Shown piece after piece: positions 1 through 64,000 of a stretch of 64,000 nt of DNA. The position numbers were made by a program, and so were the translations under genes. The notes under the pieces are model-generated. The model did no database searches. It saw nothing but the letters and a program-made list of their open reading frames with translations, and was not told where the DNA came from. Every line of letters begins with the position of its first letter. Positions within the stretch are counted from its first letter, which is position 1. The stretch lies in NCBI GenBank assembly GCA_963701025.1, contig OY969557.1:506042-570041 (forward strand), given 5' to 3'. Origin of the DNA: an uncultured bacterium. Lineage in GTDB: Bacteria; Patescibacteriota; Minisyncoccia; Phycocordibacterales; PALSA-1337.

Positions 1-5
1 ACGCC

Positions 6-401
6 TTGCCGGCTGTCGGCCGGGTCGGACCGCTCACTCTGGCGGCCTTGAACGGGCTCATCGCGTCCGGACAGCAGATCGACGTGTCCTCTCCGGTCAT
101 CTCGAATGTATCCGTAAACGCGGCCCAGACGTCGGCCACATTCACCTGGACGACCGATGAGATGGCGCGAGGCAAGGTCTATTATGATCGGGCGCCTATA
201 ACTGGATCAGACGCGACACAGTCGAAAATGGAACCTACTTTGGGAGCGCTATCTGTGGCTGACCAATCATTCGGAACGGCAAAATCAATCCTGGTGACCG
301 GTCTATCGGCCAATACCACTTACTACTACATAGTGGAGTCGACTGACCAGAGCGGAAACGTGTCGGTATCGACGCAAGGAAGCTTTAGGACCGCGATCTA
401 A
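6..401 (+). CDS. C-terminal fragment of a secreted Fn3-like repeat protein (5' end lies outside the window)
   Basis: The ORF is open to the left edge. An Fn3-like segment (TFTWTTDEMARGKVYYD...TTYYYIVESTDQSGNVS) resembles the repeats of the neighbouring NHL protein. Confidence 0.5.
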   Translation: MPAVGRVGPLTLAALNGLIASGQQIDVSSPVISNVSVNAAQTSATFTWTTDEMARGKVYYDRAPITGSDATQSKMEPTLGALSVADQSFGTAKSILVTGLSANTTYYYIVESTDQSGNVSVSTQGSFRTAI

Positions 402-430
402 TGCTGATGCGATGCCGCAAGAAAAGGTGC

Positions 431-466
431 GAGACCGCCTCATTCCTGGGCGGTCTTCGTTGTATA
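431..466. terminator. Bidirectional rho-independent terminator hairpin
   Basis: The sequence GAGACCGCC-tcattcctg-GGCGGTCTT has an 8-9 bp stem. It is flanked by an A-run upstream and a T-rich tract downstream, between convergent genes. Confidence 0.4.
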
Positions 467-484
467 ATTCCTTAACAATTCACT

Positions 485-2725
485 TCACTTGGGATTGATA
501 TACCTTCTTGTAATAGGCCCGAAATATCCGGTAGCGGGAATACTATGTTCTCTCTGAAATCTCACGAGGGTTTTCTTGGTCAAAGAGCCGAAAAAAGCGG
601 TTTCTTTGCCCGGGGAGCCGGAACCTGCGGCAGACAGGACATACCCGTGGCTATTGAGGTATTGTTGCAGGCTTTTAACGTCATCTCCGATATCCCCTAT
701 TGAAAGGTTCCGAGAGAAGATAGCTGGAGTGCAAGAGAAGCCCGAAGGACAACTAAGCACTGGTTGCAGGGCGAGACCGAGAGATACCAATGTTGAGAGA
801 TTGACATGACCACCACTCGAACCAGAATATACTGCTGTTGGAGCAGGATTGGCCGTATTGGTAGAACAGGTGGAGGTATTGAATGTAAGACCCGTGCTTG
901 AAGCTGCGCCTGTGGAATTAACAGCAAATGCTCTGAAGTAATAGCTGGTGCCGCAGGTGAGACTATTTACGCCTATCGAGAACAAGCCTGTGGGATAGTT
1001 GCCGGTCGTCGAGGCAATAGTTCCATATGAACCTGTATTTCCATATTCAAAGCCCCTTATTGTGGGGTTGACACCTCCTGTGTTTTCAATGGATCCATTG
1101 AGAGTTGCGGATGTTTGAGTCGCAGAAGATACGGGAAAAGCAATGATCGTCGGCACCGTGGTACTTGAGATAAATGTTCCCTCTCCGCTATAGGCTATGC
1201 CTTCAGGGTTAATCGCATAAGCCCTAAAATAATAGGTAGTATCTGGAGTGAGGCCAGTAAGGCTGACTGTGAATGATGTACCTGAGCCAAAGTCTCCCGT
1301 CTCAGGCGTGGTGGTGGCCCCGTAGCTTGAATCGGTACCATAGACGAAGCCATGTTCCGTGCTGTCAGCGGCACCAGTATTGTCGATGGAGCCGTCAATG
1401 GTAGCGGAGGTTTGGGTTATCGAATACGCCGAAGATGCACTTAAGGTAGGAATAAGGGAAGTAAAAAAAGTCTCCTCTGGACTATAGGCTAGACCTTCCG
1501 GACCTATGGCATAAGCTCTAAAGTGATAAGTGGTATTCGCGAGGAGGCCGCTAATATCGGCGGTAAATCCACCCACACCGAATTCTCCCGTTTCCGGCGT
1601 GGTGGTGGCCCCGTAGCTTGAATCGGTACCATAGACGAAGCCACGTTCTGTGGCATTTGCCCCTCCTATGTCATCGATGGAACCATTGAGGGTGAATGTA
1701 GAATAAACATCCTGAGCGCCATCGTTTGAGACGGCGACGGGAGTTTTAGTGAACTTTATAACGACATCCGAGAATGGGTCAGTTACATACAGATTATCGT
1801 CTGAATCTCGTGCCATTGCGCCATATGCATATATGTTTGGTCCAAAATTCCGCACAAAATTCTCGCTTAGATTAAACTCGACGATCCTATTATTAACGAT
1901 ATCCGCAATGTAGATATTGTTACTGCTATCAGTCGTAATACCGAATGGCGCAGAATATAATCCGATAAATTGGCCACCACCTGTTCCATACGAACCAAAC
2001 GCGGATAAGTAGTTGCCATTTGAGTCGAATTTCAGCACTCTTGATTTCAAAGAGCCATTATATCCGTCCGTAACATAGATGTTACCGAGTGAATCGGAAA
2101 CGATGCCGTATGGATTGAGAAACTCGTCATCTCCTGTCCCATAATGTCCCCATGACAGCAAGATATTCCCATTTGAATCGTATTTTTGTATCCGATCATC
2201 AACATAATTCGCGATATATACGTTATCTGAAGGATCAATTGCGATGCCATACGGCGGAGAGAAGTGGGTATTTGATTGCGAGCTAAGATCTCCCCATGAT
2301 AAGACGAAATTTCCGGAATCATCGAATTTCTTGACTGAACGATGAGCCGTATCGATCACATATATATGATCAGTTGAATCGATGGCTATACCGTAAGGAT
2401 TACCTATGCTGGTGGGGAAATATTCGGAATCCGCGCTATTGCTTCCAAATTGAGAGTCCCCGTCGCCATATGATCCCCATTCAAGCAGAAAATTACCGTT
2501 TGAATCGAACTTTTGTATACGGCCATTCATCGAATCCGCTACAAAGATATTTTTGGAAGAATCAACAGCTATCGCTATTGGTCGATCAAATTGACCCGGA
2601 TCTGTTCCGGGTGATCCAAAGGTGCTTATAGAATATGATGCTTGGGCTCTATCGGCTAAACAAAAAGTCCCTATAAAAAATACGGCGAACAAGATGCGTG
2701 AAATCGTACAATTATTTTTGATCAT
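485..2725 (-). CDS. Secreted NHL-repeat protein with three Fn3-like repeats and a C-terminal PG_binding_1-like peptidoglycan-binding domain
   Basis: There is an N-terminal signal peptide (MIKNNCTISRILFAVFFIGTFCLA) and multiple NHL-type repeats (YGIAIDSS.NIFVAD..N.RIQKFDSNGNF). Three roughly 90-aa Fn3-like repeats follow. The C-terminus (VKSLQQYLNSHGY...TGYFGPITRRYIN) matches the PG_binding_1 pattern. The likely start is the Met at 2725; the ORF runs to 2752. Confidence 0.7.
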   Translation of the reverse strand: MIKNNCTISRILFAVFFIGTFCLADRAQASYSISTFGSPGTDPGQFDRPIAIAVDSSKNIFVADSMNGRIQKFDSNGNFLLEWGSYGDGDSQFGSNSADSEYFPTSIGNPYGIAIDSTDHIYVIDTAHRSVKKFDDSGNFVLSWGDLSSQSNTHFSPPYGIAIDPSDNVYIANYVDDRIQKYDSNGNILLSWGHYGTGDDEFLNPYGIVSDSLGNIYVTDGYNGSLKSRVLKFDSNGNYLSAFGSYGTGGGQFIGLYSAPFGITTDSSNNIYIADIVNNRIVEFNLSENFVRNFGPNIYAYGAMARDSDDNLYVTDPFSDVVIKFTKTPVAVSNDGAQDVYSTFTLNGSIDDIGGANATERGFVYGTDSSYGATTTPETGEFGVGGFTADISGLLANTTYHFRAYAIGPEGLAYSPEETFFTSLIPTLSASSAYSITQTSATIDGSIDNTGAADSTEHGFVYGTDSSYGATTTPETGDFGSGTSFTVSLTGLTPDTTYYFRAYAINPEGIAYSGEGTFISSTTVPTIIAFPVSSATQTSATLNGSIENTGGVNPTIRGFEYGNTGSYGTIASTTGNYPTGLFSIGVNSLTCGTSYYFRAFAVNSTGAASSTGLTFNTSTCSTNTANPAPTAVYSGSSGGHVNLSTLVSLGLALQPVLSCPSGFSCTPAIFSRNLSIGDIGDDVKSLQQYLNSHGYVLSAAGSGSPGKETAFFGSLTKKTLVRFQREHSIPATGYFGPITRRYINPK

Positions 2726-2772
2726 GAAGACCGCCTGACTCATTACCGGCATCTAGATTGTAACATATGCCT

Positions 2773-3177
2773 TTATTCCGGTTTTCTTTCCCTCTCTCTT
2801 CTTTCTACTTCGTCTTCATCAAGGCCGAAATGATGAGCTACCTCATGCCAGACGGTCTCCTCTATGACTTGACGCACGGAAAGGCCGTCTTCTCGGGCGG
2901 CGCGGATGATGGGCAGACGATATAAGGTTATCTTGTCGGGCAGGTTGCCGTAACCATAGCCTTCGCCGCGAGCAGAAAGCGGCAGGCCGTGATACAGACC
3001 GAGAAGAGTCTCATTGTCCGGTAATTTCATATTCTTCCGGGTCGGCTCGTCAGGCTCTTCCTCAATAGTGATAGCCACATTGGCGATCATGGATCGGAAC
3101 TTGTCAGGCACGGGCGAGAAGCCGACGGAGGAGACGAGTTCTTCAAATTCGCCGTAGGACATAGATTCGGAGACCAT
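2773..3177 (-). CDS. Zincin-like metallopeptidase family protein (DUF1025/Zincin_1-like)
   Basis: An HExxH motif (WHEVAHHFG) sits in a roughly 130-aa acidic protein. The gene is co-oriented 20 nt upstream of the NHL protein gene. Confidence 0.5.
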   Translation of the reverse strand: MVSESMSYGEFEELVSSVGFSPVPDKFRSMIANVAITIEEEPDEPTRKNMKLPDNETLLGLYHGLPLSARGEGYGYGNLPDKITLYRLPIIRAAREDGLSVRQVIEETVWHEVAHHFGLDEDEVERRERERKPE

Positions 3178-3258
3178 GCGGAAAGTATATCAGTTTGACA
3201 AAATCTTTATACGCGCTAGCTTGTAGGCAAACAACGAACCATTGACAAAGGGGTTACC

Positions 3259-3705
3259 ATGAACGGAACATATGTGACTTTCGGGGAGATGCGCGCGCGG
3301 TTGGAGATCGACCTTATCGGCGGTTGCGTCGAAGTCCCGATGGCCGGCAAAATACATCGTGGCAGGCTCGATGACATCGATTGGTGGGAGATCGGGCACC
3401 CGCGTCGGATAGAATGGACGGAGGCCTTGATCTGGAACGACAAGTGGGCGTATTGGGAAGGAGCTACCGAAGGCTACCTCGATTTTCCCAAATCCAGCTA
3501 CGACTTCTTTGACGGTCCGTATCAAGCCGACAGCGGGGAATTCTTCTTTCTTTGTTACGGATGCAAGAGGACGCCCTATGTCACCGTCTTTCCGCGCGGA
3601 CTGGAGGCACCTGAATTTCCGGCCGACATGACGGCTTACTTCAAGCTTCATCAAAAAATAATGGGTCTTGACGATGAAAGGCTCAAAGCCGTGTTACGAA
3701 GATAA
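3259..3705 (+). CDS. Hypothetical Trp-rich protein
   Basis: An SD-like AAAGGGG lies 7 nt upstream of the ATG. A strong rho-independent terminator sits immediately downstream. It is preferred over the overlapping minus-strand ORF 3190..3654. Confidence 0.45.
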   Translation: MNGTYVTFGEMRARLEIDLIGGCVEVPMAGKIHRGRLDDIDWWEIGHPRRIEWTEALIWNDKWAYWEGATEGYLDFPKSSYDFFDGPYQADSGEFFFLCYGCKRTPYVTVFPRGLEAPEFPADMTAYFKLHQKIMGLDDERLKAVLRR

Positions 3706-3707
3706 GG

Positions 3708-3741
3708 CCGCTTCAAAAGCATGAAGCGGTCTTTTTTATTT
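3708..3741 (+). terminator. Rho-independent terminator
   Basis: Hairpin CCGCTTCA-aaagca-TGAAGCGG followed by TCTTTTTTATTTT. Confidence 0.6.
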
Positions 3742-4881
3742 TCCTTGCCGGCTTCGCGCGTCATTATGGCCCGTATCGTTTGTATTGCCGTCGTTGCGTC
3801 CGTGGTCGTTGCGCGCCGAAACGTCTTCGCCGCTTGCCCGGGCGGATGCCGCCAAATTGAGGATCGGGGCCGCTTCCTGGTCGAATAATCCGCTATCATG
3901 GGAATGCGTGCTTCTATCCGTTTCGCCGGACGTGCTGGAAGCAACCGTCGTATGAGCCTCGACTATCGTATTTTCAGTGCTCGTTGAGATTGTCTCATCG
4001 GCGCTTGTCGTGCCGGCGAATAACGCCGGATGAGCGATGGTGGTAGTGGAAGCATATCTCCCTAGAGACACAGATAATGTCGTACTTCCCTCCATGGTAT
4101 CTTTTCTCCGGTTATTATTCGAAGCCATTTCAGGCCTTCTATTAGATCTATCGCCGTATGAATGCGTAGCGACAGTAGCCGTCGAGCTCGCATGCGCCAC
4201 AGTCGTGGAGGATAATTCAGCGAGAGCCTCTTCAGTCGTCGTCCCGATGAGTGCGTCCAAATGCCGCGCGCGCTCGTTCATCCGTGCTTGGAAATCGATA
4301 CTGATCTTTTGGGCTGTCTGCGGATCAGACGACGCCACGGCGGCAAGAGCGATATTCAGTACCTGCGTATGAGCTACTATCAGATCCGAGAGTTCGGTCT
4401 GTTTCGCATGGTCGAGCTTGTTTTCCGCGGCAAGCGTCTCGCCCTCCTGCACGCGTCTATCGGTGAAATCAGCGGCAAGTTGCGCCTTGGACTCGGCTGA
4501 CGGTGCAATGGCGATGCGCAACGGCTCCGTCACGTCGACTTTAACAGGGTACAGAAGGTCACCCGGCAAGCTACTCTCCGCGGCGAGGGCGACGCCGCTT
4601 CCCGCGAGACTCATGATGAGAACTGCTATGACGGCATATGACCAGCGGTTGCGATCGATCCACGCGCTGAAAGAATACATAGTCCACGGGCTTTTGACTG
4701 GGGCCGCGGGCAATGGCCTGCGAGGCGCCGATGCGGGAGAATCGGACATGATCCTCGATAGCATGGCTTTCTTTTCTTCAGCAGTCATACTAACGCTCCT
4801 GATGATCCCCAGGGCTTTATCGAAATATGTATTGAAATCTCTGTCGGATTGTGGGTGGTTGTTATTCATGGCGGTTTTCAT
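3736..4881 (-). CDS. Membrane-anchored anti-sigma factor (DUF5667-like, PGDLLYPVK motif), Ser/Thr-rich C-terminal region
   Basis: The start overlaps the sigma factor stop (ATGA). There is one TM helix (AVIAVLIMSLAGSGVALAA) followed by a PGDLLYPVKV DUF5667-type motif. Confidence 0.55.
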   Translation of the reverse strand: MKTAMNNNHPQSDRDFNTYFDKALGIIRSVSMTAEEKKAMLSRIMSDSPASAPRRPLPAAPVKSPWTMYSFSAWIDRNRWSYAVIAVLIMSLAGSGVALAAESSLPGDLLYPVKVDVTEPLRIAIAPSAESKAQLAADFTDRRVQEGETLAAENKLDHAKQTELSDLIVAHTQVLNIALAAVASSDPQTAQKISIDFQARMNERARHLDALIGTTTEEALAELSSTTVAHASSTATVATHSYGDRSNRRPEMASNNNRRKDTMEGSTTLSVSLGRYASTTTIAHPALFAGTTSADETISTSTENTIVEAHTTVASSTSGETDRSTHSHDSGLFDQEAAPILNLAASARASGEDVSARNDHGRNDGNTNDTGHNDARSRQGK

Positions 4882-5450
4882 TCGTGTCTCTCGCGTTTGT
4901 CTCTCTGATCTTTTCCGGAAGGACTGTCATACCCGGCAAGACGCCGAAGTTCCTGTAATCCCCTGTTGATTCGAACTGACGCCGCGTTGGCCGTTATCCC
5001 GAGGATCTCGCCGATATCCGGCGGTGCGAGCCCTTCGACGAAACGCAAGTAAACGGCTTGCCTGTTCCCCGGACTCATTTCCCTTAGCTTTACCAGGAGG
5101 TATCGTCCTTCGGCGTCCATTTCCAAGTCGGCATAGTCTTTGCCGTCAGCCGGCTCGAAGTTTCCGTCGTTGTCAGGATTGAGCGCGTCTTCGACGGAGC
5201 TGAACGAGACGGCTTTTTTCTTACGATACCAGTCGATGATAAGACGGTGAGCGACCGTGAAGAGAAAAGCCTTCTCATTGTCTATACGCGTGCCGCGTGA
5301 CACGGTCTGCCACATGCGGCTGAAGGTCTCTTGGACGATGTCCAATGCCTGCTCACGGTCGGAGACTCGTACCAGGCAGAATCGGAATATGGAGTCGGCT
5401 TCAGCCTCATAGCAAGCGGTGAAGCGGCGTTGTAAGGATTCTTGATTCAT
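4878..5450 (-). CDS. ECF-family RNA polymerase sigma-70 factor
   Basis: Region 2 (DIVQETFSRMWQ) and region 4 (PGNRQAVYLRFVEGLAPPDIGEILGITANAASVRINRGLQELRR) are recognisable. The probable start is the Met at 5450; the ORF extends to 5504. Confidence 0.8.
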   Translation of the reverse strand: MNQESLQRRFTACYEAEADSIFRFCLVRVSDREQALDIVQETFSRMWQTVSRGTRIDNEKAFLFTVAHRLIIDWYRKKKAVSFSSVEDALNPDNDGNFEPADGKDYADLEMDAEGRYLLVKLREMSPGNRQAVYLRFVEGLAPPDIGEILGITANAASVRINRGLQELRRLAGYDSPSGKDQRDKRERHE

Positions 5451-5502
5451 GCGTAAAGACGGACAACGAGCCTGATTCTTACGAAAAAATACGGCTCTCA
5501 CC

Positions 5503-5548
5503 ATAAAAATACAACAGATGGAACGCGCCGTCCATAGCGGTTTTTATT
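5503..5548. terminator. Terminator hairpin after rplE (end of the truncated spc operon)
   Basis: ATGGAACGCGCCGTCCAT hairpin with T-rich flanks on both strands, immediately downstream of the rplE stop. Confidence 0.4.
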
Positions 5549-5566
5549 CTCCAAATATGTCAAAAA

Positions 5567-6127
5567 TCATTTCTTCGCCTTCTCCTCTTCCCTCTTCAGC
5601 GGCAATCCCAGATATTCCAAAAACGCTAAGGTGGTCTTCTTATCATGAGAAGTAGTGACGAGGGTGATACCCATACCGAAGACATCTTTCAAGTCCTCGT
5701 CCGATGTCTCGGCGAATATGGTGTGCTCCTTGACTCCGATAGTGTAATTGCCCATGGCGTCGACGGCAGTGCGGGGCAGACCGCGGAAGTCCTTGGTGCG
5801 GGGCAGAGCGATATTGATCAGGCGATCCATGAACTCGTCCATGCGCCTGCCACGGAGCGTGACCTGATAGGCGAGCGGGTCGCCGAGTCGCGTCTTGAAA
5901 GTAGCGATGGCTTTCTTGGCCACGCGTAGGGCCGGCTTTTGGCCGGTGATGCGGGACATGCGGTCGGCGATGAGATCGATCTTCTTCTTGTCCTTGACCG
6001 AGCCGAAGCCGGTGCCGACGACGACTTTGGAGAGGCGCGGGGCCTGCATCGGATTCTCGAGATGCAACTTGTCCTTCAGGGCTTTGAAGGATTCTTTATT
6101 GAGTTCTTGGACGGTTTTATGTGCCAT
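5567..6127 (-). CDS. rplE: 50S ribosomal protein L5
   Basis: Full-length uL5 sequence at the conserved position after rplX. Confidence 0.95.
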   Translation of the reverse strand: MAHKTVQELNKESFKALKDKLHLENPMQAPRLSKVVVGTGFGSVKDKKKIDLIADRMSRITGQKPALRVAKKAIATFKTRLGDPLAYQVTLRGRRMDEFMDRLINIALPRTKDFRGLPRTAVDAMGNYTIGVKEHTIFAETSDEDLKDVFGMGITLVTTSHDKKTTLAFLEYLGLPLKREEEKAKK

Positions 6128-6169
6128 GTTTTTTCTTAAATCGTAAATCTCATTTCCTGCATCTTCGGG

Positions 6170-6385
6170 TTAAATCTTTGCGACCTTGGAAGCAAAGATC
6201 GGCATGGCGCGATTGACGATCTGGCCTTTTTGATCCTGCCTCTTCCCTCGCTCGTGGCGTTTTACCATGTTCACCCCCTCGATGAGGATCTTGCCCTCGG
6301 CGGGAAAAGACTGGACAACCTTGCCGGTCTTGCCCTTGTCGTCGCCCGAGAGGATCTTCACCATGTCGCCGGTCTTGATATGCAT
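6170..6385 (-). CDS. rplX: 50S ribosomal protein L24
   Basis: KOW-domain uL24 (GDMVKILSGDDKGKTGKV). Confidence 0.95.
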   Translation of the reverse strand: MHIKTGDMVKILSGDDKGKTGKVVQSFPAEGKILIEGVNMVKRHERGKRQDQKGQIVNRAMPIFASKVAKI

Positions 6386-6430
6386 AGGAGTGAGTATGAA
6401 AGTATAAAGTATGCGGGTATGAGTGTATGG

Positions 6431-6802
6431 CTACACGATCTCTGCGGCGCGGGAAGCGATGGTCTTGAAGCCTGCTTCCGCCACTTCTCTGGGAATAGGC
6501 CCGAATACGCGCCCGGCTATCGGCTCTTTCTTGTCTTTCTCGATGATGACGACCGCGTTCTCGTCGAAACGTATGTATGAGCCGTCCTTCCGGCGGCTGG
6601 CCTTGGTCTGGCGGACGACGACCGCGTGGAGGACGTCTTTCTTCTTGACTGTCTTTCTCGGCTCGGCCTTCTGTACCGATAGGACCACTACTTCGCCTAG
6701 TTCGGCATAGCGCTTCTTGGAAGCGCCGAGCACCTTGAAGATGCGCCCGACCTTGGCACCGGAATTGTCCGCGATCTTGACTATGGAGCGGGGTTGGATC
6801 AT
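6431..6802 (-). CDS. rplN: 50S ribosomal protein L14
   Basis: MIQPRSIVKIADNSGAK... canonical uL14. Confidence 0.95.
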   Translation of the reverse strand: MIQPRSIVKIADNSGAKVGRIFKVLGASKKRYAELGEVVVLSVQKAEPRKTVKKKDVLHAVVVRQTKASRRKDGSYIRFDENAVVIIEKDKKEPIAGRVFGPIPREVAEAGFKTIASRAAEIV

Positions 6803-6832
6803 GGAGGTTAGGGTAGAGGGTGTAGGGTATAG

Positions 6833-7090
6833 TTAGGCAATCACTTTGAAGGCTTTGTTCTTCGACATCGGCCTGCAGGACTCGATAGTCGCCGTGTCAC
6901 CGATCTTCTTGGTATTGCCGGGATCATGCGCCATGAGCTTGGTCCTCTTGGTCTGGAACTTGTGATACTTTGCATGCTTGACGTAGCGCTCGATGACTAC
7001 TACCGTCGTGTCTTTCATTTTGTCCGACGAAACGACGCCGGTGAATGTCTGGCGTATCGTCTTTTGTTCGGCTGTTTTGGCGGTTGGCAT
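6833..7090 (-). CDS. rpsQ: 30S ribosomal protein S17
   Basis: Conserved uS17 sequence and operon position. Confidence 0.95.
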   Translation of the reverse strand: MPTAKTAEQKTIRQTFTGVVSSDKMKDTTVVVIERYVKHAKYHKFQTKRTKLMAHDPGNTKKIGDTATIESCRPMSKNKAFKVIA

Positions 7091-7151
7091 GTGAGCGCTG
7101 ATACTACTTGAAGTTTGTTGAAATGTCTAGCTAAAGGGAAACGGAAAATTT

Positions 7152-7358
7152 TTATTTTTGATTTTCTATCTTTACATTCATCGCCGTCAATATCCTGGCG
7201 ATGTCTTTCCGTATGGCCCTGCCCTCTTTTACATTCTTGGTCTTGGATCCCGTGGCGCCGAAACGGAATATGCGCAAAGACTCGCGCTTGTCGGCCGCGA
7301 GCTTAGCCAGGTCGGCTGGAGTCTTGCTGGTTATGTCCTTCATCTGTATAGCTTTCGT
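7152..7358 (-). CDS. rpmC: 50S ribosomal protein L29
   Basis: uL29-like 68-aa product starting at the internal Met (MTKAIQMKDITSKTPADL...). The ORF is open to 7400. Confidence 0.85.
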   Translation of the reverse strand, partial: TKAIQMKDITSKTPADLAKLAADKRESLRIFRFGATGSKTKNVKEGRAIRKDIARILTAMNVKIENQK

Positions 7359-7451
7359 CATAGAAAAAAGCTCGGTCGAGCTGTCCCGCCATGCTAACAA
7401 AAACGCGCCGGGGAGTCAAGGCGCGCCTGTGTTACGGGATATTATGCTCTT

Positions 7452-10379
7452 TTAAGCCCGCATCCTTCTCCAGATATAGAATCCGAGGCTGGCGAGAACG
7501 ACCAGGATGACAACGTAGACGTATATAGAATAGTTGACGCCAGCCCCTCCCACGGCGGCTACTTGAGAGGCGCCTGGTGTGCCCGGATTGCCCGTGGCAT
7601 TACCGGAATTCGATCCCGCGGAACCGGTGGAGTTGTTAGATAGCGCCGGGATAAGAGGTGCCCCAACTGGCGGTTGGGTACCTCCCGGAGTCAGGACAAG
7701 GCCGTTCGCGCCATTTCCGGCGGCGGAAATGAAGTTCTGACCGGAGCCAGCAGCAGCCGCGGCCGCATTACCCGCCGCGGCGAGAGCGACGGCAAACGGA
7801 ACGGCAGAAAAACCGCCGAATGACGATCCGCTACTGCCTCCGCCCCCGCTCAATTGCGGAGCGGGCGGATTATTGACAACTACGGTTCTTGTCACCTCCA
7901 CGGCGGGATTGCCGGCGGTATCAGTCGCGTTGTAGGCGACCGCGTATGTGCCGGCAACCGATGTGTTCACTATGTCGCCGCCGACTACAGCCGTAGTAGT
8001 TCCGTCGACGGCGTCGAACGCTGTGGCGCCTTGTTCAGTGTATTTATCGCCGACGGTCAGGCCAATTGACGCATCGCCGTTCAGGGTGATGACGGGAGGA
8101 ATTGTATCGACTACGGTCACGGAGAATGTAGAAGAAGAAATATTATTGCTCGAATCGGTAGCCGTGCATTTCACCGTGGTCGCACCAATGGTAAAGGTCG
8201 AGCCGGAAATCGGCGAACAGGCGGCTGTGGAATCTCCGCTATATGCATCATGTGCGGCCGGCGAATCATATGCTACTACAGCTCCAGAGGACGAAGCTGC
8301 TTCGGCAGTCACATCTTTGTGTGCGTCGATGGCCGGAGGTATGGTATCGACCGCATGAACGACCCTCACTACGGGAATAGCCACGTTCCCATGGCTATCT
8401 GTCACATTATAGATAACCGAATAATCGCCTATGACATTGCCGTCAACGGTGCTGGTCGTGGCAATCTGGCTCGTGAGATCCCCGTCTACACTGTCCGAGG
8501 CCGTGGCACCGGCGTCTACATATGTGGAAGGCGCTTGGATAGTCACGTCTGGGCTGCCGATGAGCGTTATTACCGGGGCTGTCGTGTCTTCGACAGTCAC
8601 TTTGAATGACGTAGGCGATGCATGGTTGCCGCTCGAGTCGACGGCATTGCAATCGACGGTGGTAGTGCCGAATGGAAAGGTCGAGCCGGAAGATGGGACG
8701 CAGACCACTGGTACGGGGCCGTCAACATCGTCCGTCGCCTTAGGAGGGACGTACGAAACGGCCGCTCCGGCGAGCGAGGTCGCCTCCACAGTCATGTCTC
8801 CAGGGCTCCCGCTGATGACCGGGGGAGTATTGTCGTATATGGTCATAGTCCCGGTCGCTTCGCCGGCGTAGTTGGGATCGGTCGAGCTTGCGTCTACTGC
8901 ATAACTGCCGAAAGCAGAGGGAGCAGTCGACGAGCCGTTATAGCTTATGGCCACCGACACACCGCCAGGCGTGGTGGAAGCCGTTACGATCTTCGGCGAG
9001 CCGTCATACGCTTGGCTCAAGCCATTCAAAGAGATGGCGACTGGCGCCGGGCCGATGGAAATGGAGAAGCTTTGGGTGGTGGATGATGTGCCGTTATCAG
9101 CGGTGACGGAAAAATTGGAGACACCGGCCGCGGTCGGAGTGCCGGAAATAGCCTCCGAGCGTCCGTCCGCGGCGGTCGAAAAGGAGAGACCGGCCGGCAA
9201 GGAGCCAGAAGACGTAGTGAAGGTGAATGGTCCGTCCGCCGAAGTAAACAGGTTCACAGACACCGGCCGTGGCAAATGCCCGTTCGAAAAAATCCGCTGA
9301 TACAGTGTGTTGACGGTGCCAGTCACCAAGGAAGACGGTGAGAGGCTGACCGGCATCGGGGCGACCGAGACGACCACGTTAAAGGTGCCGGTGCCCACCG
9401 CACCAAGCGTGCTCGTAGCGGTGCAGATGACTGTAGTCGTACCTGCAGGAAAGATCGAACCGGAAGCCGGATTGCACGCCACGGGGAGTGTGCCGCCGAA
9501 CACATATCCTGTAATGTAGTAGTCCGAATACGAAACACTTGTTCCATAAACCCCGCCGGCGGTAGCAGTAATATCTTGCGTAGGTATACCACCTATAGAA
9601 GGTATAGCTGGCGCGAATATCACAGATATGGTGTGATCGAAATGCTGCGGAGCGGGGAAACCGAGTCCGCTGTATCCGGCTGTACTAGTACCACCTCCAT
9701 TGAGCTGGCCATCAATGTAATCGGTATAGCTGTTGGCGATATAGCCAGGATCAGGTTCGAAGGTGATCGACTCGGAATTCCCAGAAGGAACGGTGAAGGT
9801 GCCGAGGGGCGATATCGTGCCATGTGGGCCGGCCGAGGTATTAAAGGTAACTGCGCCCGCAGAGGCGGCAGGAAAGAATAAAGCGTCGGGAGCCATGTTC
9901 GATATCGTCTTGAGGCTTGGAACAGGCGGTGTGCTCGATGGACCAACTGGGACGGCATCTGACGAACCGGAGGAAGTAGCAGAGGATGTAACACTAGTGT
10001 CGACAATAGTTGTCGTTGAAGTTGTTAATGCTGTAGTAGTCGTTGGTGCTGTAGTAGCGTCCCCGGCGTTAACGACCGCTGTCGATGTCGTTGCAACATA
10101 TCCGACAGGAGCTTGATCTGAAGATTGAACTAGGGAGCCAGCACTATCAGTAGTAACAGGGGTAGGATCAACGGGAGGCGTTGACGACACATCCGCAGGA
10201 GCGGATTGCGTGTCAGTAGAGACTGTTGGAGTGCCAGAAGAATCTGGAGCGGAGTCATCGGCATGCGTCACGAGCATCGGTATGTTGGCATACGAGCCGA
10301 CGAGAGCGATGATGACCACCGCTGAAAGCATTCTTGCGAGGGAAATATGGATATATTTCATAAAAGTCATGAAAAACAA
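7452..10379 (-). CDS. Large cell-surface protein (975 aa) with HYR/Ig-like (DUF5011-like) repeats, Thr/Ser-rich linker, Gly-rich region and C-terminal TM anchor
   Basis: There is an N-terminal signal/TM segment. Repeated PPVI(S/T)L..D.TV motifs resemble HYR/Ig-like domains. The C-terminus is YVYVVILVVLASLGFYIWRRMRA, a TM helix plus basic tail. The gene is inserted between rplP and rpmC. Confidence 0.7.
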   Translation of the reverse strand: MFFMTFMKYIHISLARMLSAVVIIALVGSYANIPMLVTHADDSAPDSSGTPTVSTDTQSAPADVSSTPPVDPTPVTTDSAGSLVQSSDQAPVGYVATTSTAVVNAGDATTAPTTTTALTTSTTTIVDTSVTSSATSSGSSDAVPVGPSSTPPVPSLKTISNMAPDALFFPAASAGAVTFNTSAGPHGTISPLGTFTVPSGNSESITFEPDPGYIANSYTDYIDGQLNGGGTSTAGYSGLGFPAPQHFDHTISVIFAPAIPSIGGIPTQDITATAGGVYGTSVSYSDYYITGYVFGGTLPVACNPASGSIFPAGTTTVICTATSTLGAVGTGTFNVVVSVAPMPVSLSPSSLVTGTVNTLYQRIFSNGHLPRPVSVNLFTSADGPFTFTTSSGSLPAGLSFSTAADGRSEAISGTPTAAGVSNFSVTADNGTSSTTQSFSISIGPAPVAISLNGLSQAYDGSPKIVTASTTPGGVSVAISYNGSSTAPSAFGSYAVDASSTDPNYAGEATGTMTIYDNTPPVISGSPGDMTVEATSLAGAAVSYVPPKATDDVDGPVPVVCVPSSGSTFPFGTTTVDCNAVDSSGNHASPTSFKVTVEDTTAPVITLIGSPDVTIQAPSTYVDAGATASDSVDGDLTSQIATTSTVDGNVIGDYSVIYNVTDSHGNVAIPVVRVVHAVDTIPPAIDAHKDVTAEAASSSGAVVAYDSPAAHDAYSGDSTAACSPISGSTFTIGATTVKCTATDSSNNISSSTFSVTVVDTIPPVITLNGDASIGLTVGDKYTEQGATAFDAVDGTTTAVVGGDIVNTSVAGTYAVAYNATDTAGNPAVEVTRTVVVNNPPAPQLSGGGGSSGSSFGGFSAVPFAVALAAAGNAAAAAAGSGQNFISAAGNGANGLVLTPGGTQPPVGAPLIPALSNNSTGSAGSNSGNATGNPGTPGASQVAAVGGAGVNYSIYVYVVILVVLASLGFYIWRRMRA

Positions 10380-10421
10380 GTCCTCGTATGACTAAAAATA
10401 TGGTTTTGCGGGGACAGGCGA

Positions 10422-10450
10422 ACCCTATCACACCTAGTAGTGCGTGTCAA
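10422..10450 (-). promoter_or_regulatory. Putative sigma70-like promoter for the 975-aa surface protein gene
   Basis: Minus-strand TTGACA, a 17-nt spacer, then TAGGGT, about 45 nt upstream of the ORF start. Confidence 0.3.
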
Positions 10451-10543
10451 GACAGCGTGTATATATATGGGGAGAAGCTGGGGACAGGACGGGGATAGCA
10501 AAAGCCTGCGGCTGGGCTATTTATCAAAAGTCACCAAAAGCGG

Positions 10544-10969
10544 CTACGCTCGGGCTACGATCTTGGTCTTCATGGGGAGCTTGGTGCCGGCCTTGCGAAG
10601 AGCTTCAGCGGCGACAACTGGTTCCACGCCATCGATCTCGAATATGATGCGACCCGGCCTGACTTCGGCGGTGAAGCCGACAGGCTCGCCTTTGCCCTTG
10701 CCCATTTTGACTTCAGCCGGCTTCTGGGTGAAGGGATGATCGGGGAAGACGCGGATCCAGACCTTGCCGGTCTTGCCGGCATTGTGCATGGCGGCTTTGC
10801 GGGCGGATTCGATCTGGTTGGAAGTGACGCGTCCATACTTCATGGCCTTAAGCCCGTACGAACCGAAAGAGACTTCAAGTCCGCGCGTCTCGGTCTTCAC
10901 GGCCTCCTTGGCCGCGTTCTTGCGCTTGGTGAACCATTTCCTATGCTTGACTTTCTTAGGATATAGCAT
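10544..10969 (-). CDS. rplP: 50S ribosomal protein L16
   Basis: Canonical uL16 ([11 protein letters not shown]...). Confidence 0.95.
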
Positions 10970-11032
10970 GTTGGTTAATTGAGGATTGGAATTGTAGATT
11001 GATAATTAATTTTCAATTTCAATTTTCAATTT

Positions 11033-11707
11033 TTAATTCGTTTTTTGATCCTTTTTAAATATCTCCCCTTTATATATCCACACCTTGATGCCTATGTCGC
11101 CATACGTCATATGGGCTTTTTCGCGAGCGAAGTCGATGTCGGCGCGCAGGGTCTGGAGCGGAACCTGGCCTTTCTTGAGCTCTTCGGTGCGAGCGATCTC
11201 GGCCCCGCCCAAGCGGCCGCCGAGACGGACGCGGATGCCCTTGACTTCCTTGTGAGCCATGACTTTCTCTATGGTCTGTTTCAGGACGCGGCGGAACGGC
11301 AGACGCTTTTCCAGAGCTTCGGCGATCATCATGCCGGTGATGGCGGCATTGGACTCCGGGCTCCGCACTTCCTCGACGTCGAGCTTGAGCTCCTTGCCGG
11401 CCAAGTCTATCTTGGCTTTGCGGATAAGAGTGATGATCTTCTCGCGAAGCTTGACGATGCCGTCGCCGGCCTTGCCGATGAGCATGCCGGGGCGCGACGT
11501 CTTGACGATAACGCGAATGCCCTTCTGGGTGCGCTCGATGTCGATGCCGCCGACGTAGAAGGAGCGGAGCTCTTTCTCCAGGAATTCGCGGATGATGATG
11601 TCGGTCTTGAGCGCAGTGCGATAGCTCTGGTCCGTAGCGAACCAGCGGCTCTTCCAGTCGCGGATGATTCCAAGCCTATGGGAATATGGATGTACGGTGT
11701 GGGACAT
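11033..11707 (-). CDS. rpsC: 30S ribosomal protein S3
   Basis: KH and S3-C domains; canonical uS3. Confidence 0.95.
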   Translation of the reverse strand: MSHTVHPYSHRLGIIRDWKSRWFATDQSYRTALKTDIIIREFLEKELRSFYVGGIDIERTQKGIRVIVKTSRPGMLIGKAGDGIVKLREKIITLIRKAKIDLAGKELKLDVEEVRSPESNAAITGMMIAEALEKRLPFRRVLKQTIEKVMAHKEVKGIRVRLGGRLGGAEIARTEELKKGQVPLQTLRADIDFAREKAHMTYGDIGIKVWIYKGEIFKKDQKTN

Positions 11708-11716
11708 GTTAGTAAA

Positions 11717-11745
11717 TGGAAAGTGGAAAGTGGAAAGTGGAAAGT
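11717..11745. repeat. Tandem heptad repeat (GGAAAGT)x4 on the plus strand, (ACTTTCC)x4 on the coding strand, filling the rplV-rpsC spacer
   Basis: Four perfect tandem copies, read directly in the sequence. The spacer is G-free on the mRNA strand. Confidence 0.9.
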
Positions 11746-11751
11746 TTCATA

Positions 11752-12132
11752 TTATTTTCTTGCGGGTTTATTACTATTCGCCACACTCAACTTTCCACCC
11801 TCGACTTTCGTAGCAAGCGTGATTGACACATGGCTGGTGCGTTTCTTGATGGGATGGGCGGAACCGCGGGAAACCGGCATATGGCGCTTGAGGACATAAC
11901 CCTGATCGACGCGGATCTCTTTTATGAAAAGGCTGGCTTTGTCGAGCTTGTGATTGTGGGAAGCGTTGGCCACGGCCGAGTCGATGAGATCGGAGAGCGG
12001 GTGCCGGGCTTTCTTCAACCCTTGAGCCAGGATGTTCTTGGCGTCACTAATGCTCTTGCCGCGGATCATGTTGGCCACGACACGGACTTTGCGGGGGGAG
12101 ATGCGATAATTCTTGAGGGATGCGGTGACCAT
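11752..12132 (-). CDS. rplV: 50S ribosomal protein L22
   Basis: Canonical uL22. Confidence 0.95.
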   Translation of the reverse strand: MVTASLKNYRISPRKVRVVANMIRGKSISDAKNILAQGLKKARHPLSDLIDSAVANASHNHKLDKASLFIKEIRVDQGYVLKRHMPVSRGSAHPIKKRTSHVSITLATKVEGGKLSVANSNKPARK

Positions 12133-12168
12133 GTTAGTGATTGAAAATTGGAATTGAAGATTGAAAGA

Positions 12169-12519
12169 TTATTTCTTGGCGCCGGCGTCGGTGGCGGCGG
12201 CTTTGGCGGCGGACGCGGCGGCGATCTCGGCCTCCTTGGCTTTCATCTCGATCTCCTTCTGCATCTTGCCGCCGTGGCGGACGAACTTCTTTGTGGGCGA
12301 AAATTCACCGAGGCGGTGTCCAACCATGTCCTCGGTGACCAGAACGTCGTTATGGATGCGCCCATTGTGGACGCCGAAGGTGAAGCCCACCATCTCCGGG
12401 GAGATCTGCGAGCGGCGCGCCCAGGTCTTTATGATACCGGCGGATGCCGGCTTTTTTCCCGCGATCTTCTTGAGGAGCCTCTCTTCGACGAAAGGCCCTT
12501 TTTTGAGCGAACGTGCCAT
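12169..12519 (-). CDS. rpsS: 30S ribosomal protein S19 with Ala/Lys-rich C-terminal tail
   Basis: uS19 core ([19 protein letters not shown]...) plus a roughly 25-aa AK-rich extension. Confidence 0.95.
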
Positions 12520-12669
12520 GTTCAATGAAAAATGCTCGAAGCGAGCGTGGAAGCCATAGTATCAGAGCCGGATTGGAGAGTCAAGAGAATGGCTAAGATA
12601 AAGGATGGGTAATAAAAAGCCGGGCCCATTTCTGAACCCAGCAACTGTGCTAAACCTGATTTTCAGCGA

Positions 12670-13122
12670 TTACGGCATGCCACCAAACATGTGTTCGCTC
12701 ACCAGATGAACGCCGCGGCCAACTGCGGCTCCGCGCTCATAATGCTTGGCAATGACGGCCATAAGCCCATAAAAGTAAGCCTTCCTGCCGTCAGTATCGA
12801 GTTGGAATTTGAATGTGGAACCGCACGCCTTGATGACACCACCAATCCGGGCAAAACCGCGAAGATGCTCAATGGGAACATCCAGAAAGACCTCTGCCAA
12901 TGGGTCGCTACGACCAGAACCGACTTTTTCCTTCGGGACGCCGAACATTTCAGCGAGATCATGAGCCGTGGCTGAACCAGGGGGCTTGTCCGACTGATGG
13001 AATTCGGCAAAGATAGACTTCGCGCCAAGAGATGTGACAGAGAAACTCAATTTCCGGAACGCGTCCATCACCGCGACCGTGAGCAGACCAAGGTTAGGGC
13101 CACTGTATACGACAGTCTTCAC
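12670..13122 (-). CDS. Hypothetical protein (150 aa), no confident family assignment
   Basis: Clean ORF co-oriented with the ribosomal protein operon, lying between rplB and rpsS. Its GC is similar to the host. Confidence 0.4.
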   Translation of the reverse strand: MKTVVYSGPNLGLLTVAVMDAFRKLSFSVTSLGAKSIFAEFHQSDKPPGSATAHDLAEMFGVPKEKVGSGRSDPLAEVFLDVPIEHLRGFARIGGVIKACGSTFKFQLDTDGRKAYFYGLMAVIAKHYERGAAVGRGVHLVSEHMFGGMP

Positions 13123-13181
13123 ATCCGATGGCCGCGTGGGATGTTATCCGAACGGATTTAAGCCGTTATTATAACTAATCC

Positions 13182-13736
13182 TTATTTAGCTACTGACCAT
13201 TTTTTTACCGTATTACCAAGCCATTTGAGTTGGCTGATGCGAAGTCGATTCAGTATTGGTAATAGATAAGATATCAAACCAGAGAAATCTTCAGACGGAC
13301 CACAAACCTCTTGTTCAATAATAAATGCAACATCTGCATCGAGCGGATCTATTTTTATACCGTAAAGTTTTTCCATTGATGAGTGCTGGTTGTCAATTTC
13401 TTGCGTCTTTTTTTCATGAAATGCGAACGCTAGTACAAAAAACTTCTTGGCTTCATCTGGCAAAGAATGCATAAGCTTTTCCTGAATTTTTTCTCCAAAA
13501 ATAGATAAATAACCGCCTTCAGGAGCGAGACACAAATAGAAAAGGTGCGCTCCAATTAGGCAGTTTATAAACTTCGATTTTATCTCATCATTACTCAAAA
13601 TACCGGTCCAGTCTGGTAAATCTTCCTTTTTCAATTCGGCCACCAATTTCGTAGAATTAATAGCCGACCACGACGGAAATTCGTTAAGAATAATTTCGGA
13701 GTCCTTATCTGTTTTTGATTTGGAAAACCATCCCAT
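13182..13736 (-). CDS. Hypothetical protein (184 aa), low-GC ORFan
   Basis: AT-rich compared with its surroundings. No recognisable motifs. Confidence 0.4.
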   Translation of the reverse strand: MGWFSKSKTDKDSEIILNEFPSWSAINSTKLVAELKKEDLPDWTGILSNDEIKSKFINCLIGAHLFYLCLAPEGGYLSIFGEKIQEKLMHSLPDEAKKFFVLAFAFHEKKTQEIDNQHSSMEKLYGIKIDPLDADVAFIIEQEVCGPSEDFSGLISYLLPILNRLRISQLKWLGNTVKKWSVAK

Positions 13737-13753
13737 AATGAATAGATTCTAGC

Positions 13754-13996
13754 TCATAATTGGCTGTATTCGCCGACCGCGCCTACAGCTCTTTCGGAAA
13801 GTGATGCGCAAGCCGCTTGGTAGATAATAGACAGTATATCAGAACAGATCATCTCCAGATAATCCTTATTGAAAGTCGAGGGTGTGATCGAGCTTCCAAT
13901 ATTCTTGCCTTGGTCCCACAACTCAAATCGTGACTGGCCGTCTTGTACTGGTTCCTCGTACATTCTCAACATTTCTTTTATCTCTGAAGACTTCAT
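13754..13996 (-). CDS. Hypothetical small protein (80 aa), low-GC ORFan
   Basis: AT-rich and tightly spaced upstream of the 184-aa gene. Confidence 0.3.
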   Translation of the reverse strand: MKSSEIKEMLRMYEEPVQDGQSRFELWDQGKNIGSSITPSTFNKDYLEMICSDILSIIYQAACASLSERAVGAVGEYSQL

Positions 13997-14058
13997 CAGA
14001 AAAATCTATCATACTGATATAAAAAAGTCACCAGCTCCTTTAAGCTCAATATCCCCCA

Positions 14059-14067
14059 TGCTATAAT
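14059..14067 (+). promoter_or_regulatory. Extended -10 element (TGCTATAAT) upstream of the histidine kinase gene
   Basis: TGnTATAAT lies about 25 nt upstream of the ATG at 14090. Confidence 0.4.
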
Positions 14068-14089
14068 TCCCCCACCAGTCTCTTTCTCC

Positions 14090-14908
14090 ATGACATCAGC
14101 ATATCTCATCAGCGTCTTTAGTCTCATGCAAAACAGCCCATATTCGATAGTGGCTACAGCCCTCGTCACAGCTCTCATCGCCGCCCTCATCATCCACATC
14201 CTCTGGCGGAAGCTCCGGGAGGACGAGAGATCGAAATACGAATTCATCACCATCATGGCCCACAAGTTCCGCACGCCGCTCACCCATATCAAATGGGTCT
14301 CCGAGGAGTTATCCGGCAACACCCAGGAAACGTCGACGCGCGAAGGCCTGAAAGAGATCCAGAAAGCCGACAAGAACCTGGTCGGCCTCACAACGACATT
14401 GATCGAGCTAACGGATTCTGATACGGACCACGCCTTGTATTCATTCGAAGCCACCGATCTGTGCGATTTCGTCAAGACGATCGGCGAGACGGCGAGGCGG
14501 ACCTTCCAGGAGAAGAACATCTTCTTCTCGGTCGCCTGCGACAGCGGCCCGGTATTCGCCAAGATAGACAGACCGCGCATGGAATTCGCCGTTCAAGTGC
14601 TCATGGACAATGCCTTCGCCTACACGCCGACGGGCAAGAAGGTGGAGATTTCGGTCGGCGGCTCCGGACACAATGCAGTCATATCGGTCAAGGACGGGGG
14701 CATCGGCATTCGGGAATCTGACGTGAAAAAGATATTCGGCAAATTCTTCCGGGCGGACAATGCCAGAGCCGCGGATACCGAGGGATTCGGCATCGGGCTC
14801 TATCTCGCCCGGTCAGTGGTCAAAAAACACAAAGGAAAGATCACGGCCTTCTCGGAGGGAGAAGGCCGCGGTTCGGTATTCAATATAATACTGCCCCGGT
14901 CGCGATAG
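14090..14908 (+). CDS. Orphan mini sensor histidine kinase (single TM, HisKA + HATPase_c, no sensor domain)
   Basis: H-box MAHKFRTPL. N, G1 and G2 boxes are present (DGGIGI, GFGIGLYL). One N-terminal TM helix. No response regulator lies nearby. Confidence 0.85.
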   Translation: MTSAYLISVFSLMQNSPYSIVATALVTALIAALIIHILWRKLREDERSKYEFITIMAHKFRTPLTHIKWVSEELSGNTQETSTREGLKEIQKADKNLVGLTTTLIELTDSDTDHALYSFEATDLCDFVKTIGETARRTFQEKNIFFSVACDSGPVFAKIDRPRMEFAVQVLMDNAFAYTPTGKKVEISVGGSGHNAVISVKDGGIGIRESDVKKIFGKFFRADNARAADTEGFGIGLYLARSVVKKHKGKITAFSEGEGRGSVFNIILPRSR

Positions 14909-14934
14909 ACGATAGGCGTGAGGTGCGCCGACAA

Positions 14935-15786
14935 CTAGAGCTTGGTCTTCTTCTTGCCGACTTGACGTCTGGAAACAATGAAGACGTTGGAATACTTCTT
15001 GGGCGTGCGGGTCTTCTGGCCCTTGCCGGCGGGCTTGCCCCAGCGGGTCTTGAGGCGGCGCAGACCGCGGCCGGTCCTCTGCTCGCCGCCGCCGTACGGG
15101 TGGTCGACGGGGTTCTGGGCCGAGCCGCGGACAGTCGGGCGTATGCCCATCCAACGGGTGCGTCCCGCTTTGCCGATATTGACCAGGCGATTCTCTTCGT
15201 TGGAGACGGCGCCTATGGTGGCCCAAGCGTCTTCATGGACCTTGCGGACTTCTGAAGACGGCATCTTGATGTGGGTGTAGCTCGCGTCATTGGCGACCAC
15301 CTGGCCGAACGATCCGGCCGAGCGGACAAGCTTGGCTCCGGAACCAGGTTTGATCTCGATGTTGAAGACGAAGGTGCCTACCGGGATCTTTTTGAGCGGC
15401 AAACGGTTGCCGGTCTCGATGGGAGCTGATTCGGACACCATGAATGAATTGCCTACTTTCATCGTTTTTGGCAGGAGGACATAGCGCTTTTCGCCGTCTT
15501 TGTAAGCGACGAGGCCGATATAGCCGGTGCGGAAAGGATCGTACTCGACGGTCTTGACCGTGGCGCGTATGCCTTTCTTGTCATAATTGAAATCGATCTT
15601 GCGATAAAGCTTGGCATGACCTCCGCCCTTGTGGCGGACGGTGATGCGGCCGAAGGAATTGCGTCCCATGTCGCGCTTCCAGCCATGGGTCAGAGGCTTG
15701 TACGGTTCCGACGCGGTCAAGTACTGCTTGAACGGCAGTACCGTCATATGGCGGCGAGATTTAGTTGTGGGGCGGAAGCTTTTCAT
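14935..15786 (-). CDS. rplB: 50S ribosomal protein L2
   Basis: Canonical uL2. Confidence 0.95.
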   Translation of the reverse strand: MKSFRPTTKSRRHMTVLPFKQYLTASEPYKPLTHGWKRDMGRNSFGRITVRHKGGGHAKLYRKIDFNYDKKGIRATVKTVEYDPFRTGYIGLVAYKDGEKRYVLLPKTMKVGNSFMVSESAPIETGNRLPLKKIPVGTFVFNIEIKPGSGAKLVRSAGSFGQVVANDASYTHIKMPSSEVRKVHEDAWATIGAVSNEENRLVNIGKAGRTRWMGIRPTVRGSAQNPVDHPYGGGEQRTGRGLRRLKTRWGKPAGKGQKTRTPKKYSNVFIVSRRQVGKKKTKL

Positions 15787-15834
15787 GTGATTATTGCTCT
15801 ATTTGTAGCATTAGGATAAATTCGTTGATTCGGA

Positions 15835-16344
15835 TTATACAAAATCGATCTTCTCGCCTTTCTTGACGGTCACGACCGCCTTGCGGAAACCGGCCACCCG
15901 GCCTTTCCGTCCGCGGAGGAAGACCATCTTGGCAGGAGCGTTCAGAACCGCGATCTTGACCGGAGTAACCTTGTACAAGGCTTTCACCGCCTTGCCTATA
16001 GACTGTTTGTTAGCTTCTCTCGTCACCTCGAAGGTATAGACCCCGCTCTGGCTTAAAAGGCCGGACTTTTCGGTGATGCGTGGACGGATGATAGCATCAG
16101 TCGCGCTCGAGAAAGAACCCGATGGCATAGCCATTGAAGCCTTGGCCGCGGCGGCGTCTTTGGTCACGACCGCGCGGGAGATCTTTTCCGGCTTTTCAGA
16201 TCCGAACTTCCTCGTATTCCTTGTGCCGGCGGCATTCGCCGAGGAGCGCGCCCGATCGGGAGCGGCGTTCTTGGCCAGCTCCGCGGTAGCTTGGATGTGG
16301 CTCTGCTCGTGCTTCTTGTCTTTTCTGAATCCGAAGAGTGGCAT
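15835..16344 (-). CDS. rplW: 50S ribosomal protein L23 with a roughly 75-aa Lys/Ala-rich N-terminal extension
   Basis: The uL23 core sits in the C-terminal ~95 aa. The extended start leaves only 47 nt to rplD, whereas the internal Met would leave 258 nt. Confidence 0.8.
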   Translation of the reverse strand: MPLFGFRKDKKHEQSHIQATAELAKNAAPDRARSSANAAGTRNTRKFGSEKPEKISRAVVTKDAAAAKASMAMPSGSFSSATDAIIRPRITEKSGLLSQSGVYTFEVTREANKQSIGKAVKALYKVTPVKIAVLNAPAKMVFLRGRKGRVAGFRKAVVTVKKGEKIDFV

Positions 16345-16391
16345 GGTAGTGAATGAAAATTTCTAATTGACCTAATTATCTAATTTCTAAA

Positions 16392-17063
16392 TTATGCTTC
16401 TTTGGCCATCTTGACGGTAAGGGCTTTCAACGACTCTTCCGGATTGGCCACGATGAGATACGTATGGTTCAGAACCGAAACGGGATTGATGTTGCGGAAT
16501 TCCTCCACCGAGACGTTGCCGAAATTGCGGAAGCTCTTCTCGACGGCGGATGACTTGGCGTCCATGGCTATGATGGCGGCATTGGTCGTCTTTGTGGCGA
16601 GCCTCTCATAGCCTTTTATCTTGGAAAGAGACGAGAGCATGGCCTTGGCGTCTTTGGCCTTGGGCGCGGACATATTGACCGCGTCGAGGAAAAGGATCTC
16701 GCCATCCTTCCATTTGCGGGAGAGGATGGTATAGAAAGCCTTGGTCTTGGCCTTCTTGTTGATCTTGCGCGAATAATTCTGGTCATTGCGCGGACCGTGA
16801 GCGACGCCGCCGCCGACCCAGAGTGGCGAACGGGTCGAACCGTGGCGGGCGCGGCCAGTGCCTTTTTGTTTCCACGGCTTCTTGCCGCCGCCGCGGACTT
16901 CGCCGCGGGTCTTGGTATGGGCGATGTTCATGCGCGAATTGGAATTCATCAGACGGACCACCTCGTGGACCAGGTCGGCGTTCCAGGGCAGGCCGAAGAC
17001 GCCTTCCGGGAGCTTGATTTTACCCGTCGATTTCCCTGTCTGATTATAGACTGTTGCTTCCAT
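16392..17063 (-). CDS. rplD: 50S ribosomal protein L4
   Basis: Canonical uL4. Confidence 0.95.
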   Translation of the reverse strand: MEATVYNQTGKSTGKIKLPEGVFGLPWNADLVHEVVRLMNSNSRMNIAHTKTRGEVRGGGKKPWKQKGTGRARHGSTRSPLWVGGGVAHGPRNDQNYSRKINKKAKTKAFYTILSRKWKDGEILFLDAVNMSAPKAKDAKAMLSSLSKIKGYERLATKTTNAAIIAMDAKSSAVEKSFRNFGNVSVEEFRNINPVSVLNHTYLIVANPEESLKALTVKMAKEA

Positions 17064-17153
17064 GAAAGAAAAAAGCTCTTGCGAGTCGTGCCGAGCATAG
17101 TAGCAGAGCCGTGAAGGAGAGTCAACAGCTAGGTGAAAGGCGCTGGCAGAAAT

Positions 17154-17215
17154 CTTGAGCGTTTCTTTATCAAATCTTAGGCGTTTTTTGATTACTTTTT
17201 GAGCGTTTCTTTATC
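17154..17215 (+). promoter_or_regulatory. Two direct repeats TTGAGCGTTTCTTTATC (17154-17171 and 17198-17215) upstream of the toxin gene; putative promoter/operator
   Basis: Direct repeats 44 nt apart. The second repeat lies 22 nt before the ATG. The same 17-mer recurs upstream of both comEC halves. Confidence 0.5.
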
Positions 17216-17236
17216 TCGATTTGATATGGTTAGAGG

Positions 17237-17545
17237 ATGAAAGTCATGCCGACAGAAGAAGTAGATGCCTTCATAGAGACCTGTGAGAAAAGGGTCCGTG
17301 CCAAAATCAGCAGACGTTTTCTAATGCTTGAAAAGTTTGGTCCTATGATCCGTATGCCTTATAGCAGATATATTCTCCCTGGAGTTTTTGAGCTTCGTAC
17401 AACAGGAAAAGACAACGTGCGGCTAGTTTATGCATTTATAAACGATAAGGCGGTCGTGTTCTATGCGTTTATAAAAAAGACCGAGGAGATAAGCGCCCAC
17501 GAGATAGGCTTAATAAAACAAAAGCTTAAGAACTTGCATTTATGA
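17237..17545 (+). CDS. Type II toxin, Gp49/RelE-like (HigB-like, DUF891 family)
   Basis: About 100 aa, toxin-first order, overlapping an XRE-HTH partner by ATGA. Confidence 0.6.
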   Translation: MKVMPTEEVDAFIETCEKRVRAKISRRFLMLEKFGPMIRMPYSRYILPGVFELRTTGKDNVRLVYAFINDKAVVFYAFIKKTEEISAHEIGLIKQKLKNLHL

Positions 17546-17847
17546 CTTATACGGCATATACTACCTTTATGAAAACAGTAAATTGGAGAGAGAGGCATGA
17601 GAAAGACATGGAAGACCCTGAATACAGAAGGGAGTGGGATGCTCTTGGGCTCGAATTCGATATTATCCACGCCATCATCCGCAAACGCATCAAGGACGAC
17701 ATGACCCAAGCCCAGTTGGCCAAAAAGATGCGCACCGGCCAGGCGACTATTTCGCGTTTGGAGTCTGGAACCTACAATCCTTCAGTGAAATTCCTTCGCA
17801 GACTGGCCAAGGCGTTAGACGCGGAGCTCACGATCAGGTTGGTGTGA
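17542..17847 (+). CDS. XRE-family HTH antitoxin (HigA-like)
   Basis: HTH motif (MTQAQLAKKMRTGQATISRLESG) and a 4-nt overlap with the upstream toxin. Confidence 0.7.
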   Translation: MTYTAYTTFMKTVNWRERHEKDMEDPEYRREWDALGLEFDIIHAIIRKRIKDDMTQAQLAKKMRTGQATISRLESGTYNPSVKFLRRLAKALDAELTIRLV

Positions 17848-17858
17848 TCTAAAATTAT

Positions 17859-18482
17859 TTAACCTACAATCTCCACCAGCGTTCCTCTCCTTCCCGGTAT
17901 CGCTCCGGCAACATACAGGATGTTCTCTTCCGGGTCAACGTGAGCGACCTTCAAGTTCTTGACGGTTATGCGATCAGAGCCCATGCGTCCGGCCATGCGC
18001 ATACCAGTCGGCACGCGGTTGCGCAGGCCGCCGCCGATCGAGCCCGGTTCGCGCTCGCTGTGCTTTTGGCCGTGGGAGCGCGGGCCTCCGTGGAAGCCGT
18101 GACGCTTGACCACGCCTTGGAAGCCCTTGCCTTTGGACACTGCTGAAACGACGACCACATCGCCTGCTTTGAACTGTGAAAGCTCTATCTTGTCGCCGAC
18201 CTTAAAAGAAGGAGTTGGGAGTAAGGAGGAAGGAGAAAGACGGAATTCCGACAGGGCGGCAAAGCTTCCAAGGTCTTTCCATTGGCCCTTTTGCGCCTTG
18301 TTGACGCGAACAGGATTGCGCGAACCTTCACCCACCTGGACAGCTTCATAGCCGTCGGCTTCCTTGGTCCTGACTTGGGTGACGATATTCCCGCGGGCGG
18401 CAACGAGCGTAACCGGAATAGCCGCTCCGGAGGCGTCGTAGATCTGGGTCATGTTCAATTTTCTTCCGAGGATGAATTTCAT
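17859..18482 (-). CDS. rplC: 50S ribosomal protein L3
   Basis: Canonical uL3. Confidence 0.95.
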   Translation of the reverse strand: MKFILGRKLNMTQIYDASGAAIPVTLVAARGNIVTQVRTKEADGYEAVQVGEGSRNPVRVNKAQKGQWKDLGSFAALSEFRLSPSSLLPTPSFKVGDKIELSQFKAGDVVVVSAVSKGKGFQGVVKRHGFHGGPRSHGQKHSEREPGSIGGGLRNRVPTGMRMAGRMGSDRITVKNLKVAHVDPEENILYVAGAIPGRRGTLVEIVG

Positions 18483-18494
18483 TGGAATATGTAA

Positions 18495-18529
18495 TGCGAA
18501 TCTACAAATAGTATCCGAATGCCACGAAT
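18495..18529 (-). promoter_or_regulatory. 35-nt promoter-like element upstream of rplC; near-identical copy upstream of rpsL
   Basis: 33 of 35 positions are identical to 30832-30866. On the coding strand it reads cATTCGGAtactatttgtagattcgCATTAC, i.e. a -35-like box, a 17-nt spacer, a -10-like box, then about 11 nt to the ATG. Confidence 0.5.
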
Positions 18530-18568
18530 TCGTAGCATTAGTGCGTATTCGCAGATTCGGATTATGCT

Positions 18569-18988
18569 CTACATCATCTTGACGTCGATGTTCACTCCCG
18601 ATGGCAAGCTCAAGTTCGTGAGAGCTTCGATGACTTTCGGGTTCGGGTTGATGATATCGATGAGCCGCTTGTGTACTCGCATCTCGAACTGCTCGCGGGC
18701 GTTCTTGTCGATGAAAGACGAACGGTTGACGGTGTATTTCTTGATCTCCGTTGGCAATGGCACCGGACCGAGGATTTCGACGTCATAACGCGACGCGGTA
18801 TCCATGATCTGGCGCAGGCTGGCATCCAGGATCTTGTGCTCGTAGGCACGAACGCGGATGCGCAAGTGAGGCAGGGCGCCTTCAGGCTTGGCCTTCTTGG
18901 CCCGGGGTGCTTTCAGCGCCGAAGCCTTCGAGGCGACTGCCGGCTTTGAATGGACCTCCTTCTTGGTTGTGGTCTTGGCTGTAGGCAT
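18569..18988 (-). CDS. rpsJ: 30S ribosomal protein S10 with a roughly 40-aa Lys/Ala-rich N-terminal extension
   Basis: The uS10 core begins at LRIRVRAYEHK. It is preceded by an AK-rich tail. Confidence 0.9.
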   Translation of the reverse strand: MPTAKTTTKKEVHSKPAVASKASALKAPRAKKAKPEGALPHLRIRVRAYEHKILDASLRQIMDTASRYDVEILGPVPLPTEIKKYTVNRSSFIDKNAREQFEMRVHKRLIDIINPNPKVIEALTNLSLPSGVNIDVKMM

Positions 18989-19068
18989 GATATGTAATCC
19001 TAATCTACGAATCTCATCCGAATGCCGCGAATATTCGTTGTATTCGTGCGATTATTCGTAGATTCGCA

Positions 19069-20256
19069 TTAAGCAATGATCTTGGTGACCACTCCGGCAC
19101 CGACGGTCTTGCCTCCTTCACGGACGGCGAAACGCATCTTTTCCTCGAGGGCGACGGGCGCGACGAGCTTGACCTTGAAAGTGACGGTGTCGCCCGGCAT
19201 GACCATCTCGACCTTCTCGGCGAGGGTCACTTCTCCGGTGACGTCGGTGGTGCGGATATAGAACTGGGGCTTGTAGCCGGTGAAGAACGGGGTGTGGCGG
19301 CCTCCCTCTTCCTTCTTCAAGACGTAGACTTCAGACTCAAATTCGGTGTGAGGCTTGACGGAACCGGGCTTGGCCAATACCTGGCCGCGGGATACATCGT
19401 CCTTGGCGGTGCCGCGCAGAAGCACGCCGGCGTTGTCGCCCGCCATGCCTTCCTTCAGGGACTTGTTGAACATCTCGATGCCGGTCATGACGGTCTTGGT
19501 GGTGTCGCGGAAGCCGACGATCTCGACTTCCTCGCCGACCTTGACCTTTCCGCGCTCGATGCGGCCGGTCACGACCGTGCCGCGGCCTTCGATGGAGAAG
19601 ATGTCCTCGATCGGCATGAGGAACGGCTTGTCAGTCTCGCGAACGGGCTCGGGGATATAAGTGTCGAGGGCGGCCATGAGCTCGTCGATCTTGGCTGTCC
19701 ATTCGGCCTTGCCTTCGAGGGCGCCGGTGGCCGAACCGCGGATGACCGGGACATTCTTGCCGTCGAACTGGTTCTTGGTCAGGAGCTCGCGCACTTCCTC
19801 TTCGACCAGGTCGATGAGGTCTTTTTCCGGTACGATGTCGCACTTGTTGAGGAATACCACGATCTTCGGCACGCCAACCTGGCGGGCCAGAAGGACGTGC
19901 TCGCGGGTCTGCGGCATGACGCCGTCAGTGGCGGAAACGACCAAGATGGCCCCGTCCATCTGGGCGGCGCCGGTGATCATGTTCTTGATGAAGTCGGCGT
20001 GTCCCGGACAGTCGATGTGGGCGTAGTGGCGGGTCGGAGTCTCGTACTCGACGTGCGAGAGCGATATGGTAACGGTCTTGGTGGCATCGCGGACGGTGCC
20101 TCCTTTGGTGATGTCCGCGTAGGCCTTGACGTTGGCCAGGCCTTTCTTGGCCTGGACGGCCAAGATAGCGGCGGTCAAAGTCGACTTGCCGTGGTCGATG
20201 TGACCGATGGTGCCGACGTTGACGTGCGGCTTGGTGCGATTGAATTCTGCTGCCAT
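19069..20256 (-). CDS. tuf: Elongation factor Tu
   Basis: [16 protein letters not shown] and NKCD motifs. Full length, 395 aa. Confidence 0.98.
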
Positions 20257-20447
20257 AGTATTTGCTTAGTGCTTTGGCTTGTGGCGCGTGGTCCGCAGGT
20301 AAGCGGGCGAAGCGTCAAGAGCCAAAGATAATGTTGTTAATAGTTAATAAAGCGCCGGGTAGGCGTATGGGGAAGAGCATAGCATATGCCCCAAAAACGC
20401 GCAAATCTTCTGAGTACACCCGCTTTAGTTGACTAAAGCGCCTTATA

Positions 20448-21902
20448 TTATTGGACGATATTGAACACTCCATCGCTCGAATCGCAATTACTTGTGCCTG
20501 ATTGACAGATCTGGACGCTATATTGGCCGTCGGGAACGGTACCGACGTCACCGGTTCCACCATTACCATTTATATTACTGTATTGGCCCACATCCCAACT
20601 ATATGAATCCTGGTTGATTGCTATGCCTGTAGCTATCGTATATGGCGCGAGCATATACATCGGACACATCGAACCGGCCGGGCACGGTGCTTGATACGGC
20701 ACGAGCTTCAAGTCAGCCGTCGTTGCGGCGAAATAATACGGCGATGTCCAGACGATATTCTGCGTCGTTCCACGCGCCCACGCTTCTCCGCCGTTGGGAG
20801 AGATTATTCTCAAAGGACTAACCGCCGTTGAACCGGTGACATTGACCGTCGAGGTCGTTTGAGCTTGCAGACCCGCATTATCCCTGACAGTGAAAGTGAT
20901 CATGTATGTGCCTGGGTTCGAATAGACGTGAGTGAAGGAAGTACTCTGGATGAAAGCCATCGCCATAGCAGGAGTGGCGCAGGTCGCCGGATAGTTGCAA
21001 TTCGGCGAATCTCCCCAATTCACGGAATAACTCAATACCCCATTGGCCGGATCGCTGGCGTGAATAGTCCATGTGCCCGTCTGATTGACAGAGAGCGACG
21101 TCGGCGCATCTATGCCGCTAATGACCGGCGTTTGACCATTCGTTACCCCATTCGTAGTGATCGTGAAATAATTATCGCTGTCATCGCACTGCGAACCATT
21201 CGTGAGACAAATCTGGATCTTGTATTGGCCAGAGGCTATTGGCGTCATTTGATCAGGACAAGATGTCGCGAACGCATCACATGGTATTGCCAAAGGTACT
21301 GAATTTCCAACATTCCAGGCATACGAATCAGAACCAAGGTTGACCCCGCTCGCAATAGTCAGAGGCGCACGCACCGCGATCATGCATCTGATCGGCTGAC
21401 CGGGCTCCGCACAGGCCGGCACAGGAAATTCAAGTCTGATGTCTCCCGTCTGATTGAGCGCGCCCGGCGTGCCGGTCCACGTGATGTACTGCGTCGTTCC
21501 GGTTTGCCACGTCTCGCCGCCATTTGGCGAAATGACTCGGAGAAAATCGGTCGGATTGTTATCGTTGTTACCGCCGCCGTTCAATATCTGGCGGGTCAAG
21601 GGCCCAAAGAAGCCGAAGGCCGGAAGACTGACGGATGTCTGATATCTGATGAGAGCGGCTTTGGTCTGCGAGCCGAAGTAGCCTTTTGCGGCACTGCCGG
21701 AACTGATGGCCGGTATGTCATAGCCGTTCGAGATGAGCCACGTCTGGAGATTGACCACATCCTGCCCGGAACTGCCGACGGTTAAGTTGTTCGAGAATGT
21801 GTAGTCTTGGGCATAGACGCTCGATTTGGCGCCGGCGACAAGGGCGATAGCGATAATGGCAATGGCAACGGCAATGGCGGTAAAAATGAGATATTTTTTC
21901 AT
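20448..21902 (-). CDS. Secreted surface protein with N-terminal PG_binding_1-like domain, repeated beta-sandwich modules (ISPNGGE.W..GTTQ.I.W) and a PKD-like domain
   Basis: Probable start MKKYLIFTAIAVAIAIIAIALVAG (signal/TM); the ORF is open to 22007. PG-binding pattern LTVGSSGQDVVNLQTWLISNGY...FGPLTRQIL. PKD-like segment YSVNWGDSP. Confidence 0.7.
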   Translation of the reverse strand: MKKYLIFTAIAVAIAIIAIALVAGAKSSVYAQDYTFSNNLTVGSSGQDVVNLQTWLISNGYDIPAISSGSAAKGYFGSQTKAALIRYQTSVSLPAFGFFGPLTRQILNGGGNNDNNPTDFLRVISPNGGETWQTGTTQYITWTGTPGALNQTGDIRLEFPVPACAEPGQPIRCMIAVRAPLTIASGVNLGSDSYAWNVGNSVPLAIPCDAFATSCPDQMTPIASGQYKIQICLTNGSQCDDSDNYFTITTNGVTNGQTPVISGIDAPTSLSVNQTGTWTIHASDPANGVLSYSVNWGDSPNCNYPATCATPAMAMAFIQSTSFTHVYSNPGTYMITFTVRDNAGLQAQTTSTVNVTGSTAVSPLRIISPNGGEAWARGTTQNIVWTSPYYFAATTADLKLVPYQAPCPAGSMCPMYMLAPYTIATGIAINQDSYSWDVGQYSNINGNGGTGDVGTVPDGQYSVQICQSGTSNCDSSDGVFNIVQ

Positions 21903-22023
21903 GCTGATGATGACGGATGAAATGGATAATTGTTTCAGACCAATGATAGCTCCTAATCGCCAAAATAGGAAGAGAAAACCGCCCCGAGGAGGGCGGCTTT
22001 CTGACACAAGAGCTTATTCGCTA

Positions 22024-25000
22024 TTAATGAGTCGCGTACCACTGATTGACCGCCGCATTGACGGCGTCCCAGATGGAGGCGGTGTAGTTTGTTTGCGGCA
22101 ACAAGGCCGTCGCGCTCACTCGAAGTCCGCTAAGCCCTTGGGTAATGGAACTCGCTTGAAGGCTGCTCGGGCTCGTTCCGTAATTTATCTGGTTGACCTG
22201 GAAAGAGGAGAAGCCTGCAGTGCCCGAAGACATGATCGTGCCATTGTAGGTGAACTGACGAGATGAACCGGCGGGGATGACGTAAGAACCATTGCTAGCT
22301 GTCGGATTGGTATCACCGGACAGGTTACCCGGGTTCGTTATAACGCCGGCAATAGGTAGATTCAGTGTGGCAGGTCCTGTGTTCGTGATACCGAGGGATG
22401 TGGACGGATTTGAACTGATATATATGGTGCTGTTAGCGGCAGTAAGCGTGAAGGAGTAGCTGACGTTATAACCAGTGGTGATAGCGACGCCACCGACATT
22501 GCTCGTGATCGGCGAACCGAGGACGGCTGATGTATTGCTGACTTGGACCACACTAGAGACGAATGTGATGGGGCTCCCGCTAAGATTTGCATTTGTCACT
22601 TGGACGGTATTGTACGACTGATCCACGATCACAACATTCGAGTTATTAGCCGCAAGGCTTACCGTAGCGCTGGAACCGTTTAGGGCACCACTTGAATCAG
22701 CGGCAACTGTACCAGAGATGGTGACCGGAATATTGCTACTAGCCGGCAACGGGATACTGATATTGGTGAACGAAACAGACGAACCATTGATAGAGCTTGC
22801 CGAGTAAGTGAGGCCGCCAGCCTTGACCTGGATATCGGAGAATAGGCTAGAAACGGAAGCGCCAGTCGTGTTTATGTTCACATTGAGAGAGTTGAGGGTA
22901 GCGGGTGCGTTCTGGACATTGATGTCGAAGACAGCGAGAGGAACATTATTAGTCTGGGCCGTGGTCGATATTTGTACCATGCCCGCAAGCGGCGAGGAGG
23001 CGTCAAGCGAGAGGGTGGCCGTTGCGGGATTGTTGGTATTTCCAGAAGTTACAGTGAAGGAATTAGACATGGCTTGAGCGCAGGAATAATTCGTACATGG
23101 GGCACCTTGATTGGTACGCTGAACAACCTGTACAAAATAAGATCCTGCTGGAACACTAGAAGGGATAATGAATGATACCGTCTGTTGATTTCCACTTATG
23201 CCAGTTACATTACCGAGTGCATAGATTGGTGATCCCTCTCCTCCAGCATAATCCAGGTTAATCAGATATTGATCTCCCTGTGATGGATTAGAGAACGTGA
23301 CACTCAACTGACTGCCAACTTGAAAAGTTTGTCCTCCTGTTGGAGACACGATACCTACACTTGGTGCATTACCAGTTATAGTCACGTTAAATTCTCCACA
23401 GCTTGTTGTGCTTATGTATGCGCCCGCAGGACAAACAGCTATAGTATATGTACCGTTTGGAATGTTAGAGATCCCTTTCCAATTACCTGATGCTGAGCCG
23501 ACATTCCACTGGAACCAACCACTATTCGGGTACGATGAGGCGAATGGATAATAAGTACTTCCAATCTCAAGATAAATATCGACGGTGGATACATTTCCAG
23601 AAGATGTCCATGTCCATGATCCAAGAGTGGATTGTTGCCAAGTGACACTACTTGAAGGAGAGGTGATTTTGATAGATGACTGGGTGGTCGTCACGGTCAC
23701 CGGCGCGGGAGTGATCGATGAAGCCGGAATCTGCGCCGTCAGAGACGTTCCATCGGTGAATTGGACATAGAGAGTACCACCGGGGAATTGCGAGCGTTCC
23801 GGCTGGCCGTACATGGACAATGTGTGCGTTCCGGCCGTGAAGGATAGCGGTACGTCATAGCTGTGGTTAAGCTGGACGCCATTCTCGTATATCACCAACG
23901 GATAGAGTCCGAAGGCCGATCCGGTGAACCAGCGTTCCCAATTATTACCGTCAGACAGATATATCCATTGAGCGGTCTTCGCCGTCGGCAGAGTCATGAC
24001 GGCGGTCCAATCCCAATCGTTCGAGGTGAAGCCTGTGCCGTTCGACGTGCCCGGTCCGAGAATGCCATATGTGCCGGCCATGTCGCTCGAAGCGCTGGCT
24101 ACGTAAGCATATAGGGATCCCTGCGACTGCGTGGTAGACGGAGCCGGGGCCGGAAAACCGGTTTGATAGGAGCAGGTATAGCCAGCGGGACATGATGGGG
24201 TCGTATTCGTGCTTCCAACCTGTACCGAAGCGCTCGTATGCGCGGTCAGGCCGGCGGCATTTTGAACAGTAAAGACGACATTGTAAGTTCCGGCCATTTT
24301 GTAGACATGACTGAAAGTCGATGTCTGGACGGATGAGCTCTTCATCGCGGAAGGTGTTAGCGCTTCGACGATGGTATCGCCCCAATTGACCGAGTAGGTC
24401 AATGAGCCATTCTGCGGATCGGACGCATTGACCGTCCACGTGCCCATCTGGCCGACATTGAGAGATGTCGGGAATGTGCCGCCGGAGATGACGGGGGGTT
24501 GAGGAGCAGTAGTCTGCGCCAGCGTGATCGTGAAATAATTGTCGCTCGAGTCATGGATCCCTATGACTGCAGGATTGCCATAATCGGAAGCCAACAGGAC
24601 TTTATATTGCCCGGCAATGATGGTTCTCGGAATATTGGTACATTGATAATTCTTACCGAGAGTAGCCGTGAAATAACCTTGGCTGACCGGAGCGCTTCCT
24701 AACAAGCATGTTCCACCATCAGCAAAATTAAGGTAGACATACACATTCCCTGTGAGACCTGATGATATCCATGTCGTCCTAAAATCTACATTTTTCACAC
24801 CGAGACTTATTTGTTCCCCTCCATTGGGATAGGTAACGGTGATGGAAGGCTGGGTGGTGCCTAATGGATTAACAACAAGACTACCGGTCGTTAACTTATT
24901 ATTGTTCGAGTCATACACATAAACCGTGTATTGACCGATAGCAAGCGCCGGCGATACAGTCACTGACCAATTACCGTTTATGACTGAAATCAAACCGCTA

Positions 25001-26340
25001 CCATATATCTTGTCACCGCCATTGCTCCCACTTAAAACAATTCCGACTTGAGTCGTACCATTAGCTGTACCCGATATAGTGGGTGTCAAAGAAGTGGTCT
25101 GCACGCTACTGGTGATAGTGGCAGATGATTGAGTTTGCACGCCACCGAATGTCACCGTGACTTGGAGACTTTGCAGGCCGGAGGTGATAGAGTACCCATT
25201 AACATTGTTTGGATTTGTACTGTAATTGATATCTGCAACCTGAACAATATTGGCTCCGCCAACCGTAGCGGAAGCACTACTCACCGTACCGTTAAATGTA
25301 AACTGGCGTGAAGCGCCCGGAGGAATCATCCAGTAGCTCGATGTGTCGCCAGCCAAAGAGGCTGGGTTCGCCATTATAGCACCTTTATCTGGGCTTGCAT
25401 TCCCATTCTTACTGGCAAAGTCAAGCATTATCGCGCTGGTGAGATATATCGGACTATTCCCTGCCGTCAGGGTGAAGGCAAAAGTAACTGGATAACTTGA
25501 GATGATTCCATTGGTTCCAACAGTAGGTGATCCAAGTGAAGCAGATGTATTGCTGACTTGAACACCGTTGTTGCTGACGGTAGAAGACGCTAGAGTGAAG
25601 TTATTACTTAAACCTTTTATAACAATAAATCCTTTCTCGTTATTAGTATTTACAGGCACGATTACGTGTGCCTCGATGTCTACTTCATATTGGCCTGGAG
25701 AAATTGGATATCCTTGCACGATCTCCGGCAGAGTAGTGTTCCAAGAAAATTGTCCGCTGCTTGCATTCAGACCGCTTGCAATCTCATCCACAATGACACC
25801 ATTAGCACTATTAACAAGATATATATACGTCTCAGAGTTAGAGGGAATATTTTGTGTCGACCATTGAATTGTAAAATTCTGACCTTGTGTAATAGTCTCT
25901 CCTCCTTTTGGATTCACAACCGTTACCGACGATTGTGTCGGATTCGTCGTTGTGCACGATCCATTGAGCGCGGCGCGAGTCAGGGCTCCGAAATATCCGG
26001 TAGCCGGGATGCCAACGCTGGCCTGATATTTGGCCACAGCGCCGGCGGTCTGGTAGCTGTAGACGCCTCTCTGCTGGCGGCCGGAAGACAAAGCCGGGAT
26101 ATCGAAACCGTTGCCCAAAAGCCACGTCTGCAAAGCGACGACGTCAGGACCCCTGCTGCCTATGGTCAGGTTAGTCGACCAGACATAGCAGGAAGAAGCT
26201 CCTCCGCCCCCACCGCCTACCGACACGGGAGTCGATATCGGCGCAATGACTTGGGCTTGTACCGAGACATACGAAAAAGCAACGATCGCGAGAGAGAATG
26301 CCGCGACCGGAACGACGAGCGAGAACAAGGCTCTTTTCAT
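22024..26340 (-). CDS. Giant secreted surface protein (1438 aa) with N-terminal PG_binding_1-like domain, long Ser/Thr/Asn-rich beta-repeat region and a PKD-like domain
   Basis: Signal peptide. PG-binding pattern (GSRGPDVVALQTWLLGNGF...GYFGALTRAAL). YSVNWGDT PKD-like motif. Paralogous architecture to the 20448-21902 gene. Confidence 0.75.
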   Translation of the reverse strand: MKRALFSLVVPVAAFSLAIVAFSYVSVQAQVIAPISTPVSVGGGGGGASSCYVWSTNLTIGSRGPDVVALQTWLLGNGFDIPALSSGRQQRGVYSYQTAGAVAKYQASVGIPATGYFGALTRAALNGSCTTTNPTQSSVTVVNPKGGETITQGQNFTIQWSTQNIPSNSETYIYLVNSANGVIVDEIASGLNASSGQFSWNTTLPEIVQGYPISPGQYEVDIEAHVIVPVNTNNEKGFIVIKGLSNNFTLASSTVSNNGVQVSNTSASLGSPTVGTNGIISSYPVTFAFTLTAGNSPIYLTSAIMLDFASKNGNASPDKGAIMANPASLAGDTSSYWMIPPGASRQFTFNGTVSSASATVGGANIVQVADINYSTNPNNVNGYSITSGLQSLQVTVTFGGVQTQSSATITSSVQTTSLTPTISGTANGTTQVGIVLSGSNGGDKIYGSGLISVINGNWSVTVSPALAIGQYTVYVYDSNNNKLTTGSLVVNPLGTTQPSITVTYPNGGEQISLGVKNVDFRTTWISSGLTGNVYVYLNFADGGTCLLGSAPVSQGYFTATLGKNYQCTNIPRTIIAGQYKVLLASDYGNPAVIGIHDSSDNYFTITLAQTTAPQPPVISGGTFPTSLNVGQMGTWTVNASDPQNGSLTYSVNWGDTIVEALTPSAMKSSSVQTSTFSHVYKMAGTYNVVFTVQNAAGLTAHTSASVQVGSTNTTPSCPAGYTCSYQTGFPAPAPSTTQSQGSLYAYVASASSDMAGTYGILGPGTSNGTGFTSNDWDWTAVMTLPTAKTAQWIYLSDGNNWERWFTGSAFGLYPLVIYENGVQLNHSYDVPLSFTAGTHTLSMYGQPERSQFPGGTLYVQFTDGTSLTAQIPASSITPAPVTVTTTQSSIKITSPSSSVTWQQSTLGSWTWTSSGNVSTVDIYLEIGSTYYPFASSYPNSGWFQWNVGSASGNWKGISNIPNGTYTIAVCPAGAYISTTSCGEFNVTITGNAPSVGIVSPTGGQTFQVGSQLSVTFSNPSQGDQYLINLDYAGGEGSPIYALGNVTGISGNQQTVSFIIPSSVPAGSYFVQVVQRTNQGAPCTNYSCAQAMSNSFTVTSGNTNNPATATLSLDASSPLAGMVQISTTAQTNNVPLAVFDINVQNAPATLNSLNVNINTTGASVSSLFSDIQVKAGGLTYSASSINGSSVSFTNISIPLPASSNIPVTISGTVAADSSGALNGSSATVSLAANNSNVVIVDQSYNTVQVTNANLSGSPITFVSSVVQVSNTSAVLGSPITSNVGGVAITTGYNVSYSFTLTAANSTIYISSNPSTSLGITNTGPATLNLPIAGVITNPGNLSGDTNPTASNGSYVIPAGSSRQFTYNGTIMSSGTAGFSSFQVNQINYGTSPSSLQASSITQGLSGLRVSATALLPQTNYTASIWDAVNAAVNQWYATH

Positions 26341-26563
26341 GGTTTTGTGTGATTACTAGGCTGATTAATAGATAATGGACGATATCCAAATACTCATTCG
26401 AGTATACTCCTGCCCCCTGTTTTCACAATAGACGTTGTTAACACCGATGATACAAGGAGAAAGCGACGCTCGCCGTCAGGCAAACATCGCTTGGGTAGTG
26501 GAAACATTATAGCACCACAGCACCATTTGGGAAGGGTGGTTATCCACATGCAAAATTCTGTCT

Positions 26564-28732
26564 TTATTTCCTCTTCTCCACGATCTCCAGAGCAACGTTA
26601 GCCGGAACGACCTCGTAGTGATCGAATTCCATCTGGGCAGATCCTTGGCCGGACGTCATGGAACGCAATTGGGTGGTATAGCCGAACATCTCCGACAACG
26701 GGACTTTGGCGATGATGGAGATGACTTGGCCCTTTGGATTACTGCCCTCGATAAGGCCTCGCTTGGAGGCGATGGAGCCGTTGACGTCGCCCATGTACTT
26801 CTCGGGACAGACGACTTCGAGCTTCATGATGGGTTCGAGGATGACGGGTTTGGCGCGCTTGGCGGCGTCCTGGAAGGCCTGGCTGGCGGCGATCTTGTAG
26901 GCGATCTCGGACGAGTCGACGTCATGGTACGAGCCGAAAGTCAGCTCGCAGGAGATGTTGACCATCTTGAAACCGGCGACGATGCCGCGATCCATGAGCT
27001 TCGCGCACGCCTTTCTCCACGGCCGGGATGAATTCGTTGGGGATGACGCCGCCTTTGATGGAGTTGATGAATTCGAAATCGTCATAGCGGTGAATATTCT
27101 TGGGTATCTTCTCACCTTCCGGCCATGGCTCCATGGGCTTGAGAGTGAGTCTGACGTGACCATACTGGCCTTTGCCACCGGTCTGCTTGATGTATTTATG
27201 CTCGGCCTCGGCGGTGCCGAGTATGGTCTCGCGATACGCCACTTGCGGTTCGCCGACGTTGGCTTCGACGCCGAATTCGCGCTTCATGCGGTCGACCATG
27301 ATTTCGAGGTGGAGCTCGCCCATGCCGGAGATGATGGTCTCGCCCGTTTCCTGGTTGGATGAGATGCGGAATGTCGGGTCTTCATTGCCAAGCTTGCGCA
27401 GAGCCATGCCCATCTTCTCCTGGTCGGCCTTGGTCTTTGGCTCGATGCGAAGAGAGACGACCGGCTCCATGAATTTGATGACTTCGAGAATGATCGGATT
27501 GTTTTCGTCGCAGAATGTATTTGAAGTGAGGGCATCCTTTAGTCCGACGGCCGCGGCGATCTCGCCGGCGAAGACCTTCTTGACCTCTTCGCGCTTGTCG
27601 GCTTGGAGGCGGACGATGCGGCCGAGGCGCTCTTTCTTGCCGGTGGTGGAGTTGTATATATAGGTGCCGGCTTCGATGGTGCCGGAATAGACGCGGAAGA
27701 AGGTCAGTTGGCCGACGAAGGGGTCGTTCTGAAGCTTGAAGGCCAGGGCGCAGAAAGGTTCGCTGTCGCTGGCATGGCGGACGACTTCTTCGCCTGTGTC
27801 CGGATTGATGCCGTGAACAGGCGGCATGTCGAGTGGGCGACGGCAGATAATCGACGACGGCGTCGAGAACGAGCTGCACGCCGATATTCTTCAGAGCCGA
27901 ACCGGTGAAGACCGGGAAGATCTTGTTGGCGATGAACCGCGGCGCGGGCTACGCGCTTGAATTCGTCTATCGAAATCTCCTTGCCGTCGAGATAATTCTG
28001 CATGGCGACATCATCGTGTTCGACGACTTTCTCGATCATCTCGGCGCGGTATTTCTTCGCATCCGCCATAAGCTCCTCCGGAATCTCTTTCTCCACTATC
28101 TTATTTCCCATCTCGCCCTCGAAATAGTAGGCTTTCATGTTCAAAAGATCGACGACGCCCTTATGCTCGCCTTCGAGGCCGATCGGTATCTGGAATCTGA
28201 CGGCGTTCTTGTTCAGGCGCTCGAGTATGGACTTGTATGATTTCTCAAAAGAGGCGCCTGTGCGGTCGAGCTTGTTGATGAAGCAGAGGCGCGGCACCTT
28301 GCCCTCGTCGGCATAGCGCCAGTTGGTCTCCGACTGCGGCTCGACGCCGGCCACGCCGTCGAATACCACGACCGCGCCGTCAAGGACGCGCAGTGAGCGC
28401 TTCACTTCCACAGTAAAGTCGATGTGTCCCGGAGTGTCGATGATGTTGAACCGGACTTTCTTGGAGACATCGGGCTTGCCGTCGGCGCCTTTGACGCCGT
28501 TCATGTATGTCGGGTTCCAGAAGCAGGTGATGGCGGCGGCCGTGATGGTGATGCCGCGCTCGCGCTCCTGTTCCATCCAGTCCGTGACCGTGTCGCCTTC
28601 GTGCACCTCGCCGATCTTGTGCGTCATGCCCGTATAGAAGAGGATGCGCTCCGAAGTCGTGGTCTTGCCCGCGTCGATGTGGGCGATGATGCCAAAGTTA
28701 CGGACTGATTCGAGCGGATAGTCGCGGTTCAT
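26564..28732 (-). pseudogene. fusA: Elongation factor G (fusA) interrupted by three +1 frameshifts, near 27934, 27835 and 26995
   Basis: The G domain through domain V are recovered only by switching frames three times. RAAV|[11 protein letters not shown] needs an extra base removed at about 27934. LPSP|LDMPPVHG needs one C removed from a CCC run at about 27835. VREA|MDRGIVAGF needs an extra base removed at about 26995. Confidence 0.85.
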
Positions 28733-28834
28733 TGAGGTTTGGGCTTATAAATTGTCTGGGCTAAATAAAAAAGCAGTGGCTGCTTAGTGGATGGTACTAT
28801 ACGTGAAAAGGCGGGAATAATCAAATAATTATCT

Positions 28835-28866
28835 TTGCGGCTCATTTCCACCATTTGAGCCGCGAG
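28835..28866 (+). repeat. 32-nt hairpin repeat TTGCGGCTCATTTCCACCATTTGAGCCGCGAG, copy 1 (downstream flank of the toxin-antitoxin cassette and upstream of fusA)
   Basis: Inverted repeat GCGGCTCA...TGAGCCGC around a TTTCCACCATTT loop. Confidence 0.8.
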
Positions 28867-28879
28867 CAACTGATGATAC

Positions 28880-29161
28880 TCAATTATTCCCCAACCAGAC
28901 TCTGTAGATCCAATCATGCGTACCGCAAGTCATGAATGCCACGGTATCTTTGTCCACGAATTTGAAGGCGATACGATAAGTGGAATCTATCCGGATGGTC
29001 CAAATCTGCTTGCCTTTTGGTTCCAGTTTCTCGGTGTGCAAAGAAGGATAGAACGGGTTGTACCGGAACAGGCGCTCCTGTTTCTCTGCTTTCTTCTGGA
29101 CTTCAACGGGCAGGAGCTTATAGCGCCTTTTGAATTCATCGGTTACAACGACCTTCCACAT
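28880..29161 (-). CDS. Type II toxin, RelE/YafQ-like mRNA interferase
   Basis: 93 aa with a C-terminal TCGTHDWIY segment like the YafQ/RelE GTH motif. It is preceded by a small antitoxin-like gene. Confidence 0.55.
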   Translation of the reverse strand: MWKVVVTDEFKRRYKLLPVEVQKKAEKQERLFRYNPFYPSLHTEKLEPKGKQIWTIRIDSTYRIAFKFVDKDTVAFMTCGTHDWIYRVWLGNN

Positions 29162-29166
29162 GGAAT

Positions 29167-29373
29167 TTAGGCGCGAAGTTCCCTAAGGCTGTTGATGCGC
29201 GTCGCTCGGCCGGTGCGTATGTCTCGTTCGGCTCTATCTATGCTCTGAAGAAAAGACTTGTTGAACATGCCGAATTCGGCCGCCATCCGCTCGAAGCGAT
29301 TAGCATCGAAACTGACGGAGACTGTCCGTGCTTTCTTGCCTTTGGCTACTTTCATGCGCATATTCATGCGCAT
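29167..29373 (-). CDS. Putative antitoxin partner (small, basic; family unclear)
   Basis: 62-68 aa ORF whose stop is 6 nt before the toxin start. The alternative start is the Met at 29355. Confidence 0.4.
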   Translation of the reverse strand: MRMNMRMKVAKGKKARTVSVSFDANRFERMAAEFGMFNKSFLQSIDRAERDIRTGRATRINSLRELRA

Positions 29374-29404
29374 ATTGTATCAAGACGCGTGAAATACGCA
29401 ATCC

Positions 29405-29436
29405 TTGCGGTTCATTTCCACCATGTGAGCCACAAG
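29405..29436 (+). repeat. 32-nt hairpin repeat, copy 2 (upstream flank of the toxin-antitoxin cassette)
   Basis: TTGCGGTTCATTTCCACCATGTGAGCCACAAG matches copy 1 at 27 of 32 positions (31 of 36 with 4 extra flanking nt), about 570 bp away in direct orientation. Confidence 0.8.
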
Positions 29437-29866
29437 AAAAGAAAACTTGCACCAGAACATGCCTAAAAACATTTTCAATATTGACCTTCAAAAATTTTCC
29501 GTTAAACTTATAGGGTATGCTCTATAAATATTATCGTATTACATATCATCAGACTGACAGGATCGCCCAGATTTTCGGGGATTTAGGGGTCGTATGCCTA
29601 GCATCTGTAGCAATCCCCTCGCTTTTCAATGATTTTAATATTTTCGCCATATCGTTCGGAATCATACTTTCTTTATTCTTCTTATGCCTGACATAATCAT
29701 CGTCTATCTATTCTTCGCAGTTATAGGACTGGGCTTCATACTATTGACTCTGCCTACTATGATCGCCCGCCGTATCGTTGAGCAGCAAAAGAGAGAGGGT
29801 CTATACAAAACAAAAAAGTAAGCCTACGCCTGCTTTTTTGATGTTCCAAATTGGAATTTCAAACGA

Positions 29867-30337
29867 CTACCACGCGAAGTGGGCGAAGGCCTTGTTGGCC
29901 TCGGCCATCTTGTGGACGTTCTCGCGCTTCTTGACGGCTTCGCCTTCGTTCTTGGAGGCGGCGATGATCTCGTCGGCGAGCTTCAAGTGCATGGGCTTGC
30001 CTTTCTTGCCGCGGGCGGCTTCGACGATCCATTTCATGGACAGCGCGTTCTTGCGCTCGGGACGGACTTCGCGAGGAACCTGGTAGTTGGCTCCGCCGAC
30101 GCGGCGAGAACGAACCTCCATGGCCGGGGTGGTGTTCTTGAGGGCGAGCTCGAAGACTTCAATCGGATTCTCGACTTTGGCCTGCTCCTTTATAGCGTTC
30201 ATACAGCCATAGACGATGGTGCGGGCGGTCGACTTCTTGCCCTCCTGCATGACATAGTTGATGAGCTTGGCGACCTTGAGCGAATCGAAAGTCGAATCGG
30301 GCTTGAGATCTCTCTTTATGTTTGTTTTTCTGCGCAT
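29867..30337 (-). CDS. rpsG: 30S ribosomal protein S7
   Basis: Canonical uS7. Confidence 0.95.
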
Positions 30338-30404
30338 GTTATTGGAAAGTCGAGAGTGGAAGGTGGAAAGTAGTGATTTCTACTCTCTACCTTCTACTGT
30401 CTAA

Positions 30405-30824
30405 TTACGCTTTTACTGCTTTCGGCTTCTTGTTTCCATACTGGCTGCGGCCTTTACGGCGCTTCTCCACTCCGGCGCAGTCGAGGACGCCGCGGACGAT
30501 GGAATAGCGCAGACCAACGTCTTTGACGCGGCCACCGCGCAGGAGGACCACGGCGTGCTCCTGCAGGTTGTGGCCCTCGCCCGGTACATAAGCCGTCACT
30601 TCGACGCCGTTGGAAAGGCGCACGCGGGCGATCTTGCGGATGGCGGAGTTAGGCTTTTTCGGTGTCTTGGTCGTCACTTTGACGCAAACGCCGCGCTTGA
30701 AAGGCGCGGGAATATAGCTCGGCCGATTCTCGATCGAGTTAAACGTGCGGGTGAGAGCGATCGACTTCGACTTCCTCTGGAAGCGTACGCGATTTCTTTT
30801 TGTAAGCTGATTGATTGTGGGCAT
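30405..30824 (-). CDS. rpsL: 30S ribosomal protein S12
   Basis: Canonical uS12 (PTINQL...). Confidence 0.97.
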
Positions 30825-30831
30825 AATATAA

Positions 30832-30866
30832 TACGAATCTACAAATAGTATCCGAATGCTACGAAT
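30832..30866 (-). promoter_or_regulatory. 35-nt promoter-like element immediately upstream of rpsL (near-leaderless)
   Basis: Coding strand reads cATTCGGAtactatttgtagattcgTATTATattATG. A TTCGGA box, a 17-nt spacer and a TATTAT box end 3 nt before the ATG. Confidence 0.5.
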
Positions 30867-31039
30867 AATTGTGTGTCCGTGTGAACTTCTTCACCATTTT
30901 CGGCTCGAGCGAGCCTGAATGATTACTCATACGGAACTGGTAATTGGTTTTTGAGCCCCCTTGGGCAGTGGGGAGACTTTAGCATACAAAGAATTGTGAG
31001 GCAAGGATACTTTATATTTTAAGATGAGAATGTTATTGT

Positions 31040-31225
31040 ATGGACATGTGGCCTTATAACAAAAAATGCCCGAAATGTGGAGGTAGGCTACGGACAGAAT
31101 CAGCCGTTCTTGCTATTTATAATCACGTCTTCAAGATCACGGCCAAGAGCTATTATTCCTGCGTAGAGCCTGAATGTGAAATCAAGCACATACCGTTTTT
31201 TCCCTCTGAATTAGAAGACTTATAA
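31040..31225 (+). CDS. Small CxxC...CxxC zinc-ribbon-like protein (hypothetical)
   Basis: 61-aa ORF with CPKCGG and CVEPEC pairs, in an AT-rich region. Confidence 0.3.
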   Translation: MDMWPYNKKCPKCGGRLRTESAVLAIYNHVFKITAKSYYSCVEPECEIKHIPFFPSELEDL

Positions 31226-31256
31226 TAAAATGTGCCATCTCTTAAAAATTAAGTAT

Positions 31257-32012
31257 ATGAAAAAATATTTCCTTGTCTGTTTACTAATAGGTCTCATAAC
31301 TTTTGGCATATCTACTATTAGGACTGTCATAGCAGATGCTTTTGTTTACTCAAGTCCAACAGGACATTATTCATTGACTTTACCTAGTGGATGGATACGG
31401 ACTTCACAATATACACTTGCACAAAAGATCAGTAATGCTGTGCAACAAGGTGGAGTACAAGCGCCAGAAAACTATATCGGATTTCAAGCTTCGAGTAGCA
31501 CTTTTCCTTCTATGACAATTTATGAATTTCCCACAGACAACGCTTCTTATTCTCAAATCAAACAAGAGCTTAGCAGTGGCGTGAACCAAAGAATACCTCC
31601 AGTCAATGAAAAATATCCAGGACTAAATGCCGCCTTTGGCGAGCCGTTTATAGACAAAAACCGTAACATGGTCTTTATCAACTTAACGGCTAATGTACCT
31701 GGTGTTGGTGCCGCGCATGCGCTAGAGGTATATGTTTTGGGTAAGAATATAGATCTAAGTCTAGATTTTTATTCATTAGAAAGTGATTACCCGAACGAAC
31801 TTCCTGTCTTTGATTCAATCATAAATTCTTTTCAATTTGAAAATGGATACGAATACGACCCATCTGCTGTACAGAATGTGGACACCAAAAAATACTCTAT
31901 CTGGATAGGCACAGGCACGATAATTCTTTTTGGTGTATGGCAAGCATTTAGGAAAAAGAAGTCACCAGGCTCTAAGAAAAACGGAGAAGTTAAACCATCC
32001 TCACACCAGTAA
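31257..32012 (+). CDS. Hypothetical exported protein with N-terminal signal and C-terminal TM anchor, in an AT-rich island
   Basis: MKKYFLVCLLIGLITFGIS signal peptide. C-terminal IWIGTGTIILFGVWQAF TM helix plus a KK-rich tail. Low GC. Confidence 0.5.
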   Translation: MKKYFLVCLLIGLITFGISTIRTVIADAFVYSSPTGHYSLTLPSGWIRTSQYTLAQKISNAVQQGGVQAPENYIGFQASSSTFPSMTIYEFPTDNASYSQIKQELSSGVNQRIPPVNEKYPGLNAAFGEPFIDKNRNMVFINLTANVPGVGAAHALEVYVLGKNIDLSLDFYSLESDYPNELPVFDSIINSFQFENGYEYDPSAVQNVDTKKYSIWIGTGTIILFGVWQAFRKKKSPGSKKNGEVKPSSHQ

Positions 32013-32027
32013 ATAATAGGCCTAGAT

Positions 32028-32267
32028 TCACCCCTCCCTATTCCATTCTCTCTTTGAAATCCCCGCCTGCCGTAAGATTTCGGCCAGTAGATACTTTGAG
32101 ATATCGCCAGTATGAGGATTTGGTATCCGGACTTTGAGCGGTCCTTTTGACATGAACAAGTGACGTCCACCGGAATATGGGCCATCGAAACCGAAAACGC
32201 GGAACCTGCGGATAAGCTCACGCGGAGAAACGCTCCTAAGCATGTCGGAATTGTTTCCGCTTATCAA
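32028..32267 (-). CDS. hicA: HicA-family mRNA interferase toxin
   Basis: 79 aa, LIRRFRVFGFDGPYSGGRHLFMSKG...HTGDISKYLLAEILRQAGI is a HicA/YcfA pattern. Confidence 0.7.
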   Translation of the reverse strand: MISGNNSDMLRSVSPRELIRRFRVFGFDGPYSGGRHLFMSKGPLKVRIPNPHTGDISKYLLAEILRQAGISKREWNREG

Positions 32268-32481
32268 AAGAGAATGACAAACCGGTCACGCGTTCGCCGG
32301 AACGGACTTTGACCATGAGCCAATCCTCCAAAACTTCTTGCAATTCGCGACGGCATGCTTCGAGGCTTCGGGCGCTAGCCCAGACGCCGCGTAAGGCTTT
32401 GATCTCGCCAAAATAGCTCCTGTTAGGAAGGATCTTATATGAAGCCGTATCGAGTTTTGAGCTTATAAATGAAGAAAGCAT
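32236..32481 (-). CDS. hicB: HicB-family antitoxin (UPF0150-like)
   Basis: YFGEIKALRGVWASARSLEACRRELQEVLEDWL matches the HicB core. It overlaps hicA by 32 nt. Confidence 0.6.
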   Translation of the reverse strand: MLSSFISSKLDTASYKILPNRSYFGEIKALRGVWASARSLEACRRELQEVLEDWLMVKVRSGERVTGLSFSFDKRKQFRHA

Positions 32482-32526
32482 GATATCGATATTATATACT
32501 GACGGACAGTGAAAGTAAATCTTTTC

Positions 32527-33153
32527 CTACATCCCCATCCCGGTAAACAGCTGGAACACCCACGGTATGACGGGCGCCACGACTTGCCAGAGAAAGAAGA
32601 CGACGATGAGGATAAAGATCGGCGCGTATCGCTCCATGATCATTCTCGCTCGGCCGTATTGGTCCGGCATGACGGCGAATAACAGCTTCGATCCATCGAG
32701 CGGCGGCAGAGGGATGAGATTGAAGACGGCCAATATTATATTGATGATGACGATATACGAGATGATGGTGACGAATGGAGCCATGGCCGCGGCGGAAGCG
32801 GCATCGACGATGCTGCCGGCGGTGAAGCGGAGGATAGTGCCGAAGACGAAAGCGATGAGAAGATTCGAAGCCGGGCCGGCGGCGGCGATGAGGAATTCGC
32901 CTTGGCGCTTGTTCTTGAGATTGTAGGGATTATACGGCACCGGCTTGGCCCAGCCGAAGGTGAAACCGAAGAGCGAGGTGATGAGCGGCACGATGACGGA
33001 GCCGATTGGGTCGATATGCTTCAGCGGATTGAGGGTAAGCCGCCCGGCCAGGCGCGCTGTGGGATCGCCTAGGCGGTCGGCCATAAGGCCATGAGAGAGC
33101 TCATGGAAGATGACGGAGATTATGAGTATAGCTATGGATAGAATGACAAGCAT
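32527..33153 (-). CDS. Site-2 protease family (peptidase M50) membrane metalloprotease
   Basis: HELSH motif in TM1, multiple TM helices, and an LDGSKLL motif. Confidence 0.8.
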   Translation of the reverse strand: MLVILSIAILIISVIFHELSHGLMADRLGDPTARLAGRLTLNPLKHIDPIGSVIVPLITSLFGFTFGWAKPVPYNPYNLKNKRQGEFLIAAAGPASNLLIAFVFGTILRFTAGSIVDAASAAAMAPFVTIISYIVIINIILAVFNLIPLPPLDGSKLLFAVMPDQYGRARMIMERYAPIFILIVVFFLWQVVAPVIPWVFQLFTGMGM

Positions 33154-33222
33154 GAAAAAATTGACCTGATTTCTAATTACCTAATTGACCTGAACATCAA
33201 TCAATGATAGCATGCCTCCACT

Positions 33223-33468
33223 ATGGCAAAAGTATGCGACATCACCAAGGTAGGATCGGTCGTCGGTGGCCGCTATTCCAACCGCACCCGTGCCACGCAG
33301 TTCAACCCCTGCGGCAATGTCCGTCGCTACCCCAATCTCCAGAAGAAGAAAGTCTACGTGCCCGAACTGAAGAAGTCTTTCTCTCTCACCGTCTCCGCCC
33401 GCGGCCTCCGCACCATCCAGAAGAAAGGCCCGTTCCGCGCCTTGAAGGACGCCGGCATCATCAAATAG
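33223..33468 (+). CDS. rpmB: 50S ribosomal protein L28
   Basis: MAKVCDITKVGSVVGGRYSNRTRATQ... bL28 pattern. Confidence 0.9.
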   Translation: MAKVCDITKVGSVVGGRYSNRTRATQFNPCGNVRRYPNLQKKKVYVPELKKSFSLTVSARGLRTIQKKGPFRALKDAGIIK

Positions 33469-33637
33469 GTCCGAGCCTGACCTGTTATATCGTTTTGATA
33501 AACTAGCAGTGGTTGAGGATTTCTGAGCAGTGGAAATACGGATTCCACGGATGAAATATTCTATGGAGGGACGTCCGGCCTCCCGGAAATATCCTTTAGT
33601 TTCCTGTAGGTCTTCCGATCTATAGGGAACGCGGAAA

Positions 33638-33666
33638 CGACCCGATTTTGATCGGGCGTTTTTGTT
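33638..33666 (+). terminator. Rho-independent terminator downstream of rpmB
   Basis: CGACCCGAT-tttg-ATCGGGCG hairpin followed by TTTTTGTT. Confidence 0.5.
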
Positions 33667-33780
33667 ATCTCGACCACGGCTTCCTTCGCCTTTCCGTTCA
33701 TTTTCGCGATGATGAAGCTATTCTTTCTCTTGGAAGAGTTATCCGCGATCTTGGAAGGGCTGCGTATGATATCGGGAATT

Positions 33781-34743
33781 TCAAATACGATGGGGGATAC
33801 GGATATCTACCCCATCCGAAACTATCTTGACTGTTCCCTTCTCCTTTATATTGAATCTCTTGTCGTCAAGGATGGAGTAGAGCGGATCCACTTTTTTATT
33901 CTTTGATGAAGAATCTTTTGAAGTTGCGGATTTTTTCGGCGAAGCGTTCATAGTCTGCGAATAGAGGAGATACTCCGGCTTCATCTTATTTATAAGCTCG
34001 GCCGACAATGATCCGGCCAAAGCGCTGTGCGTCACGACCAGAACATTCGCACCCAGCGTATTATCAGAAATCGAATCAGACGAAGATGCGGCTGAAGATA
34101 CTAAAAATTTCTGCACTTTCGTCGTGGCATTGCCGAGCAACATGACCGAGGTCCCGCCATACGATATTTTCATGATGATCTCCGGCGCGCTGGCTTTCGA
34201 ATAGGCGAAAGCGTTGATGGCTGGAAAAAGTATATCCGCTTTCACTCTCTGCCCGCCTATTTTTTGGCCGAAATCGAGCGTGCCTCCGGCCGAAACTTCT
34301 TCCAAAGGGATTTTGAGGCGTTTGGCCGTATCGAGAAATACTCCATATATCTGGTCCGTCGAGCTTGCCAAACCCAATGATTGTAATGAAACCGCTGGCA
34401 CAACGACTCTATCGACGGAATATCGTTCAAGGATATCGATGAGCCCGGAGACGTCTTTACCATTTGCATCAGTAGCTATGACAGTGTCGATCCGACGCGA
34501 ATAAAATGGCAAGATGCCGGTCAATTCACGGATGACTTCGGCATTCCCTCCTCCATTTATCAAGATCCTCGCGTCATCGGGCGTGCGGATGAAGACCGAT
34601 GAACCGCTTTTCAAATCGAAAACGTATATTTCGAGCAGGGGTTGCCGGTGCTTTTCGTTCCAGACATAACCAGCCATGCCGCAGGCTAGGGCCGTGGCGG
34701 CGGCGCCGATGAGGAAAGGCTTCGAGGCGATCTTAACTGTCAT
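33781..34743 (-). CDS. ComEC C-terminal metallo-beta-lactamase domain protein, encoded separately with its own N-terminal TM helix
   Basis: LEIYVFDLKSGSSVFIRTPDDARILINGGG matches the Lactamase_B region of ComEC/Rec2. The N-terminal TM is FLIGAAATALACGMAGYVW. Confidence 0.7.
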   Translation of the reverse strand: MTVKIASKPFLIGAAATALACGMAGYVWNEKHRQPLLEIYVFDLKSGSSVFIRTPDDARILINGGGNAEVIRELTGILPFYSRRIDTVIATDANGKDVSGLIDILERYSVDRVVVPAVSLQSLGLASSTDQIYGVFLDTAKRLKIPLEEVSAGGTLDFGQKIGGQRVKADILFPAINAFAYSKASAPEIIMKISYGGTSVMLLGNATTKVQKFLVSSAASSSDSISDNTLGANVLVVTHSALAGSLSAELINKMKPEYLLYSQTMNASPKKSATSKDSSSKNKKVDPLYSILDDKRFNIKEKGTVKIVSDGVDIRIPHRI

Positions 34744-34765
34744 GCCTCAAGCTTACCGGCCGGCG

Positions 34766-34810
34766 ATAAAGAAACGCTCAAAAAAGGCTCAAGAAACGAT
34801 GAAGATCTGA
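34766..34810. promoter_or_regulatory. 45-nt element upstream of the comEC-MBL gene (contains the TTGAGCGTTTCTTTATC motif on the coding strand); near-identical copy at 36946-36990
   Basis: 40 of 45 positions are identical between the two copies. Both sit 20-25 nt upstream of a comEC-half start codon. Confidence 0.5.
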
Positions 34811-34908
34811 TAAAGAAATGCCTAAGAAAAGTGCTATAATAGCCGCGCATCAATGGGTTTATTTATTAAAATATGTTTTATAACAGATATAACTAACAAA
34901 AATAATCT

Positions 34909-35505
34909 ATGAAAACATTCGCCCCAAAAAATTTCAATATCCCGGCCCTCAAGGGCATCTCAGCCAAGACTATCGAGGAGCACTTGAAGCTCTATCAAGG
35001 CTACGTCAAGAACGCCAACGGAGTCCACGACATGCTCGTCAAATTCATGGCCGATCCTGCTGGTAACGCCTATGTCATAGGCGAGCTTCATCGGCGCTTC
35101 AGCTTTGAATACAACGGCATGAGGAATCACGAGGTCTACTTCGCCGCGCTCGAAGGCGGAGCCAAACCGTTGGCATCCGGAAGCGCGCTTAAAAAAGCCA
35201 TCGAGGCCGAAGCAGGCTCTTTCGACGGCTTCCTGGGAGCTTTCAAGGATCTGGCCCTTACTCGCGGCATCGGTTGGGCCGTACTCTGGTGGGACCGCAA
35301 AGACGAGCGTCTGCTCGCTTCATGGATAGACGAACAACATCTGGGCGAGCTCAATGATTGCGCCATGATCCTCGCCATCGACATGTGGGAGCATTCTTAT
35401 GTCGCCGACTACCAGCCGTCGGGCAAGAAGCAGTATGTCGAAGATTTTCTGGCGAACGTAAACTGGGAAGTGGTGGAGGGGAATTTTAGGGAGACGCAGG
35501 CGTAG
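34909..35505 (+). CDS. Fe/Mn-type superoxide dismutase family protein
   Basis: DMWEHSYVADY and NVNWEVV C-terminal signature plus the NH..F motif. The N-terminal His cluster is partly substituted (EEHLKLY). A TGcTATAAT extended -10 lies at about 34832. Confidence 0.75.
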   Translation: MKTFAPKNFNIPALKGISAKTIEEHLKLYQGYVKNANGVHDMLVKFMADPAGNAYVIGELHRRFSFEYNGMRNHEVYFAALEGGAKPLASGSALKKAIEAEAGSFDGFLGAFKDLALTRGIGWAVLWWDRKDERLLASWIDEQHLGELNDCAMILAIDMWEHSYVADYQPSGKKQYVEDFLANVNWEVVEGNFRETQA

Positions 35506-35506
35506 T

Positions 35507-36922
35507 TTAAATCTTGTTAGGCACCCACGTTTTTTCAACAGCTGTTCGTCTTCCCCTCCTCTTCACCAGCACAAACCCGATCAAAAACACCGCGTAAAAA
35601 CCCGCCACCCACCATCCGGAGAAAGCCGGCAGATATACCGCAGCGAACGGCAATCTGGCAAAATGTTCGACTATGAAAAGCTCGTAGGATAGAAGCAGAT
35701 GCGCGCCCCAACCCATGACTTGCGAGGCGAGCGCGGATACAAATCCCGCGGCGCCGGTCAGAAAGACGGCGAGCATCGTTATGGGGACTAGGGGCAATAC
35801 GAGCATATTTGCCGCTACTCCGATGATGGAGAGCTGACCCATAATGTAGAGAATGAAAGGCGAGACGAATATCTGGGTGGAGACCGTGGCGGCGATGATG
35901 CCGCGGACGCCGAATGCGTCAGGGATGAAAGCCAGTCGCTCTTCTATGGGTTTCGCCAATATGATGAGCCCGAAGGTGGCAAGGAACGACAATTGGAATG
36001 AGGCGTCATATAGCAATATCATCGGATTCTGGATGAGCATGACCAGTCCGGCGAAAGACAGCGACCTTATGATGCTGTAGTCTCGGCGCATGAGATCGGC
36101 AGAAAGCGCTATGCCTGACATAAAACAGGAACGCACGACCGTGGCTCCGCCGCCGACCAGGATACCGAAAAGGACTATGCCCAAAGCGCCTATGGCGATA
36201 CCCCAAACCCGTGGCAGGAATGAGAGCAGACGGCGCATAGCCACCGCCACGATGGTTATGTTAAAACCGGACAAGACGACGATGTGGATCAAGCCGACTG
36301 TGCGGAAATCATTGAGCAGGTCCGTGCCCAGAGCGGCCTTTTCGCCCACGACCAGTCCCGCCGCCAAGGCCGAGTGCGGTTCGCCGAGAGCGCCGTTCAG
36401 ATTGTCCACAAAAGCGCGCTTGATCTTGAGCAGGAAGGACGTGATAGATTGGCCCTTATCGGCTTCGGCCAAAGATACCGTTGAGCTCTTCATCTCATAG
36501 AAGATGTCGTCCTTGGCCAGATAATTCCGGTAATCGAACGGCCTGCCACTGCCGCTGGCGAAATTGACCGGCGCAAGCAATTTCCCCGAAAATGATACGG
36601 TCTCCCCGTAATGGAACCTCGGATAGAGCTTGGTCTTCATGCGTACGAGCATGCCGCTGGGACATTCAGTGGCGCTTGCCGGAGAAGTCCCTGGAGAAGT
36701 GCCGCTAGTCGAAATATTCTGCGGCGACAATTTTTCAGCCTCTACGATCAAGATCTGGCCTGTGTCGGTGAATGACGGATCTTGAGTGATCGTGCCGGTG
36801 CCGCGTATCTGTTGTTTCAGGCATGAGCCCATATCTGGCGGATGTATGCCAAACGAAAAAATCAGACGGATGAGAGCCGCTCCGCCGAAAATCGTCCAGA
36901 AGATAAAGACTCTCCGGTTCAT
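35507..36922 (-). CDS. comEC: ComEC/Rec2 DNA-uptake channel (DUF4131 + Competence domains), lacking the MBL domain
   Basis: Polytopic membrane protein with a ComEC competence-domain pattern. Its stop lies 2 nt from the sodA-like stop on the opposite strand. Confidence 0.8.
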   Translation of the reverse strand: MNRRVFIFWTIFGGAALIRLIFSFGIHPPDMGSCLKQQIRGTGTITQDPSFTDTGQILIVEAEKLSPQNISTSGTSPGTSPASATECPSGMLVRMKTKLYPRFHYGETVSFSGKLLAPVNFASGSGRPFDYRNYLAKDDIFYEMKSSTVSLAEADKGQSITSFLLKIKRAFVDNLNGALGEPHSALAAGLVVGEKAALGTDLLNDFRTVGLIHIVVLSGFNITIVAVAMRRLLSFLPRVWGIAIGALGIVLFGILVGGGATVVRSCFMSGIALSADLMRRDYSIIRSLSFAGLVMLIQNPMILLYDASFQLSFLATFGLIILAKPIEERLAFIPDAFGVRGIIAATVSTQIFVSPFILYIMGQLSIIGVAANMLVLPLVPITMLAVFLTGAAGFVSALASQVMGWGAHLLLSYELFIVEHFARLPFAAVYLPAFSGWWVAGFYAVFLIGFVLVKRRGRRTAVEKTWVPNKI

Positions 36923-36945
36923 GGAGGGCCATTGTACTCGTCCAA

Positions 36946-36990
36946 GATAAAGGAACGCTCAAGAAAGCCTCAAGAAACGATGAAGATCCG
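36946..36990. promoter_or_regulatory. Second copy of the 45-nt element, upstream of the comEC channel gene
   Basis: GATAAAGGAACGCTCAAGAAAGCCTCAAGAAACGATGAAGATCCG aligns with 34766-34810. Confidence 0.5.
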
Positions 36991-37031
36991 CTCAAATTTC
37001 ACTGAAGATCTGCTTGCTTGCCTATAATCGG

Positions 37032-37864
37032 CTAGAATGCGCCGAATTCATCGATTATTCTCTGCTCGTCTTCGAGATCGACCGACTTTTTATGCTTGGC
37101 GCCTTTAATTCCCTTGACCCGTTTCTCGCATTCCGGCCATGAATGATGGACTTCGATGACGCCACCGACCATGCTCACGTATGAATACGCTTTGGTCCGC
37201 CGGCTGGCTGACGAGCGAGAGGAAGCCGACTTCTTTTTCTCCAAGTCGGCCTCGTTGTGCGAGATGTCCAATATATCCGGCAAGTCATAGCCGCCGATAG
37301 CGTACCTTTATACAAGGCAATCTTCCTTCCGTCGGCAAAAGCCGTGGCGATGTGATCGCACCTCTCATTGCCTAGAATCCCGATGTGACCGCCGACATAT
37401 TTCCACTCGATGTTTCCGCCGGATGATTTGACGGCGCCGGCGACATCATCCAGTTTTTTCCAAAGGTCTGCGTTCAATACGCTTTTCCTCGCCTTGGTCT
37501 TCCAGCCATTCTTCTTCCAAGAGTGAATCCACCTCGTTATTCCGTTGATGACGTAAGAGGAGTCTATGTAGAGGATGATTCGTACGCCCTTTGATTCTTT
37601 GCCTTGTAACTCGCATAGCGCGTGTGTCGCCGCCATGAGCTCCATCCTATTATTCGTCGTGTCTTTTTCGCCACCGCCAAACTCTGTAACCTTCGCGGCC
37701 TTATTTGCGGCCTTGTTTTTATTTTTTCCGACGACCATTCTTCCGCTGGCTGGCGGATTTCCATTTTCAATGACGATCGCTCCCCAGCCGCCTGGACCCG
37801 GGTTTCCGCGAGATGAGCCGTCAGTGAAGATGGTGACGGGATTTTTATTATTCATAGATGTCAT
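37032..37864 (-). CDS. rnhA: RNase HI with C-terminal Cauli_VI-like hybrid-binding domain; reading frame broken by one frameshift near 37300
   Basis: RNase H fold motifs (TDGSS..., MELMAA, DSSYV, NERCDHIATAFA). After ...ALYKG the frame shifts to ...YAIGGYDLPDILDISH...YSYVSMVGGVIEVHHSWPECEKRVKGIKGAKHKK, a Cauli_VI/HBD pattern. Consistent with a 1-nt deletion in a TT run. Confidence 0.7.
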
Positions 37865-38105
37865 GGTCTCTTATTTGGTAAAATCTCGCCATGCCTTTGC
37901 CTTCAAACTTGAATATGATGCGAAACTTGAAATTAACAGAGAAAGCATACCGTCCCGCAAGCCTGCCCGACAGTTTATGAGTCTTCAATTCGACATCAAA
38001 AGGGTCCTTTTTGAAAATCGATTCCTTCTCCCCTGTCAAAATCTTTACTGCGCTCGGCAATCTCCTGAATTGCTTGACGAATTTGGAATGAAAAAAGATG
38101 TGCAC
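37848..38105 (-). CDS. RelE/ParE-family toxin
   Basis: 85 aa with KLSGRLAGRYAFSVNFKFRIIFKFE...RFYQIRDHDIY. Confidence 0.65.
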   Translation of the reverse strand: MHIFFHSKFVKQFRRLPSAVKILTGEKESIFKKDPFDVELKTHKLSGRLAGRYAFSVNFKFRIIFKFEGKGMARFYQIRDHDIYE

Positions 38106-38115
38106 GCGTGCAATT

Positions 38116-38334
38116 CTATCTTATATCGCGCACTGAATCAAAATGCTTCCAATTCTTTCCTTGCTTGAAATCTTTGTCCGCCCTATCTAACTCCATCGCC
38201 AACCTCTCGGTATTCCACATCCTCAAAATATGCCGGAAGAACTCGCTCGTTGAAGCGAAGCGGCCGGCCTTGACCTCCTTTTTGACTTCAGCGGCCAGAG
38301 AAGCGGGTAACGATATGTTGATGACGGAGCGCAT
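38116..38334 (-). CDS. ParD/RHH-type antitoxin
   Basis: 72 aa with ISLPASLAAEVKKEVKAGRFASTSEFFRHILRMW, a ribbon-helix-helix pattern. It lies 10 nt upstream of the toxin. Confidence 0.6.
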   Translation of the reverse strand: MRSVINISLPASLAAEVKKEVKAGRFASTSEFFRHILRMWNTERLAMELDRADKDFKQGKNWKHFDSVRDIR

Positions 38335-38394
38335 AATGGTGTGTATTATTTGTAATATATTGTATTACAAGCATAGCAAAAGGGTTTTTTATTG

Positions 38395-40212
38395 TCAATC
38401 AATTACGTCTACGACTCGAAGACGCAATTCCGTCCTCCCCCGGAACATGGACTTCTCGACGGACGCGATCAGATCGACAGGCTTATTCACCTCGACTTTT
38501 TTGGCCCATTTATTCTCCACGCCGAAGAACGAGATGGCGGGGATCTTAACGCCGTTAGATTTCTTGAACATAAGCTCGATATGCTCGCTCCCCTTGCCAA
38601 ACCGACGTACAGCTATGGGCGCAACCCCTTTAAAAAGAAAGACCGGCTTGGCATTACCGAAGCCGAACGGCGCAAGCTGATTGATGTCTTTTTGGAGGTT
38701 CCAATCAACGTCATTTATCGAAAGTTCCAAATCTATCATGTCGTCATCCGTCTGACCATTCGAATCTTTGATTTCGGATTTCGTGCCTAGGATCTCGTGC
38801 TCCAGATTTCGGATCTTCTCCTGCGCCTCATTCATATGCTTCTCCAGGAAATGGACCGAATCGTTGGCCACGGCGAACCCTCCGGAATATCGGTGACCGC
38901 CGAATTGGGTGAGCACCCCCGCGGGCACGGCGCGCATGATCTCGACGACATTGGACCGGCCTTCGGAACGGCATGAACCCTTGATGGCATTGTCGCCGTC
39001 GCGGCCCCAGAGGAAGACCGGCCGGCTGAACTCTCCGGCGCAGGCATTGGCCACCAAGCCCAAGAGCGACGGACGCCAGTCCGGGTTGCCCAAGACGATA
39101 ACCGATGGAAATGAAGCGGCGTCGTGTCCGTGCCGGCCGTGCAGTGTCTTCTTCACTTCCTTGACCAGCGACGCGACCATGCCCTTGCGTTCATCGTTGA
39201 CGGCGTCGAGGCGGTCGGCGAATATCCGCGCGTCGGCGTCGTTGTCAGCCGTAAGCAGACTGAAGGCGTCCATGGGCGCGCCCATGCGCGAGGCGGCATT
39301 GATGCGCGGCGTCACCATGAATGCGACATCGTCTTCGGTCAGGTGCCGCTGGGCTATCTTCAATTTTTCAAGCAGACGGACCAATCCTTTGCGCGGGCTT
39401 TTACGCAGGACTTCGAGGCCGTAATAGGCGAAAACGCGATTCTCGCCGACGAGAGGCACCATGTCGGACAAGGTGGCCAGCCCTACCATGTCCAGAAGCC
39501 ATTTTTCATGACCATCCTTGAGGCCGAGATCTATACCGAGTATTTTTGCTTTTTTCAGGACGGCCTGGATGAGCTTGAAAGCCACGCCGGCGCCGCAGAT
39601 ATCCTTGTCCGTATAGGCGCAATCGGTTTGCTTGTGATCCACGATGGCGAAAGCCGGAGGCAGTCCTCCGCCAGTCGCTCCGCCAGCTGGCGGATGATGG
39701 AGCAGAGGCGGCTCGTGATGGTCGGTGATGATGACGTCCATTTTCAATGCATTGGCGCGCTCTACCGGCGTCACATCGGATATGCCGCAGTCAACGGTTA
39801 TGATCAGATTTACCTTTTCACCGGCCAATTGCTCGATGGCCTCGACATTCAGGCCGAAACCTTCGTCGTGGCGGTGCGGGATGTATATGGAAAAGTCCTT
39901 GAAGCCGATCCGAGTGAAAAAGTCATGCCAGATGACCGCCCCCGGTATGCCGTCGGCGTCATAGTCCGCGTAAATGGCTATGCGTTCGTCGTCGCGGATA
40001 GCTTTTATGACGCGACTGGCGCTCTTTTCCGCGTCTTTCAACAAAAACGGGTCATGAGTGTCGCGAATATAGTCCGGCGCGAGGAACTTCTTGGCCGTCT
40101 CCGCGTCTTTTAGCCCTCTATGATGCATGAGATGCGCCAGCAGAGGCGAGAAGCCGGCCAGTCTGGCTTGCTCGTCGTTGGAAAGAGGCCGGCGGATGGA
40201 ATATGCGGACAT
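38395..40212 (-). CDS. recJ: Single-stranded-DNA-specific exonuclease RecJ (DHH/DHHA1)
   Basis: DHH motif (ITDHHEP) and a DHHA1 C-terminal region. Start at the Met at 40212; the ORF is open to 40374. Confidence 0.85.
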   Translation of the reverse strand: MSAYSIRRPLSNDEQARLAGFSPLLAHLMHHRGLKDAETAKKFLAPDYIRDTHDPFLLKDAEKSASRVIKAIRDDERIAIYADYDADGIPGAVIWHDFFTRIGFKDFSIYIPHRHDEGFGLNVEAIEQLAGEKVNLIITVDCGISDVTPVERANALKMDVIITDHHEPPLLHHPPAGGATGGGLPPAFAIVDHKQTDCAYTDKDICGAGVAFKLIQAVLKKAKILGIDLGLKDGHEKWLLDMVGLATLSDMVPLVGENRVFAYYGLEVLRKSPRKGLVRLLEKLKIAQRHLTEDDVAFMVTPRINAASRMGAPMDAFSLLTADNDADARIFADRLDAVNDERKGMVASLVKEVKKTLHGRHGHDAASFPSVIVLGNPDWRPSLLGLVANACAGEFSRPVFLWGRDGDNAIKGSCRSEGRSNVVEIMRAVPAGVLTQFGGHRYSGGFAVANDSVHFLEKHMNEAQEKIRNLEHEILGTKSEIKDSNGQTDDDMIDLELSINDVDWNLQKDINQLAPFGFGNAKPVFLFKGVAPIAVRRFGKGSEHIELMFKKSNGVKIPAISFFGVENKWAKKVEVNKPVDLIASVEKSMFRGRTELRLRVVDVID

Positions 40213-40235
40213 GGACAAAGTATAGCAGGAGATTC

Positions 40236-40265
40236 GGGTCAAATGGTGGAAATGAGCCGATTGGG
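40236..40265 (-). repeat. Third copy of the TTTCCACCATTT hairpin motif (inverse orientation), between recJ and the HIT gene
   Basis: The minus strand reads CCCAATCGGCTCATTTCCACCATTTGACCC. The 20-nt core is identical to copy 1. Confidence 0.7.
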
Positions 40266-40278
40266 TTAAAATATTTCC

Positions 40279-40689
40279 ATGAAAGACTGTATCTTCTGCA
40301 AGATAGTCAAAAAGGAGATACCGGCGAATATAGTCTATGAGGATAGCACCGCTTTGGCTGTGTTGGATATACATCCGTCAGCGCCGGGCCATACCATGGT
40401 CATACCGAAGAAACACGGTTTTTCGATATTGGATTATTCCAGCAAAGAGCTAGGCGCGCTCATGGACACGGTCAAGAAAATGGCGGAGGCATTGGAAGAG
40501 ACCTTGCAATGCGATGCCATAACCATTGGCATCAATCACAAGGAGAAAAAAGGCGTTCCGCACCTGCACATACACTTGATCCCGCGCCGTGACGATGACG
40601 GTGGCCAACCTATCCAAGGAGTAGTCGATAAAGACGGTGAGAAAAGTATCGGCGAAATGGCCGACAAGATCATCTCGATCTTGCGTTGA
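40279..40689 (+). CDS. HIT-family (histidine triad) hydrolase
   Basis: HLHIHLIPR histidine triad and an N-terminal CIFCKI motif. Confidence 0.85.
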   Translation: MKDCIFCKIVKKEIPANIVYEDSTALAVLDIHPSAPGHTMVIPKKHGFSILDYSSKELGALMDTVKKMAEALEETLQCDAITIGINHKEKKGVPHLHIHLIPRRDDDGGQPIQGVVDKDGEKSIGEMADKIISILR

Positions 40690-41845
40690 GCGCCTCGATC
40701 CCAGGCAAGGTGCCCTGGGCCAGGAAATCCAACATCGCTCCGCCGCCGGTTGAAACGAAGGTGAACCGGTCTTCGATGCCGAGCCGCGATATGGCCGATA
40801 ATGTGTCTCCGCCGCCGACTATCGAGCGCACATTTTTATCTGAAACAGTCCTATCAGCAATATTTTTCGCCAATGCCTCTGTTCCTTCAATAAATCCTCT
40901 CTCGAACAAACCAAGTGGACCGTTCCAGAGAATGAACCGCGCCGCGTCTATCTTTTCCTTGAGCGCCGAAAGCGTCTTCGGGCCGGAGTCGAGGATAGTA
41001 TCGCTCGTGCCCATGGCATCTACGCTCTTTTCCGAATGATCCTGGATGATGGCGTCGACCGGGATCATGATGTTCGGCTGGCCGATCGCATCGGAAATAT
41101 CGTCGGTGCCGTCGGAGATCTTGGACATGCCGATCTCATGGCCTTGAGCTTTCAAAGCGTCATTGGCCAAAGCACCGCCGATGAAGACCGTGTCGGCGGT
41201 CTTGGTGAATTTCTTGATGAGAGGCAATTTCGTGTCGAACTTCGCCCCGCCTAGCACGAAGACGAACGGATGAGACGGGTTGAAGGCGGCGCTCAATTGC
41301 TTGACCTCTTCTTCGAACTGAAGGCCGGCATAACTGGGAAGAAATCGCGTGATAGCACAGACGGAAGCGTGCTCGCGATGCGAAACAGAGAAGGCGTCAT
41401 TGACGTATATATCCCCGAGCGAGGCTAGCTGTTCCGCGAATTTCGCGTCATTCTCCTTTTCGCCGGGATTTTCCCGGATATTTTCCAGAAGGATCATCTC
41501 ACCGTCTTTCAAAGACTCGGCCGCTCCAAAAGCGGAGGAAAGATTCTTGATGAATGTCACCGGCAGGCCTTTTTTCTTCAAGTAATCGGCGACCTGAGTC
41601 AGAGTCGGCTTTTTAGCCAAAGGATTTTTCGTTTCCACCAAACCTTCGGCGACTTCGATGTGACTGATGAGGATCAGCCGCGCGCCCTTCTTGCGCAGAA
41701 AATCGATAGTCGGCAGAGCTTTGCGGATGCGAAAGTCATCTTTGATAGCGCCATTTTCCATCGGCACATTGAAATCAACGCGCACTAGAGTCTTGACGCC
41801 TGAAAGATGCTGTATGTCGGCGAGCGTCTTCATGATTTGTGGCAT
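40670..41845 (-). CDS. pgk: Phosphoglycerate kinase
   Basis: Full-length PGK pattern (RVDFNVP...). Confidence 0.95.
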   Translation of the reverse strand: MPQIMKTLADIQHLSGVKTLVRVDFNVPMENGAIKDDFRIRKALPTIDFLRKKGARLILISHIEVAEGLVETKNPLAKKPTLTQVADYLKKKGLPVTFIKNLSSAFGAAESLKDGEMILLENIRENPGEKENDAKFAEQLASLGDIYVNDAFSVSHREHASVCAITRFLPSYAGLQFEEEVKQLSAAFNPSHPFVFVLGGAKFDTKLPLIKKFTKTADTVFIGGALANDALKAQGHEIGMSKISDGTDDISDAIGQPNIMIPVDAIIQDHSEKSVDAMGTSDTILDSGPKTLSALKEKIDAARFILWNGPLGLFERGFIEGTEALAKNIADRTVSDKNVRSIVGGGDTLSAISRLGIEDRFTFVSTGGGAMLDFLAQGTLPGIEALNARSR

Positions 41846-41869
41846 TCGGGTAACATTCGTATATTCGTA

Positions 41870-42634
41870 TTACGCCTTATCCACCGCTTTCAGCAATTCG
41901 ACGAAGCCGGGCGTATTGACGCTCTCGCGGCCGACGAGCAGGCCGTCGACTCCTCCGACGGTCATTATGTCCGGAGCGTTCCGATGCGTGACCGAACCGC
42001 CATAGAGGACTTTGGCCTTGAGGCCGGCGTCCGAGCCGAAAATATCGGCGAATATCTTTTTCACGAAAATGGACATCTCGCGTACATCTTGCGGCCGCAT
42101 GGCCTCTTTGGCTCCGATAGCCCAGACCGGCTCGTATGCCAAGACGATGCGGCCGGCTGATTTCGCCGGTACATTCGCGAAGGTATTCTTGATCTGGCTT
42201 CTCAACGCATCGAGATACGAGCCGTTCTCATCGCGAACGGTTTCGCCGACGCAGACGATAGGAATCAACCGAGCATCGAGGACCGCTTTCAGCCTTCGCG
42301 AGACCGTCTCGTCGCTGTCGCCCGCCTTCCGTTCCTCGGAATGGCCGACGATGACGTATTCGACGCCGGCATCACGGAGCATGACGGCGCTCACTTCTCC
42401 GGTATGGGCTCCGCTTTCTTCATATGAGACCGATTGCGCTGCCATATGGAAATTCTTGGCCGGCTTTCGCGGCGAACAAGGGACGATGAAGGGAAACGGC
42501 GGAGCGATGACGACCTCGGTGCCCCTCAAATCCGACGCCGCGCGCCTGACCTTGCGGGCGATCTTCCTGGCCTCGTCCAGAGTGCCGGGATTCATCTTCC
42601 AATTGCCGACGACGAGTTTTTTAGACATGGACAT
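41870..42634 (-). CDS. tpiA: Triosephosphate isomerase
   Basis: VIVGHSERR-like and AYEPVWAIG motifs. Confidence 0.95.
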   Translation of the reverse strand: MSMSKKLVVGNWKMNPGTLDEARKIARKVRRAASDLRGTEVVIAPPFPFIVPCSPRKPAKNFHMAAQSVSYEESGAHTGEVSAVMLRDAGVEYVIVGHSEERKAGDSDETVSRRLKAVLDARLIPIVCVGETVRDENGSYLDALRSQIKNTFANVPAKSAGRIVLAYEPVWAIGAKEAMRPQDVREMSIFVKKIFADIFGSDAGLKAKVLYGGSVTHRNAPDIMTVGGVDGLLVGRESVNTPGFVELLKAVDKA

Positions 42635-42692
42635 AGTATAACAGGAGCTTTAATACCGCGACATGGTGCTCTACGCGAAGATCAAGCGGAAA

Positions 42693-44264
42693 TCACTGTA
42701 GCTGTTGCCAAGAAATGACTTGATATTGAGTTGTCGCTTGGGGGAATGAGGGCGGCGGGCCGTAAAGAAGATTCCCATCATAATTGATAGTGCGTGTTTG
42801 GTAACCACTCACAAGAGTCCCATTTGAATCTTCCCAAGCAAAGCCATATCTAACGGCAGTAGCAATCATCCCATAAAGGGTGAGTGAGGTGCGTTTGTAT
42901 AAGGATGAGCCGCAACTTTGGGCGTAATAAAATCTCCCCACGCGGCCATTCTCCGCCACCAACGCGCCGTCAATTTCATAATTATCGTCACTTACCAGTC
43001 CGGAATTAACATTGCCTTGTGATATCAAGCCTATGACATCAGTGCCATCGGCATGCGTGTATTTCAGATTCGTATTTATAGTGACGTTCGTATAATTATT
43101 TCCGCTTGTTGCGCCGATATTGGCGGATACGACTGTCACGCGAGCATTGCTGACAATGCCGTCAACCCAAACATTATCGTTAACAAAAAGAACGTCCTTG
43201 GCCGGAATCGACCATGAACCATCGGTATTTGGGCCGACGATCTTGGTTTCCGAGGCGCCAGTTTGATTAGAACCGACAAGATTATTGATGCTCCATGTTC
43301 CCCAATTGGTTCCTGTGTTCCACAACGTCTGACTCTGCGCCGTGCTATCGCTCCCACAGTTGCCCGGCGCAGATTGGAGCGCTGTGACCTTATACATGTT
43401 ATACGTCGTTATGCTATTCAAGACTTCAAAGACGATATGGTATCCGTAAGCACCCGACGCTGCCCAGCACGGTGAGGACCCGGAGGTTGAACATGGGCTA
43501 CCACCATTATTTGTGGCGATGTTTTGTAGGCTGGTTAAGCTCGCCGTCAAACTACTAAAATCAAAAGCGGGCACGGAAACCTGTCTCCCTGACGCAAAAA
43601 TGTCTAACCTTGTCGGGAGCGTCGTCGGTGAGGCAGGATCACCGTTGGGATAGGTAGTAGTGGCAACACATGTATGCACAGCCCATGAATTCGCAGTCGT
43701 ACATGATGAAGAATCTGGATCTGTATATGTCGTCAATGCGCTAGAAACGAGATTATGGGCGACTCCGTCAAAATGGATGCCTTTATTGGATTGAACGGGC
43801 CCATTGACAGTGGTACCGGAACCAAAATTCATATTATCATCCGCAATGACAGCGAATTTTGCCAATGACGGTATGGCGAGAGATTCCTGAACTTTACGAG
43901 TAATCGTGGACGAGGCGAGCGTGCCGACAGAAAGTATCTTGACAACAGTCGACCCCGTGAGCGGCGGGGTAATGGTCAAAGAATAGGTACCTAGCAAATC
44001 TCCGTCGCGATTATAGAAATAATGAACGTAGGGTCCGGAAGTTGTCGTCCCGTCTTTGTAGTCGTTTGGTGATTGTGCCAGATGCCACTGGTAATAATCC
44101 ACGCCGACTTCGGCTATCTGGAGGGCCTGTTCTCTGGCCGCCACGGTACGAATGCCGGTGAGCATGGCCGCACCCCAGTTGGTGAGACCGGTGATGATGG
44201 TGACCGCTATTGCGGCAAAAACGATGACACTCAATAATATATCTCCTCTATTTTTATTAGTCAT
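42693..44264 (-). CDS. PilX-N-like pilus assembly/minor pilin protein (523 aa)
   Basis: N-terminal NRGDILLSVIVFAAIAVTIITGL...ALQIAEVG resembles the PilX N-terminal domain. It overlaps the upstream pilin gene. Confidence 0.5.
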   Translation of the reverse strand: MTNKNRGDILLSVIVFAAIAVTIITGLTNWGAAMLTGIRTVAAREQALQIAEVGVDYYQWHLAQSPNDYKDGTTTSGPYVHYFYNRDGDLLGTYSLTITPPLTGSTVVKILSVGTLASSTITRKVQESLAIPSLAKFAVIADDNMNFGSGTTVNGPVQSNKGIHFDGVAHNLVSSALTTYTDPDSSSCTTANSWAVHTCVATTTYPNGDPASPTTLPTRLDIFASGRQVSVPAFDFSSLTASLTSLQNIATNNGGSPCSTSGSSPCWAASGAYGYHIVFEVLNSITTYNMYKVTALQSAPGNCGSDSTAQSQTLWNTGTNWGTWSINNLVGSNQTGASETKIVGPNTDGSWSIPAKDVLFVNDNVWVDGIVSNARVTVVSANIGATSGNNYTNVTINTNLKYTHADGTDVIGLISQGNVNSGLVSDDNYEIDGALVAENGRVGRFYYAQSCGSSLYKRTSLTLYGMIATAVRYGFAWEDSNGTLVSGYQTRTINYDGNLLYGPPPSFPQATTQYQVISWQQLQ

Positions 44265-44881
44265 AGGTTGTTTTTGAGGTTGCGCAGATTGGTCTGAACC
44301 GTATAGGTAATCGGTGCCGGCGATCGGTTCGGGTCAAGATCAATGATGATATTTATCTTGACCAGACGGACTGCCGCCGTCGATATCGGTTGGGCTAGAG
44401 GCGAGCTCGTACCATTATAATTAGTATCGAAGTATTGGAAAACAGGCGTCGTGTTCCCATTGCGAACATTTGTGATCAGCGTCGTAGTTATCGGACTGCC
44501 CGCATAACCAAGAGGCGCGCCGGACGGCTGAATGACCGATCTTGTCAGAGTCGTACCATTGAGTGAATAGGTGATTTGTTCCGTCTGTCCGTCATTATCA
44601 GGGTCAGAGAAGAAAGAGATACTGGTACTACCGGTACTAACCAACGCATATGCTCCGTTCACGCCCGGAGCCGTCTCGCGCAATTCCGTGAGCATGGTTT
44701 TCAGGATGACTTGAGCGTTCTGCGCTGTGGCAAAAGAGTTGGAGATCTCGCCTTGATATATGAAGGTGTTCGCCTCGAATGTTCCGACGGCGGCGATGAC
44801 CGTCACGAATATGGCGAGAGTGATAAGCACTTCGACGAGAGTCATGCCTCGTCCGACCCTCTGAATTTCATTCTCCATTAT
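44261..44881 (-). CDS. Type IV pilin-like protein (class III prepilin signal)
   Basis: RGMTLVEVLITLAIFVTVIAA has the G/MTLVE prepilin peptidase site. Start assumed at MENEIQ...; the ORF extends to 44911. Confidence 0.65.
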   Translation of the reverse strand: MMENEIQRVGRGMTLVEVLITLAIFVTVIAAVGTFEANTFIYQGEISNSFATAQNAQVILKTMLTELRETAPGVNGAYALVSTGSTSISFFSDPDNDGQTEQITYSLNGTTLTRSVIQPSGAPLGYAGSPITTTLITNVRNGNTTPVFQYFDTNYNGTSSPLAQPISTAAVRLVKINIIIDLDPNRSPAPITYTVQTNLRNLKNNL

Positions 44882-44911
44882 TCTGTGCATGATCGTGTGT
44901 GATTTTATCAT

Positions 44912-46820
44912 TTATGGCCCGATCGACACCGGTTGCTGTTGCCAACCGCTACTGATGCCCACCGAAGAGATCGTAGTCGTGGCATACCCAGGCTTTCCGA
45001 CCGATATAGTGTAGCCGTTTGCGCTCGTGAATAGTCCCTGAAAGAGGACTTGTCCCGGCGGTATGCAACCGGATGTATAAGAAAACGTCACATCAGAGAC
45101 GCTTGGCGTGACCGTGGCGGTATTAGTCGTGAGATACGCCATGTAGCGCGAAAATTCATTGTTATTGCTTACACCGTTGATCGCTCCGCCAGGAACAGTG
45201 AAGTAGGTATTGTGCGTTCCATCTGGGCCGAGATAATCCGACCACGAGAACGTAGAAGTCGAGGTCGGTTTTGTTGCAAACTGGAATTTGACCGGCATCG
45301 GACCTGTGAGGAGCGCTTGGCTGGCCGGCTTCCAAGACAGTGTGTAAAAATTGCTGGTTGTACCGGTGTCAAAAACCGATGATTCAAGGGTGCCGGTCGC
45401 CGTAGTGTTATATGGATCGCCGATCGCATTCCAATGCAACTGTATGTTCCCTGAAGATGACGCCGTAGCCGTGTCTACGCCACCACTATTAGTACTGGAA
45501 TATGCGCTTTGGTCAATATAGAGGCCATTTTGAATAGGACCATGTGACCAATCCGTCTGCGAAAGATACCCCACTCCTGTTGTCTGAAACTGGTCATACG
45601 CGCCGTTCGAGAGCTCGACTGTCGCTCCAGAAACCGGCAATTTGCTTACCTTGTCAGCAACGGACACCATGAGGCTGTTACCGCTCTTCGGCACGACAAC
45701 CAATTGTATATTTTGGGAATTATTCGGATTGAGCGCGAACGGACTTGGAGGATTGATCCCTTCGACATCATATGTGGTATCAGTCGGCGTGATTGTATAC
45801 GTATCCCATTCCATAGAATTCATGTCGAGAGCGCCACCAGCTCCAGTTGATAGATTCGTTGAGGGATATTTGAGGATGAGTGACGGAGTAGTTGCTATGG
45901 TCTTTGATCCCGCCAGAGAAAAGTGATAGTTGGATATGGCTACGCATGTAGGATTGACGCTTGTGAAATGCAATGAACTTAATCGATCTATGGCAAAGCT
46001 GATACTGGTCACTTGCTGATTGATAACATTCGCATCAGGCTTGGAAGGAGTAGGACCGGCCAATCCACCTGCGGCATATGTCCGGTCTGTCGAATAGCCC
46101 GGTTTAGCTACCGTGATCCGGTACATATTCGCGCCCGGCGCCACACCGATGATGTTCAGCGTGCCGTTATTGTCCGTAAAATCATGGTCCTGGACAGTCG
46201 AGGTGGCCAGGCTCTGCAGCGTCGTCGAAGCGTCTTCCACCGGATTGCCGTTGGCATCTATAACATTGATGACGACTGCTCCCCCATTCGATGCCGACTG
46301 CAGATTGGCCGGAGAGACTTGTCCCGTCAGGATAACCGGCTGGAAATCCTTGCAGGTCGGGCATTCGACGTCTACTTCGACCAGCTTGTCGCTGGCCTGG
46401 AGCTGGATACTCGTCGCCAAATTGATATTGCGGACGGTCAGAGGTGACCGTGAACGTATATCCGCCGCGCGTGAGCGTCTGCGTCTGCGGCAGGATGCCG
46501 AGAGGAATGCCGTTCGTCAGACCGACGGACACATAGGGCATGTTCCTGACGATCTCGAATTGCTCGTCGGCCAATTCGACTGCCAGCGTTCTCGCCTGAC
46601 TTCCGCTCGCCAACTGTATCAGGCTCGTAAAAGCGCCGTATGAGGCGATCCCCACTACCAAGAATAGCGCCGTGCCTACGAGGACCTCAACGAGGCTGAA
46701 GCCCTCGTGGAAAACAACGGGTTGAGGGGACCCTGCGAGCGCGTCGGCGCGAGCACGAGGAATTTTCCAGCAGGAAAATATCCGTGTCCCTGAAGCCTGT
46801 TGTTTTCCACGAGGATTCAT
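44912..46820 (-). CDS. Large pilin-like protein (prepilin signal GFSLVEVLV) with a single +1 frameshift near 46435
   Basis: The N-terminal ORF (46182..46820) and the 502-aa ORF (44912..46420) join if one nucleotide is removed after ...TVTSDRP. Confidence 0.6.
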
Positions 46821-46823
46821 GAA

Positions 46824-48044
46824 CTAATTGATAGCATTCACCAGCGAATACATCGGACTGATCATGGAGACCGCGAAGAAACCGACGGCCGCGCCGATGA
46901 CGAGCATCAGGAACGGCTCGATCACCGTGGACATGTCCTTCGTCTTCTGGTCTACGTCTTCTTCGTAATAACGGGCGACGCCCTGGAGCATCTCTCCCGT
47001 CTTGCCAGTCTCTTCGCCGACCGAGAGCATTTCGACGAAGAAGGCCGGAAAGAGCTTTTCGTGCTCGCTGAAGACCTTGGACATGAGATCGCCCTTCTTG
47101 ATGGCTTCGCCCGCCTGGACCAGGACCGCCCGGAAATGGACGTTCTGGACCACCGCCGCGGTGATCGACATGGACTCGACTATATCGACCCCGGATCCGA
47201 TGAGCGATGACAGGGTACGGGCCGTCCGGGCGGTATTGACTTCTTGGACCAAGCTACCGATGATCGGTATCTTCAGCATGACGGCGTGTATGACATTCTT
47301 GCCGGAGGGCTTGCGCGACCACCAGACATAAGCCCCGATAACGATGACTAGCGCGAGGAAAACGAACAGGCCCTGGTGCTGGACCGTATCGCTTATATCC
47401 AATATTACCTGCGTGGTGAAAGGCAGTTGGACGTGAAGGCTGGTGAAAGTGCTCAAAAGAGTCGGTATGACGAAGATGAACATCAGTATGGCTATGATGA
47501 TCATGGCGCAAAGGATGATCGCCGGATACATCATGGCGCCACGGATGCGCCGCTCAAGGGCGAATGTGCTCTCCATCTGGGTAGCCACAGCTTTGAGTGA
47601 ATCGGCTAGCGTGCCCGACTGCTCGCCGGCATGGACCATGGATATGAGTAGAGCGGAAAAGACTTTCGGATGGTGCGACAATGCCTCGGCGAACGTCGTG
47701 CCGCGGTTCACGTCGGATATGACGGCGGTGATGACTTCGGTCAAGGCTTTGTTATGCGACTGTTTCTGCAGGACGGCGAGGGCTCGCGAGAGAGCCAAGC
47801 CCGCTTCGAGCATCGAACCAAGGTTGCGGGCGAAGTTGATCTTGTCTATTGCTTTCACATGCTTCAAAAAGCCGATATTGAGGTTCATTTTCAGGCCTTT
47901 GCGGGCAGTCTTTTCTTCCACGGAGACCAGCTCGTCTCCGCTTTCTCGGATGATGCGGTAGAGCTCGTAGCGGTCGGCGGCGTCCCGTTCGCTCGAGTAG
48001 ACTTCCCCGCCGGGCTTTTTCGCTTTGAAGGTGAAATGAGACAT
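46824..48044 (-). CDS. pilC: Type IV pilus assembly platform protein PilC (GspF family)
   Basis: Two GspF repeats and three TM segments, 406 aa, intact. Confidence 0.9.
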   Translation of the reverse strand: MSHFTFKAKKPGGEVYSSERDAADRYELYRIIRESGDELVSVEEKTARKGLKMNLNIGFLKHVKAIDKINFARNLGSMLEAGLALSRALAVLQKQSHNKALTEVITAVISDVNRGTTFAEALSHHPKVFSALLISMVHAGEQSGTLADSLKAVATQMESTFALERRIRGAMMYPAIILCAMIIIAILMFIFVIPTLLSTFTSLHVQLPFTTQVILDISDTVQHQGLFVFLALVIVIGAYVWWSRKPSGKNVIHAVMLKIPIIGSLVQEVNTARTARTLSSLIGSGVDIVESMSITAAVVQNVHFRAVLVQAGEAIKKGDLMSKVFSEHEKLFPAFFVEMLSVGEETGKTGEMLQGVARYYEEDVDQKTKDMSTVIEPFLMLVIGAAVGFFAVSMISPMYSLVNAIN

Positions 48045-48215
48045 TATCGCTCTTGATTTTAGCTCGGAATGAGGTTGTGGACAACCGCTTGACTTTTAGC
48101 GAGCGTTCGCATAGGATTTAGCCATGAAAGGCTGGGGAGAGAGCGTGATGCCGCGAGCCGGCCTTTCTCCCCAAAAGAGCGTGTCCTAGGTCTAGGGCCC
48201 GCTCTTTTGGGTTTT

Positions 48216-48896
48216 CTACCATATTTTCCGGAGATACTTCTTATCGATGACTTTGCGTAAATCCTTGTTCTTGCCGGTAAAATGGTCTTTGAGCGCGCCG
48301 CTTATTAGGTCTGACATCTGCATGGCATTCACGTATTCGGAGTTCACGTGAGTGATATGTCTTATCCGTCGAATAGTCTTGGTGTTCACTCTGTCTAAAA
48401 GATACTTGTTGAAATTATCGAATTTACCTTTGAACATGCGCCTGTCCGCTCGATCGATGACGACTTCAGCTTCAATTAAATTCTGGATTTTCGCCGTGAA
48501 TAGAACAAGCTTTGACAGATTGTAGTCGTCAAAAATATTGTGGAGCTTGGCGTCATCTTTCACGGCAAACTTGCCTTTATATTTAGCCTTGTCGATCAAG
48601 CGATAATATACGGTAATGCCTAGCTGATTGATGATATCCAGCAATTCTTCGTACATATCCAAAGGGATGATAGTCGATTTTATCTCGCTCTTGAAGCCGA
48701 ACTTATTCCTTATCTCCATGATCTTGTTTTCCAAGGCAAAAAGCTTCGCGGAATCCAGATAAACGGCGGAGAGTATGTAGAAAAGACTGGATCCTGTAGG
48801 AATTTTGTTGCCGGCGGCATCAATATCAAAAGGCTTGCCGGGATCTCCGGATTCGTCGACGAAGATGTAATGTTGCGCGTTTGCCATGCGCGACAT
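48216..48896 (-). CDS. DUF3800 domain protein (AT-rich island)
   Basis: N-terminal YIFVDESGDPG is a DUF3800 hallmark. Low GC. Confidence 0.6.
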   Translation of the reverse strand: MSRMANAQHYIFVDESGDPGKPFDIDAAGNKIPTGSSLFYILSAVYLDSAKLFALENKIMEIRNKFGFKSEIKSTIIPLDMYEELLDIINQLGITVYYRLIDKAKYKGKFAVKDDAKLHNIFDDYNLSKLVLFTAKIQNLIEAEVVIDRADRRMFKGKFDNFNKYLLDRVNTKTIRRIRHITHVNSEYVNAMQMSDLISGALKDHFTGKNKDLRKVIDKKYLRKIW

Positions 48897-48912
48897 TGTA
48901 GCATTTATCTAT

Positions 48913-49197
48913 TTACCTTTGTCGATATTCCGTCAATATCTCCTGCGGCGACTTTCCTTTGAGCGCTTTGTGCGGAAAATAATTCCAAGCGTCGGTAACT
49001 GTTTCCAATACATTGCTCAAGTTTTCTATGTCGCCATCGTCGAACATAGCGATGATGTGCTGAAAATCGTCATTGTCTTCTTCTAGGTATATTGAAACAA
49101 TCACGTCGTCCACGCTAAAATCGCTGTTCGTCTCTTTCAACAATTCTGCAAGCTCCATTTTGAGCTCGGTGCGGCGAGCAAGGATGGGTTGGGACAT
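48913..49197 (-). CDS. Hypothetical acidic protein (94 aa), AT-rich island
   Basis: Clean ORF between the DUF3800 gene and the R-M gene. No recognisable motif. Confidence 0.35.
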   Translation of the reverse strand: MSQPILARRTELKMELAELLKETNSDFSVDDVIVSIYLEEDNDDFQHIIAMFDDGDIENLSNVLETVTDAWNYFPHKALKGKSPQEILTEYRQR

Positions 49198-49209
49198 ACG
49201 AGCCGTGTT

Positions 49210-52048
49210 TCATGATTCGACGATCTTTATCTCCTCATCATTAAGCCCGTAAATCCTGTAAACTTCCTCGTCGACCTTCTTTTCGGTCTTGGATATTTCT
49301 TCCCTCATCGCCAGCCAATCATCAGAATTTTCAGCCAGCTTGCTAAGTTCTTTATGCAGAAGAAGTGTCTTATCGACTAAGGAGACGACGGCTTTTTGTT
49401 GTTCTTTGTTTCCCACGCATATCGGTATATCTAGAAGCGGACCTTTGTCGACTTGGAGTAGGTCACCCAGTTGTTTGCCTTTATTTTTCAGCCAAAAGTA
49501 TGAGAGTCTAGAATTTAGTATTCCCGTAAGATATTTCAGATCAACCCTGTCGGTCTTTATGAAATTCAAAGCACGCGAGCCGTAATACGGGTCGTTGGTG
49601 TAATAGAAACTTGGGAATTTGACTCTAACTCCACAAACAATTTTGGGACCTTTCTCAAAAAACTTCTCGTCACGTTCTCTATGAAGATAAAAGAATGGTT
49701 TATCCGGAGTACCATACTTTATCTTGGCCTCCTTCAGTACCTCTTCATATGGCTCAAAGTGTTTAAAAATGTTCGGATATTTACTTAGTTTTTTATCTTT
49801 GAAATTCTTGTCACAAATATAGAAAATGTAATAGGTTGATTCACCGCCTTCATATTTCCCTGATGCAGTATAAAATTGCTTGAGAAATTTTTGTTCATCG
49901 TCGTTATACCTACTGATGTCTTTCTCGAGAAAATATTTATCGGGCGCAGCCACTATACCTTGTCCGACCTCCTTTTCCGTAAGCTCAAAATTCTTCTTGT
50001 TCTTTATCTTATCGAAAATCGAGTTGGATTCAGTCTTGGCAAAAGTTATATTGCCTCCTATAAGTTTTTTGGGTTCAATCTCGATCTTCGTCTTTCCTTC
50101 GATCATATCGGCTACCAATTTGTCTTCCGCGACATTCTTGTCGGTAACCTTCAAATAATTCACTTCGTATTTTTCGCCCGGTTTCTTCTTTTCAAAGACA
50201 AATATCATAGTCTGTATACCGGCTTCCTGAAAAATCTTGTAATCGCAAAAATCAATAAATGTCTTCAACTCCCCATCTTTTAATGTCTTGTCCCTAAAGA
50301 TGCTGGCTCCAGCGTTTGTGACCCAGTTATTCGGCGCGATAAAGCCCAATCTACCACCTCCTTCTTTTAGAAGATCAATCGCGACACAAGCGAACATGGT
50401 CCAAATGTCCATTTTTCCTTGGTAATACGGACTTTCATGCAAACCGTCAAATGCCGCTTTATTGACGAATTCCTTGATATACGGTGGATTTCCAATGATC
50501 ACGTCGAATCCTCCCTGCTTGAATACCACTGGGAACTCTTCCCGCCAATTGAACGCCTTCTTGTCGCGCCAATTCGCTCCGAATCTGTCTTTCAATTCAG
50601 AGTCCGTGCCCGAGACTAGGGAATTGCCATTCTTTATGTTACCTCCAAGGTTAGGTAGCTTTATCTTTGCGTCAAAAGTATTCAAAAGAAGATTGAGGCG
50701 GGCGATTTCAACCGCCTGTTGATCGAGATCGACGCCGTAAATATTCTGCTCCAGCACTCGTGACCGCAGGAGCGGATCTTTGGGATCGCTTCCGAATCCT
50801 TCGTATTTCTTCAAGACCAAATCAAAAGCAGAGACTAGAAAGGAGCCAGACCCGCAGGCCGGATCAAGTATTTTCACTTCTTGCAGATCGGCAATAGTCC
50901 GACATGAATCCAGCACTGGGCCCAAGGTGTTTTTCACGATGTACTCGACGACAAATTTGGGGGTATAATAGATGCCCTGTTCTTTTCGCTTGCGCAGATT
51001 CTGGCTTCCTTCCGCGCTTGTGCCGTCTTTTTTCTTTTCCTTGGATTTTTGTAGCCTGTAACCAAGATAATTTTCATAAACACTGCCAAGTACGTCCGCT
51101 GGTATGATCGAAAAATCATATTCAAAATAGGTGTCGCGGCCGTATAAAATCTCTATAACTTCCTTTGTGGCGTCGTTGTATTCTTCCCATTTCTCGAATG
51201 GATGTTCGGAAAATAGATTCGAGTTATATATCTTGTCCAACTCACGGAACTTACCGATCATGGCTTGATACAAGCTTCCTTCATTTTTACCGGCCGTCCT
51301 GTCCGCTAGCCACTGGTGCAACATCGGTCTTAATGTCGGCGGTTCGATCTTCCTGTCCTCCGCCACCCGTATAAAAACCATCCTGTCGATTAAGCTTCTG
51401 AACCTCCTCGTCGATCAGATGAGAATCGACTCCGGTATTCCATATTTCAAAGGCCTTAGTCAGTAGACCTCGGCATTCATTCATGTCCTTGGACAGGCTC
51501 TCGGTCACTGAAACCTTTTGCGCTTTTTTGCCGTGTTGCTCGGCTTCTTTATCAATGAGAGACTGCCCGAAAGATTCTTTGGATAAAAGCCAGAGTTGAT
51601 CGAATCTGCTCTCGTACTCCGAGCTTGAGATCTCAAAATATTTTTTGCTGAACAGACTCTTGTCCGGACTTAAAGCATTGAATACGATCGTCGTCTCGAA
51701 GTTCGAAAGAATTGCCCATGTAACGCCCTTATTCCACGAATAACGAATGGCTTGTTGGGCATACTCGTCATCATGCATCTTGTCCGTTTTGAGCGGCTTT
51801 GCTTCAAGATAGAATTTTATAAAGCCGTTAAGGTAGAAACCATAGTCGACTCGCTTACCAGATATCTGCTCTTCCGCCGTGACTTCGGCCCGGTTAGACA
51901 CGTCCCAACCGAGTGCCTCAAAAAGCGGTAAAATAAAGTCTTTCTTAGTGTCTTCTTCGCTGAAGTCTCTAATTTTATTAGCGGCTTTGATGTCGTCATA
52001 TTTTTCCACGAGATCCTGAACTGCCAGTCTTGCTTCATCTTTGGTCAT
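49210..52048 (-). CDS. Type IIG restriction-modification enzyme (N-terminal PD-(D/E)xK nuclease + N6-adenine methyltransferase + target-recognition region), one frameshift near 51380
   Basis: N-terminal part: SEEDTKKDFILPLFEALGWD...VDYGF...LEAK (nuclease). C-terminal part: DPACGSGSFL (motif I) and IIGNPPY (motif IV). The two ORFs overlap by about 95 nt in different frames. Confidence 0.7.
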
Positions 52049-52087
52049 ATGTATTCAGAATCTTAACATGTAAAACCTCCCCAATAA

Positions 52088-53837
52088 CTATTCGCTCACC
52101 ACCCTCAACACCTCCTCTATCGTCGTCAGCCCTTCCGCGCATTTATATATGCCATCCTCCAGCATGGTCAGCATGCCCTCTTTCTTGGCCTGAACCTCTA
52201 TCTCGCGTCGAAGTGGCGCTCTTTCATGATGAGGTCTTTGATGCTCTGGCTCATCTTCAAGACCTCATGGATGCCGACGCGGCCCTTGAAGCCGTCGTCA
52301 TCGCGCCCCGGCCGACCGGCTTTGTAGAACTATATGTCTTTCCAAGTCATCGCTCTGCTTGACGATCTTTTCCGTCTTGAGGGCGTCCAGGACGCGGTTC
52401 AGGTCCACGAGCTTCTCCAACTGGGCGAACTCGGCCTTGGACAAGGCATATGCTGCCTTGGTGTCGGTCAGACGGCGGACCAGGCGCTGGCCGATGACGA
52501 TATCCAGAGTCGAGACCAGCAGGAACGGCTCGACTTTCATGTCGAGGAGGCGCGGGATGGCGCCGGCGGCGCTATTGGTGTGCAAGAGTCGAGAGCACCA
52601 AGTGGCCGGTCAGGGAAGCATTGACGGCCAAGAGCGGCCGTCTCGTTGTCGCGGATCTCTCCGACCATGATGATGTCCGGATCCTGGCGGACCAGAGTGC
52701 GTATGCCCTGGGCGAAGGAGAAGCCGATCTCCGGCCTGACCTGGGTCTGGTTGATGCGGGCCATCTGGTATTCGATCGGGTCCTCGATGGTGGAGATGTT
52801 CACGTCAGGCGTGTTCAGGATATCGAGCATGGTATAGAGCGTCGTCGTTTTGCCGGAGCCGGTCGGGCCGGTGGTCAGTATCATGCCCGTCGTCTGGTTC
52901 AGGGCTTTGTGGATGCGCTCCAAGGCTCTCGCCGTGGAAGTGCAGGATACTCCAGAGTGAAGCCGGATATGCTCTCGCGCAGGAGGCGCATGACGATCTT
53001 TTCGCCATAGTATGTCGGCAGTATGGACACGCGGAAGGAGACTTTCTCGTTGGTCAGGTCGACTTTGAAACGGCCGTCCTGCGGCAGGCGCTTCTCGTCG
53101 AGCTTCAGATTCGAGAGCACCTTGATGCGCGCGGACACGGACGGCCCGGCGGCTTTCGCGGCAGGACCATGGCGTCATGCAAGAGGCCGTCGATGCGGTA
53201 GCGCACGAGCACCTGTTCTTCCATCGGCTCGATATGGATGTCAGATGCGTTCTGCAATATGGCGTGCTTGACCAGCGTGTCCACGATGCGCACCACCGGC
53301 AGATCGTCGGCCAGCTTCTTCAGGTCTTCTTCCGATGCCGCTTCCCCCTTTTCCTCCGAGATCATCTTCAGGGTCTCCGTTTCCTTCTGGATGATATCGC
53401 CGAACTCCGCTTTGAGCGACTTCTGGTATTGGACCAGCGCGTCCTTGACCGAATCGCTGTCGGTCAGGCGCGGCAATATCTTCAGGTTCACCTTCTTCTT
53501 GATGAAGTCGATGGCCGACAGGTCGTTCACGTCCAGCATGGCCACTTCCAGCGAGACGTCGTTCTTCTTGAAAGCGACGATGTTGTGACCGCGGGCGATC
53601 GGCTCGGGTATGAGCGAGAGCACCTCGAACGGCAGTTTTCTTGCCTTTAAGATCCACGAACGGGATGCCCAGCACGTACGCCTGCATGCGCCGCAGATTG
53701 TCCGCGGTTATCTTGCCTTGGCGTGACGAGCGTATCGCCCAGGCGCTTATTCTTTTTATCCGCCTCTGTTCTTGGCATTCTCCAGGTCGTCCTTGGTTAC
53801 GAGACCGGAGTCGAGGATGAATTTATAGAGCTGGGTG
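52088..53837 (-). pseudogene. pilB: Type IV pilus assembly ATPase PilB/GspE, heavily degraded (at least 8 frameshifts)
   Basis: The T2SSE N-terminal domain, Walker A ([12 protein letters not shown]), Asp box, Walker B ([10 protein letters not shown]), His box ([11 protein letters not shown]) and the C-terminus are each recovered in a different frame. Two sites resolved at nucleotide level are +1 insertions (CTT[g]GCC and CTT[g]CAC on the coding strand). Confidence 0.8.
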
Positions 53838-53894
53838 TCTTCGATGAGCATTATGCCCTATATTCTATCAGATAATTGGTTTGGTGTTATAATG

Positions 53895-54431
53895 AAGCCA
53901 ATGACACGTTTGCAACAATTATTACTCTTTATTCTGGATAGGGCCCAAAAAGAAGGTAAGTCTGAATTGTCCCAGTTTCAACTCTTCAAAATACCCTATC
54001 TTTTGCAAGTATATTCCTTGAAATACGCGGGAACCCCTTTTATCGCGGACGCATATTTCGTCAGGGAAAAGAACGGACCAATCTCCATAGAGATATATAC
54101 GGCGCTGAAGAATCTGGAATCAGACGGTTATGTTAAAAAAGAGATTAGGGAAAACAAAGAATACGGTTTCCCCAAACATGCATTCAGCCTTAGTAAAGAT
54201 ATACCAAAACTTGATTTTGACGCGGGTGAAATCATCTTTTTGGATAATTTCCTTTCAGAATTACTCCCGTTGACTCAGGCAAAGCTGAAAGAGAAAGCTT
54301 ACGCAACCGAGCCGATGCAGGAGATCCAAGGAAGAGAAAAGAAGGGGCGTGTACTAAAGGGCGCTCCGTTAAATTTTGCCAGCATTTCAGTCGATCCTGA
54401 CGTGGTGGACTCGTATTCAGATGAATTTTAA
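53895..54431 (+). CDS. Panacea-domain (DUF4065/SocA-like) putative antitoxin
   Basis: MTRLQQLLLFILDRA...FQLFKIPYLLQVYSL...YFVREKNGPISIEIY matches the Panacea pattern (KLQKLLYFA...GPV). The ORF is open from 53835. Confidence 0.6.
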   Translation, partial: KPMTRLQQLLLFILDRAQKEGKSELSQFQLFKIPYLLQVYSLKYAGTPFIADAYFVREKNGPISIEIYTALKNLESDGYVKKEIRENKEYGFPKHAFSLSKDIPKLDFDAGEIIFLDNFLSELLPLTQAKLKEKAYATEPMQEIQGREKKGRVLKGAPLNFASISVDPDVVDSYSDEF

Positions 54432-54852
54432 TGTCGGGGATATATTATATTTTGATCAGTACCAATTCACGGATACTGGAGAACTAAAGCCTCATTTCGG
54501 ACTTGTCTTACTGCCTGAACGAGCCACCGAATACCAGAACAGCGTCTTGTGCTCCGTGATCACATCAAAGGAACCTCGAGTATGGGGTCTCTTACTCTTA
54601 CAAGCGTCTTATCCGTGTTTCAGATGCGATTCGTATGCGTGTTTCGACAGAAAAGATCTCGTATCAAAAAGTGGCCTTAGCAACAAGAGCCAACCTGTCG
54701 GCTCATTAACTAAAGGAGATTTAGTAAAAGCCTTTAAGATACTCCGGAAATCTCTTTTCGTGATCAGCGATCTGGGAAAAAGTCCATACTTCAGAGCAGC
54801 TATCATATATCAATGGAAGGTCGCGTTAGGTATGACTTCTAGTTTATATTGA
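54424..54852 (+). CDS. Putative toxin partner of the Panacea-domain protein (family unknown; weak MazF/PemK-like N-terminus)
   Basis: Its ATG overlaps the upstream stop (ATGAATTTTAATG). N-terminal VGDILYFDQYQF...HFGLVLLP is reminiscent of the MazF GDI...RP.LV segment. Confidence 0.4.
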   Translation, partial: NFNVGDILYFDQYQFTDTGELKPHFGLVLLPERATEYQNSVLCSVITSKEPRVWGLLLLQASYPCFRCDSYACFDRKDLVSKSGLSNKSQPVGSLTKGDLVKAFKILRKSLFVISDLGKSPYFRAAIIYQWKVALGMTSSLY

Positions 54853-54996
54853 TTAGGTCATACCTGAACCATTACGGTCAATTTACCAAAATGGTTTCAC
54901 TATGTTCTAATTTTCCGGCGGTTTTTTGTAAGAAAAAACCACGCAAGCTGTTAAGCGAGCGTGGTGAAGGTTCTTGAACTCCCTCAAACGTAAGGA

Positions 54997-56253
54997 CTAT
55001 TTGACCGTCAATCTGCTCTCAACCCTTTCGAGCACTTCGATGTAAAAACGGAATGGCAATGAGATGCCATCCTTCACACACCGATTGTTGAACAGGTTGA
55101 TGCGGTAATTGACGCTATTCATCCAAATGTTGAGAAGTTGCTCGTCCCGAACATTCGGGTGAACGACGAAGTTCGGAGTATCGTTGCCAGGACATCTCCA
55201 AACGGCGCCGTCATAGTGGATATATAAGCCATGAGTCAACTGATTGCATGGAGCTAGCCCGATGTATGGATGGGCTCCTTCGTGTTTCAATTGCTCTAGA
55301 CTCATAACACCGCGCTCGATCGTCCAAGCATAGACATCGACTGCCATATCAATGTAATCCTGTTCGAATTTGGCGTCGTGCGCAGACTTGACCAACTTGT
55401 GCCCTTTGCCGCTAACCATGGTCGGCGGGATATACACCGGGATGTTTCTTTCCACTCCCCAACGATATATCTCGAATGCGCCGTCGATGTTCTGTGCCGT
55501 AACAGGCGCACAAGCAATGACGATCCTCTGCTTCATCAGATCAGCATTCATTCCGGCCTCGCACAAACGTTCGACAGCTATATTGCGGGCCAGATGGTAA
55601 TCGAACTCCTGACCGAATTCCCTTTTGTTCTGGGGAATGAATACGCCATTCTCGAAGGCGGGGTCAAATGAACGGCCGCCGACTAAGAACGTAGTGTTTG
55701 GATATGACACCAGACGCCGAACCAATTCCTCCGAACCGATACCGAGGTAATGCTGGGACAAAGCGTCATTGCCCATGATCGCACCCTTAGTGAATATTCC
55801 AACCACGATATCCCGTTCAGCGAACCCATCGAGGATTTGGAACAACTCCGGGTTCGCCAGTAGCTCTCCCGGACCGAGGAATTTCACCGATTCAAGGCCA
55901 AGCTCCTTTGCCTGGTCTATGACATTCATGACCTCGGCTAGGCTCATTATCGGATTGTGCAGTTCGGCATTGTTGAAACAGCCGGGGCACTGATGTGGAC
56001 AGGGATAATTCTGGCTGAATAACCCCTTGGCCTCCTCGGGCGTGGCTGCGCCATTTATCATGGCGGCAAAGTCCGCACGAGGGATATTTATGTCCAAGGT
56101 AAGCATCTTTTTGACCAGCTTATCTCTGATATTGACCGTTTCACCGATCCGGTCTTCTGGATAGCTCCACTTGTGGACCATCAATCGGAATCCTTCCGGA
56201 ATCTTGCCTTTCGGCGGCAAAACCGGAGGGACATTTGGAAACTGATTTTTCAT
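54997..56253 (-). CDS. Radical SAM domain protein of unknown substrate
   Basis: CPHQCPGC (Cx3Cx2C) cluster. SD AAGGA before the ATG at 56253; the ORF track extends to a TTG at 56277. Confidence 0.7.
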   Translation of the reverse strand: MKNQFPNVPPVLPPKGKIPEGFRLMVHKWSYPEDRIGETVNIRDKLVKKMLTLDINIPRADFAAMINGAATPEEAKGLFSQNYPCPHQCPGCFNNAELHNPIMSLAEVMNVIDQAKELGLESVKFLGPGELLANPELFQILDGFAERDIVVGIFTKGAIMGNDALSQHYLGIGSEELVRRLVSYPNTTFLVGGRSFDPAFENGVFIPQNKREFGQEFDYHLARNIAVERLCEAGMNADLMKQRIVIACAPVTAQNIDGAFEIYRWGVERNIPVYIPPTMVSGKGHKLVKSAHDAKFEQDYIDMAVDVYAWTIERGVMSLEQLKHEGAHPYIGLAPCNQLTHGLYIHYDGAVWRCPGNDTPNFVVHPNVRDEQLLNIWMNSVNYRINLFNNRCVKDGISLPFRFYIEVLERVESRLTVK

Positions 56254-56433
56254 ATTATCCTTTCTTGTTGATTTCAAAGATCAACACGTTGTTTTTGTTT
56301 TCTGACTTGACTACCTGAACATAGTATAGCATTATAATACATTCCTGTCAACGGAAATCGTCAATAAAATCATCATATTTCCTTTATTAATCAATATATT
56401 TACCAATATCAACATATTTTTGTGGAATGTTAT

Positions 56434-56461
56434 TGACACAAACAATTATTTTGATAGAATT
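56434..56461 (+). promoter_or_regulatory. Sigma70-like promoter (TTGACA-N17-TAGAAT) giving a near-leaderless trmB-like transcript
   Basis: TTGACAcaaacaattattttgaTAGAAT ends 8 nt before the ATG at 56470. Confidence 0.5.
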
Positions 56462-56469
56462 GATACACA

Positions 56470-57246
56470 ATGCAAAATAAAAACGCACAATTAAAATTCA
56501 CTCTTCAGTCATTCGGATTCGGAGACAAAGAGTGCAGCGTATATTTCGCTTTATTGGAATTGGGCAGAGGTACAGTCACTGAGATATCAAGGAAGGCTGG
56601 CATAAACAGGACGACCGGCTATGATATCCTCGCTTCCCTCGGAACCAAGGGTCTAGTTAATATTTCGGGTAAGGAACCAAAACAAGAATATATAGTCGAG
56701 TCCCCGGACGCACTGATGAAGTATCTTGAAGATCAATCAGCTCAATTGGCCGAGAATATCAAGAAGGCAAAGGAAACCGTGGCCGAGCTCAAGTCTATGC
56801 AGGCCTTGGAAAATCGTCCGAAGATAAAATTTTACGAAGGCACGGAAGGATTGCGCAATGTCTACGAGGACACACTCACTTCTTCCGAGAAAATACTGGC
56901 TTATGCTTGCATCGATGACATGCACAAGGCTTTGCCTGATTATTTTCCTGAATATTACAAAAGACGCGCAAAAAACGGCATCTCTATCCGTGGCATCGTA
57001 CCCAAAACCAAGGCTGGTATCGAGCGAGCCAGTCACAACGAGGAGGAAAAACGCGAGATCGCTTTCGTCCCTGCCGATAAATATTACTTCTCGCCGGAAA
57101 TAAACATCTACGACAACAAGATTATGATTGCCTCATGGAGAGAAAAGCTCGGCATTATCATCGAAAGCGCAGAGATAGCCGACGCCATGAAGAAGATCTA
57201 TAGCCTTGCTTGGGCAGAGGCTAAACGATTAAGCAATAACGCCTAA
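56470..57246 (+). CDS. TrmB-family transcriptional regulator
   Basis: N-terminal wHTH (ECSVYFALLELGRGTVTEISRKAGINRTTGYDILASLGTKGLV) plus a TrmB C-terminal domain. Confidence 0.8.
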   Translation: MQNKNAQLKFTLQSFGFGDKECSVYFALLELGRGTVTEISRKAGINRTTGYDILASLGTKGLVNISGKEPKQEYIVESPDALMKYLEDQSAQLAENIKKAKETVAELKSMQALENRPKIKFYEGTEGLRNVYEDTLTSSEKILAYACIDDMHKALPDYFPEYYKRRAKNGISIRGIVPKTKAGIERASHNEEEKREIAFVPADKYYFSPEINIYDNKIMIASWREKLGIIIESAEIADAMKKIYSLAWAEAKRLSNNA

Positions 57247-57391
57247 AAACACCATTCATGCGAAAAAGCTCATTCTGTAAACTAAGCTTGCGCTCTTTTG
57301 TATATATGATAGATTACTCCCATCAGCTCTGTTCGCCAGACCGGCGGACATTTTAGTTAGAGGCCCGAAAACTTAATAACAATTAAATAAC

Positions 57392-58540
57392 ATGTTCGAC
57401 CTCAAAGTCATAAATAGCGTCGTCCAACAGCTCGAGGAAGAGCGCGGCATCCCGCGCGAAAAGACCCTTGAGGCCATTGCCATGGCCTTGGCCACCGCTT
57501 ACAAGAAAGAATACGGCAAGAAAGGCCAGATCGTCCGCGCCTCATTCGACGCGAATACCGGCACGGTCGAATTTTGGCAGGTCAAGGTGGTCGTAGACCG
57601 CAACCAGGTCATCATGGAAGGCGATCCGGAGCCGGAGGAGGACCTGAAGGACGCCAACGTGGACGACATCAAGATCCGCTTCAACCCGGAACAGCACATG
57701 CTGCCGGAAGATGCCAAGAAGATCAAGCGCGACGCCGTCGTCGGCGACGAGCTGGTCTTCCCTCTGGAAACCAAGGCCGATTTCGGCCGCATCGCCGCCC
57801 AGACGGCCAAGCAGATCATCATCCAGAAGATCCGCGAAGCCGAGAAAGTCTCGGTCATGGGCGAATACGGCGAGAAAGAAGGCGAGATCGTGGCCGGCAC
57901 GGTCGAGCGCGTCGAACGCGGCACCGTATTCATCAATATGGGCCGCGCTCTCGGCGTCATCCCCTACGAGGAGCAGATCCCGAGCGAGCGCTGGAAGACC
58001 GGCGACCGCATCCGCGCCTATCTCTACGCCGTGGAGGAGACGCCAAAAGGCATAGTACTAAAGCTCTCTCGCGCCCATCCGCGATTCCTGGCCAAGCTCT
58101 TCGAGACCGAAGCGCCGGAGATCGCCGCCGGCACCGTCGAGATCAAGGCCATCGCCCGCGAAGCCGGCTCTCGCTCAAAGGTCGCCGTCGTCTCGCATGA
58201 TCCGCACATAGACCCCATCGGCTCCATGGTCGGCCAGCGCGGCGTCCGCGTCTCGACCGTGACTAGCGAGCTTTCCGGCGAGAAGATAGACATCGTCGAA
58301 TGGAACGAGGATCCAGCCCTTTTCATCGAAGAGGCTCTATCCCCCGCCGAAGTCGTATCCCTCGAGCTCGATGAACGAGAGCATCGCGCCATCGTCACCG
58401 TCACCGAAGACGAGCAATCATTGGCCATCGGCAAAGGCGGCCAGAACGTCCGCCTGGCGGCCAAATTGACGGGCTGGAAGATAGACATAAGGTCCGATAG
58501 CAGCGAAGAGGCCGTGGAATCAGAAGCCGTGGAGGCGTAA
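57392..58540 (+). CDS. nusA: Transcription termination/antitermination factor NusA
   Basis: N-terminal, S1 and KH1/KH2 domain patterns; 382 aa. Confidence 0.95.
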   Translation: MFDLKVINSVVQQLEEERGIPREKTLEAIAMALATAYKKEYGKKGQIVRASFDANTGTVEFWQVKVVVDRNQVIMEGDPEPEEDLKDANVDDIKIRFNPEQHMLPEDAKKIKRDAVVGDELVFPLETKADFGRIAAQTAKQIIIQKIREAEKVSVMGEYGEKEGEIVAGTVERVERGTVFINMGRALGVIPYEEQIPSERWKTGDRIRAYLYAVEETPKGIVLKLSRAHPRFLAKLFETEAPEIAAGTVEIKAIAREAGSRSKVAVVSHDPHIDPIGSMVGQRGVRVSTVTSELSGEKIDIVEWNEDPALFIEEALSPAEVVSLELDEREHRAIVTVTEDEQSLAIGKGGQNVRLAAKLTGWKIDIRSDSSEEAVESEAVEA

Positions 58541-58553
58541 GATACCATTATCC

Positions 58554-58958
58554 ATGATTCCTTTCTTCAATATCCCCGACATATTCAATTTCCCCCAGCA
58601 TGTCCGGAACAGCTATGAGATACGGCGCGAGCACGCTACCGACAACGGCAATTACCGCAATTCTCTTTTCGTCGTTCCGCTCGAACAATCATTGGCAAAT
58701 CTGAACAAGATCGAGACGCTCATAGAGTCGCGCATGGACAAAGACGCCGCTTCAGGCACGGACATGACCGATGCCGGCCTTTTGCTCGTTATCGCCCAGC
58801 AGAGTCTGGCAAACGCCGTGAATGCCGTAGGCGAAGCCACTTCCACCGGGAGCGGGGGCCTACACCCCGCGTTCGTGAATGCGCATTTTGCACTAAATGA
58901 CGCCAAAGACGCTCTCAATACGGTTGTCGACGCCATAGCAACGGCCGAGAACGAATAA
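58554..58958 (+). CDS. Hypothetical protein (134 aa)
   Basis: ORF immediately downstream of nusA. No recognisable motif. Confidence 0.4.
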   Translation: MIPFFNIPDIFNFPQHVRNSYEIRREHATDNGNYRNSLFVVPLEQSLANLNKIETLIESRMDKDAASGTDMTDAGLLLVIAQQSLANAVNAVGEATSTGSGGLHPAFVNAHFALNDAKDALNTVVDAIATAENE

Positions 58959-58960
58959 AA

Positions 58961-59185
58961 ATGGAACCGACGCAAGACAAAGGCATAGGACCGATCATAG
59001 GGACGCTCGTCATCGTCATCGTCCTTTTTATCGCCGCCATATACGTCTTTGCCTCACATATAAACCGCCAATCTGCCATCGACGCTTCCCTCTACGCCAC
59101 ATCGACGCCCCAATTCCAGACCATCACCAATAACGCCGACGACGTGCGGTCATTGAAGAACGACCTTAATAATTCCGTTAAGTAA
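58961..59185 (+). CDS. Small membrane protein (74 aa, one TM)
   Basis: IIGTLVIVIVLFIAAIYVFA TM helix. Tightly spaced between neighbouring genes. Confidence 0.35.
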   Translation: MEPTQDKGIGPIIGTLVIVIVLFIAAIYVFASHINRQSAIDASLYATSTPQFQTITNNADDVRSLKNDLNNSVK

Positions 59186-59190
59186 CCAAC

Positions 59191-60291
59191 ATGAGCGAGC
59201 AGAACAAGCCGGCACAGCCCGATGTCCCGACATCGTATGTTTCAGCGGCCGTTAAGCCCATCGAGAAGTCGCGCGTGGAGATTCAGGGCTCTATTGCGCC
59301 GGAAGTCTGGGAAAAATACCGCCCGCAGGCACTCAAACATATCAACGAGCACGTCACCGTGGACGGTTTCCGCAAGGGCATGATCCCGGATAATATCCTC
59401 GTCGCCAAAGTCGGCGATATGGCCGTCTTGGAAGAGATGGCCGAACTCGCCCTTTCCAGAGCGTATGTGGATATCATCATAGGTAACAGGATAGACGCCA
59501 TCGGCAAGCCGGAGATACAAGTAACGAAGCTGGCCATAGATAATCCTCTGGAATTCAAGATAATCACCGCCGTAGTGCCTGAAGTAAAATTGCCGGATTA
59601 TAGGAAGCTCGCCCAAAAAGAAGTTGCGAAACAAAATCAGGAAGATGTGAAGGTGACAGATAAAGATGTAGAGGATACAATTCTCCGTATAAGAAAATCG
59701 CGCGCGTCCCACGAAGGCCACGATCACGCTACGATGACGCCCGAAGAACACGAGAAGGCAGTGGAGGCCAGCCTGCCGGACTTGACCGACGACTTTGTGA
59801 AAACGTTAGGCGATTTTGCTGATGTCCCGGATTTCAAAAACAAGCTCTCGGCTATGGTGGCCGAGGAAAAACGCCAAACTGCCATAGAGAAGATGCGTAT
59901 CCGTATCGCCGACGCTATCACAGACGCTTCAAAAGCCGACTTGCCTGACATCATGACCGAGAGCGAGCTTCATCGTACCGAGGACCAATTCAAGGCCGAC
60001 ATGGAGCGGATGGGCGTCAAATTGGAGGATTATCTAAAGCACGCAAAGAAAACTATCGAGGAGATCCGGGCCGAATGGAGGCCTCATGCCGAAAAGAAGG
60101 CCAAACTGCAATTGGTTCTGAACTTGATAGCGAAAAAAGAGAACATCAAGCCTGATGTCGCCGAAGTCGAGGCTGAAGTGAGCCATATCATAGAGCACTA
60201 CAAAGAAGCCGACCGGGAGCATGCCAAGGCGTATGCCGAGACGATTATCACGAATGAAAAAATATTTCAGTTTCTGGAGAGTCAAAAATAA
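59191..60291 (+). CDS. tig: Trigger factor (short form, reduced or absent PPIase domain)
   Basis: Ribosome-binding signature VDGFRKGMIP. Only 366 aa. Confidence 0.85.
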   Translation: MSEQNKPAQPDVPTSYVSAAVKPIEKSRVEIQGSIAPEVWEKYRPQALKHINEHVTVDGFRKGMIPDNILVAKVGDMAVLEEMAELALSRAYVDIIIGNRIDAIGKPEIQVTKLAIDNPLEFKIITAVVPEVKLPDYRKLAQKEVAKQNQEDVKVTDKDVEDTILRIRKSRASHEGHDHATMTPEEHEKAVEASLPDLTDDFVKTLGDFADVPDFKNKLSAMVAEEKRQTAIEKMRIRIADAITDASKADLPDIMTESELHRTEDQFKADMERMGVKLEDYLKHAKKTIEEIRAEWRPHAEKKAKLQLVLNLIAKKENIKPDVAEVEAEVSHIIEHYKEADREHAKAYAETIITNEKIFQFLESQK

Positions 60292-60326
60292 GAGAACACA
60301 TGAAACAAAATAGCAAGTGAAATCGC

Positions 60327-61106
60327 TTATCGGGCGAAGATCACCTCCGACAGGGCGGCAATGACGGCAGTTTCAGCCCTTAATATCTGTGGCCCGAGAC
60401 AGACAGTCTCAATTCCATTCTTGTGAAACAGATCTATCTCATCCATAGACCAACCGCCTTCAGGGCCAATGAATACGGCAATGGGGATATCTCGGGGGAC
60501 ATCCTGTGGATTGAAGGCTTTGGCGTCGGTATGGAAGGCAATTTTTGCCCACTTTAGTTGACTAAAGTGCTTTGAATCAGACATGCCTTCTCCCCCCATT
60601 AGTGATTCAACTGTCTCTTTTAGATCCATTATCTGATGAATGGCCGGAACATTTCCCCTTCCAGACTGTTCACTCGCCTCAACCGCTATTTTGATCAATC
60701 GCTTTTCACTCAAAGATTTCTTCTCGCTCCTTTCGGCCATTATCGGGATTATATGCGTCACCCCCAATTCAGCGGCTTTTTCTACTATCCATTCAAAGGT
60801 GTCTTTCTTGACCACTGCCGCGCACAAGTAAATATCGCGCGCCGGCATGTAACGGCTCCTCGTCGAAGTTACCACGTCAAAAGCGACAAGATTCTTGTCA
60901 TCTTTCGCCTTGCCGGCGGATGACCCGGCAGATGACTCGCCTATCCGGCACTCATAATCAAAGCCCGAGCCGTCAAAGACGACCACCGAATCTCCCGCCT
61001 TCAGACGAAAAACCCGCCGCACCTGATTGGCCAGCTCGGCGGAATGAACAGAGAACTTGGTTTTATCGCCGACCTGCTCGTCAATGAAGAAACGATGCAA
61101 TCTCAT
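60327..61106 (-). CDS. rsmE: 16S rRNA methyltransferase RsmE-like
   Basis: N-terminal MRLHRFFIDE PUA-like region and a C-terminal SPOUT-type region. Confidence 0.7.
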   Translation of the reverse strand: MRLHRFFIDEQVGDKTKFSVHSAELANQVRRVFRLKAGDSVVVFDGSGFDYECRIGESSAGSSAGKAKDDKNLVAFDVVTSTRSRYMPARDIYLCAAVVKKDTFEWIVEKAAELGVTHIIPIMAERSEKKSLSEKRLIKIAVEASEQSGRGNVPAIHQIMDLKETVESLMGGEGMSDSKHFSQLKWAKIAFHTDAKAFNPQDVPRDIPIAVFIGPEGGWSMDEIDLFHKNGIETVCLGPQILRAETAVIAALSEVIFAR

Positions 61107-61141
61107 ATTCGTAGCATTCGAATGCTATTTGTGGATTCGGA

Positions 61142-61738
61142 TTACTTCTTCGTATCCGTGACCTGGTCTATTATGCCGTATTTCTTGGCCTCTTCGGCGT
61201 CCATGAAGAAATCGCGGTCGACGTCTTTCTCGATCTTATTCAAAGTCTGCCCGGTGTTCTTGGCCAGTATCTTATTGGTCAATGCCCGTGTCTTGATGAT
61301 ATGTTTGGCGGTAATCTCGATATCCGAAGCTTGACCTTCGACACCGCCAAGGGGCTGGTGGATCATTATCTCTGAATTCGGCAGAGCCAAGCGCTTCCCT
61401 TTTGTACCGGAAGAAAGGATTACCGCAGCCATGGAGGCAGCTATACCGACGCATACCGTGGAAACGTCATTTTTGATGTGATTAATCGTATCAACAACAG
61501 CAAGACCAGCCGTAACCGACCCGCCTGGAGAATTAATATATAGCGAAATCTCCTTCTTCGGATCTTCCGACTGCAAAAAGAGCAGCTGGGCGATGACGAT
61601 ATTGGCCACCGTGTCGTCGATGGGACCGCCGAGGAAGACTATATTATCCTTGAGCAGGCGCGAGTATATGTCATAGGCGCGCTCGCCGAAGGTCGATTTT
61701 TCTATGACGGTCGGGATAAGTATGGACATGGCAGGCAT
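61142..61738 (-). CDS. clpP: ATP-dependent Clp protease proteolytic subunit
   Basis: Catalytic Ser (GIAASMAA) and His (IMIHQPLGG) motifs. Confidence 0.95.
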
Positions 61739-61887
61739 TGTAGCATATAATACCCTCGTTATTCAATTTAATTTCGATACCGCCGTACGGACTGCCGTGA
61801 TCCCCCAACTTATGACACTCAATCTTAACAAGCCACAGATTCATACGTTACTTTCACCATAGTTCGTAGTGGCGGATCGCATCCGCA

Positions 61888-63421
61888 ATGTATTCATTAA
61901 AACTGATCGCCGTATTCCTGGCCATCGCCGGAATAGCAGGCATCGCCATAGGATATTACCTCCGGCTGATCATCTCTCTCGGCAAGAAAGGCTCGATGGA
62001 GCTCGAGATCAAGGAGATGCTCCTTGCCGCCAAGGAAGAAGCCAAGAAGATCACCATCGACGCCGAAGCCAAGGCCTCCCAGAGCGCGGAGGAGATGAAA
62101 AAAGAGATAAAAGAGAAAGAGGAGAAGAACAAGCACGCGGAAGAGCGTCTGATCAAGAAGGAGGACCTTTTGGATAAGCGCCAGAGCGATCTAGACAAGG
62201 AAGTCGAGTTGGTCAAAACCCGCGTGGCGGAGATAAAAGCCATACGAGATCAGGCCGACAAGCTTGAAGGACGATCGCAAACAGGCCTTGGAAAAGGTAG
62301 CCAAGCTCACGGCCGATGAAGCAAAACAGGAGATCATCAAGTTGGTCGAGAAGCAGTCAGAGGAAGACATCCTCGTTCGCATGAATAAGCTGGACACGCA
62401 GGGCGAAGAGATGCTCGACCGGAAGGCCCGCGACATTCTGGCCATATCCATACAACGCCTTGCTTCTTCCGTCGCCTCCGACGTCATGTCCACCGTCGTG
62501 CCCATACCGAGCGACGACGTCAAAGGCAAGATCATCGGCAAGGAAGGCCGCAATATCAAGGCCTTCGAGCGCGCCACCGGCGTGGAAGTCATGGTGGACG
62601 ACACCCCAGGCGCCATCACCATATCCTCATTCGATCCTGTGCGTCGCCATACCGCCCGCATCGCCCTCTTGGAGCTCATCAAAGACGGCCGCATTCAGCC
62701 GGCCAAGATAGAGCAGATCGTGGAAAAGGCCAAGCAGGAGATCAATAAGACCATAAAGGAAAAAGGCGAACAGGCCGCCTACGAATGCGGAGTGCTCGGC
62801 CTTGATCCCCGCATACTGCTTATCCTGGGCAGGCTTCATTTCCGCACAAGCTACGGCCAGAACGTCCTCATGCACTCCGTCGAGATGGCCCATATCGCCG
62901 GCATGATAGCCGAGGAGCTCGGCGCCAACGTCCAGGTGGCCAAAGCCGGCGCTCTCCTCCATGATATCGGCAAAGCCCTCGACCACGAAGTCTCCGGCAC
63001 TCATGTCGAGATCGGCCGCCGCATCCTCCAGAAGTTCGGCGCTTCCGAGGACATCGTCAAGGCCATGCAGGCCCACCATGAAGAATATCCATACGAGACC
63101 ATCGAATCCCGCATCGTCCAGACGGCTGACGCCATATCCGGCGCCCGCCCCGGCGCCCGCCGCGACAACATAGAGAATTACCTCAAGCGCCTCGGCGACC
63201 TCGAAGCCACCGCCAACTCATTCCCCGGCATAGAAAAGTCCTACGCTCTCCAAGCCGGCCGCGAAATCCGCGTCTTCGTCAAACCAGAGGCCATCGGCGA
63301 CGTCGAAGCCAAGGAATTGGCCCGCAATATCGCCTTGAAGATAGAAAAGGATCTGAAATATCCTGGTGAAATAAAAGTTACGGTTATAAGGGAGACGAGG
63401 ACGATAGAGTTTGCTAGGTAA
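61888..63421 (+). CDS. rny: Ribonuclease Y (TM + coiled coil + KH + HD) with one frameshift near 62265
   Basis: ORF 61888..62319 (TM plus coiled coil) and ORF 62264..63421 (KH plus HD: GKEGRNIK, LLHDIGK) join as ...QADKLE|KDDRKQALEKV if about 1 nt is restored. Confidence 0.85.
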
Positions 63422-63603
63422 AAATGTTATAATATGGCCATGAATAAGCATTGGTCAGTCAATGAAACGGAACTTATTAAGAATCCGGAGGCACACGCCA
63501 TCTGGAAGCGGATGTAATCAGGTGTAATTCGTGGCCTATTGCTTAAAATAGCCCTTAAAGTACAATTAGAGCCATATTACTAATATAAATAACAATAAAA
63601 CAC

Positions 63604-63855
63604 ATGGCAACTAAGAACTCCGCATTCATGAAGCCTATGACAGTCAGCGCCGATTTGGCCGCAGTAGTAGGCAACGGTCCTATGCCTCGTTCAGAAGTCG
63701 TGAGTAAGCTTTGGGTCTACATAAAGGCCAACAACCTCCAGGACGCCAAGGACAAGCGCGTTATCAATCCTGACGAGAAGCTTGGGAAGGTTCTGGGCAA
63801 TGCGCCTATAAATATGATGAAAATGGGTGGAGCAGTGTCAAAACACCTCTCCTAA
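63604..63855 (+). CDS. SWIB/MDM2-domain protein
   Basis: RSEVVSKLWVYIKANNLQDAKDKRVINPDEKLGKVLG matches the SWIB core. Confidence 0.65.
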   Translation: MATKNSAFMKPMTVSADLAAVVGNGPMPRSEVVSKLWVYIKANNLQDAKDKRVINPDEKLGKVLGNAPINMMKMGGAVSKHLS

Positions 63856-63924
63856 CACCCCTATTGCCTAAAAAACGGCTTAACGTATAATGTAAGCCAC
63901 ATTACCAGCATTAACTAAATAATC

Positions 63925-64000
63925 ATGAATAAAGCTAGCATTGTAGAGGCAGTCCACGGCGTTCTCGGCGGTACCAAGGTCCAAGCCGAGCAAGCGGTTG
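63925..64000 (+). CDS. hup: DNA-binding protein HU (N-terminal fragment; continues beyond the window)
   Basis: MNKASIVEAVHGVLGGTKVQAEQAV matches the HU N-terminus. Confidence 0.8.
   Translation, partial: MNKASIVEAVHGVLGGTKVQAEQAV

Follow-up and report, generated by a model that had tools for sequence, protein, structure and literature searches.

Proteins of the DUF3800 family have defined DE and QxxD motifs (PMC7736814), are predicted to have an RNase H-like fold and occur in defence contexts (PMC10910872), and RNA motifs associated with the family have been described (PMC5737381). Their known settings are as partners in type VII retrons, as Cas12a2-associated TPR-DUF3800 proteins, and as the PADLOC candidate PDC-M04. 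In type IIG restriction-modification (R-M) enzymes of the MmeI/Eco57I/BpuSI-like kind, an HSDR_N nuclease is followed by a gamma-class N6-methyltransferase (Pfam Eco57I, N6_Mtase, MmeI_Mtase) and then by a TaqI_C-like domain. Accessory and defence genes are also found at conserved intergenic hot spots. Genes can, in addition, appear broken for technical reasons, as single-base indels in long-read metagenome assemblies split conserved and even essential genes, and the noise varies between assemblies of the same strain. Microflora Danica metagenome-assembled genomes (MAGs), for example, were generated by a long-read-only pipeline of metaFlye with one round of Medaka (PMC12313526).

The cassette between pilB and pilC

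The window analysed here is a 64,000-nt stretch of an 876-kb contig from a metagenome-assembled Patescibacteria genome (Paceibacteria/Taylorbacteria-like). Within its type IV pilus operon, pilB and pilC are separated by an AT-rich cassette of 4,043 bp (48045–52087). The features of the locus are as follows.

46824–48044, minus strand: pilC (T2SSF platform protein), intact, 406 aa (PF00482, E=2.2e-57)
48045–48215, minus strand: 3′ leader of the cassette, absent from relatives (pilB–pilC spacers ≤144 bp)
48216–48896, minus strand: DUF3800 protein, 226 aa (PF12686, E=1.2e-9; PADLOC PDC-M04A, E=2.4e-11)
48913–49197, minus strand: small acidic protein, 94 aa (family motif VTDAWNYFPHKxLxGxSPxE)
49210–52048, minus strand: predicted type IIG R-M enzyme, 945 aa after removal of one spurious base near 51390 (Pfam, PADLOC)
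52088–53851, minus strand: pilB (GspE/PilB ATPase) as read, 1,764 nt (fragments match PF05157 and PF00437)
53892–54852, plus strand: SocA/Panacea-domain protein and overlapping 143-aa partner, putative toxin–antitoxin pair (PF13274, E=1.6e-6)

The GC content of the cassette is 0.434, compared to 0.582 for pilB and 0.559 for pilC, and its cargo, the R-M enzyme, the 94-aa protein, and the DUF3800 protein, is in the same orientation as the pilus operon. Its borders lie exactly at the pilB stop on one side and upstream of the pilC ATG on the other; both genes are whole, and PilC aligns to that of the closest relative (L001) in a single HSP with 85 % amino acid identity. In the 3′ leader, a hairpin with a 20-bp stem (48170–48211; fold z=-2.5) directly follows the stop of the DUF3800 gene and has no counterpart among Rfam families, and the sequence immediately before the pilC ATG contains a promoter-like site, TTGTCC-17-TAAAAT (48084–48056).

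Comparison of the pilB–pilC junction between relatives shows that the cassette is lineage-specific. All 35 of the closest relatives have a gap of no more than 144 bp, and in a further relative (L164/L165, 93 %) the two genes are 18 nt apart. Against L001, synteny is continuous from nusA to the pilins and is broken only at 48045–52087 and at a slot upstream of pilB. Near pilC, none of the 80 relatives examined carries the R-M, DUF3800, or 94-aa gene. The first-pass annotation had described pilB and pilC as normally adjacent, separated here by about 3.9 kb of AT-rich DNA, with pilC intact, and on all of these points the comparisons agree with it.

Two independent assemblies contain the cassette in the same place. 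A Logan contig (L161) matches 47964–51630 of the window at 99.9 % and runs from the R-M gene through the 94-aa and DUF3800 genes to the start of pilC, with identical junction sequence; an ENA contig (L163) matches 52143–48017 at 98.7 % and runs from the 3′ end of pilB through the cassette to the 5′ end of pilC. Because these assemblies give the same junctions and the relatives have pilB and pilC adjacent, the cassette is judged to be real, a genuine lineage-specific insertion precisely at the pilB–pilC junction. It is extremely improbable that it is instead an assembly chimera, in which foreign DNA was misjoined into the pilus operon. GC does fall sharply at both borders, the assembly is noisy in this region, and no convincing integrase, transposase, target-site duplication, or flanking direct or inverted repeats were found for the cassette; however, both contigs cross the junctions independently, and the borders coincide with the ends of the flanking genes, neither of which is cut.

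Genes carried by the cassette

As read, the R-M gene is in two ORFs, 51287–52048 (HSDR_N) and 49210–51381 (Eco57I, N6_Mtase, and TaqI_C). In the PADLOC search (REase_MTase_IIG, E=1.7e-68), both halves score best with this one type IIG model and match consecutive parts of it, positions 5–238 and 242–748. The N-terminal nuclease matches HSDR_N (PF04313, E=2e-12) and has the PD-(D/E)xK motif D68...E81-A-K83, and the gamma-class N6-adenine methyltransferase has motif I (DPACGSG) at 395 and motif IV (NPPY) at 520. The other Pfam matches are Eco57I (E=1.7e-38), N6_Mtase (E=5.6e-25), and, as the C-terminal recognition domain, TaqI_C (E=4.9e-7). With nuclease, methyltransferase, and target-recognition domain on one chain, this is, as predicted from its domains, a type IIG enzyme. 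From what is known of the family, it would recognise an asymmetric site, N6-methylate one adenine with SAM, and cut unmodified DNA via the N-terminal PD-(D/E)xK nuclease. The closest homologues are no more than 71 % identical and originate from groundwater metagenomes. No solved type IIG structure is detectable by sequence for this enzyme; the closest solved chains are the CamA, BREX PglX, BseCI, and TaqI methyltransferases.

The break between the two R-M ORFs adjoins a (G)5 run at which three assemblies disagree. In L161 the extra base is absent and the frame is continuous, and nearly all of the 80 R-M homologues are single ORFs. The gene is therefore probably intact in reality, encoding 945 aa. 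The earlier recognition of a single-chain type IIG enzyme with PD-(D/E)xK, DPACGSG, and NPPY motifs holds, although the frameshift reported with it is probably not real.

The DUF3800 protein, also recognised in the first-pass annotation, scores 39.5 bits against PF12686 (cut-off 21) and has both family motifs, an N-terminal DE (VDESGD) and a C-terminal QxxD (QMSD). An identical protein is encoded on L161. It is a candidate nucleic-acid-degrading defence effector with a predicted RNase H-like fold. A DUF3800 gene is beside the type IIG R-M gene in only three of about 60 related R-M loci. The order R-M gene, small ORF, DUF3800 is also seen in L140, where the DUF3800 copy is 62 % identical, and L082 and L129 likewise have DUF3800 after the R-M gene. 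None of the DUF3800-associated RNAs (DUF3800-I to DUF3800-XI) gave an Rfam match at gathering score in the window, nor at E≤5 in 47950–49300, and no reverse transcriptase or Cas gene was found in the cassette.

The 94-aa protein has no match in Pfam, NCBIfam, or PADLOC. The ORF itself (48913–49197) is as first described, but it is not the ORFan that it was taken to be, since its family has 214 cluster representatives at E≤1e-3, 82 of them at E≤1e-10. Homology searches thus place it in a sizeable, widespread family without a name, which is also found as a domain within proteins of 220–340 aa. At 48940, L161 lacks a base that is supported by the protein homologues, therefore the Logan contig itself has errors.

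Frame breaks in pilB and other genes

The true start of pilB is the ATG at 53851, rather than 53837 as in the first-pass annotation. The gene had been reported as spread over at least eight frames, which is exceeded here: there are 13 insertion events, adding 15 extra bases, and one in-frame TAG. The insertions are at about the following positions.

53769, 53720, 53636, 53152 (+2), 52945, 52922, 52630, 52584, 52344, 52320, 52303 (+2), 52220, 52205

Once corrected, PilB is a protein of 582 aa in which Walker A, Walker B, and the His box are intact, in keeping with the earlier observation that all of the ATPase motifs are present. It has an MshEN N-domain and a T2SSE ATPase, as in PilB/GspE proteins. 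The sequences [21 protein letters not shown] and [13 protein letters not shown] are present in it, and its identity to the PilB of L001 is 92–93 %. No second pilB paralogue is present within the 64-kb window.

There is no relaxation of constraint in the corrected gene. Compared to L001, dN/dS is 0.040 for pilB, 0.030 for nusA, 0.041 for rSAM, and 0.075 for pilC. Measured against 13 outgroups, the corrected PilB is as distant as the L001 protein, and there are 20 lineage-specific amino acid changes in each of the two. Among the 355 positions invariant in 14 relatives, none is altered in the window (0–13 in leave-one-out controls).

Every one of the 19 frame breaks identified in the window is an insertion (no deletions; sign test 2e-6). 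They fall in pilB (13), fusA (three), the R-M gene (one), a pilin-like gene (one), and the RNase H gene (one); these are counts of the events found rather than a window-wide census, for which a census of frame switches by codon usage was too unspecific. The essential gene fusA is split into at least three ORFs by its +1 shifts. In pilB the density is 7.4 insertions per kb, compared to 0.13 per kb in the neighbourhood, a roughly 50-fold difference; 0.23 insertions would be expected from background (Poisson P about 8e-19). The noise in L163, from the same strain, is likewise insertion-dominated (16 extra bases versus three). This contig bears a Flye-style name, and L001, the closest relative, is itself a Nanopore MAG from MFD.

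Of the frameshift sites, only the one in the R-M gene is represented in an independent assembly of this strain, and there the extra base is missing. Searches with the corrected full-length PilB returned only relatives of no more than 93 % identity, the C-terminal 116 aa gave no exact partial product, and exact look-ups with PilC, the SocA-like gene, its partner, and a 253-aa R-M fragment found no independent contig reaching pilB. Because independent sequence over the pilB insertion sites was not found, we infer that each of these insertions is an error from the insertion-only spectrum elsewhere, the constraint on the gene, and the R-M site. The apparent decay of pilB almost certainly represents consensus errors, stray inserted bases, of a long-read assembly.

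The first-pass annotation had proposed that the pilus motor was pseudogenised after the insertion of the cassette, with the noisiest stretch of the assembly as an alternative, and it is the alternative that is favoured. A true pseudogene, in which the ATPase function was lost after the cassette landed and frameshifts then accumulated, would account for a gene of 1.76 kb, directly upstream of the cassette, with a TAG and 13 frame breaks, far more than the local background, and no independent read-level pilB sequence was found in the searches made. Bacterial pseudogenes, however, shed DNA by deletions, and 13 neutral indels are normally accompanied by many tens of substitutions; here all of the events are insertions of 1–2 nt, dN/dS is low, the branch equals that of L001, and the invariant residues are unchanged. 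The downstream pilC and pilin genes are still constrained, and pilB is intact in other lineages that have insertions at this junction. Because the insertion-only breaks also hit the essential fusA, constraint is kept, and L161 reveals an extra base of this kind in the R-M gene to be spurious, a pilB pseudogene is not credible and is considered very unlikely. Systematic basecalling errors at homopolymers or at DNA-modification motifs, such as the sites of the cassette enzyme, are also an unlikely source of the extra bases, as opposed to strain mixture or coverage. With the insertion in place, several of the pilB sites fall within or adjoin CTTGG/CCAAG, and the R-M site is beside the (G)5 run that the three assemblies read differently. 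CTTGG/CCAAG was rejected as a methylation motif, as most instances are made by the insertion itself (CTG to CTTG) and no motif is common to the 19 sites; homopolymer run-length errors were likewise rejected, as only about 11 of the 19 insertions extend or duplicate the neighbouring base on hand inspection, close to chance. Nor would errors at a genome-wide motif be restricted to pilB. The locus is thus very probably a functional pilus operon that holds a defence cassette and is seen through a noisy part of a long-read MAG.

For this preferred reading, the concentration of errors in pilB would probably have its cause in collapsed strains or coverage. A contig (L162) from the read run of the source sample (ERR11718638) has 19 substitutions relative to the window in 423 nt of nusA, 15 of them at third codon positions, with only two amino acid changes, and represents a close strain co-occurring in this run. 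pilB would be a conserved segment between two strain-specific islands in a sample with at least two close strains, therefore read pile-ups over it may have been mixed or sparse and been mis-polished. That the insertions keep both alleles of synonymous SNPs is suggestive only (8 of 11 pilB sites compatible, null 0.46, P=0.07). The in-frame TAG (52332–52330), at a variable position, is not explained by an insertion-only error model.

The pilus operon and known systems

The type IV pilus operon has thus acquired a 4.0-kb foreign cassette, in the orientation of the operon and exactly in the interval from the stop codon of pilB to the start codon of pilC, and neither pilus gene is damaged by it. 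The apparent decay of pilB is almost certainly non-biological, a dense patch of stray inserted bases of the kind that also hit fusA, the RNase H gene, the pilin-like gene, and the R-M gene. Biologically, this is a minor finding, which adds a further type IIG R-M/DUF3800 cassette whose place in a pilus operon is unusual but tolerated. It is also cautionary, as a case for a defence island killing the pilus motor dissolves on checking the direction of the indels, the essential genes, and the signature of selection. Tests that can be reused to tell a real pseudogene from long-read consensus noise in MAGs are the insertion:deletion ratio, whether fusA and other essential genes are whole, dN/dS and changes at invariant sites after frame correction, and a comparison to a k-mer assembly of the same run.

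Upstream of pilB, the slot with the SocA/Panacea-domain gene is a second AT-rich variable site (GC 0.418), occupied by a Bro-N protein in L001 and HTH proteins in L164. Other Patescibacteria have, at this slot or at the pilB–pilC junction, a reverse transcriptase (L042), a two-component system (L053), or a 23S-IVS protein (L036). In episymbiotic Patescibacteria, the pilus is generally thought to serve DNA uptake and host attachment. Were the cassette of such a cell a functional unit, transcribed together with the pilus operon that houses it, and the pilB–pilC junction a recurrent landing site, restriction and defence would be expressed together with the pilus, however this is distinctly unlikely. 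A variant in which a burst of single-base insertions truly struck pilB after the cassette inserted is less likely still. The varied cargo at the junction in several lineages and the sizeable family of the 94-aa protein are minor leads.

What sets the errors found here apart from typical long-read indels is that all of them are insertions and that one gene has them at about 50 times the density. The R-M enzyme has the same domain order as the MmeI/Eco57I/BpuSI-like type IIG enzymes. A BREX identity for the cassette was rejected, as PglX models match only the methyltransferase core of the enzyme, at 119 bits against a cut-off of 500, and BREX partners (PglZ, BrxC, etc.) are absent from the cassette. 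Unlike the retron and Cas12a2 systems with DUF3800 proteins, the cassette is without a reverse transcriptase, Cas12, or TPR partner and has a type IIG R-M gene as the neighbour. It differs from hot-spot islands in that no integrase, transposase, or target-site duplication was found, yet, as with accessory and defence genes at conserved intergenic hot spots, the cargo here is varied across Patescibacteria.

The insertion between pilB and pilC

The window belongs to the Patescibacteria (Paceibacteria/Taylorbacteria-like), as do almost all of the 80 loci that its PilC recovered. The closest is a Microflora Danica MAG contig (CAWKMY010000006.1; L001), with a PilC that is 85% identical. The features of the locus are:

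53892-54852 (+), SocA/Panacea-domain protein and overlapping 143-aa partner without a family match, filling a variable, AT-rich slot that lies upstream of pilB
52088-53851 (-), pilB remnant; fragments match MshEN and T2SSE (Pfam)
51287-52048 and 49210-51381 (-), restriction-modification (R-M) gene as two overlapping ORFs; HSDR_N, then Eco57I, N6_Mtase and TaqI_C
48913-49197 (-), 94-aa ORF
48216-48896 (-), DUF3800 gene; matches DUF3800 and PADLOC PDC-M04A
46824-48044 (-), pilC; matches T2SSF (Pfam)
further downstream of pilC (-), pilin-like genes

The island between pilB and pilC (48045-52087, 4,043 bp) has a GC content of 0.434, against 0.582 in pilB and 0.559 in pilC. DNA synteny with L001 extends from nusA to the pilins and is broken only by the island and by the slot lying upstream of pilB. 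L001 itself has the end of pilB at 9999 and the start of pilC at 10001. For each of the 35 closest relatives, pilB gave one intact HSP within 144 bp of pilC, and a further 93% relative (L164/L165) separates the two genes by 18 nt. The R-M, DUF3800 and 94-aa genes are found near pilC in none of the 80 relatives. The island junctions are reproduced in two independent assemblies: a Logan contig (L161, run ERR11718638) matches window 47964-51630 at 99.9% identity, starting within the R-M gene, crossing DUF3800 and ending in pilC, and an ENA contig (L163; ERZ25039590, contig_102474) corresponds to 52143-48017, from the 3′ end of pilB to the 5′ end of pilC. The island proposed in the first-pass annotation is therefore a real, lineage-specific insertion. 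It is exact, leaving the PilB C-terminus (EEVLRVVSE) and PilC N-terminus (MSHF...) unaltered; neither an integrase nor repeats at its flanks were found.

There is a promoter-like site before pilC and a strong hairpin just 3′ of DUF3800. The hairpin (48170-48211; 20-bp stem, 2-nt loop) directly follows the DUF3800 stop codon and has no U-tract; it may act as a terminator-like element, stabilise RNA or serve as a recombination site.

More distant relatives carry different cargo at the pilB-pilC junction, with pilB intact in all four, which hints that this is a recurrent insertion spot in Patescibacteria.

Cargo at the pilB-pilC junction in more distant relatives
L042, 3232-6099: reverse transcriptase and unknown 365-aa protein
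L053, 5200-10001: histidine kinase, FIST protein and response regulator
L036, 155-640: 23S-rRNA-IVS protein
L051, 8919-10001: LamG/PEP-CTERM protein

The slot upstream of pilB holds a Bro-N protein in L001 and HTH proteins in L164; in the window, the SocA/Panacea-domain protein and its partner are a putative toxin-antitoxin pair. The stretch between nusA and the pilus operon (54997-57246) encodes a radical SAM/SPASM protein and, in divergent orientation, a TrmB-family regulator, both kept in L001 (91% and 97% amino acid identity, respectively).

Frame breaks in pilB and elsewhere

pilB had been reported as broken by at least eight frameshifts, tentatively attributed either to pseudogenisation or to the noisiest stretch of the assembly. 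The window pilB was aligned to that of L001 (82.7% nucleotide identity) and each site resolved codon by codon. As read, the frame is indeed disrupted, by 13 insertion events (15 extra bases) and one in-frame TAG, with no deletions; these include two +2 sites, which are also insertions since their lengths are fixed among relatives. The raw alignment also showed two indels near 52350-52360, which were rejected as alignment artefacts. Without its extra bases, pilB has 582 codons. Insertion density is 7.4 per kb in pilB versus 0.13 per kb in the surrounding 22 kb (~50-fold; P about 8e-19). The TAG, at a position variable among relatives, could reflect either genuine polymorphism or a substitution error.

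Other genes are also affected. The R-M gene has one +1 insertion, a large pilin-like gene (44912-46820, -), corresponding to one 611-aa ORF in L001, is interrupted by a +1 near 46440, and an RNase H-like gene (37035-37864, -; homologue of L001 20101-20856) has a +2 (extra GC) near 37290. The clearest sign of insertion errors in the assembly is fusA (EF-G; 26564-28732, -), in which +1 insertions at three points (near 27935, 27835 and 26995) leave at least three ORFs; fusA is essential, and no living cell whose genome is reduced could carry it as a triple-frameshifted pseudogene. Overall, the frame breaks found in the window comprise 19 insertions and no deletions (P=2e-6), whereas bacterial pseudogenes decay chiefly by deletion.

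The stretch of about 1.1 kb upstream of fusA (28745-29866) lacks any ORF of at least 120 aa and is low in GC (0.38-0.49); it may likewise be inserted or noisy. Despite the ribosomal-protein and elongation-factor region, neither tRNAs (ARAGORN) nor Rfam families at gathering score were found across the 64-kb window.

Independent assemblies point the same way. At the site of the R-M frameshift, L161 has no additional base and reads in frame through Q-K-L-I-D-R-M, and nearly all of 80 homologues have a single ORF at this site. L163, from the same strain, is similarly noisy with its own, different set of errors, most of them inserted bases (16 versus 3). Homologues favour the 94-aa form of the small protein in the window over the 87-aa form, differing at the C-terminus, in the Logan contig, which is therefore not error-free either.

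Corrected PilB is 92-93% identical to that of L001 and shows no relaxed constraint. Between window and L001, dN/dS is 0.040 for pilB, compared with 0.030 for nusA, 0.041 for the radical SAM gene and 0.075 for pilC. The two PilBs are equally distant from 13 outgroup PilBs, and the window and L001 have 20 lineage-specific changes each. Of 355 positions that do not vary across 14 relatives, corrected PilB has changed none (0-13 in leave-one-out controls). Pseudogenisation of pilB is thus not supported, given insertion-only breaks that also strike fusA, retained constraint and the absence of the extra R-M base from L161. For pilB itself, we infer that the breaks are very probably assembly errors. 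On the best reading, the pilus operon is intact and has a type IIG R-M/DUF3800 cassette within it, and the long-read assembly is noisy along this stretch.

The source contig, at 876,331 bp and deposited in NCBI/ENA, is presumably a long-read MAG; the project of the closest relative used Nanopore-only metaFlye assembly with one round of Medaka (PMC12313526). A second Logan contig from the L161 run (L162) changes to a second close strain inside nusA, where 1809-2231 differs from window 57392-57814 by 19 substitutions in 423 nt (15 third-position; 2 amino acid changes), so a close second strain co-occurs in the sample. Strain mixture could plausibly have produced the error cluster: pilB is a conserved block between two strain-specific AT-rich slots, a setting in which the pile-up may have been mixed or thin. 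Eight of 11 pilB sites are compatible with both synonymous-SNP alleles kept side by side (null 0.46, P=0.07), which is suggestive only.

Proteins of the cassette

DUF3800 follows the R-M gene in only three of about 60 related R-M loci, one of which (L140) has the window's order of R-M gene, small ORF and DUF3800 (62% identical); the pairing is therefore recurrent, not obligate. In a locus with a 67% identical R-M gene (L082), only the last 45 aa of DUF3800 are left (2874-3008; 80% identical), directly after the R-M stop, suggesting that this lineage deleted the small ORF and most of DUF3800. The literature describes DUF3800 proteins as RNase H-like, as partnering type VII retrons and some Cas12a2 systems, and as linked to structured RNAs (PMC7736814, PMC10910872, PMC5737381); an Rfam search found no such RNA at the window locus.

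The 94-aa protein (also L140 5485-5826) is not the ORFan it was taken for, with 214 cluster representatives at E<=1e-3 (50% clustering). It defines an unnamed family, matched by no Pfam, NCBIfam or PADLOC model, which either stands alone or is a terminal domain (C- or N-) within proteins of 220-340 aa, and conserves the motif VTDAWNYFPHKxLxGxSPxE.

Once a single base is taken out, the R-M gene encodes a protein of 945 aa that contains D68...E81-A-K83, DPACGSG at 395 and NPPY at 520; its recognition domain is of the TaqI_C type, and its two halves match successive parts of one PADLOC type IIG model. The single-chain type IIG assignment thus holds; the frameshift once ascribed to the gene is probably not real. 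BREX was rejected, as its models reach no further than the methyltransferase core, with scores well under the cut-off, and the island has no BREX partner. Groundwater metagenomes contain many homologues, with identities of up to 71%, and the nearest solved relatives by sequence are the methyltransferases CamA, PglX, BseCI and TaqI.

Follow-up and report, generated by a model that had tools for sequence, protein, structure and literature searches.

We consider it likely that panA and panT, two overlapping genes on the plus strand of the 64-kb stretch of DNA analysed here (the window), form a type II PanAT module in which PanT is a MazF-like endoribonuclease and PanA is a direct inhibitor, probably acting via an acidic C-terminal tail. 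This reading is built on the domain and fold identities of the two proteins, the aligned active-site positions of PanT, the strict pairing of the two genes, purifying selection, a foreign base composition and a patchy distribution. The features of the locus are as follows.

53892..54431, + strand: panA, putative Panacea-domain antitoxin gene; an ORF of 179 aa, assigned from Pfam, phrog_1281, homologues, the AF2 model and dN/dS
53982..54308, + strand: Panacea (PF13274) domain of PanA, residues ~31-139, from the Pfam match
54309..54428, + strand: conserved C-terminal extension of PanA, residues 140-179 (TEPMxxI..E..G..F..V.VDPDVVDxYSD), from conservation
54421..54431, + strand: 11 nt shared by the end of panA and the beginning of panT, ATGAATTTTAA, read directly from the sequence
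54421..54852, + strand: panT, putative gene for a divergent MazF/PemK-fold toxin of 143 aa, assigned from AF2, Foldseek, hhalign and dN/dS
54493..54495, + strand: His25 codon of PanT; hhalign pairs this residue with the catalytic Arg25 in MazF of B. subtilis
54562..54564, + strand: Thr48 codon of PanT (VITS motif); hhalign pairs this residue with the catalytic Thr48 in MazF of B. subtilis

As read from the sequence, panA begins with the ATG at 53892 and ends with a TAA stop codon at 54429-54431. Most panA homologues start at the position of Met4 (ATG 53901), and the use of this codon would give an alternative product of 176 aa. panT spans 54421-54852 and has an ATG start. The 11-nt overlap implies that the translation of the two genes is probably coupled; in homologous pairs, panA and panT share 4-11 nt or have 1-14 nt between them. 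The earlier note on this DNA had described two overlapping reading frames at this place, and both are present on the plus strand with all four peptides that it quoted: LQQLLLFIL and YFVREKNGPIS fall within the translation of panA, and VGDILYFDQY and GLVLLP within that of panT. It was also right that the downstream gene overlaps the stop codon of the upstream gene, but the start that it gave for the latter (53895) lies 3 nt inside the gene, whose ATG is at 53892, and the downstream protein has 143 aa, not 142 aa. The divergent orientation of pilB was correctly described, as pilB lies on the minus strand and starts at 53851, 40 nt from panA.

Both panA and panT are genuine genes and are under strong purifying selection. 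In a comparison with an 84%-identical locus (L018), dN/dS was 0.039 (panA) and 0.043 (panT) at a dS of 0.7-0.9. A PanA homologue is encoded directly upstream of the PanT homologue in 20 of 20 related loci (L001-L020), which bears out the earlier description of the pair as an overlapping two-gene module of the toxin-antitoxin type and shows the module to be conserved. Within the main family, these PanA homologues share 43-93% identity with the window protein; the homologue in L017, the most distant locus, shares 30%. The pairing persists in the distant PanT members P0053 and P0051 (46-48% identity) and P0091 (24%), and the gene upstream of P0091 still has a weak Panacea match. The two-gene unit alone is conserved, as it occurs in at least 10 different flanking contexts: the flanking genes encode pseudouridine synthase and FolD, an FAD oxidoreductase, an HD-domain protein, DNA polymerase III delta' or a serine recombinase, and the order pilB, panAT, nusA is common only to the closest relatives (L008 and L018-L020).

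The families of the two proteins match in size. PanT has 53 homologue clusters in a database of 5.8 billion proteins, and profile searches with distant PanT members added few further clusters (53-62 in total) and found no bridge from these members to named PemK or MazF proteins. For PanA there are 65 such clusters, and their contigs often carry PanT as well. An HMM search with PanT among 1.84 billion proteins returned 40 representatives at 50% identity, all of them metagenomic, and looking up the PanT clusters returned unnamed metagenomic singletons. At 90% identity, the PanAT family amounts to about 60 clusters, every one of them from a MAG or metagenome, and the matches to the PanT family contained no named or RefSeq protein and no NCBI-named MazF or PemK.

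With a single narrow peptide pattern and one genome per species, PanAT was found in at least 7 GTDB species, all represented by MAGs: three belong to the Patescibacteria/Paceibacterota and the others to the Aminicenantes, Ratteibacteria, Omnitrophota and one unclassified lineage. The hosts of the family as a whole are uncultivated Patescibacteria, Aminicenantes, Ratteibacteria, Omnitrophota and Nitrospirota. A tblastn search of PanT against plasmid and phage collections, and of PanA against the plasmid collection, gave no match. The GC content of panAT is 0.40-0.44, compared with 0.56-0.62 for pilB on one side, about 0.6 for nusA on the other and 0.56-0.63 for these two flanking genes together. 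We infer that panAT is a chromosomally resident module that was probably acquired horizontally, and such a patchy, horizontally spread pattern is typical of toxin-antitoxin modules.

PanA scored 29.8 bits against Pfam PF13274 (SocA_Panacea, DUF4065), above the gathering cut-off of 25.7 bits, as expected from the identification of its gene product as a Panacea (PanA-type) protein in the earlier note. The match covers residues 30-138 of the translation starting at 53895 and positions 1-109 of the 113 profile positions. The PanA partners in relatives score higher (40-43.5 bits), and most of the 65 PanA homologue clusters carry a precomputed PF13274 annotation. PanA also matches the phage family phrog_1281 (E 3.8e-10) and has a weak DarG match in PADLOC. 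The AF2 model of PanA is confident (pLDDT 90.8); Foldseek searches with it found weak winged-helix matches in the PDB (E > 0.01) and unnamed viral proteins in BFVD. Because these fold searches were uninformative, the Panacea assignment is based on Pfam. No N-terminal HTH or DNA-binding domain is recognisable in PanA, and the protein has no Pfam match to MazE, PemI, AbrB or RHH. PanA is a standalone Panacea core, and the missing N-terminal domain counts against the proposed module.

Following the Panacea domain, the C-terminal extension of about 40 residues is among the best-conserved stretches of the protein, with invariant or near-invariant columns at T139, E140, P141, M142, E149, G157, F162, D168, D170 and Y175. 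The last 20 residues of the window PanA carry a net charge of -5, and the net charge of this tail is -4 to -6 in 5 of 5 pairs irrespective of the charge of the whole PanA. Residues 171-179 have a pLDDT of 59 within the otherwise confident model. In MazE, an acidic tail that probably folds on binding fills the RNA groove of MazF. Since MazE occupies the groove with such a tail, we propose that the acidic C-terminal tail of PanA could likewise be the neutralising element, a role suggested by its conservation, charge and low model confidence.

PanT had been described in the earlier note as unclassified, with a faint resemblance to MazF/PemK at its N-terminus, and both parts of this description agree with our results. 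The PanT sequence has no match in Pfam, NCBIfam, PADLOC or PHROGs, and searches of PDB sequences with PanT alone and with the family profile also came back blank. In particular, PF02452 (PemK_toxin) does not match the window PanT at E ≤ 1, which counts against the assignment to MazF. Among its relatives, 11 of 38 have weak, sub-threshold matches to Pfam PemK_toxin (best E 5.6e-4), and a relative from JGI carries the name ‘mRNA-degrading endonuclease toxin of MazEF’. The AF2 model of PanT, built on 26 family sequences, has a pLDDT of 91.1 and a pTM of 0.86 and consists of a five-strand barrel followed by two helices. Foldseek found 69 matches to this model in the PDB at E ≤ 1e-3, and the best 50 of the 69 are all MazF/EndoA/MoxT endoribonucleases (TMt 0.67-0.83), with B. 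subtilis MazF (4mdx_A) at the top (E 2.6e-6, TMt 0.79).

Profile comparison led to the same protein family. In hhalign, the PanT family aligned with the single B. subtilis MazF sequence, verified to be identical to 4ME7_A, at E 0.0028, with residues 2-54 aligned gapless. Against a profile of MazF, Kid, ChpBK and Mtb-MazF, the probability was 94.1% (E 1.2e-7, 110 columns); this profile was made of 7 sequences, of which B. subtilis MazF alone was verified (4ME7_A). The identity of PanT to the MazF/EndoA/PemK-Kid toxins is about 15-19%. Taken together, the MazF-only structural matches among the best 50, the hhalign probability of 94.1% and the aligned catalytic positions place PanT inside the MazF/PemK superfamily, where it is, by sequence profile and predicted structure, a very divergent member and a new sequence subfamily whose fold is not new. 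The structure and profile check that had been suggested for the partner thus returned MazF, and the idea of a new toxin family is retained for the divergent sequence subfamily and given up as deep novelty, given the MazF fold, the hhalign result and the published pairs of PanA with MazF-like toxins. A new toxin fold for PanT is ruled out by the same structural and profile matches.

Arg25 and Thr48 are crucial to the activity of B. subtilis MazF, according to a passage of PMC11130411 that cites Simanshu 2013. Of 89 PanT family sequences, 76 have H and 13 have R at position 25, which takes no other residue; position 48 is T in 83 and S in 3, and S49, R77 and D79 are likewise near-invariant. The canonical catalytic Arg is therefore His in 85% of the members, which counts against a MazF-like endoribonuclease, and because of this exchange the chemistry or the substrate of PanT could differ. 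A further point against this assignment lies at the C-terminus, where residues 117-143 (~27 residues) fall outside the MazF alignment and the second helix (122-135), with near-invariant W132 and K133, is family-specific and has no MazF counterpart. PanT is a basic protein, with a pI of 9.0-9.5 in the pairs compared and of about 9 in the window.

The module may work as follows. panA and panT would be co-transcribed and translationally coupled via the 11-nt overlap. Like MazF, the basic PanT would act as a homodimeric, ribosome-independent endoribonuclease of the MazF/PemK fold, which would bind RNA in the groove where the two subunits of the dimer meet and cut it by 2'-OH transphosphorylation, with Thr48 and residue 25 (His here and in most relatives, Arg otherwise) as the putative catalytic pair. 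The activity of PanT would block translation and arrest growth. PanA would bind PanT directly and hold the toxin inactive, most likely with its conserved, acidic and conditionally folded C-terminal tail sitting in the RNA groove in a MazE-like manner. PanT would be released when PanA is lost or triggered, be it through proteolysis or through a cue from phage or stress that the Panacea domain senses. In this scheme, the toxicity and RNase activity of PanT, its direct neutralisation by PanA, the function of the tail and the trigger are inferred.

The unusual features of PanT allow for other readings of the toxin. One is that PanT is a MazF/CcdB-type barrel but not a canonical mRNA interferase, and acts instead as a gyrase poison, as a His-based nuclease of tRNA or rRNA, or as a non-catalytic nucleic-acid binder. 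The replacement of the catalytic Arg by His in 76 of the 89 members would fit such a different target, as would the extra C-terminal helix with invariant W132 and K133 beyond the MazF alignment, the many family-specific invariant residues (Y14, D18, R77, D79 and Q91-P92) and the missing Pfam PemK match of the window protein. However, the best 50 of the 69 structural matches are all MazF RNases and include no CcdB, and hhalign gave a probability of 0.4% for F-plasmid CcdB, as opposed to E 0.0028 for the single MazF sequence and 94% for the MazF profile. A CcdB-like poison is ruled out by this value of 0.4%. The alternation of H and R at position 25, together with the conserved Thr48, has the look of a retained general acid/base site, and both tested MazF-like PanTs inhibit translation (PMC8832971). 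On balance, we regard a different target of PanT as unlikely. The same peculiarities (His for the catalytic Arg, the Trp-Lys helix and the invariant Y14, D18, R77 and D79) can also be read as the marks of a MazF-fold lineage of altered chemistry or target that is confined to uncultivated bacteria such as the Patescibacteria and is neutralised by a MazE-like acidic tail grafted on the Panacea core. We hold this reading to be rather doubtful. If true, it would provide a further ‘plug-in’ neutraliser module like Phd-C, and a toxin specificity, e.g. for a particular tRNA or rRNA site, unlike that of the known MazF enzymes.

Other readings concern PanA or the biological role of the pair. It is very improbable that the module is type VI-like, with PanA as a SocA-style adaptor for proteolysis that delivers PanT to ClpXP instead of inhibiting it stoichiometrically. 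PanA does share its Pfam domain (SocA_Panacea) with the antitoxin of the type VI system SocAB of Caulobacter, Panacea being the SocA domain, and it has a weak match to NCBIfam SocA_antitoxin (E 0.0023). However, its score of 17.6 bits against the NCBIfam SocA equivalog, for a cut-off of 190, rules out membership in SocAB, and its partner has the MazF fold and is not SocB. The PanAs tested so far bind their toxins in a complex and neutralise these by direct action (PMC8832971, PMC10440598), and the conserved acidic tail of PanA suits an inhibitor. The SocA mechanism of proteolytic adaptation is not expected for PanAT. A primary function in abortive-infection phage defence, with Panacea as the sensor of a phage cue and PanT as the effector, would replace a role in addiction or stress; this reading differs from the proposed type II module in biological role only, and the molecular mechanism overlaps. 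A sensory role for Panacea was proposed by Ernits et al. (PMC10440598), the stretch is rich in accessory and defence-type genes (type IIG-like restriction-modification, DUF3800), and the phrog_1281 and weak DarG matches of PanA point in the same direction. With no significant match of either protein to the PADLOC system models and no copy in the phage (PanT) or plasmid (PanT and PanA) collections, we consider phage defence as the primary role to be quite unlikely.

The proposed type II module has close counterparts among the systems described by Kurata et al. 2022 in PNAS, who defined Panacea and PanA and reported 1,268 putative PanT toxins, with PemK among the domains recognised by CDD (PMC8832971). 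The PanTs of Pseudomonas moraviensis and Bifidobacterium ruminantium have no CDD match and are EndoA/PemK/MazF-like by HHpred; they are toxic and specifically block protein synthesis, and each is neutralised by its own PanA (PMC8832971). In Dataset S1, the clusters T5, T6 and T8 combine a ‘noNTD’ PanA and the A|T gene order with overlaps of -1, -4, -8 and -11 and with toxins that are annotated as ‘hypothetical protein’ and are MazF/PemK at 99% by HHpred; their members include WP_083201923.1 (P. moraviensis, T6), WP_110948703.1 (T8) and WP_116809181.1 (T5) (PMC8832971). The MazF-like PanT of Flavobacterium xanthum, also in T8, was non-toxic in E. coli (PMC8832971), and this counts against the proposed module. 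Compared by description, the window pair has the same standalone PanA upstream, the same A|T order, small overlaps and an unannotated MazF-like toxin. Its family comes from uncultivated lineages, whereas theirs come from cultured Proteobacteria, Bacteroidetes and Actinobacteria. Because the exhaustive HMM search returned solely metagenomic or MAG proteins, the window PanT family is probably a cluster separate from T5, T6 and T8, again as compared by description.

PanT has the SH3-like barrel and C-terminal helix of the MazF/EndoA/PemK-Kid toxins (PF02452; PDB 4MDX and 4ME7), as well as Thr48, a basic or ionisable residue at position 25 and a basic character. It differs from them in its low identity, in scoring below the Pfam threshold, in having mostly His for Arg and in the second, Trp-Lys helix. 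Unlike in MazEF and PemIK, the antitoxin is a Panacea protein and not a MazE or PemI of the AbrB or RHH type. Standalone Panacea can neutralise directly, and so can appended C-terminal elements such as Phd-C (PMC10440598). Ernits et al. 2023 described Phd-C, ZBD and PAD1 as ‘linear’ neutralisers attached to Panacea (PMC10440598). As in the pair of Doc and a PanA with Phd-C (PMC10440598), the window PanA has a Panacea core with a short C-terminal extension that is perhaps the neutraliser, but its tail does not resemble Phd-C in sequence and its toxin has a different fold.

Since T5, T6 and T8 share its anatomy, PanAT belongs to a known kind of system: the pairing of a Panacea antitoxin with a MazF-like toxin is already established (PMC8832971), and PanAT is a new, uncharacterised family of that kind. 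It reveals neither a new toxin fold nor a new principle, and the family is small and known from MAGs and metagenomes only. It adds about 60 clusters (at 90% identity) to the MazF-fold toxins partnered with the hyperpromiscuous Panacea, and extends this partnership to candidate phyla that were absent among the PanAT taxa looked for in the RefSeq-based table of Kurata et al. The change of the catalytic Arg to His and the acidic tail of PanA provide concrete and cheap hypotheses.

The genomic setting of the locus was also scanned. Scans for promoters, terminators and repeats in the DNA preceding panA turned up no convincing promoter or operator on the plus strand, which counts against the proposed module, and a search of the entire window with Rfam and for tRNAs returned nothing. 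The lone promoter-like site upstream of panA lies on the minus strand, where it would drive pilB, a gene that is broken by many frameshifts in the window. Nearby, a low-GC insertion of 4.1 kb carries two genes, one for type IIG-like restriction-modification and one for a DUF3800 protein, and there is a variable slot downstream.

In the window, the pilB/GspE-type ATPase gene that adjoins panA, the gene of the Panacea-domain antitoxin PanA, has a disrupted reading frame. Comparison of its surroundings with the closest related loci (L008 and L018-L020), which share the arrangement of pilB, the panA-panT pair (panAT) and nusA, involved the following genes.

48216-48896, minus strand: DUF3800 gene, inside a 4.1-kb low-GC insertion
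49210-51381: type IIG-like restriction-modification gene, Eco57I/N6_Mtase/TaqI_C piece, inside the same insertion
51287-52048: type IIG-like restriction-modification gene, HSDR_N nuclease piece, inside the same insertion
52091-53851, minus strand: pilB/GspE-type ATPase gene, disrupted, adjoining panA
54997-56277, minus strand: radical-SAM/SPASM gene, in the slot between panT and nusA
56470-57246, plus strand: TrmB-family regulator gene, in the same slot

The pilB gene was found to be split over at least four reading frames, with fragments that match positions 3-49, 61-116, 123-228 and 243-288 of the MshEN and T2SSE profiles. Against the intact homologues of L008 (582 aa) and L018, the gene shows at least 10 insertions of 1-2 bases, and deletions are nearly absent. 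Its neighbors panAT and nusA are both intact. Either pilB is decaying as a pseudogene, or the breaks are a local artefact of assembly or sequencing.

On the far side of pilB, alignment with the syntenic locus L008 revealed an insertion of about 4.1 kb (47985-52082) with a low GC content of 0.36-0.48, in which the restriction-modification gene lies in two frames whose pieces overlap by 95 nt. The slot between panT and nusA (54947-57318) also differs in content among the close relatives, being empty in L008 and holding an unrelated ORF of 232 aa in L018. Similarity between the window and L018-L020 ends at 54946 and restarts at 57319. The 94 nt directly 3' of the panT stop are conserved in these three loci.

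Between panA and pilB, the sole sigma-70-like promoter match (53862-53890, minus strand; ATAACA-17-TAGAAT with an upstream TG) is oriented towards pilB and away from panAT, and no plus-strand promoter or operator-like repeat for panAT was found in this intergenic region. Because the center of the Panacea domain (PanA residues 66-100; 54087-54191) gave weak winged-helix matches both in Pfam (PadR, TrmB and Lrs14; E 0.02-0.15) and in Foldseek (PadR, ORC-WHD and MarR; E 0.014-0.3), there are hints that the Panacea core holds a wHTH-like, potentially DNA-binding element, a signal too weak to rely on.

Downstream of panT, the RNA of 54846-54990 is predicted to fold with unusual stability (-42.3 kcal/mol, z = -4.2). 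This region includes a GC-rich hairpin (CCACGC...GCGTGG, at about 54938-54966) with a T-run after it on the minus strand, which looks like the terminator of the minus-strand radical-SAM gene.
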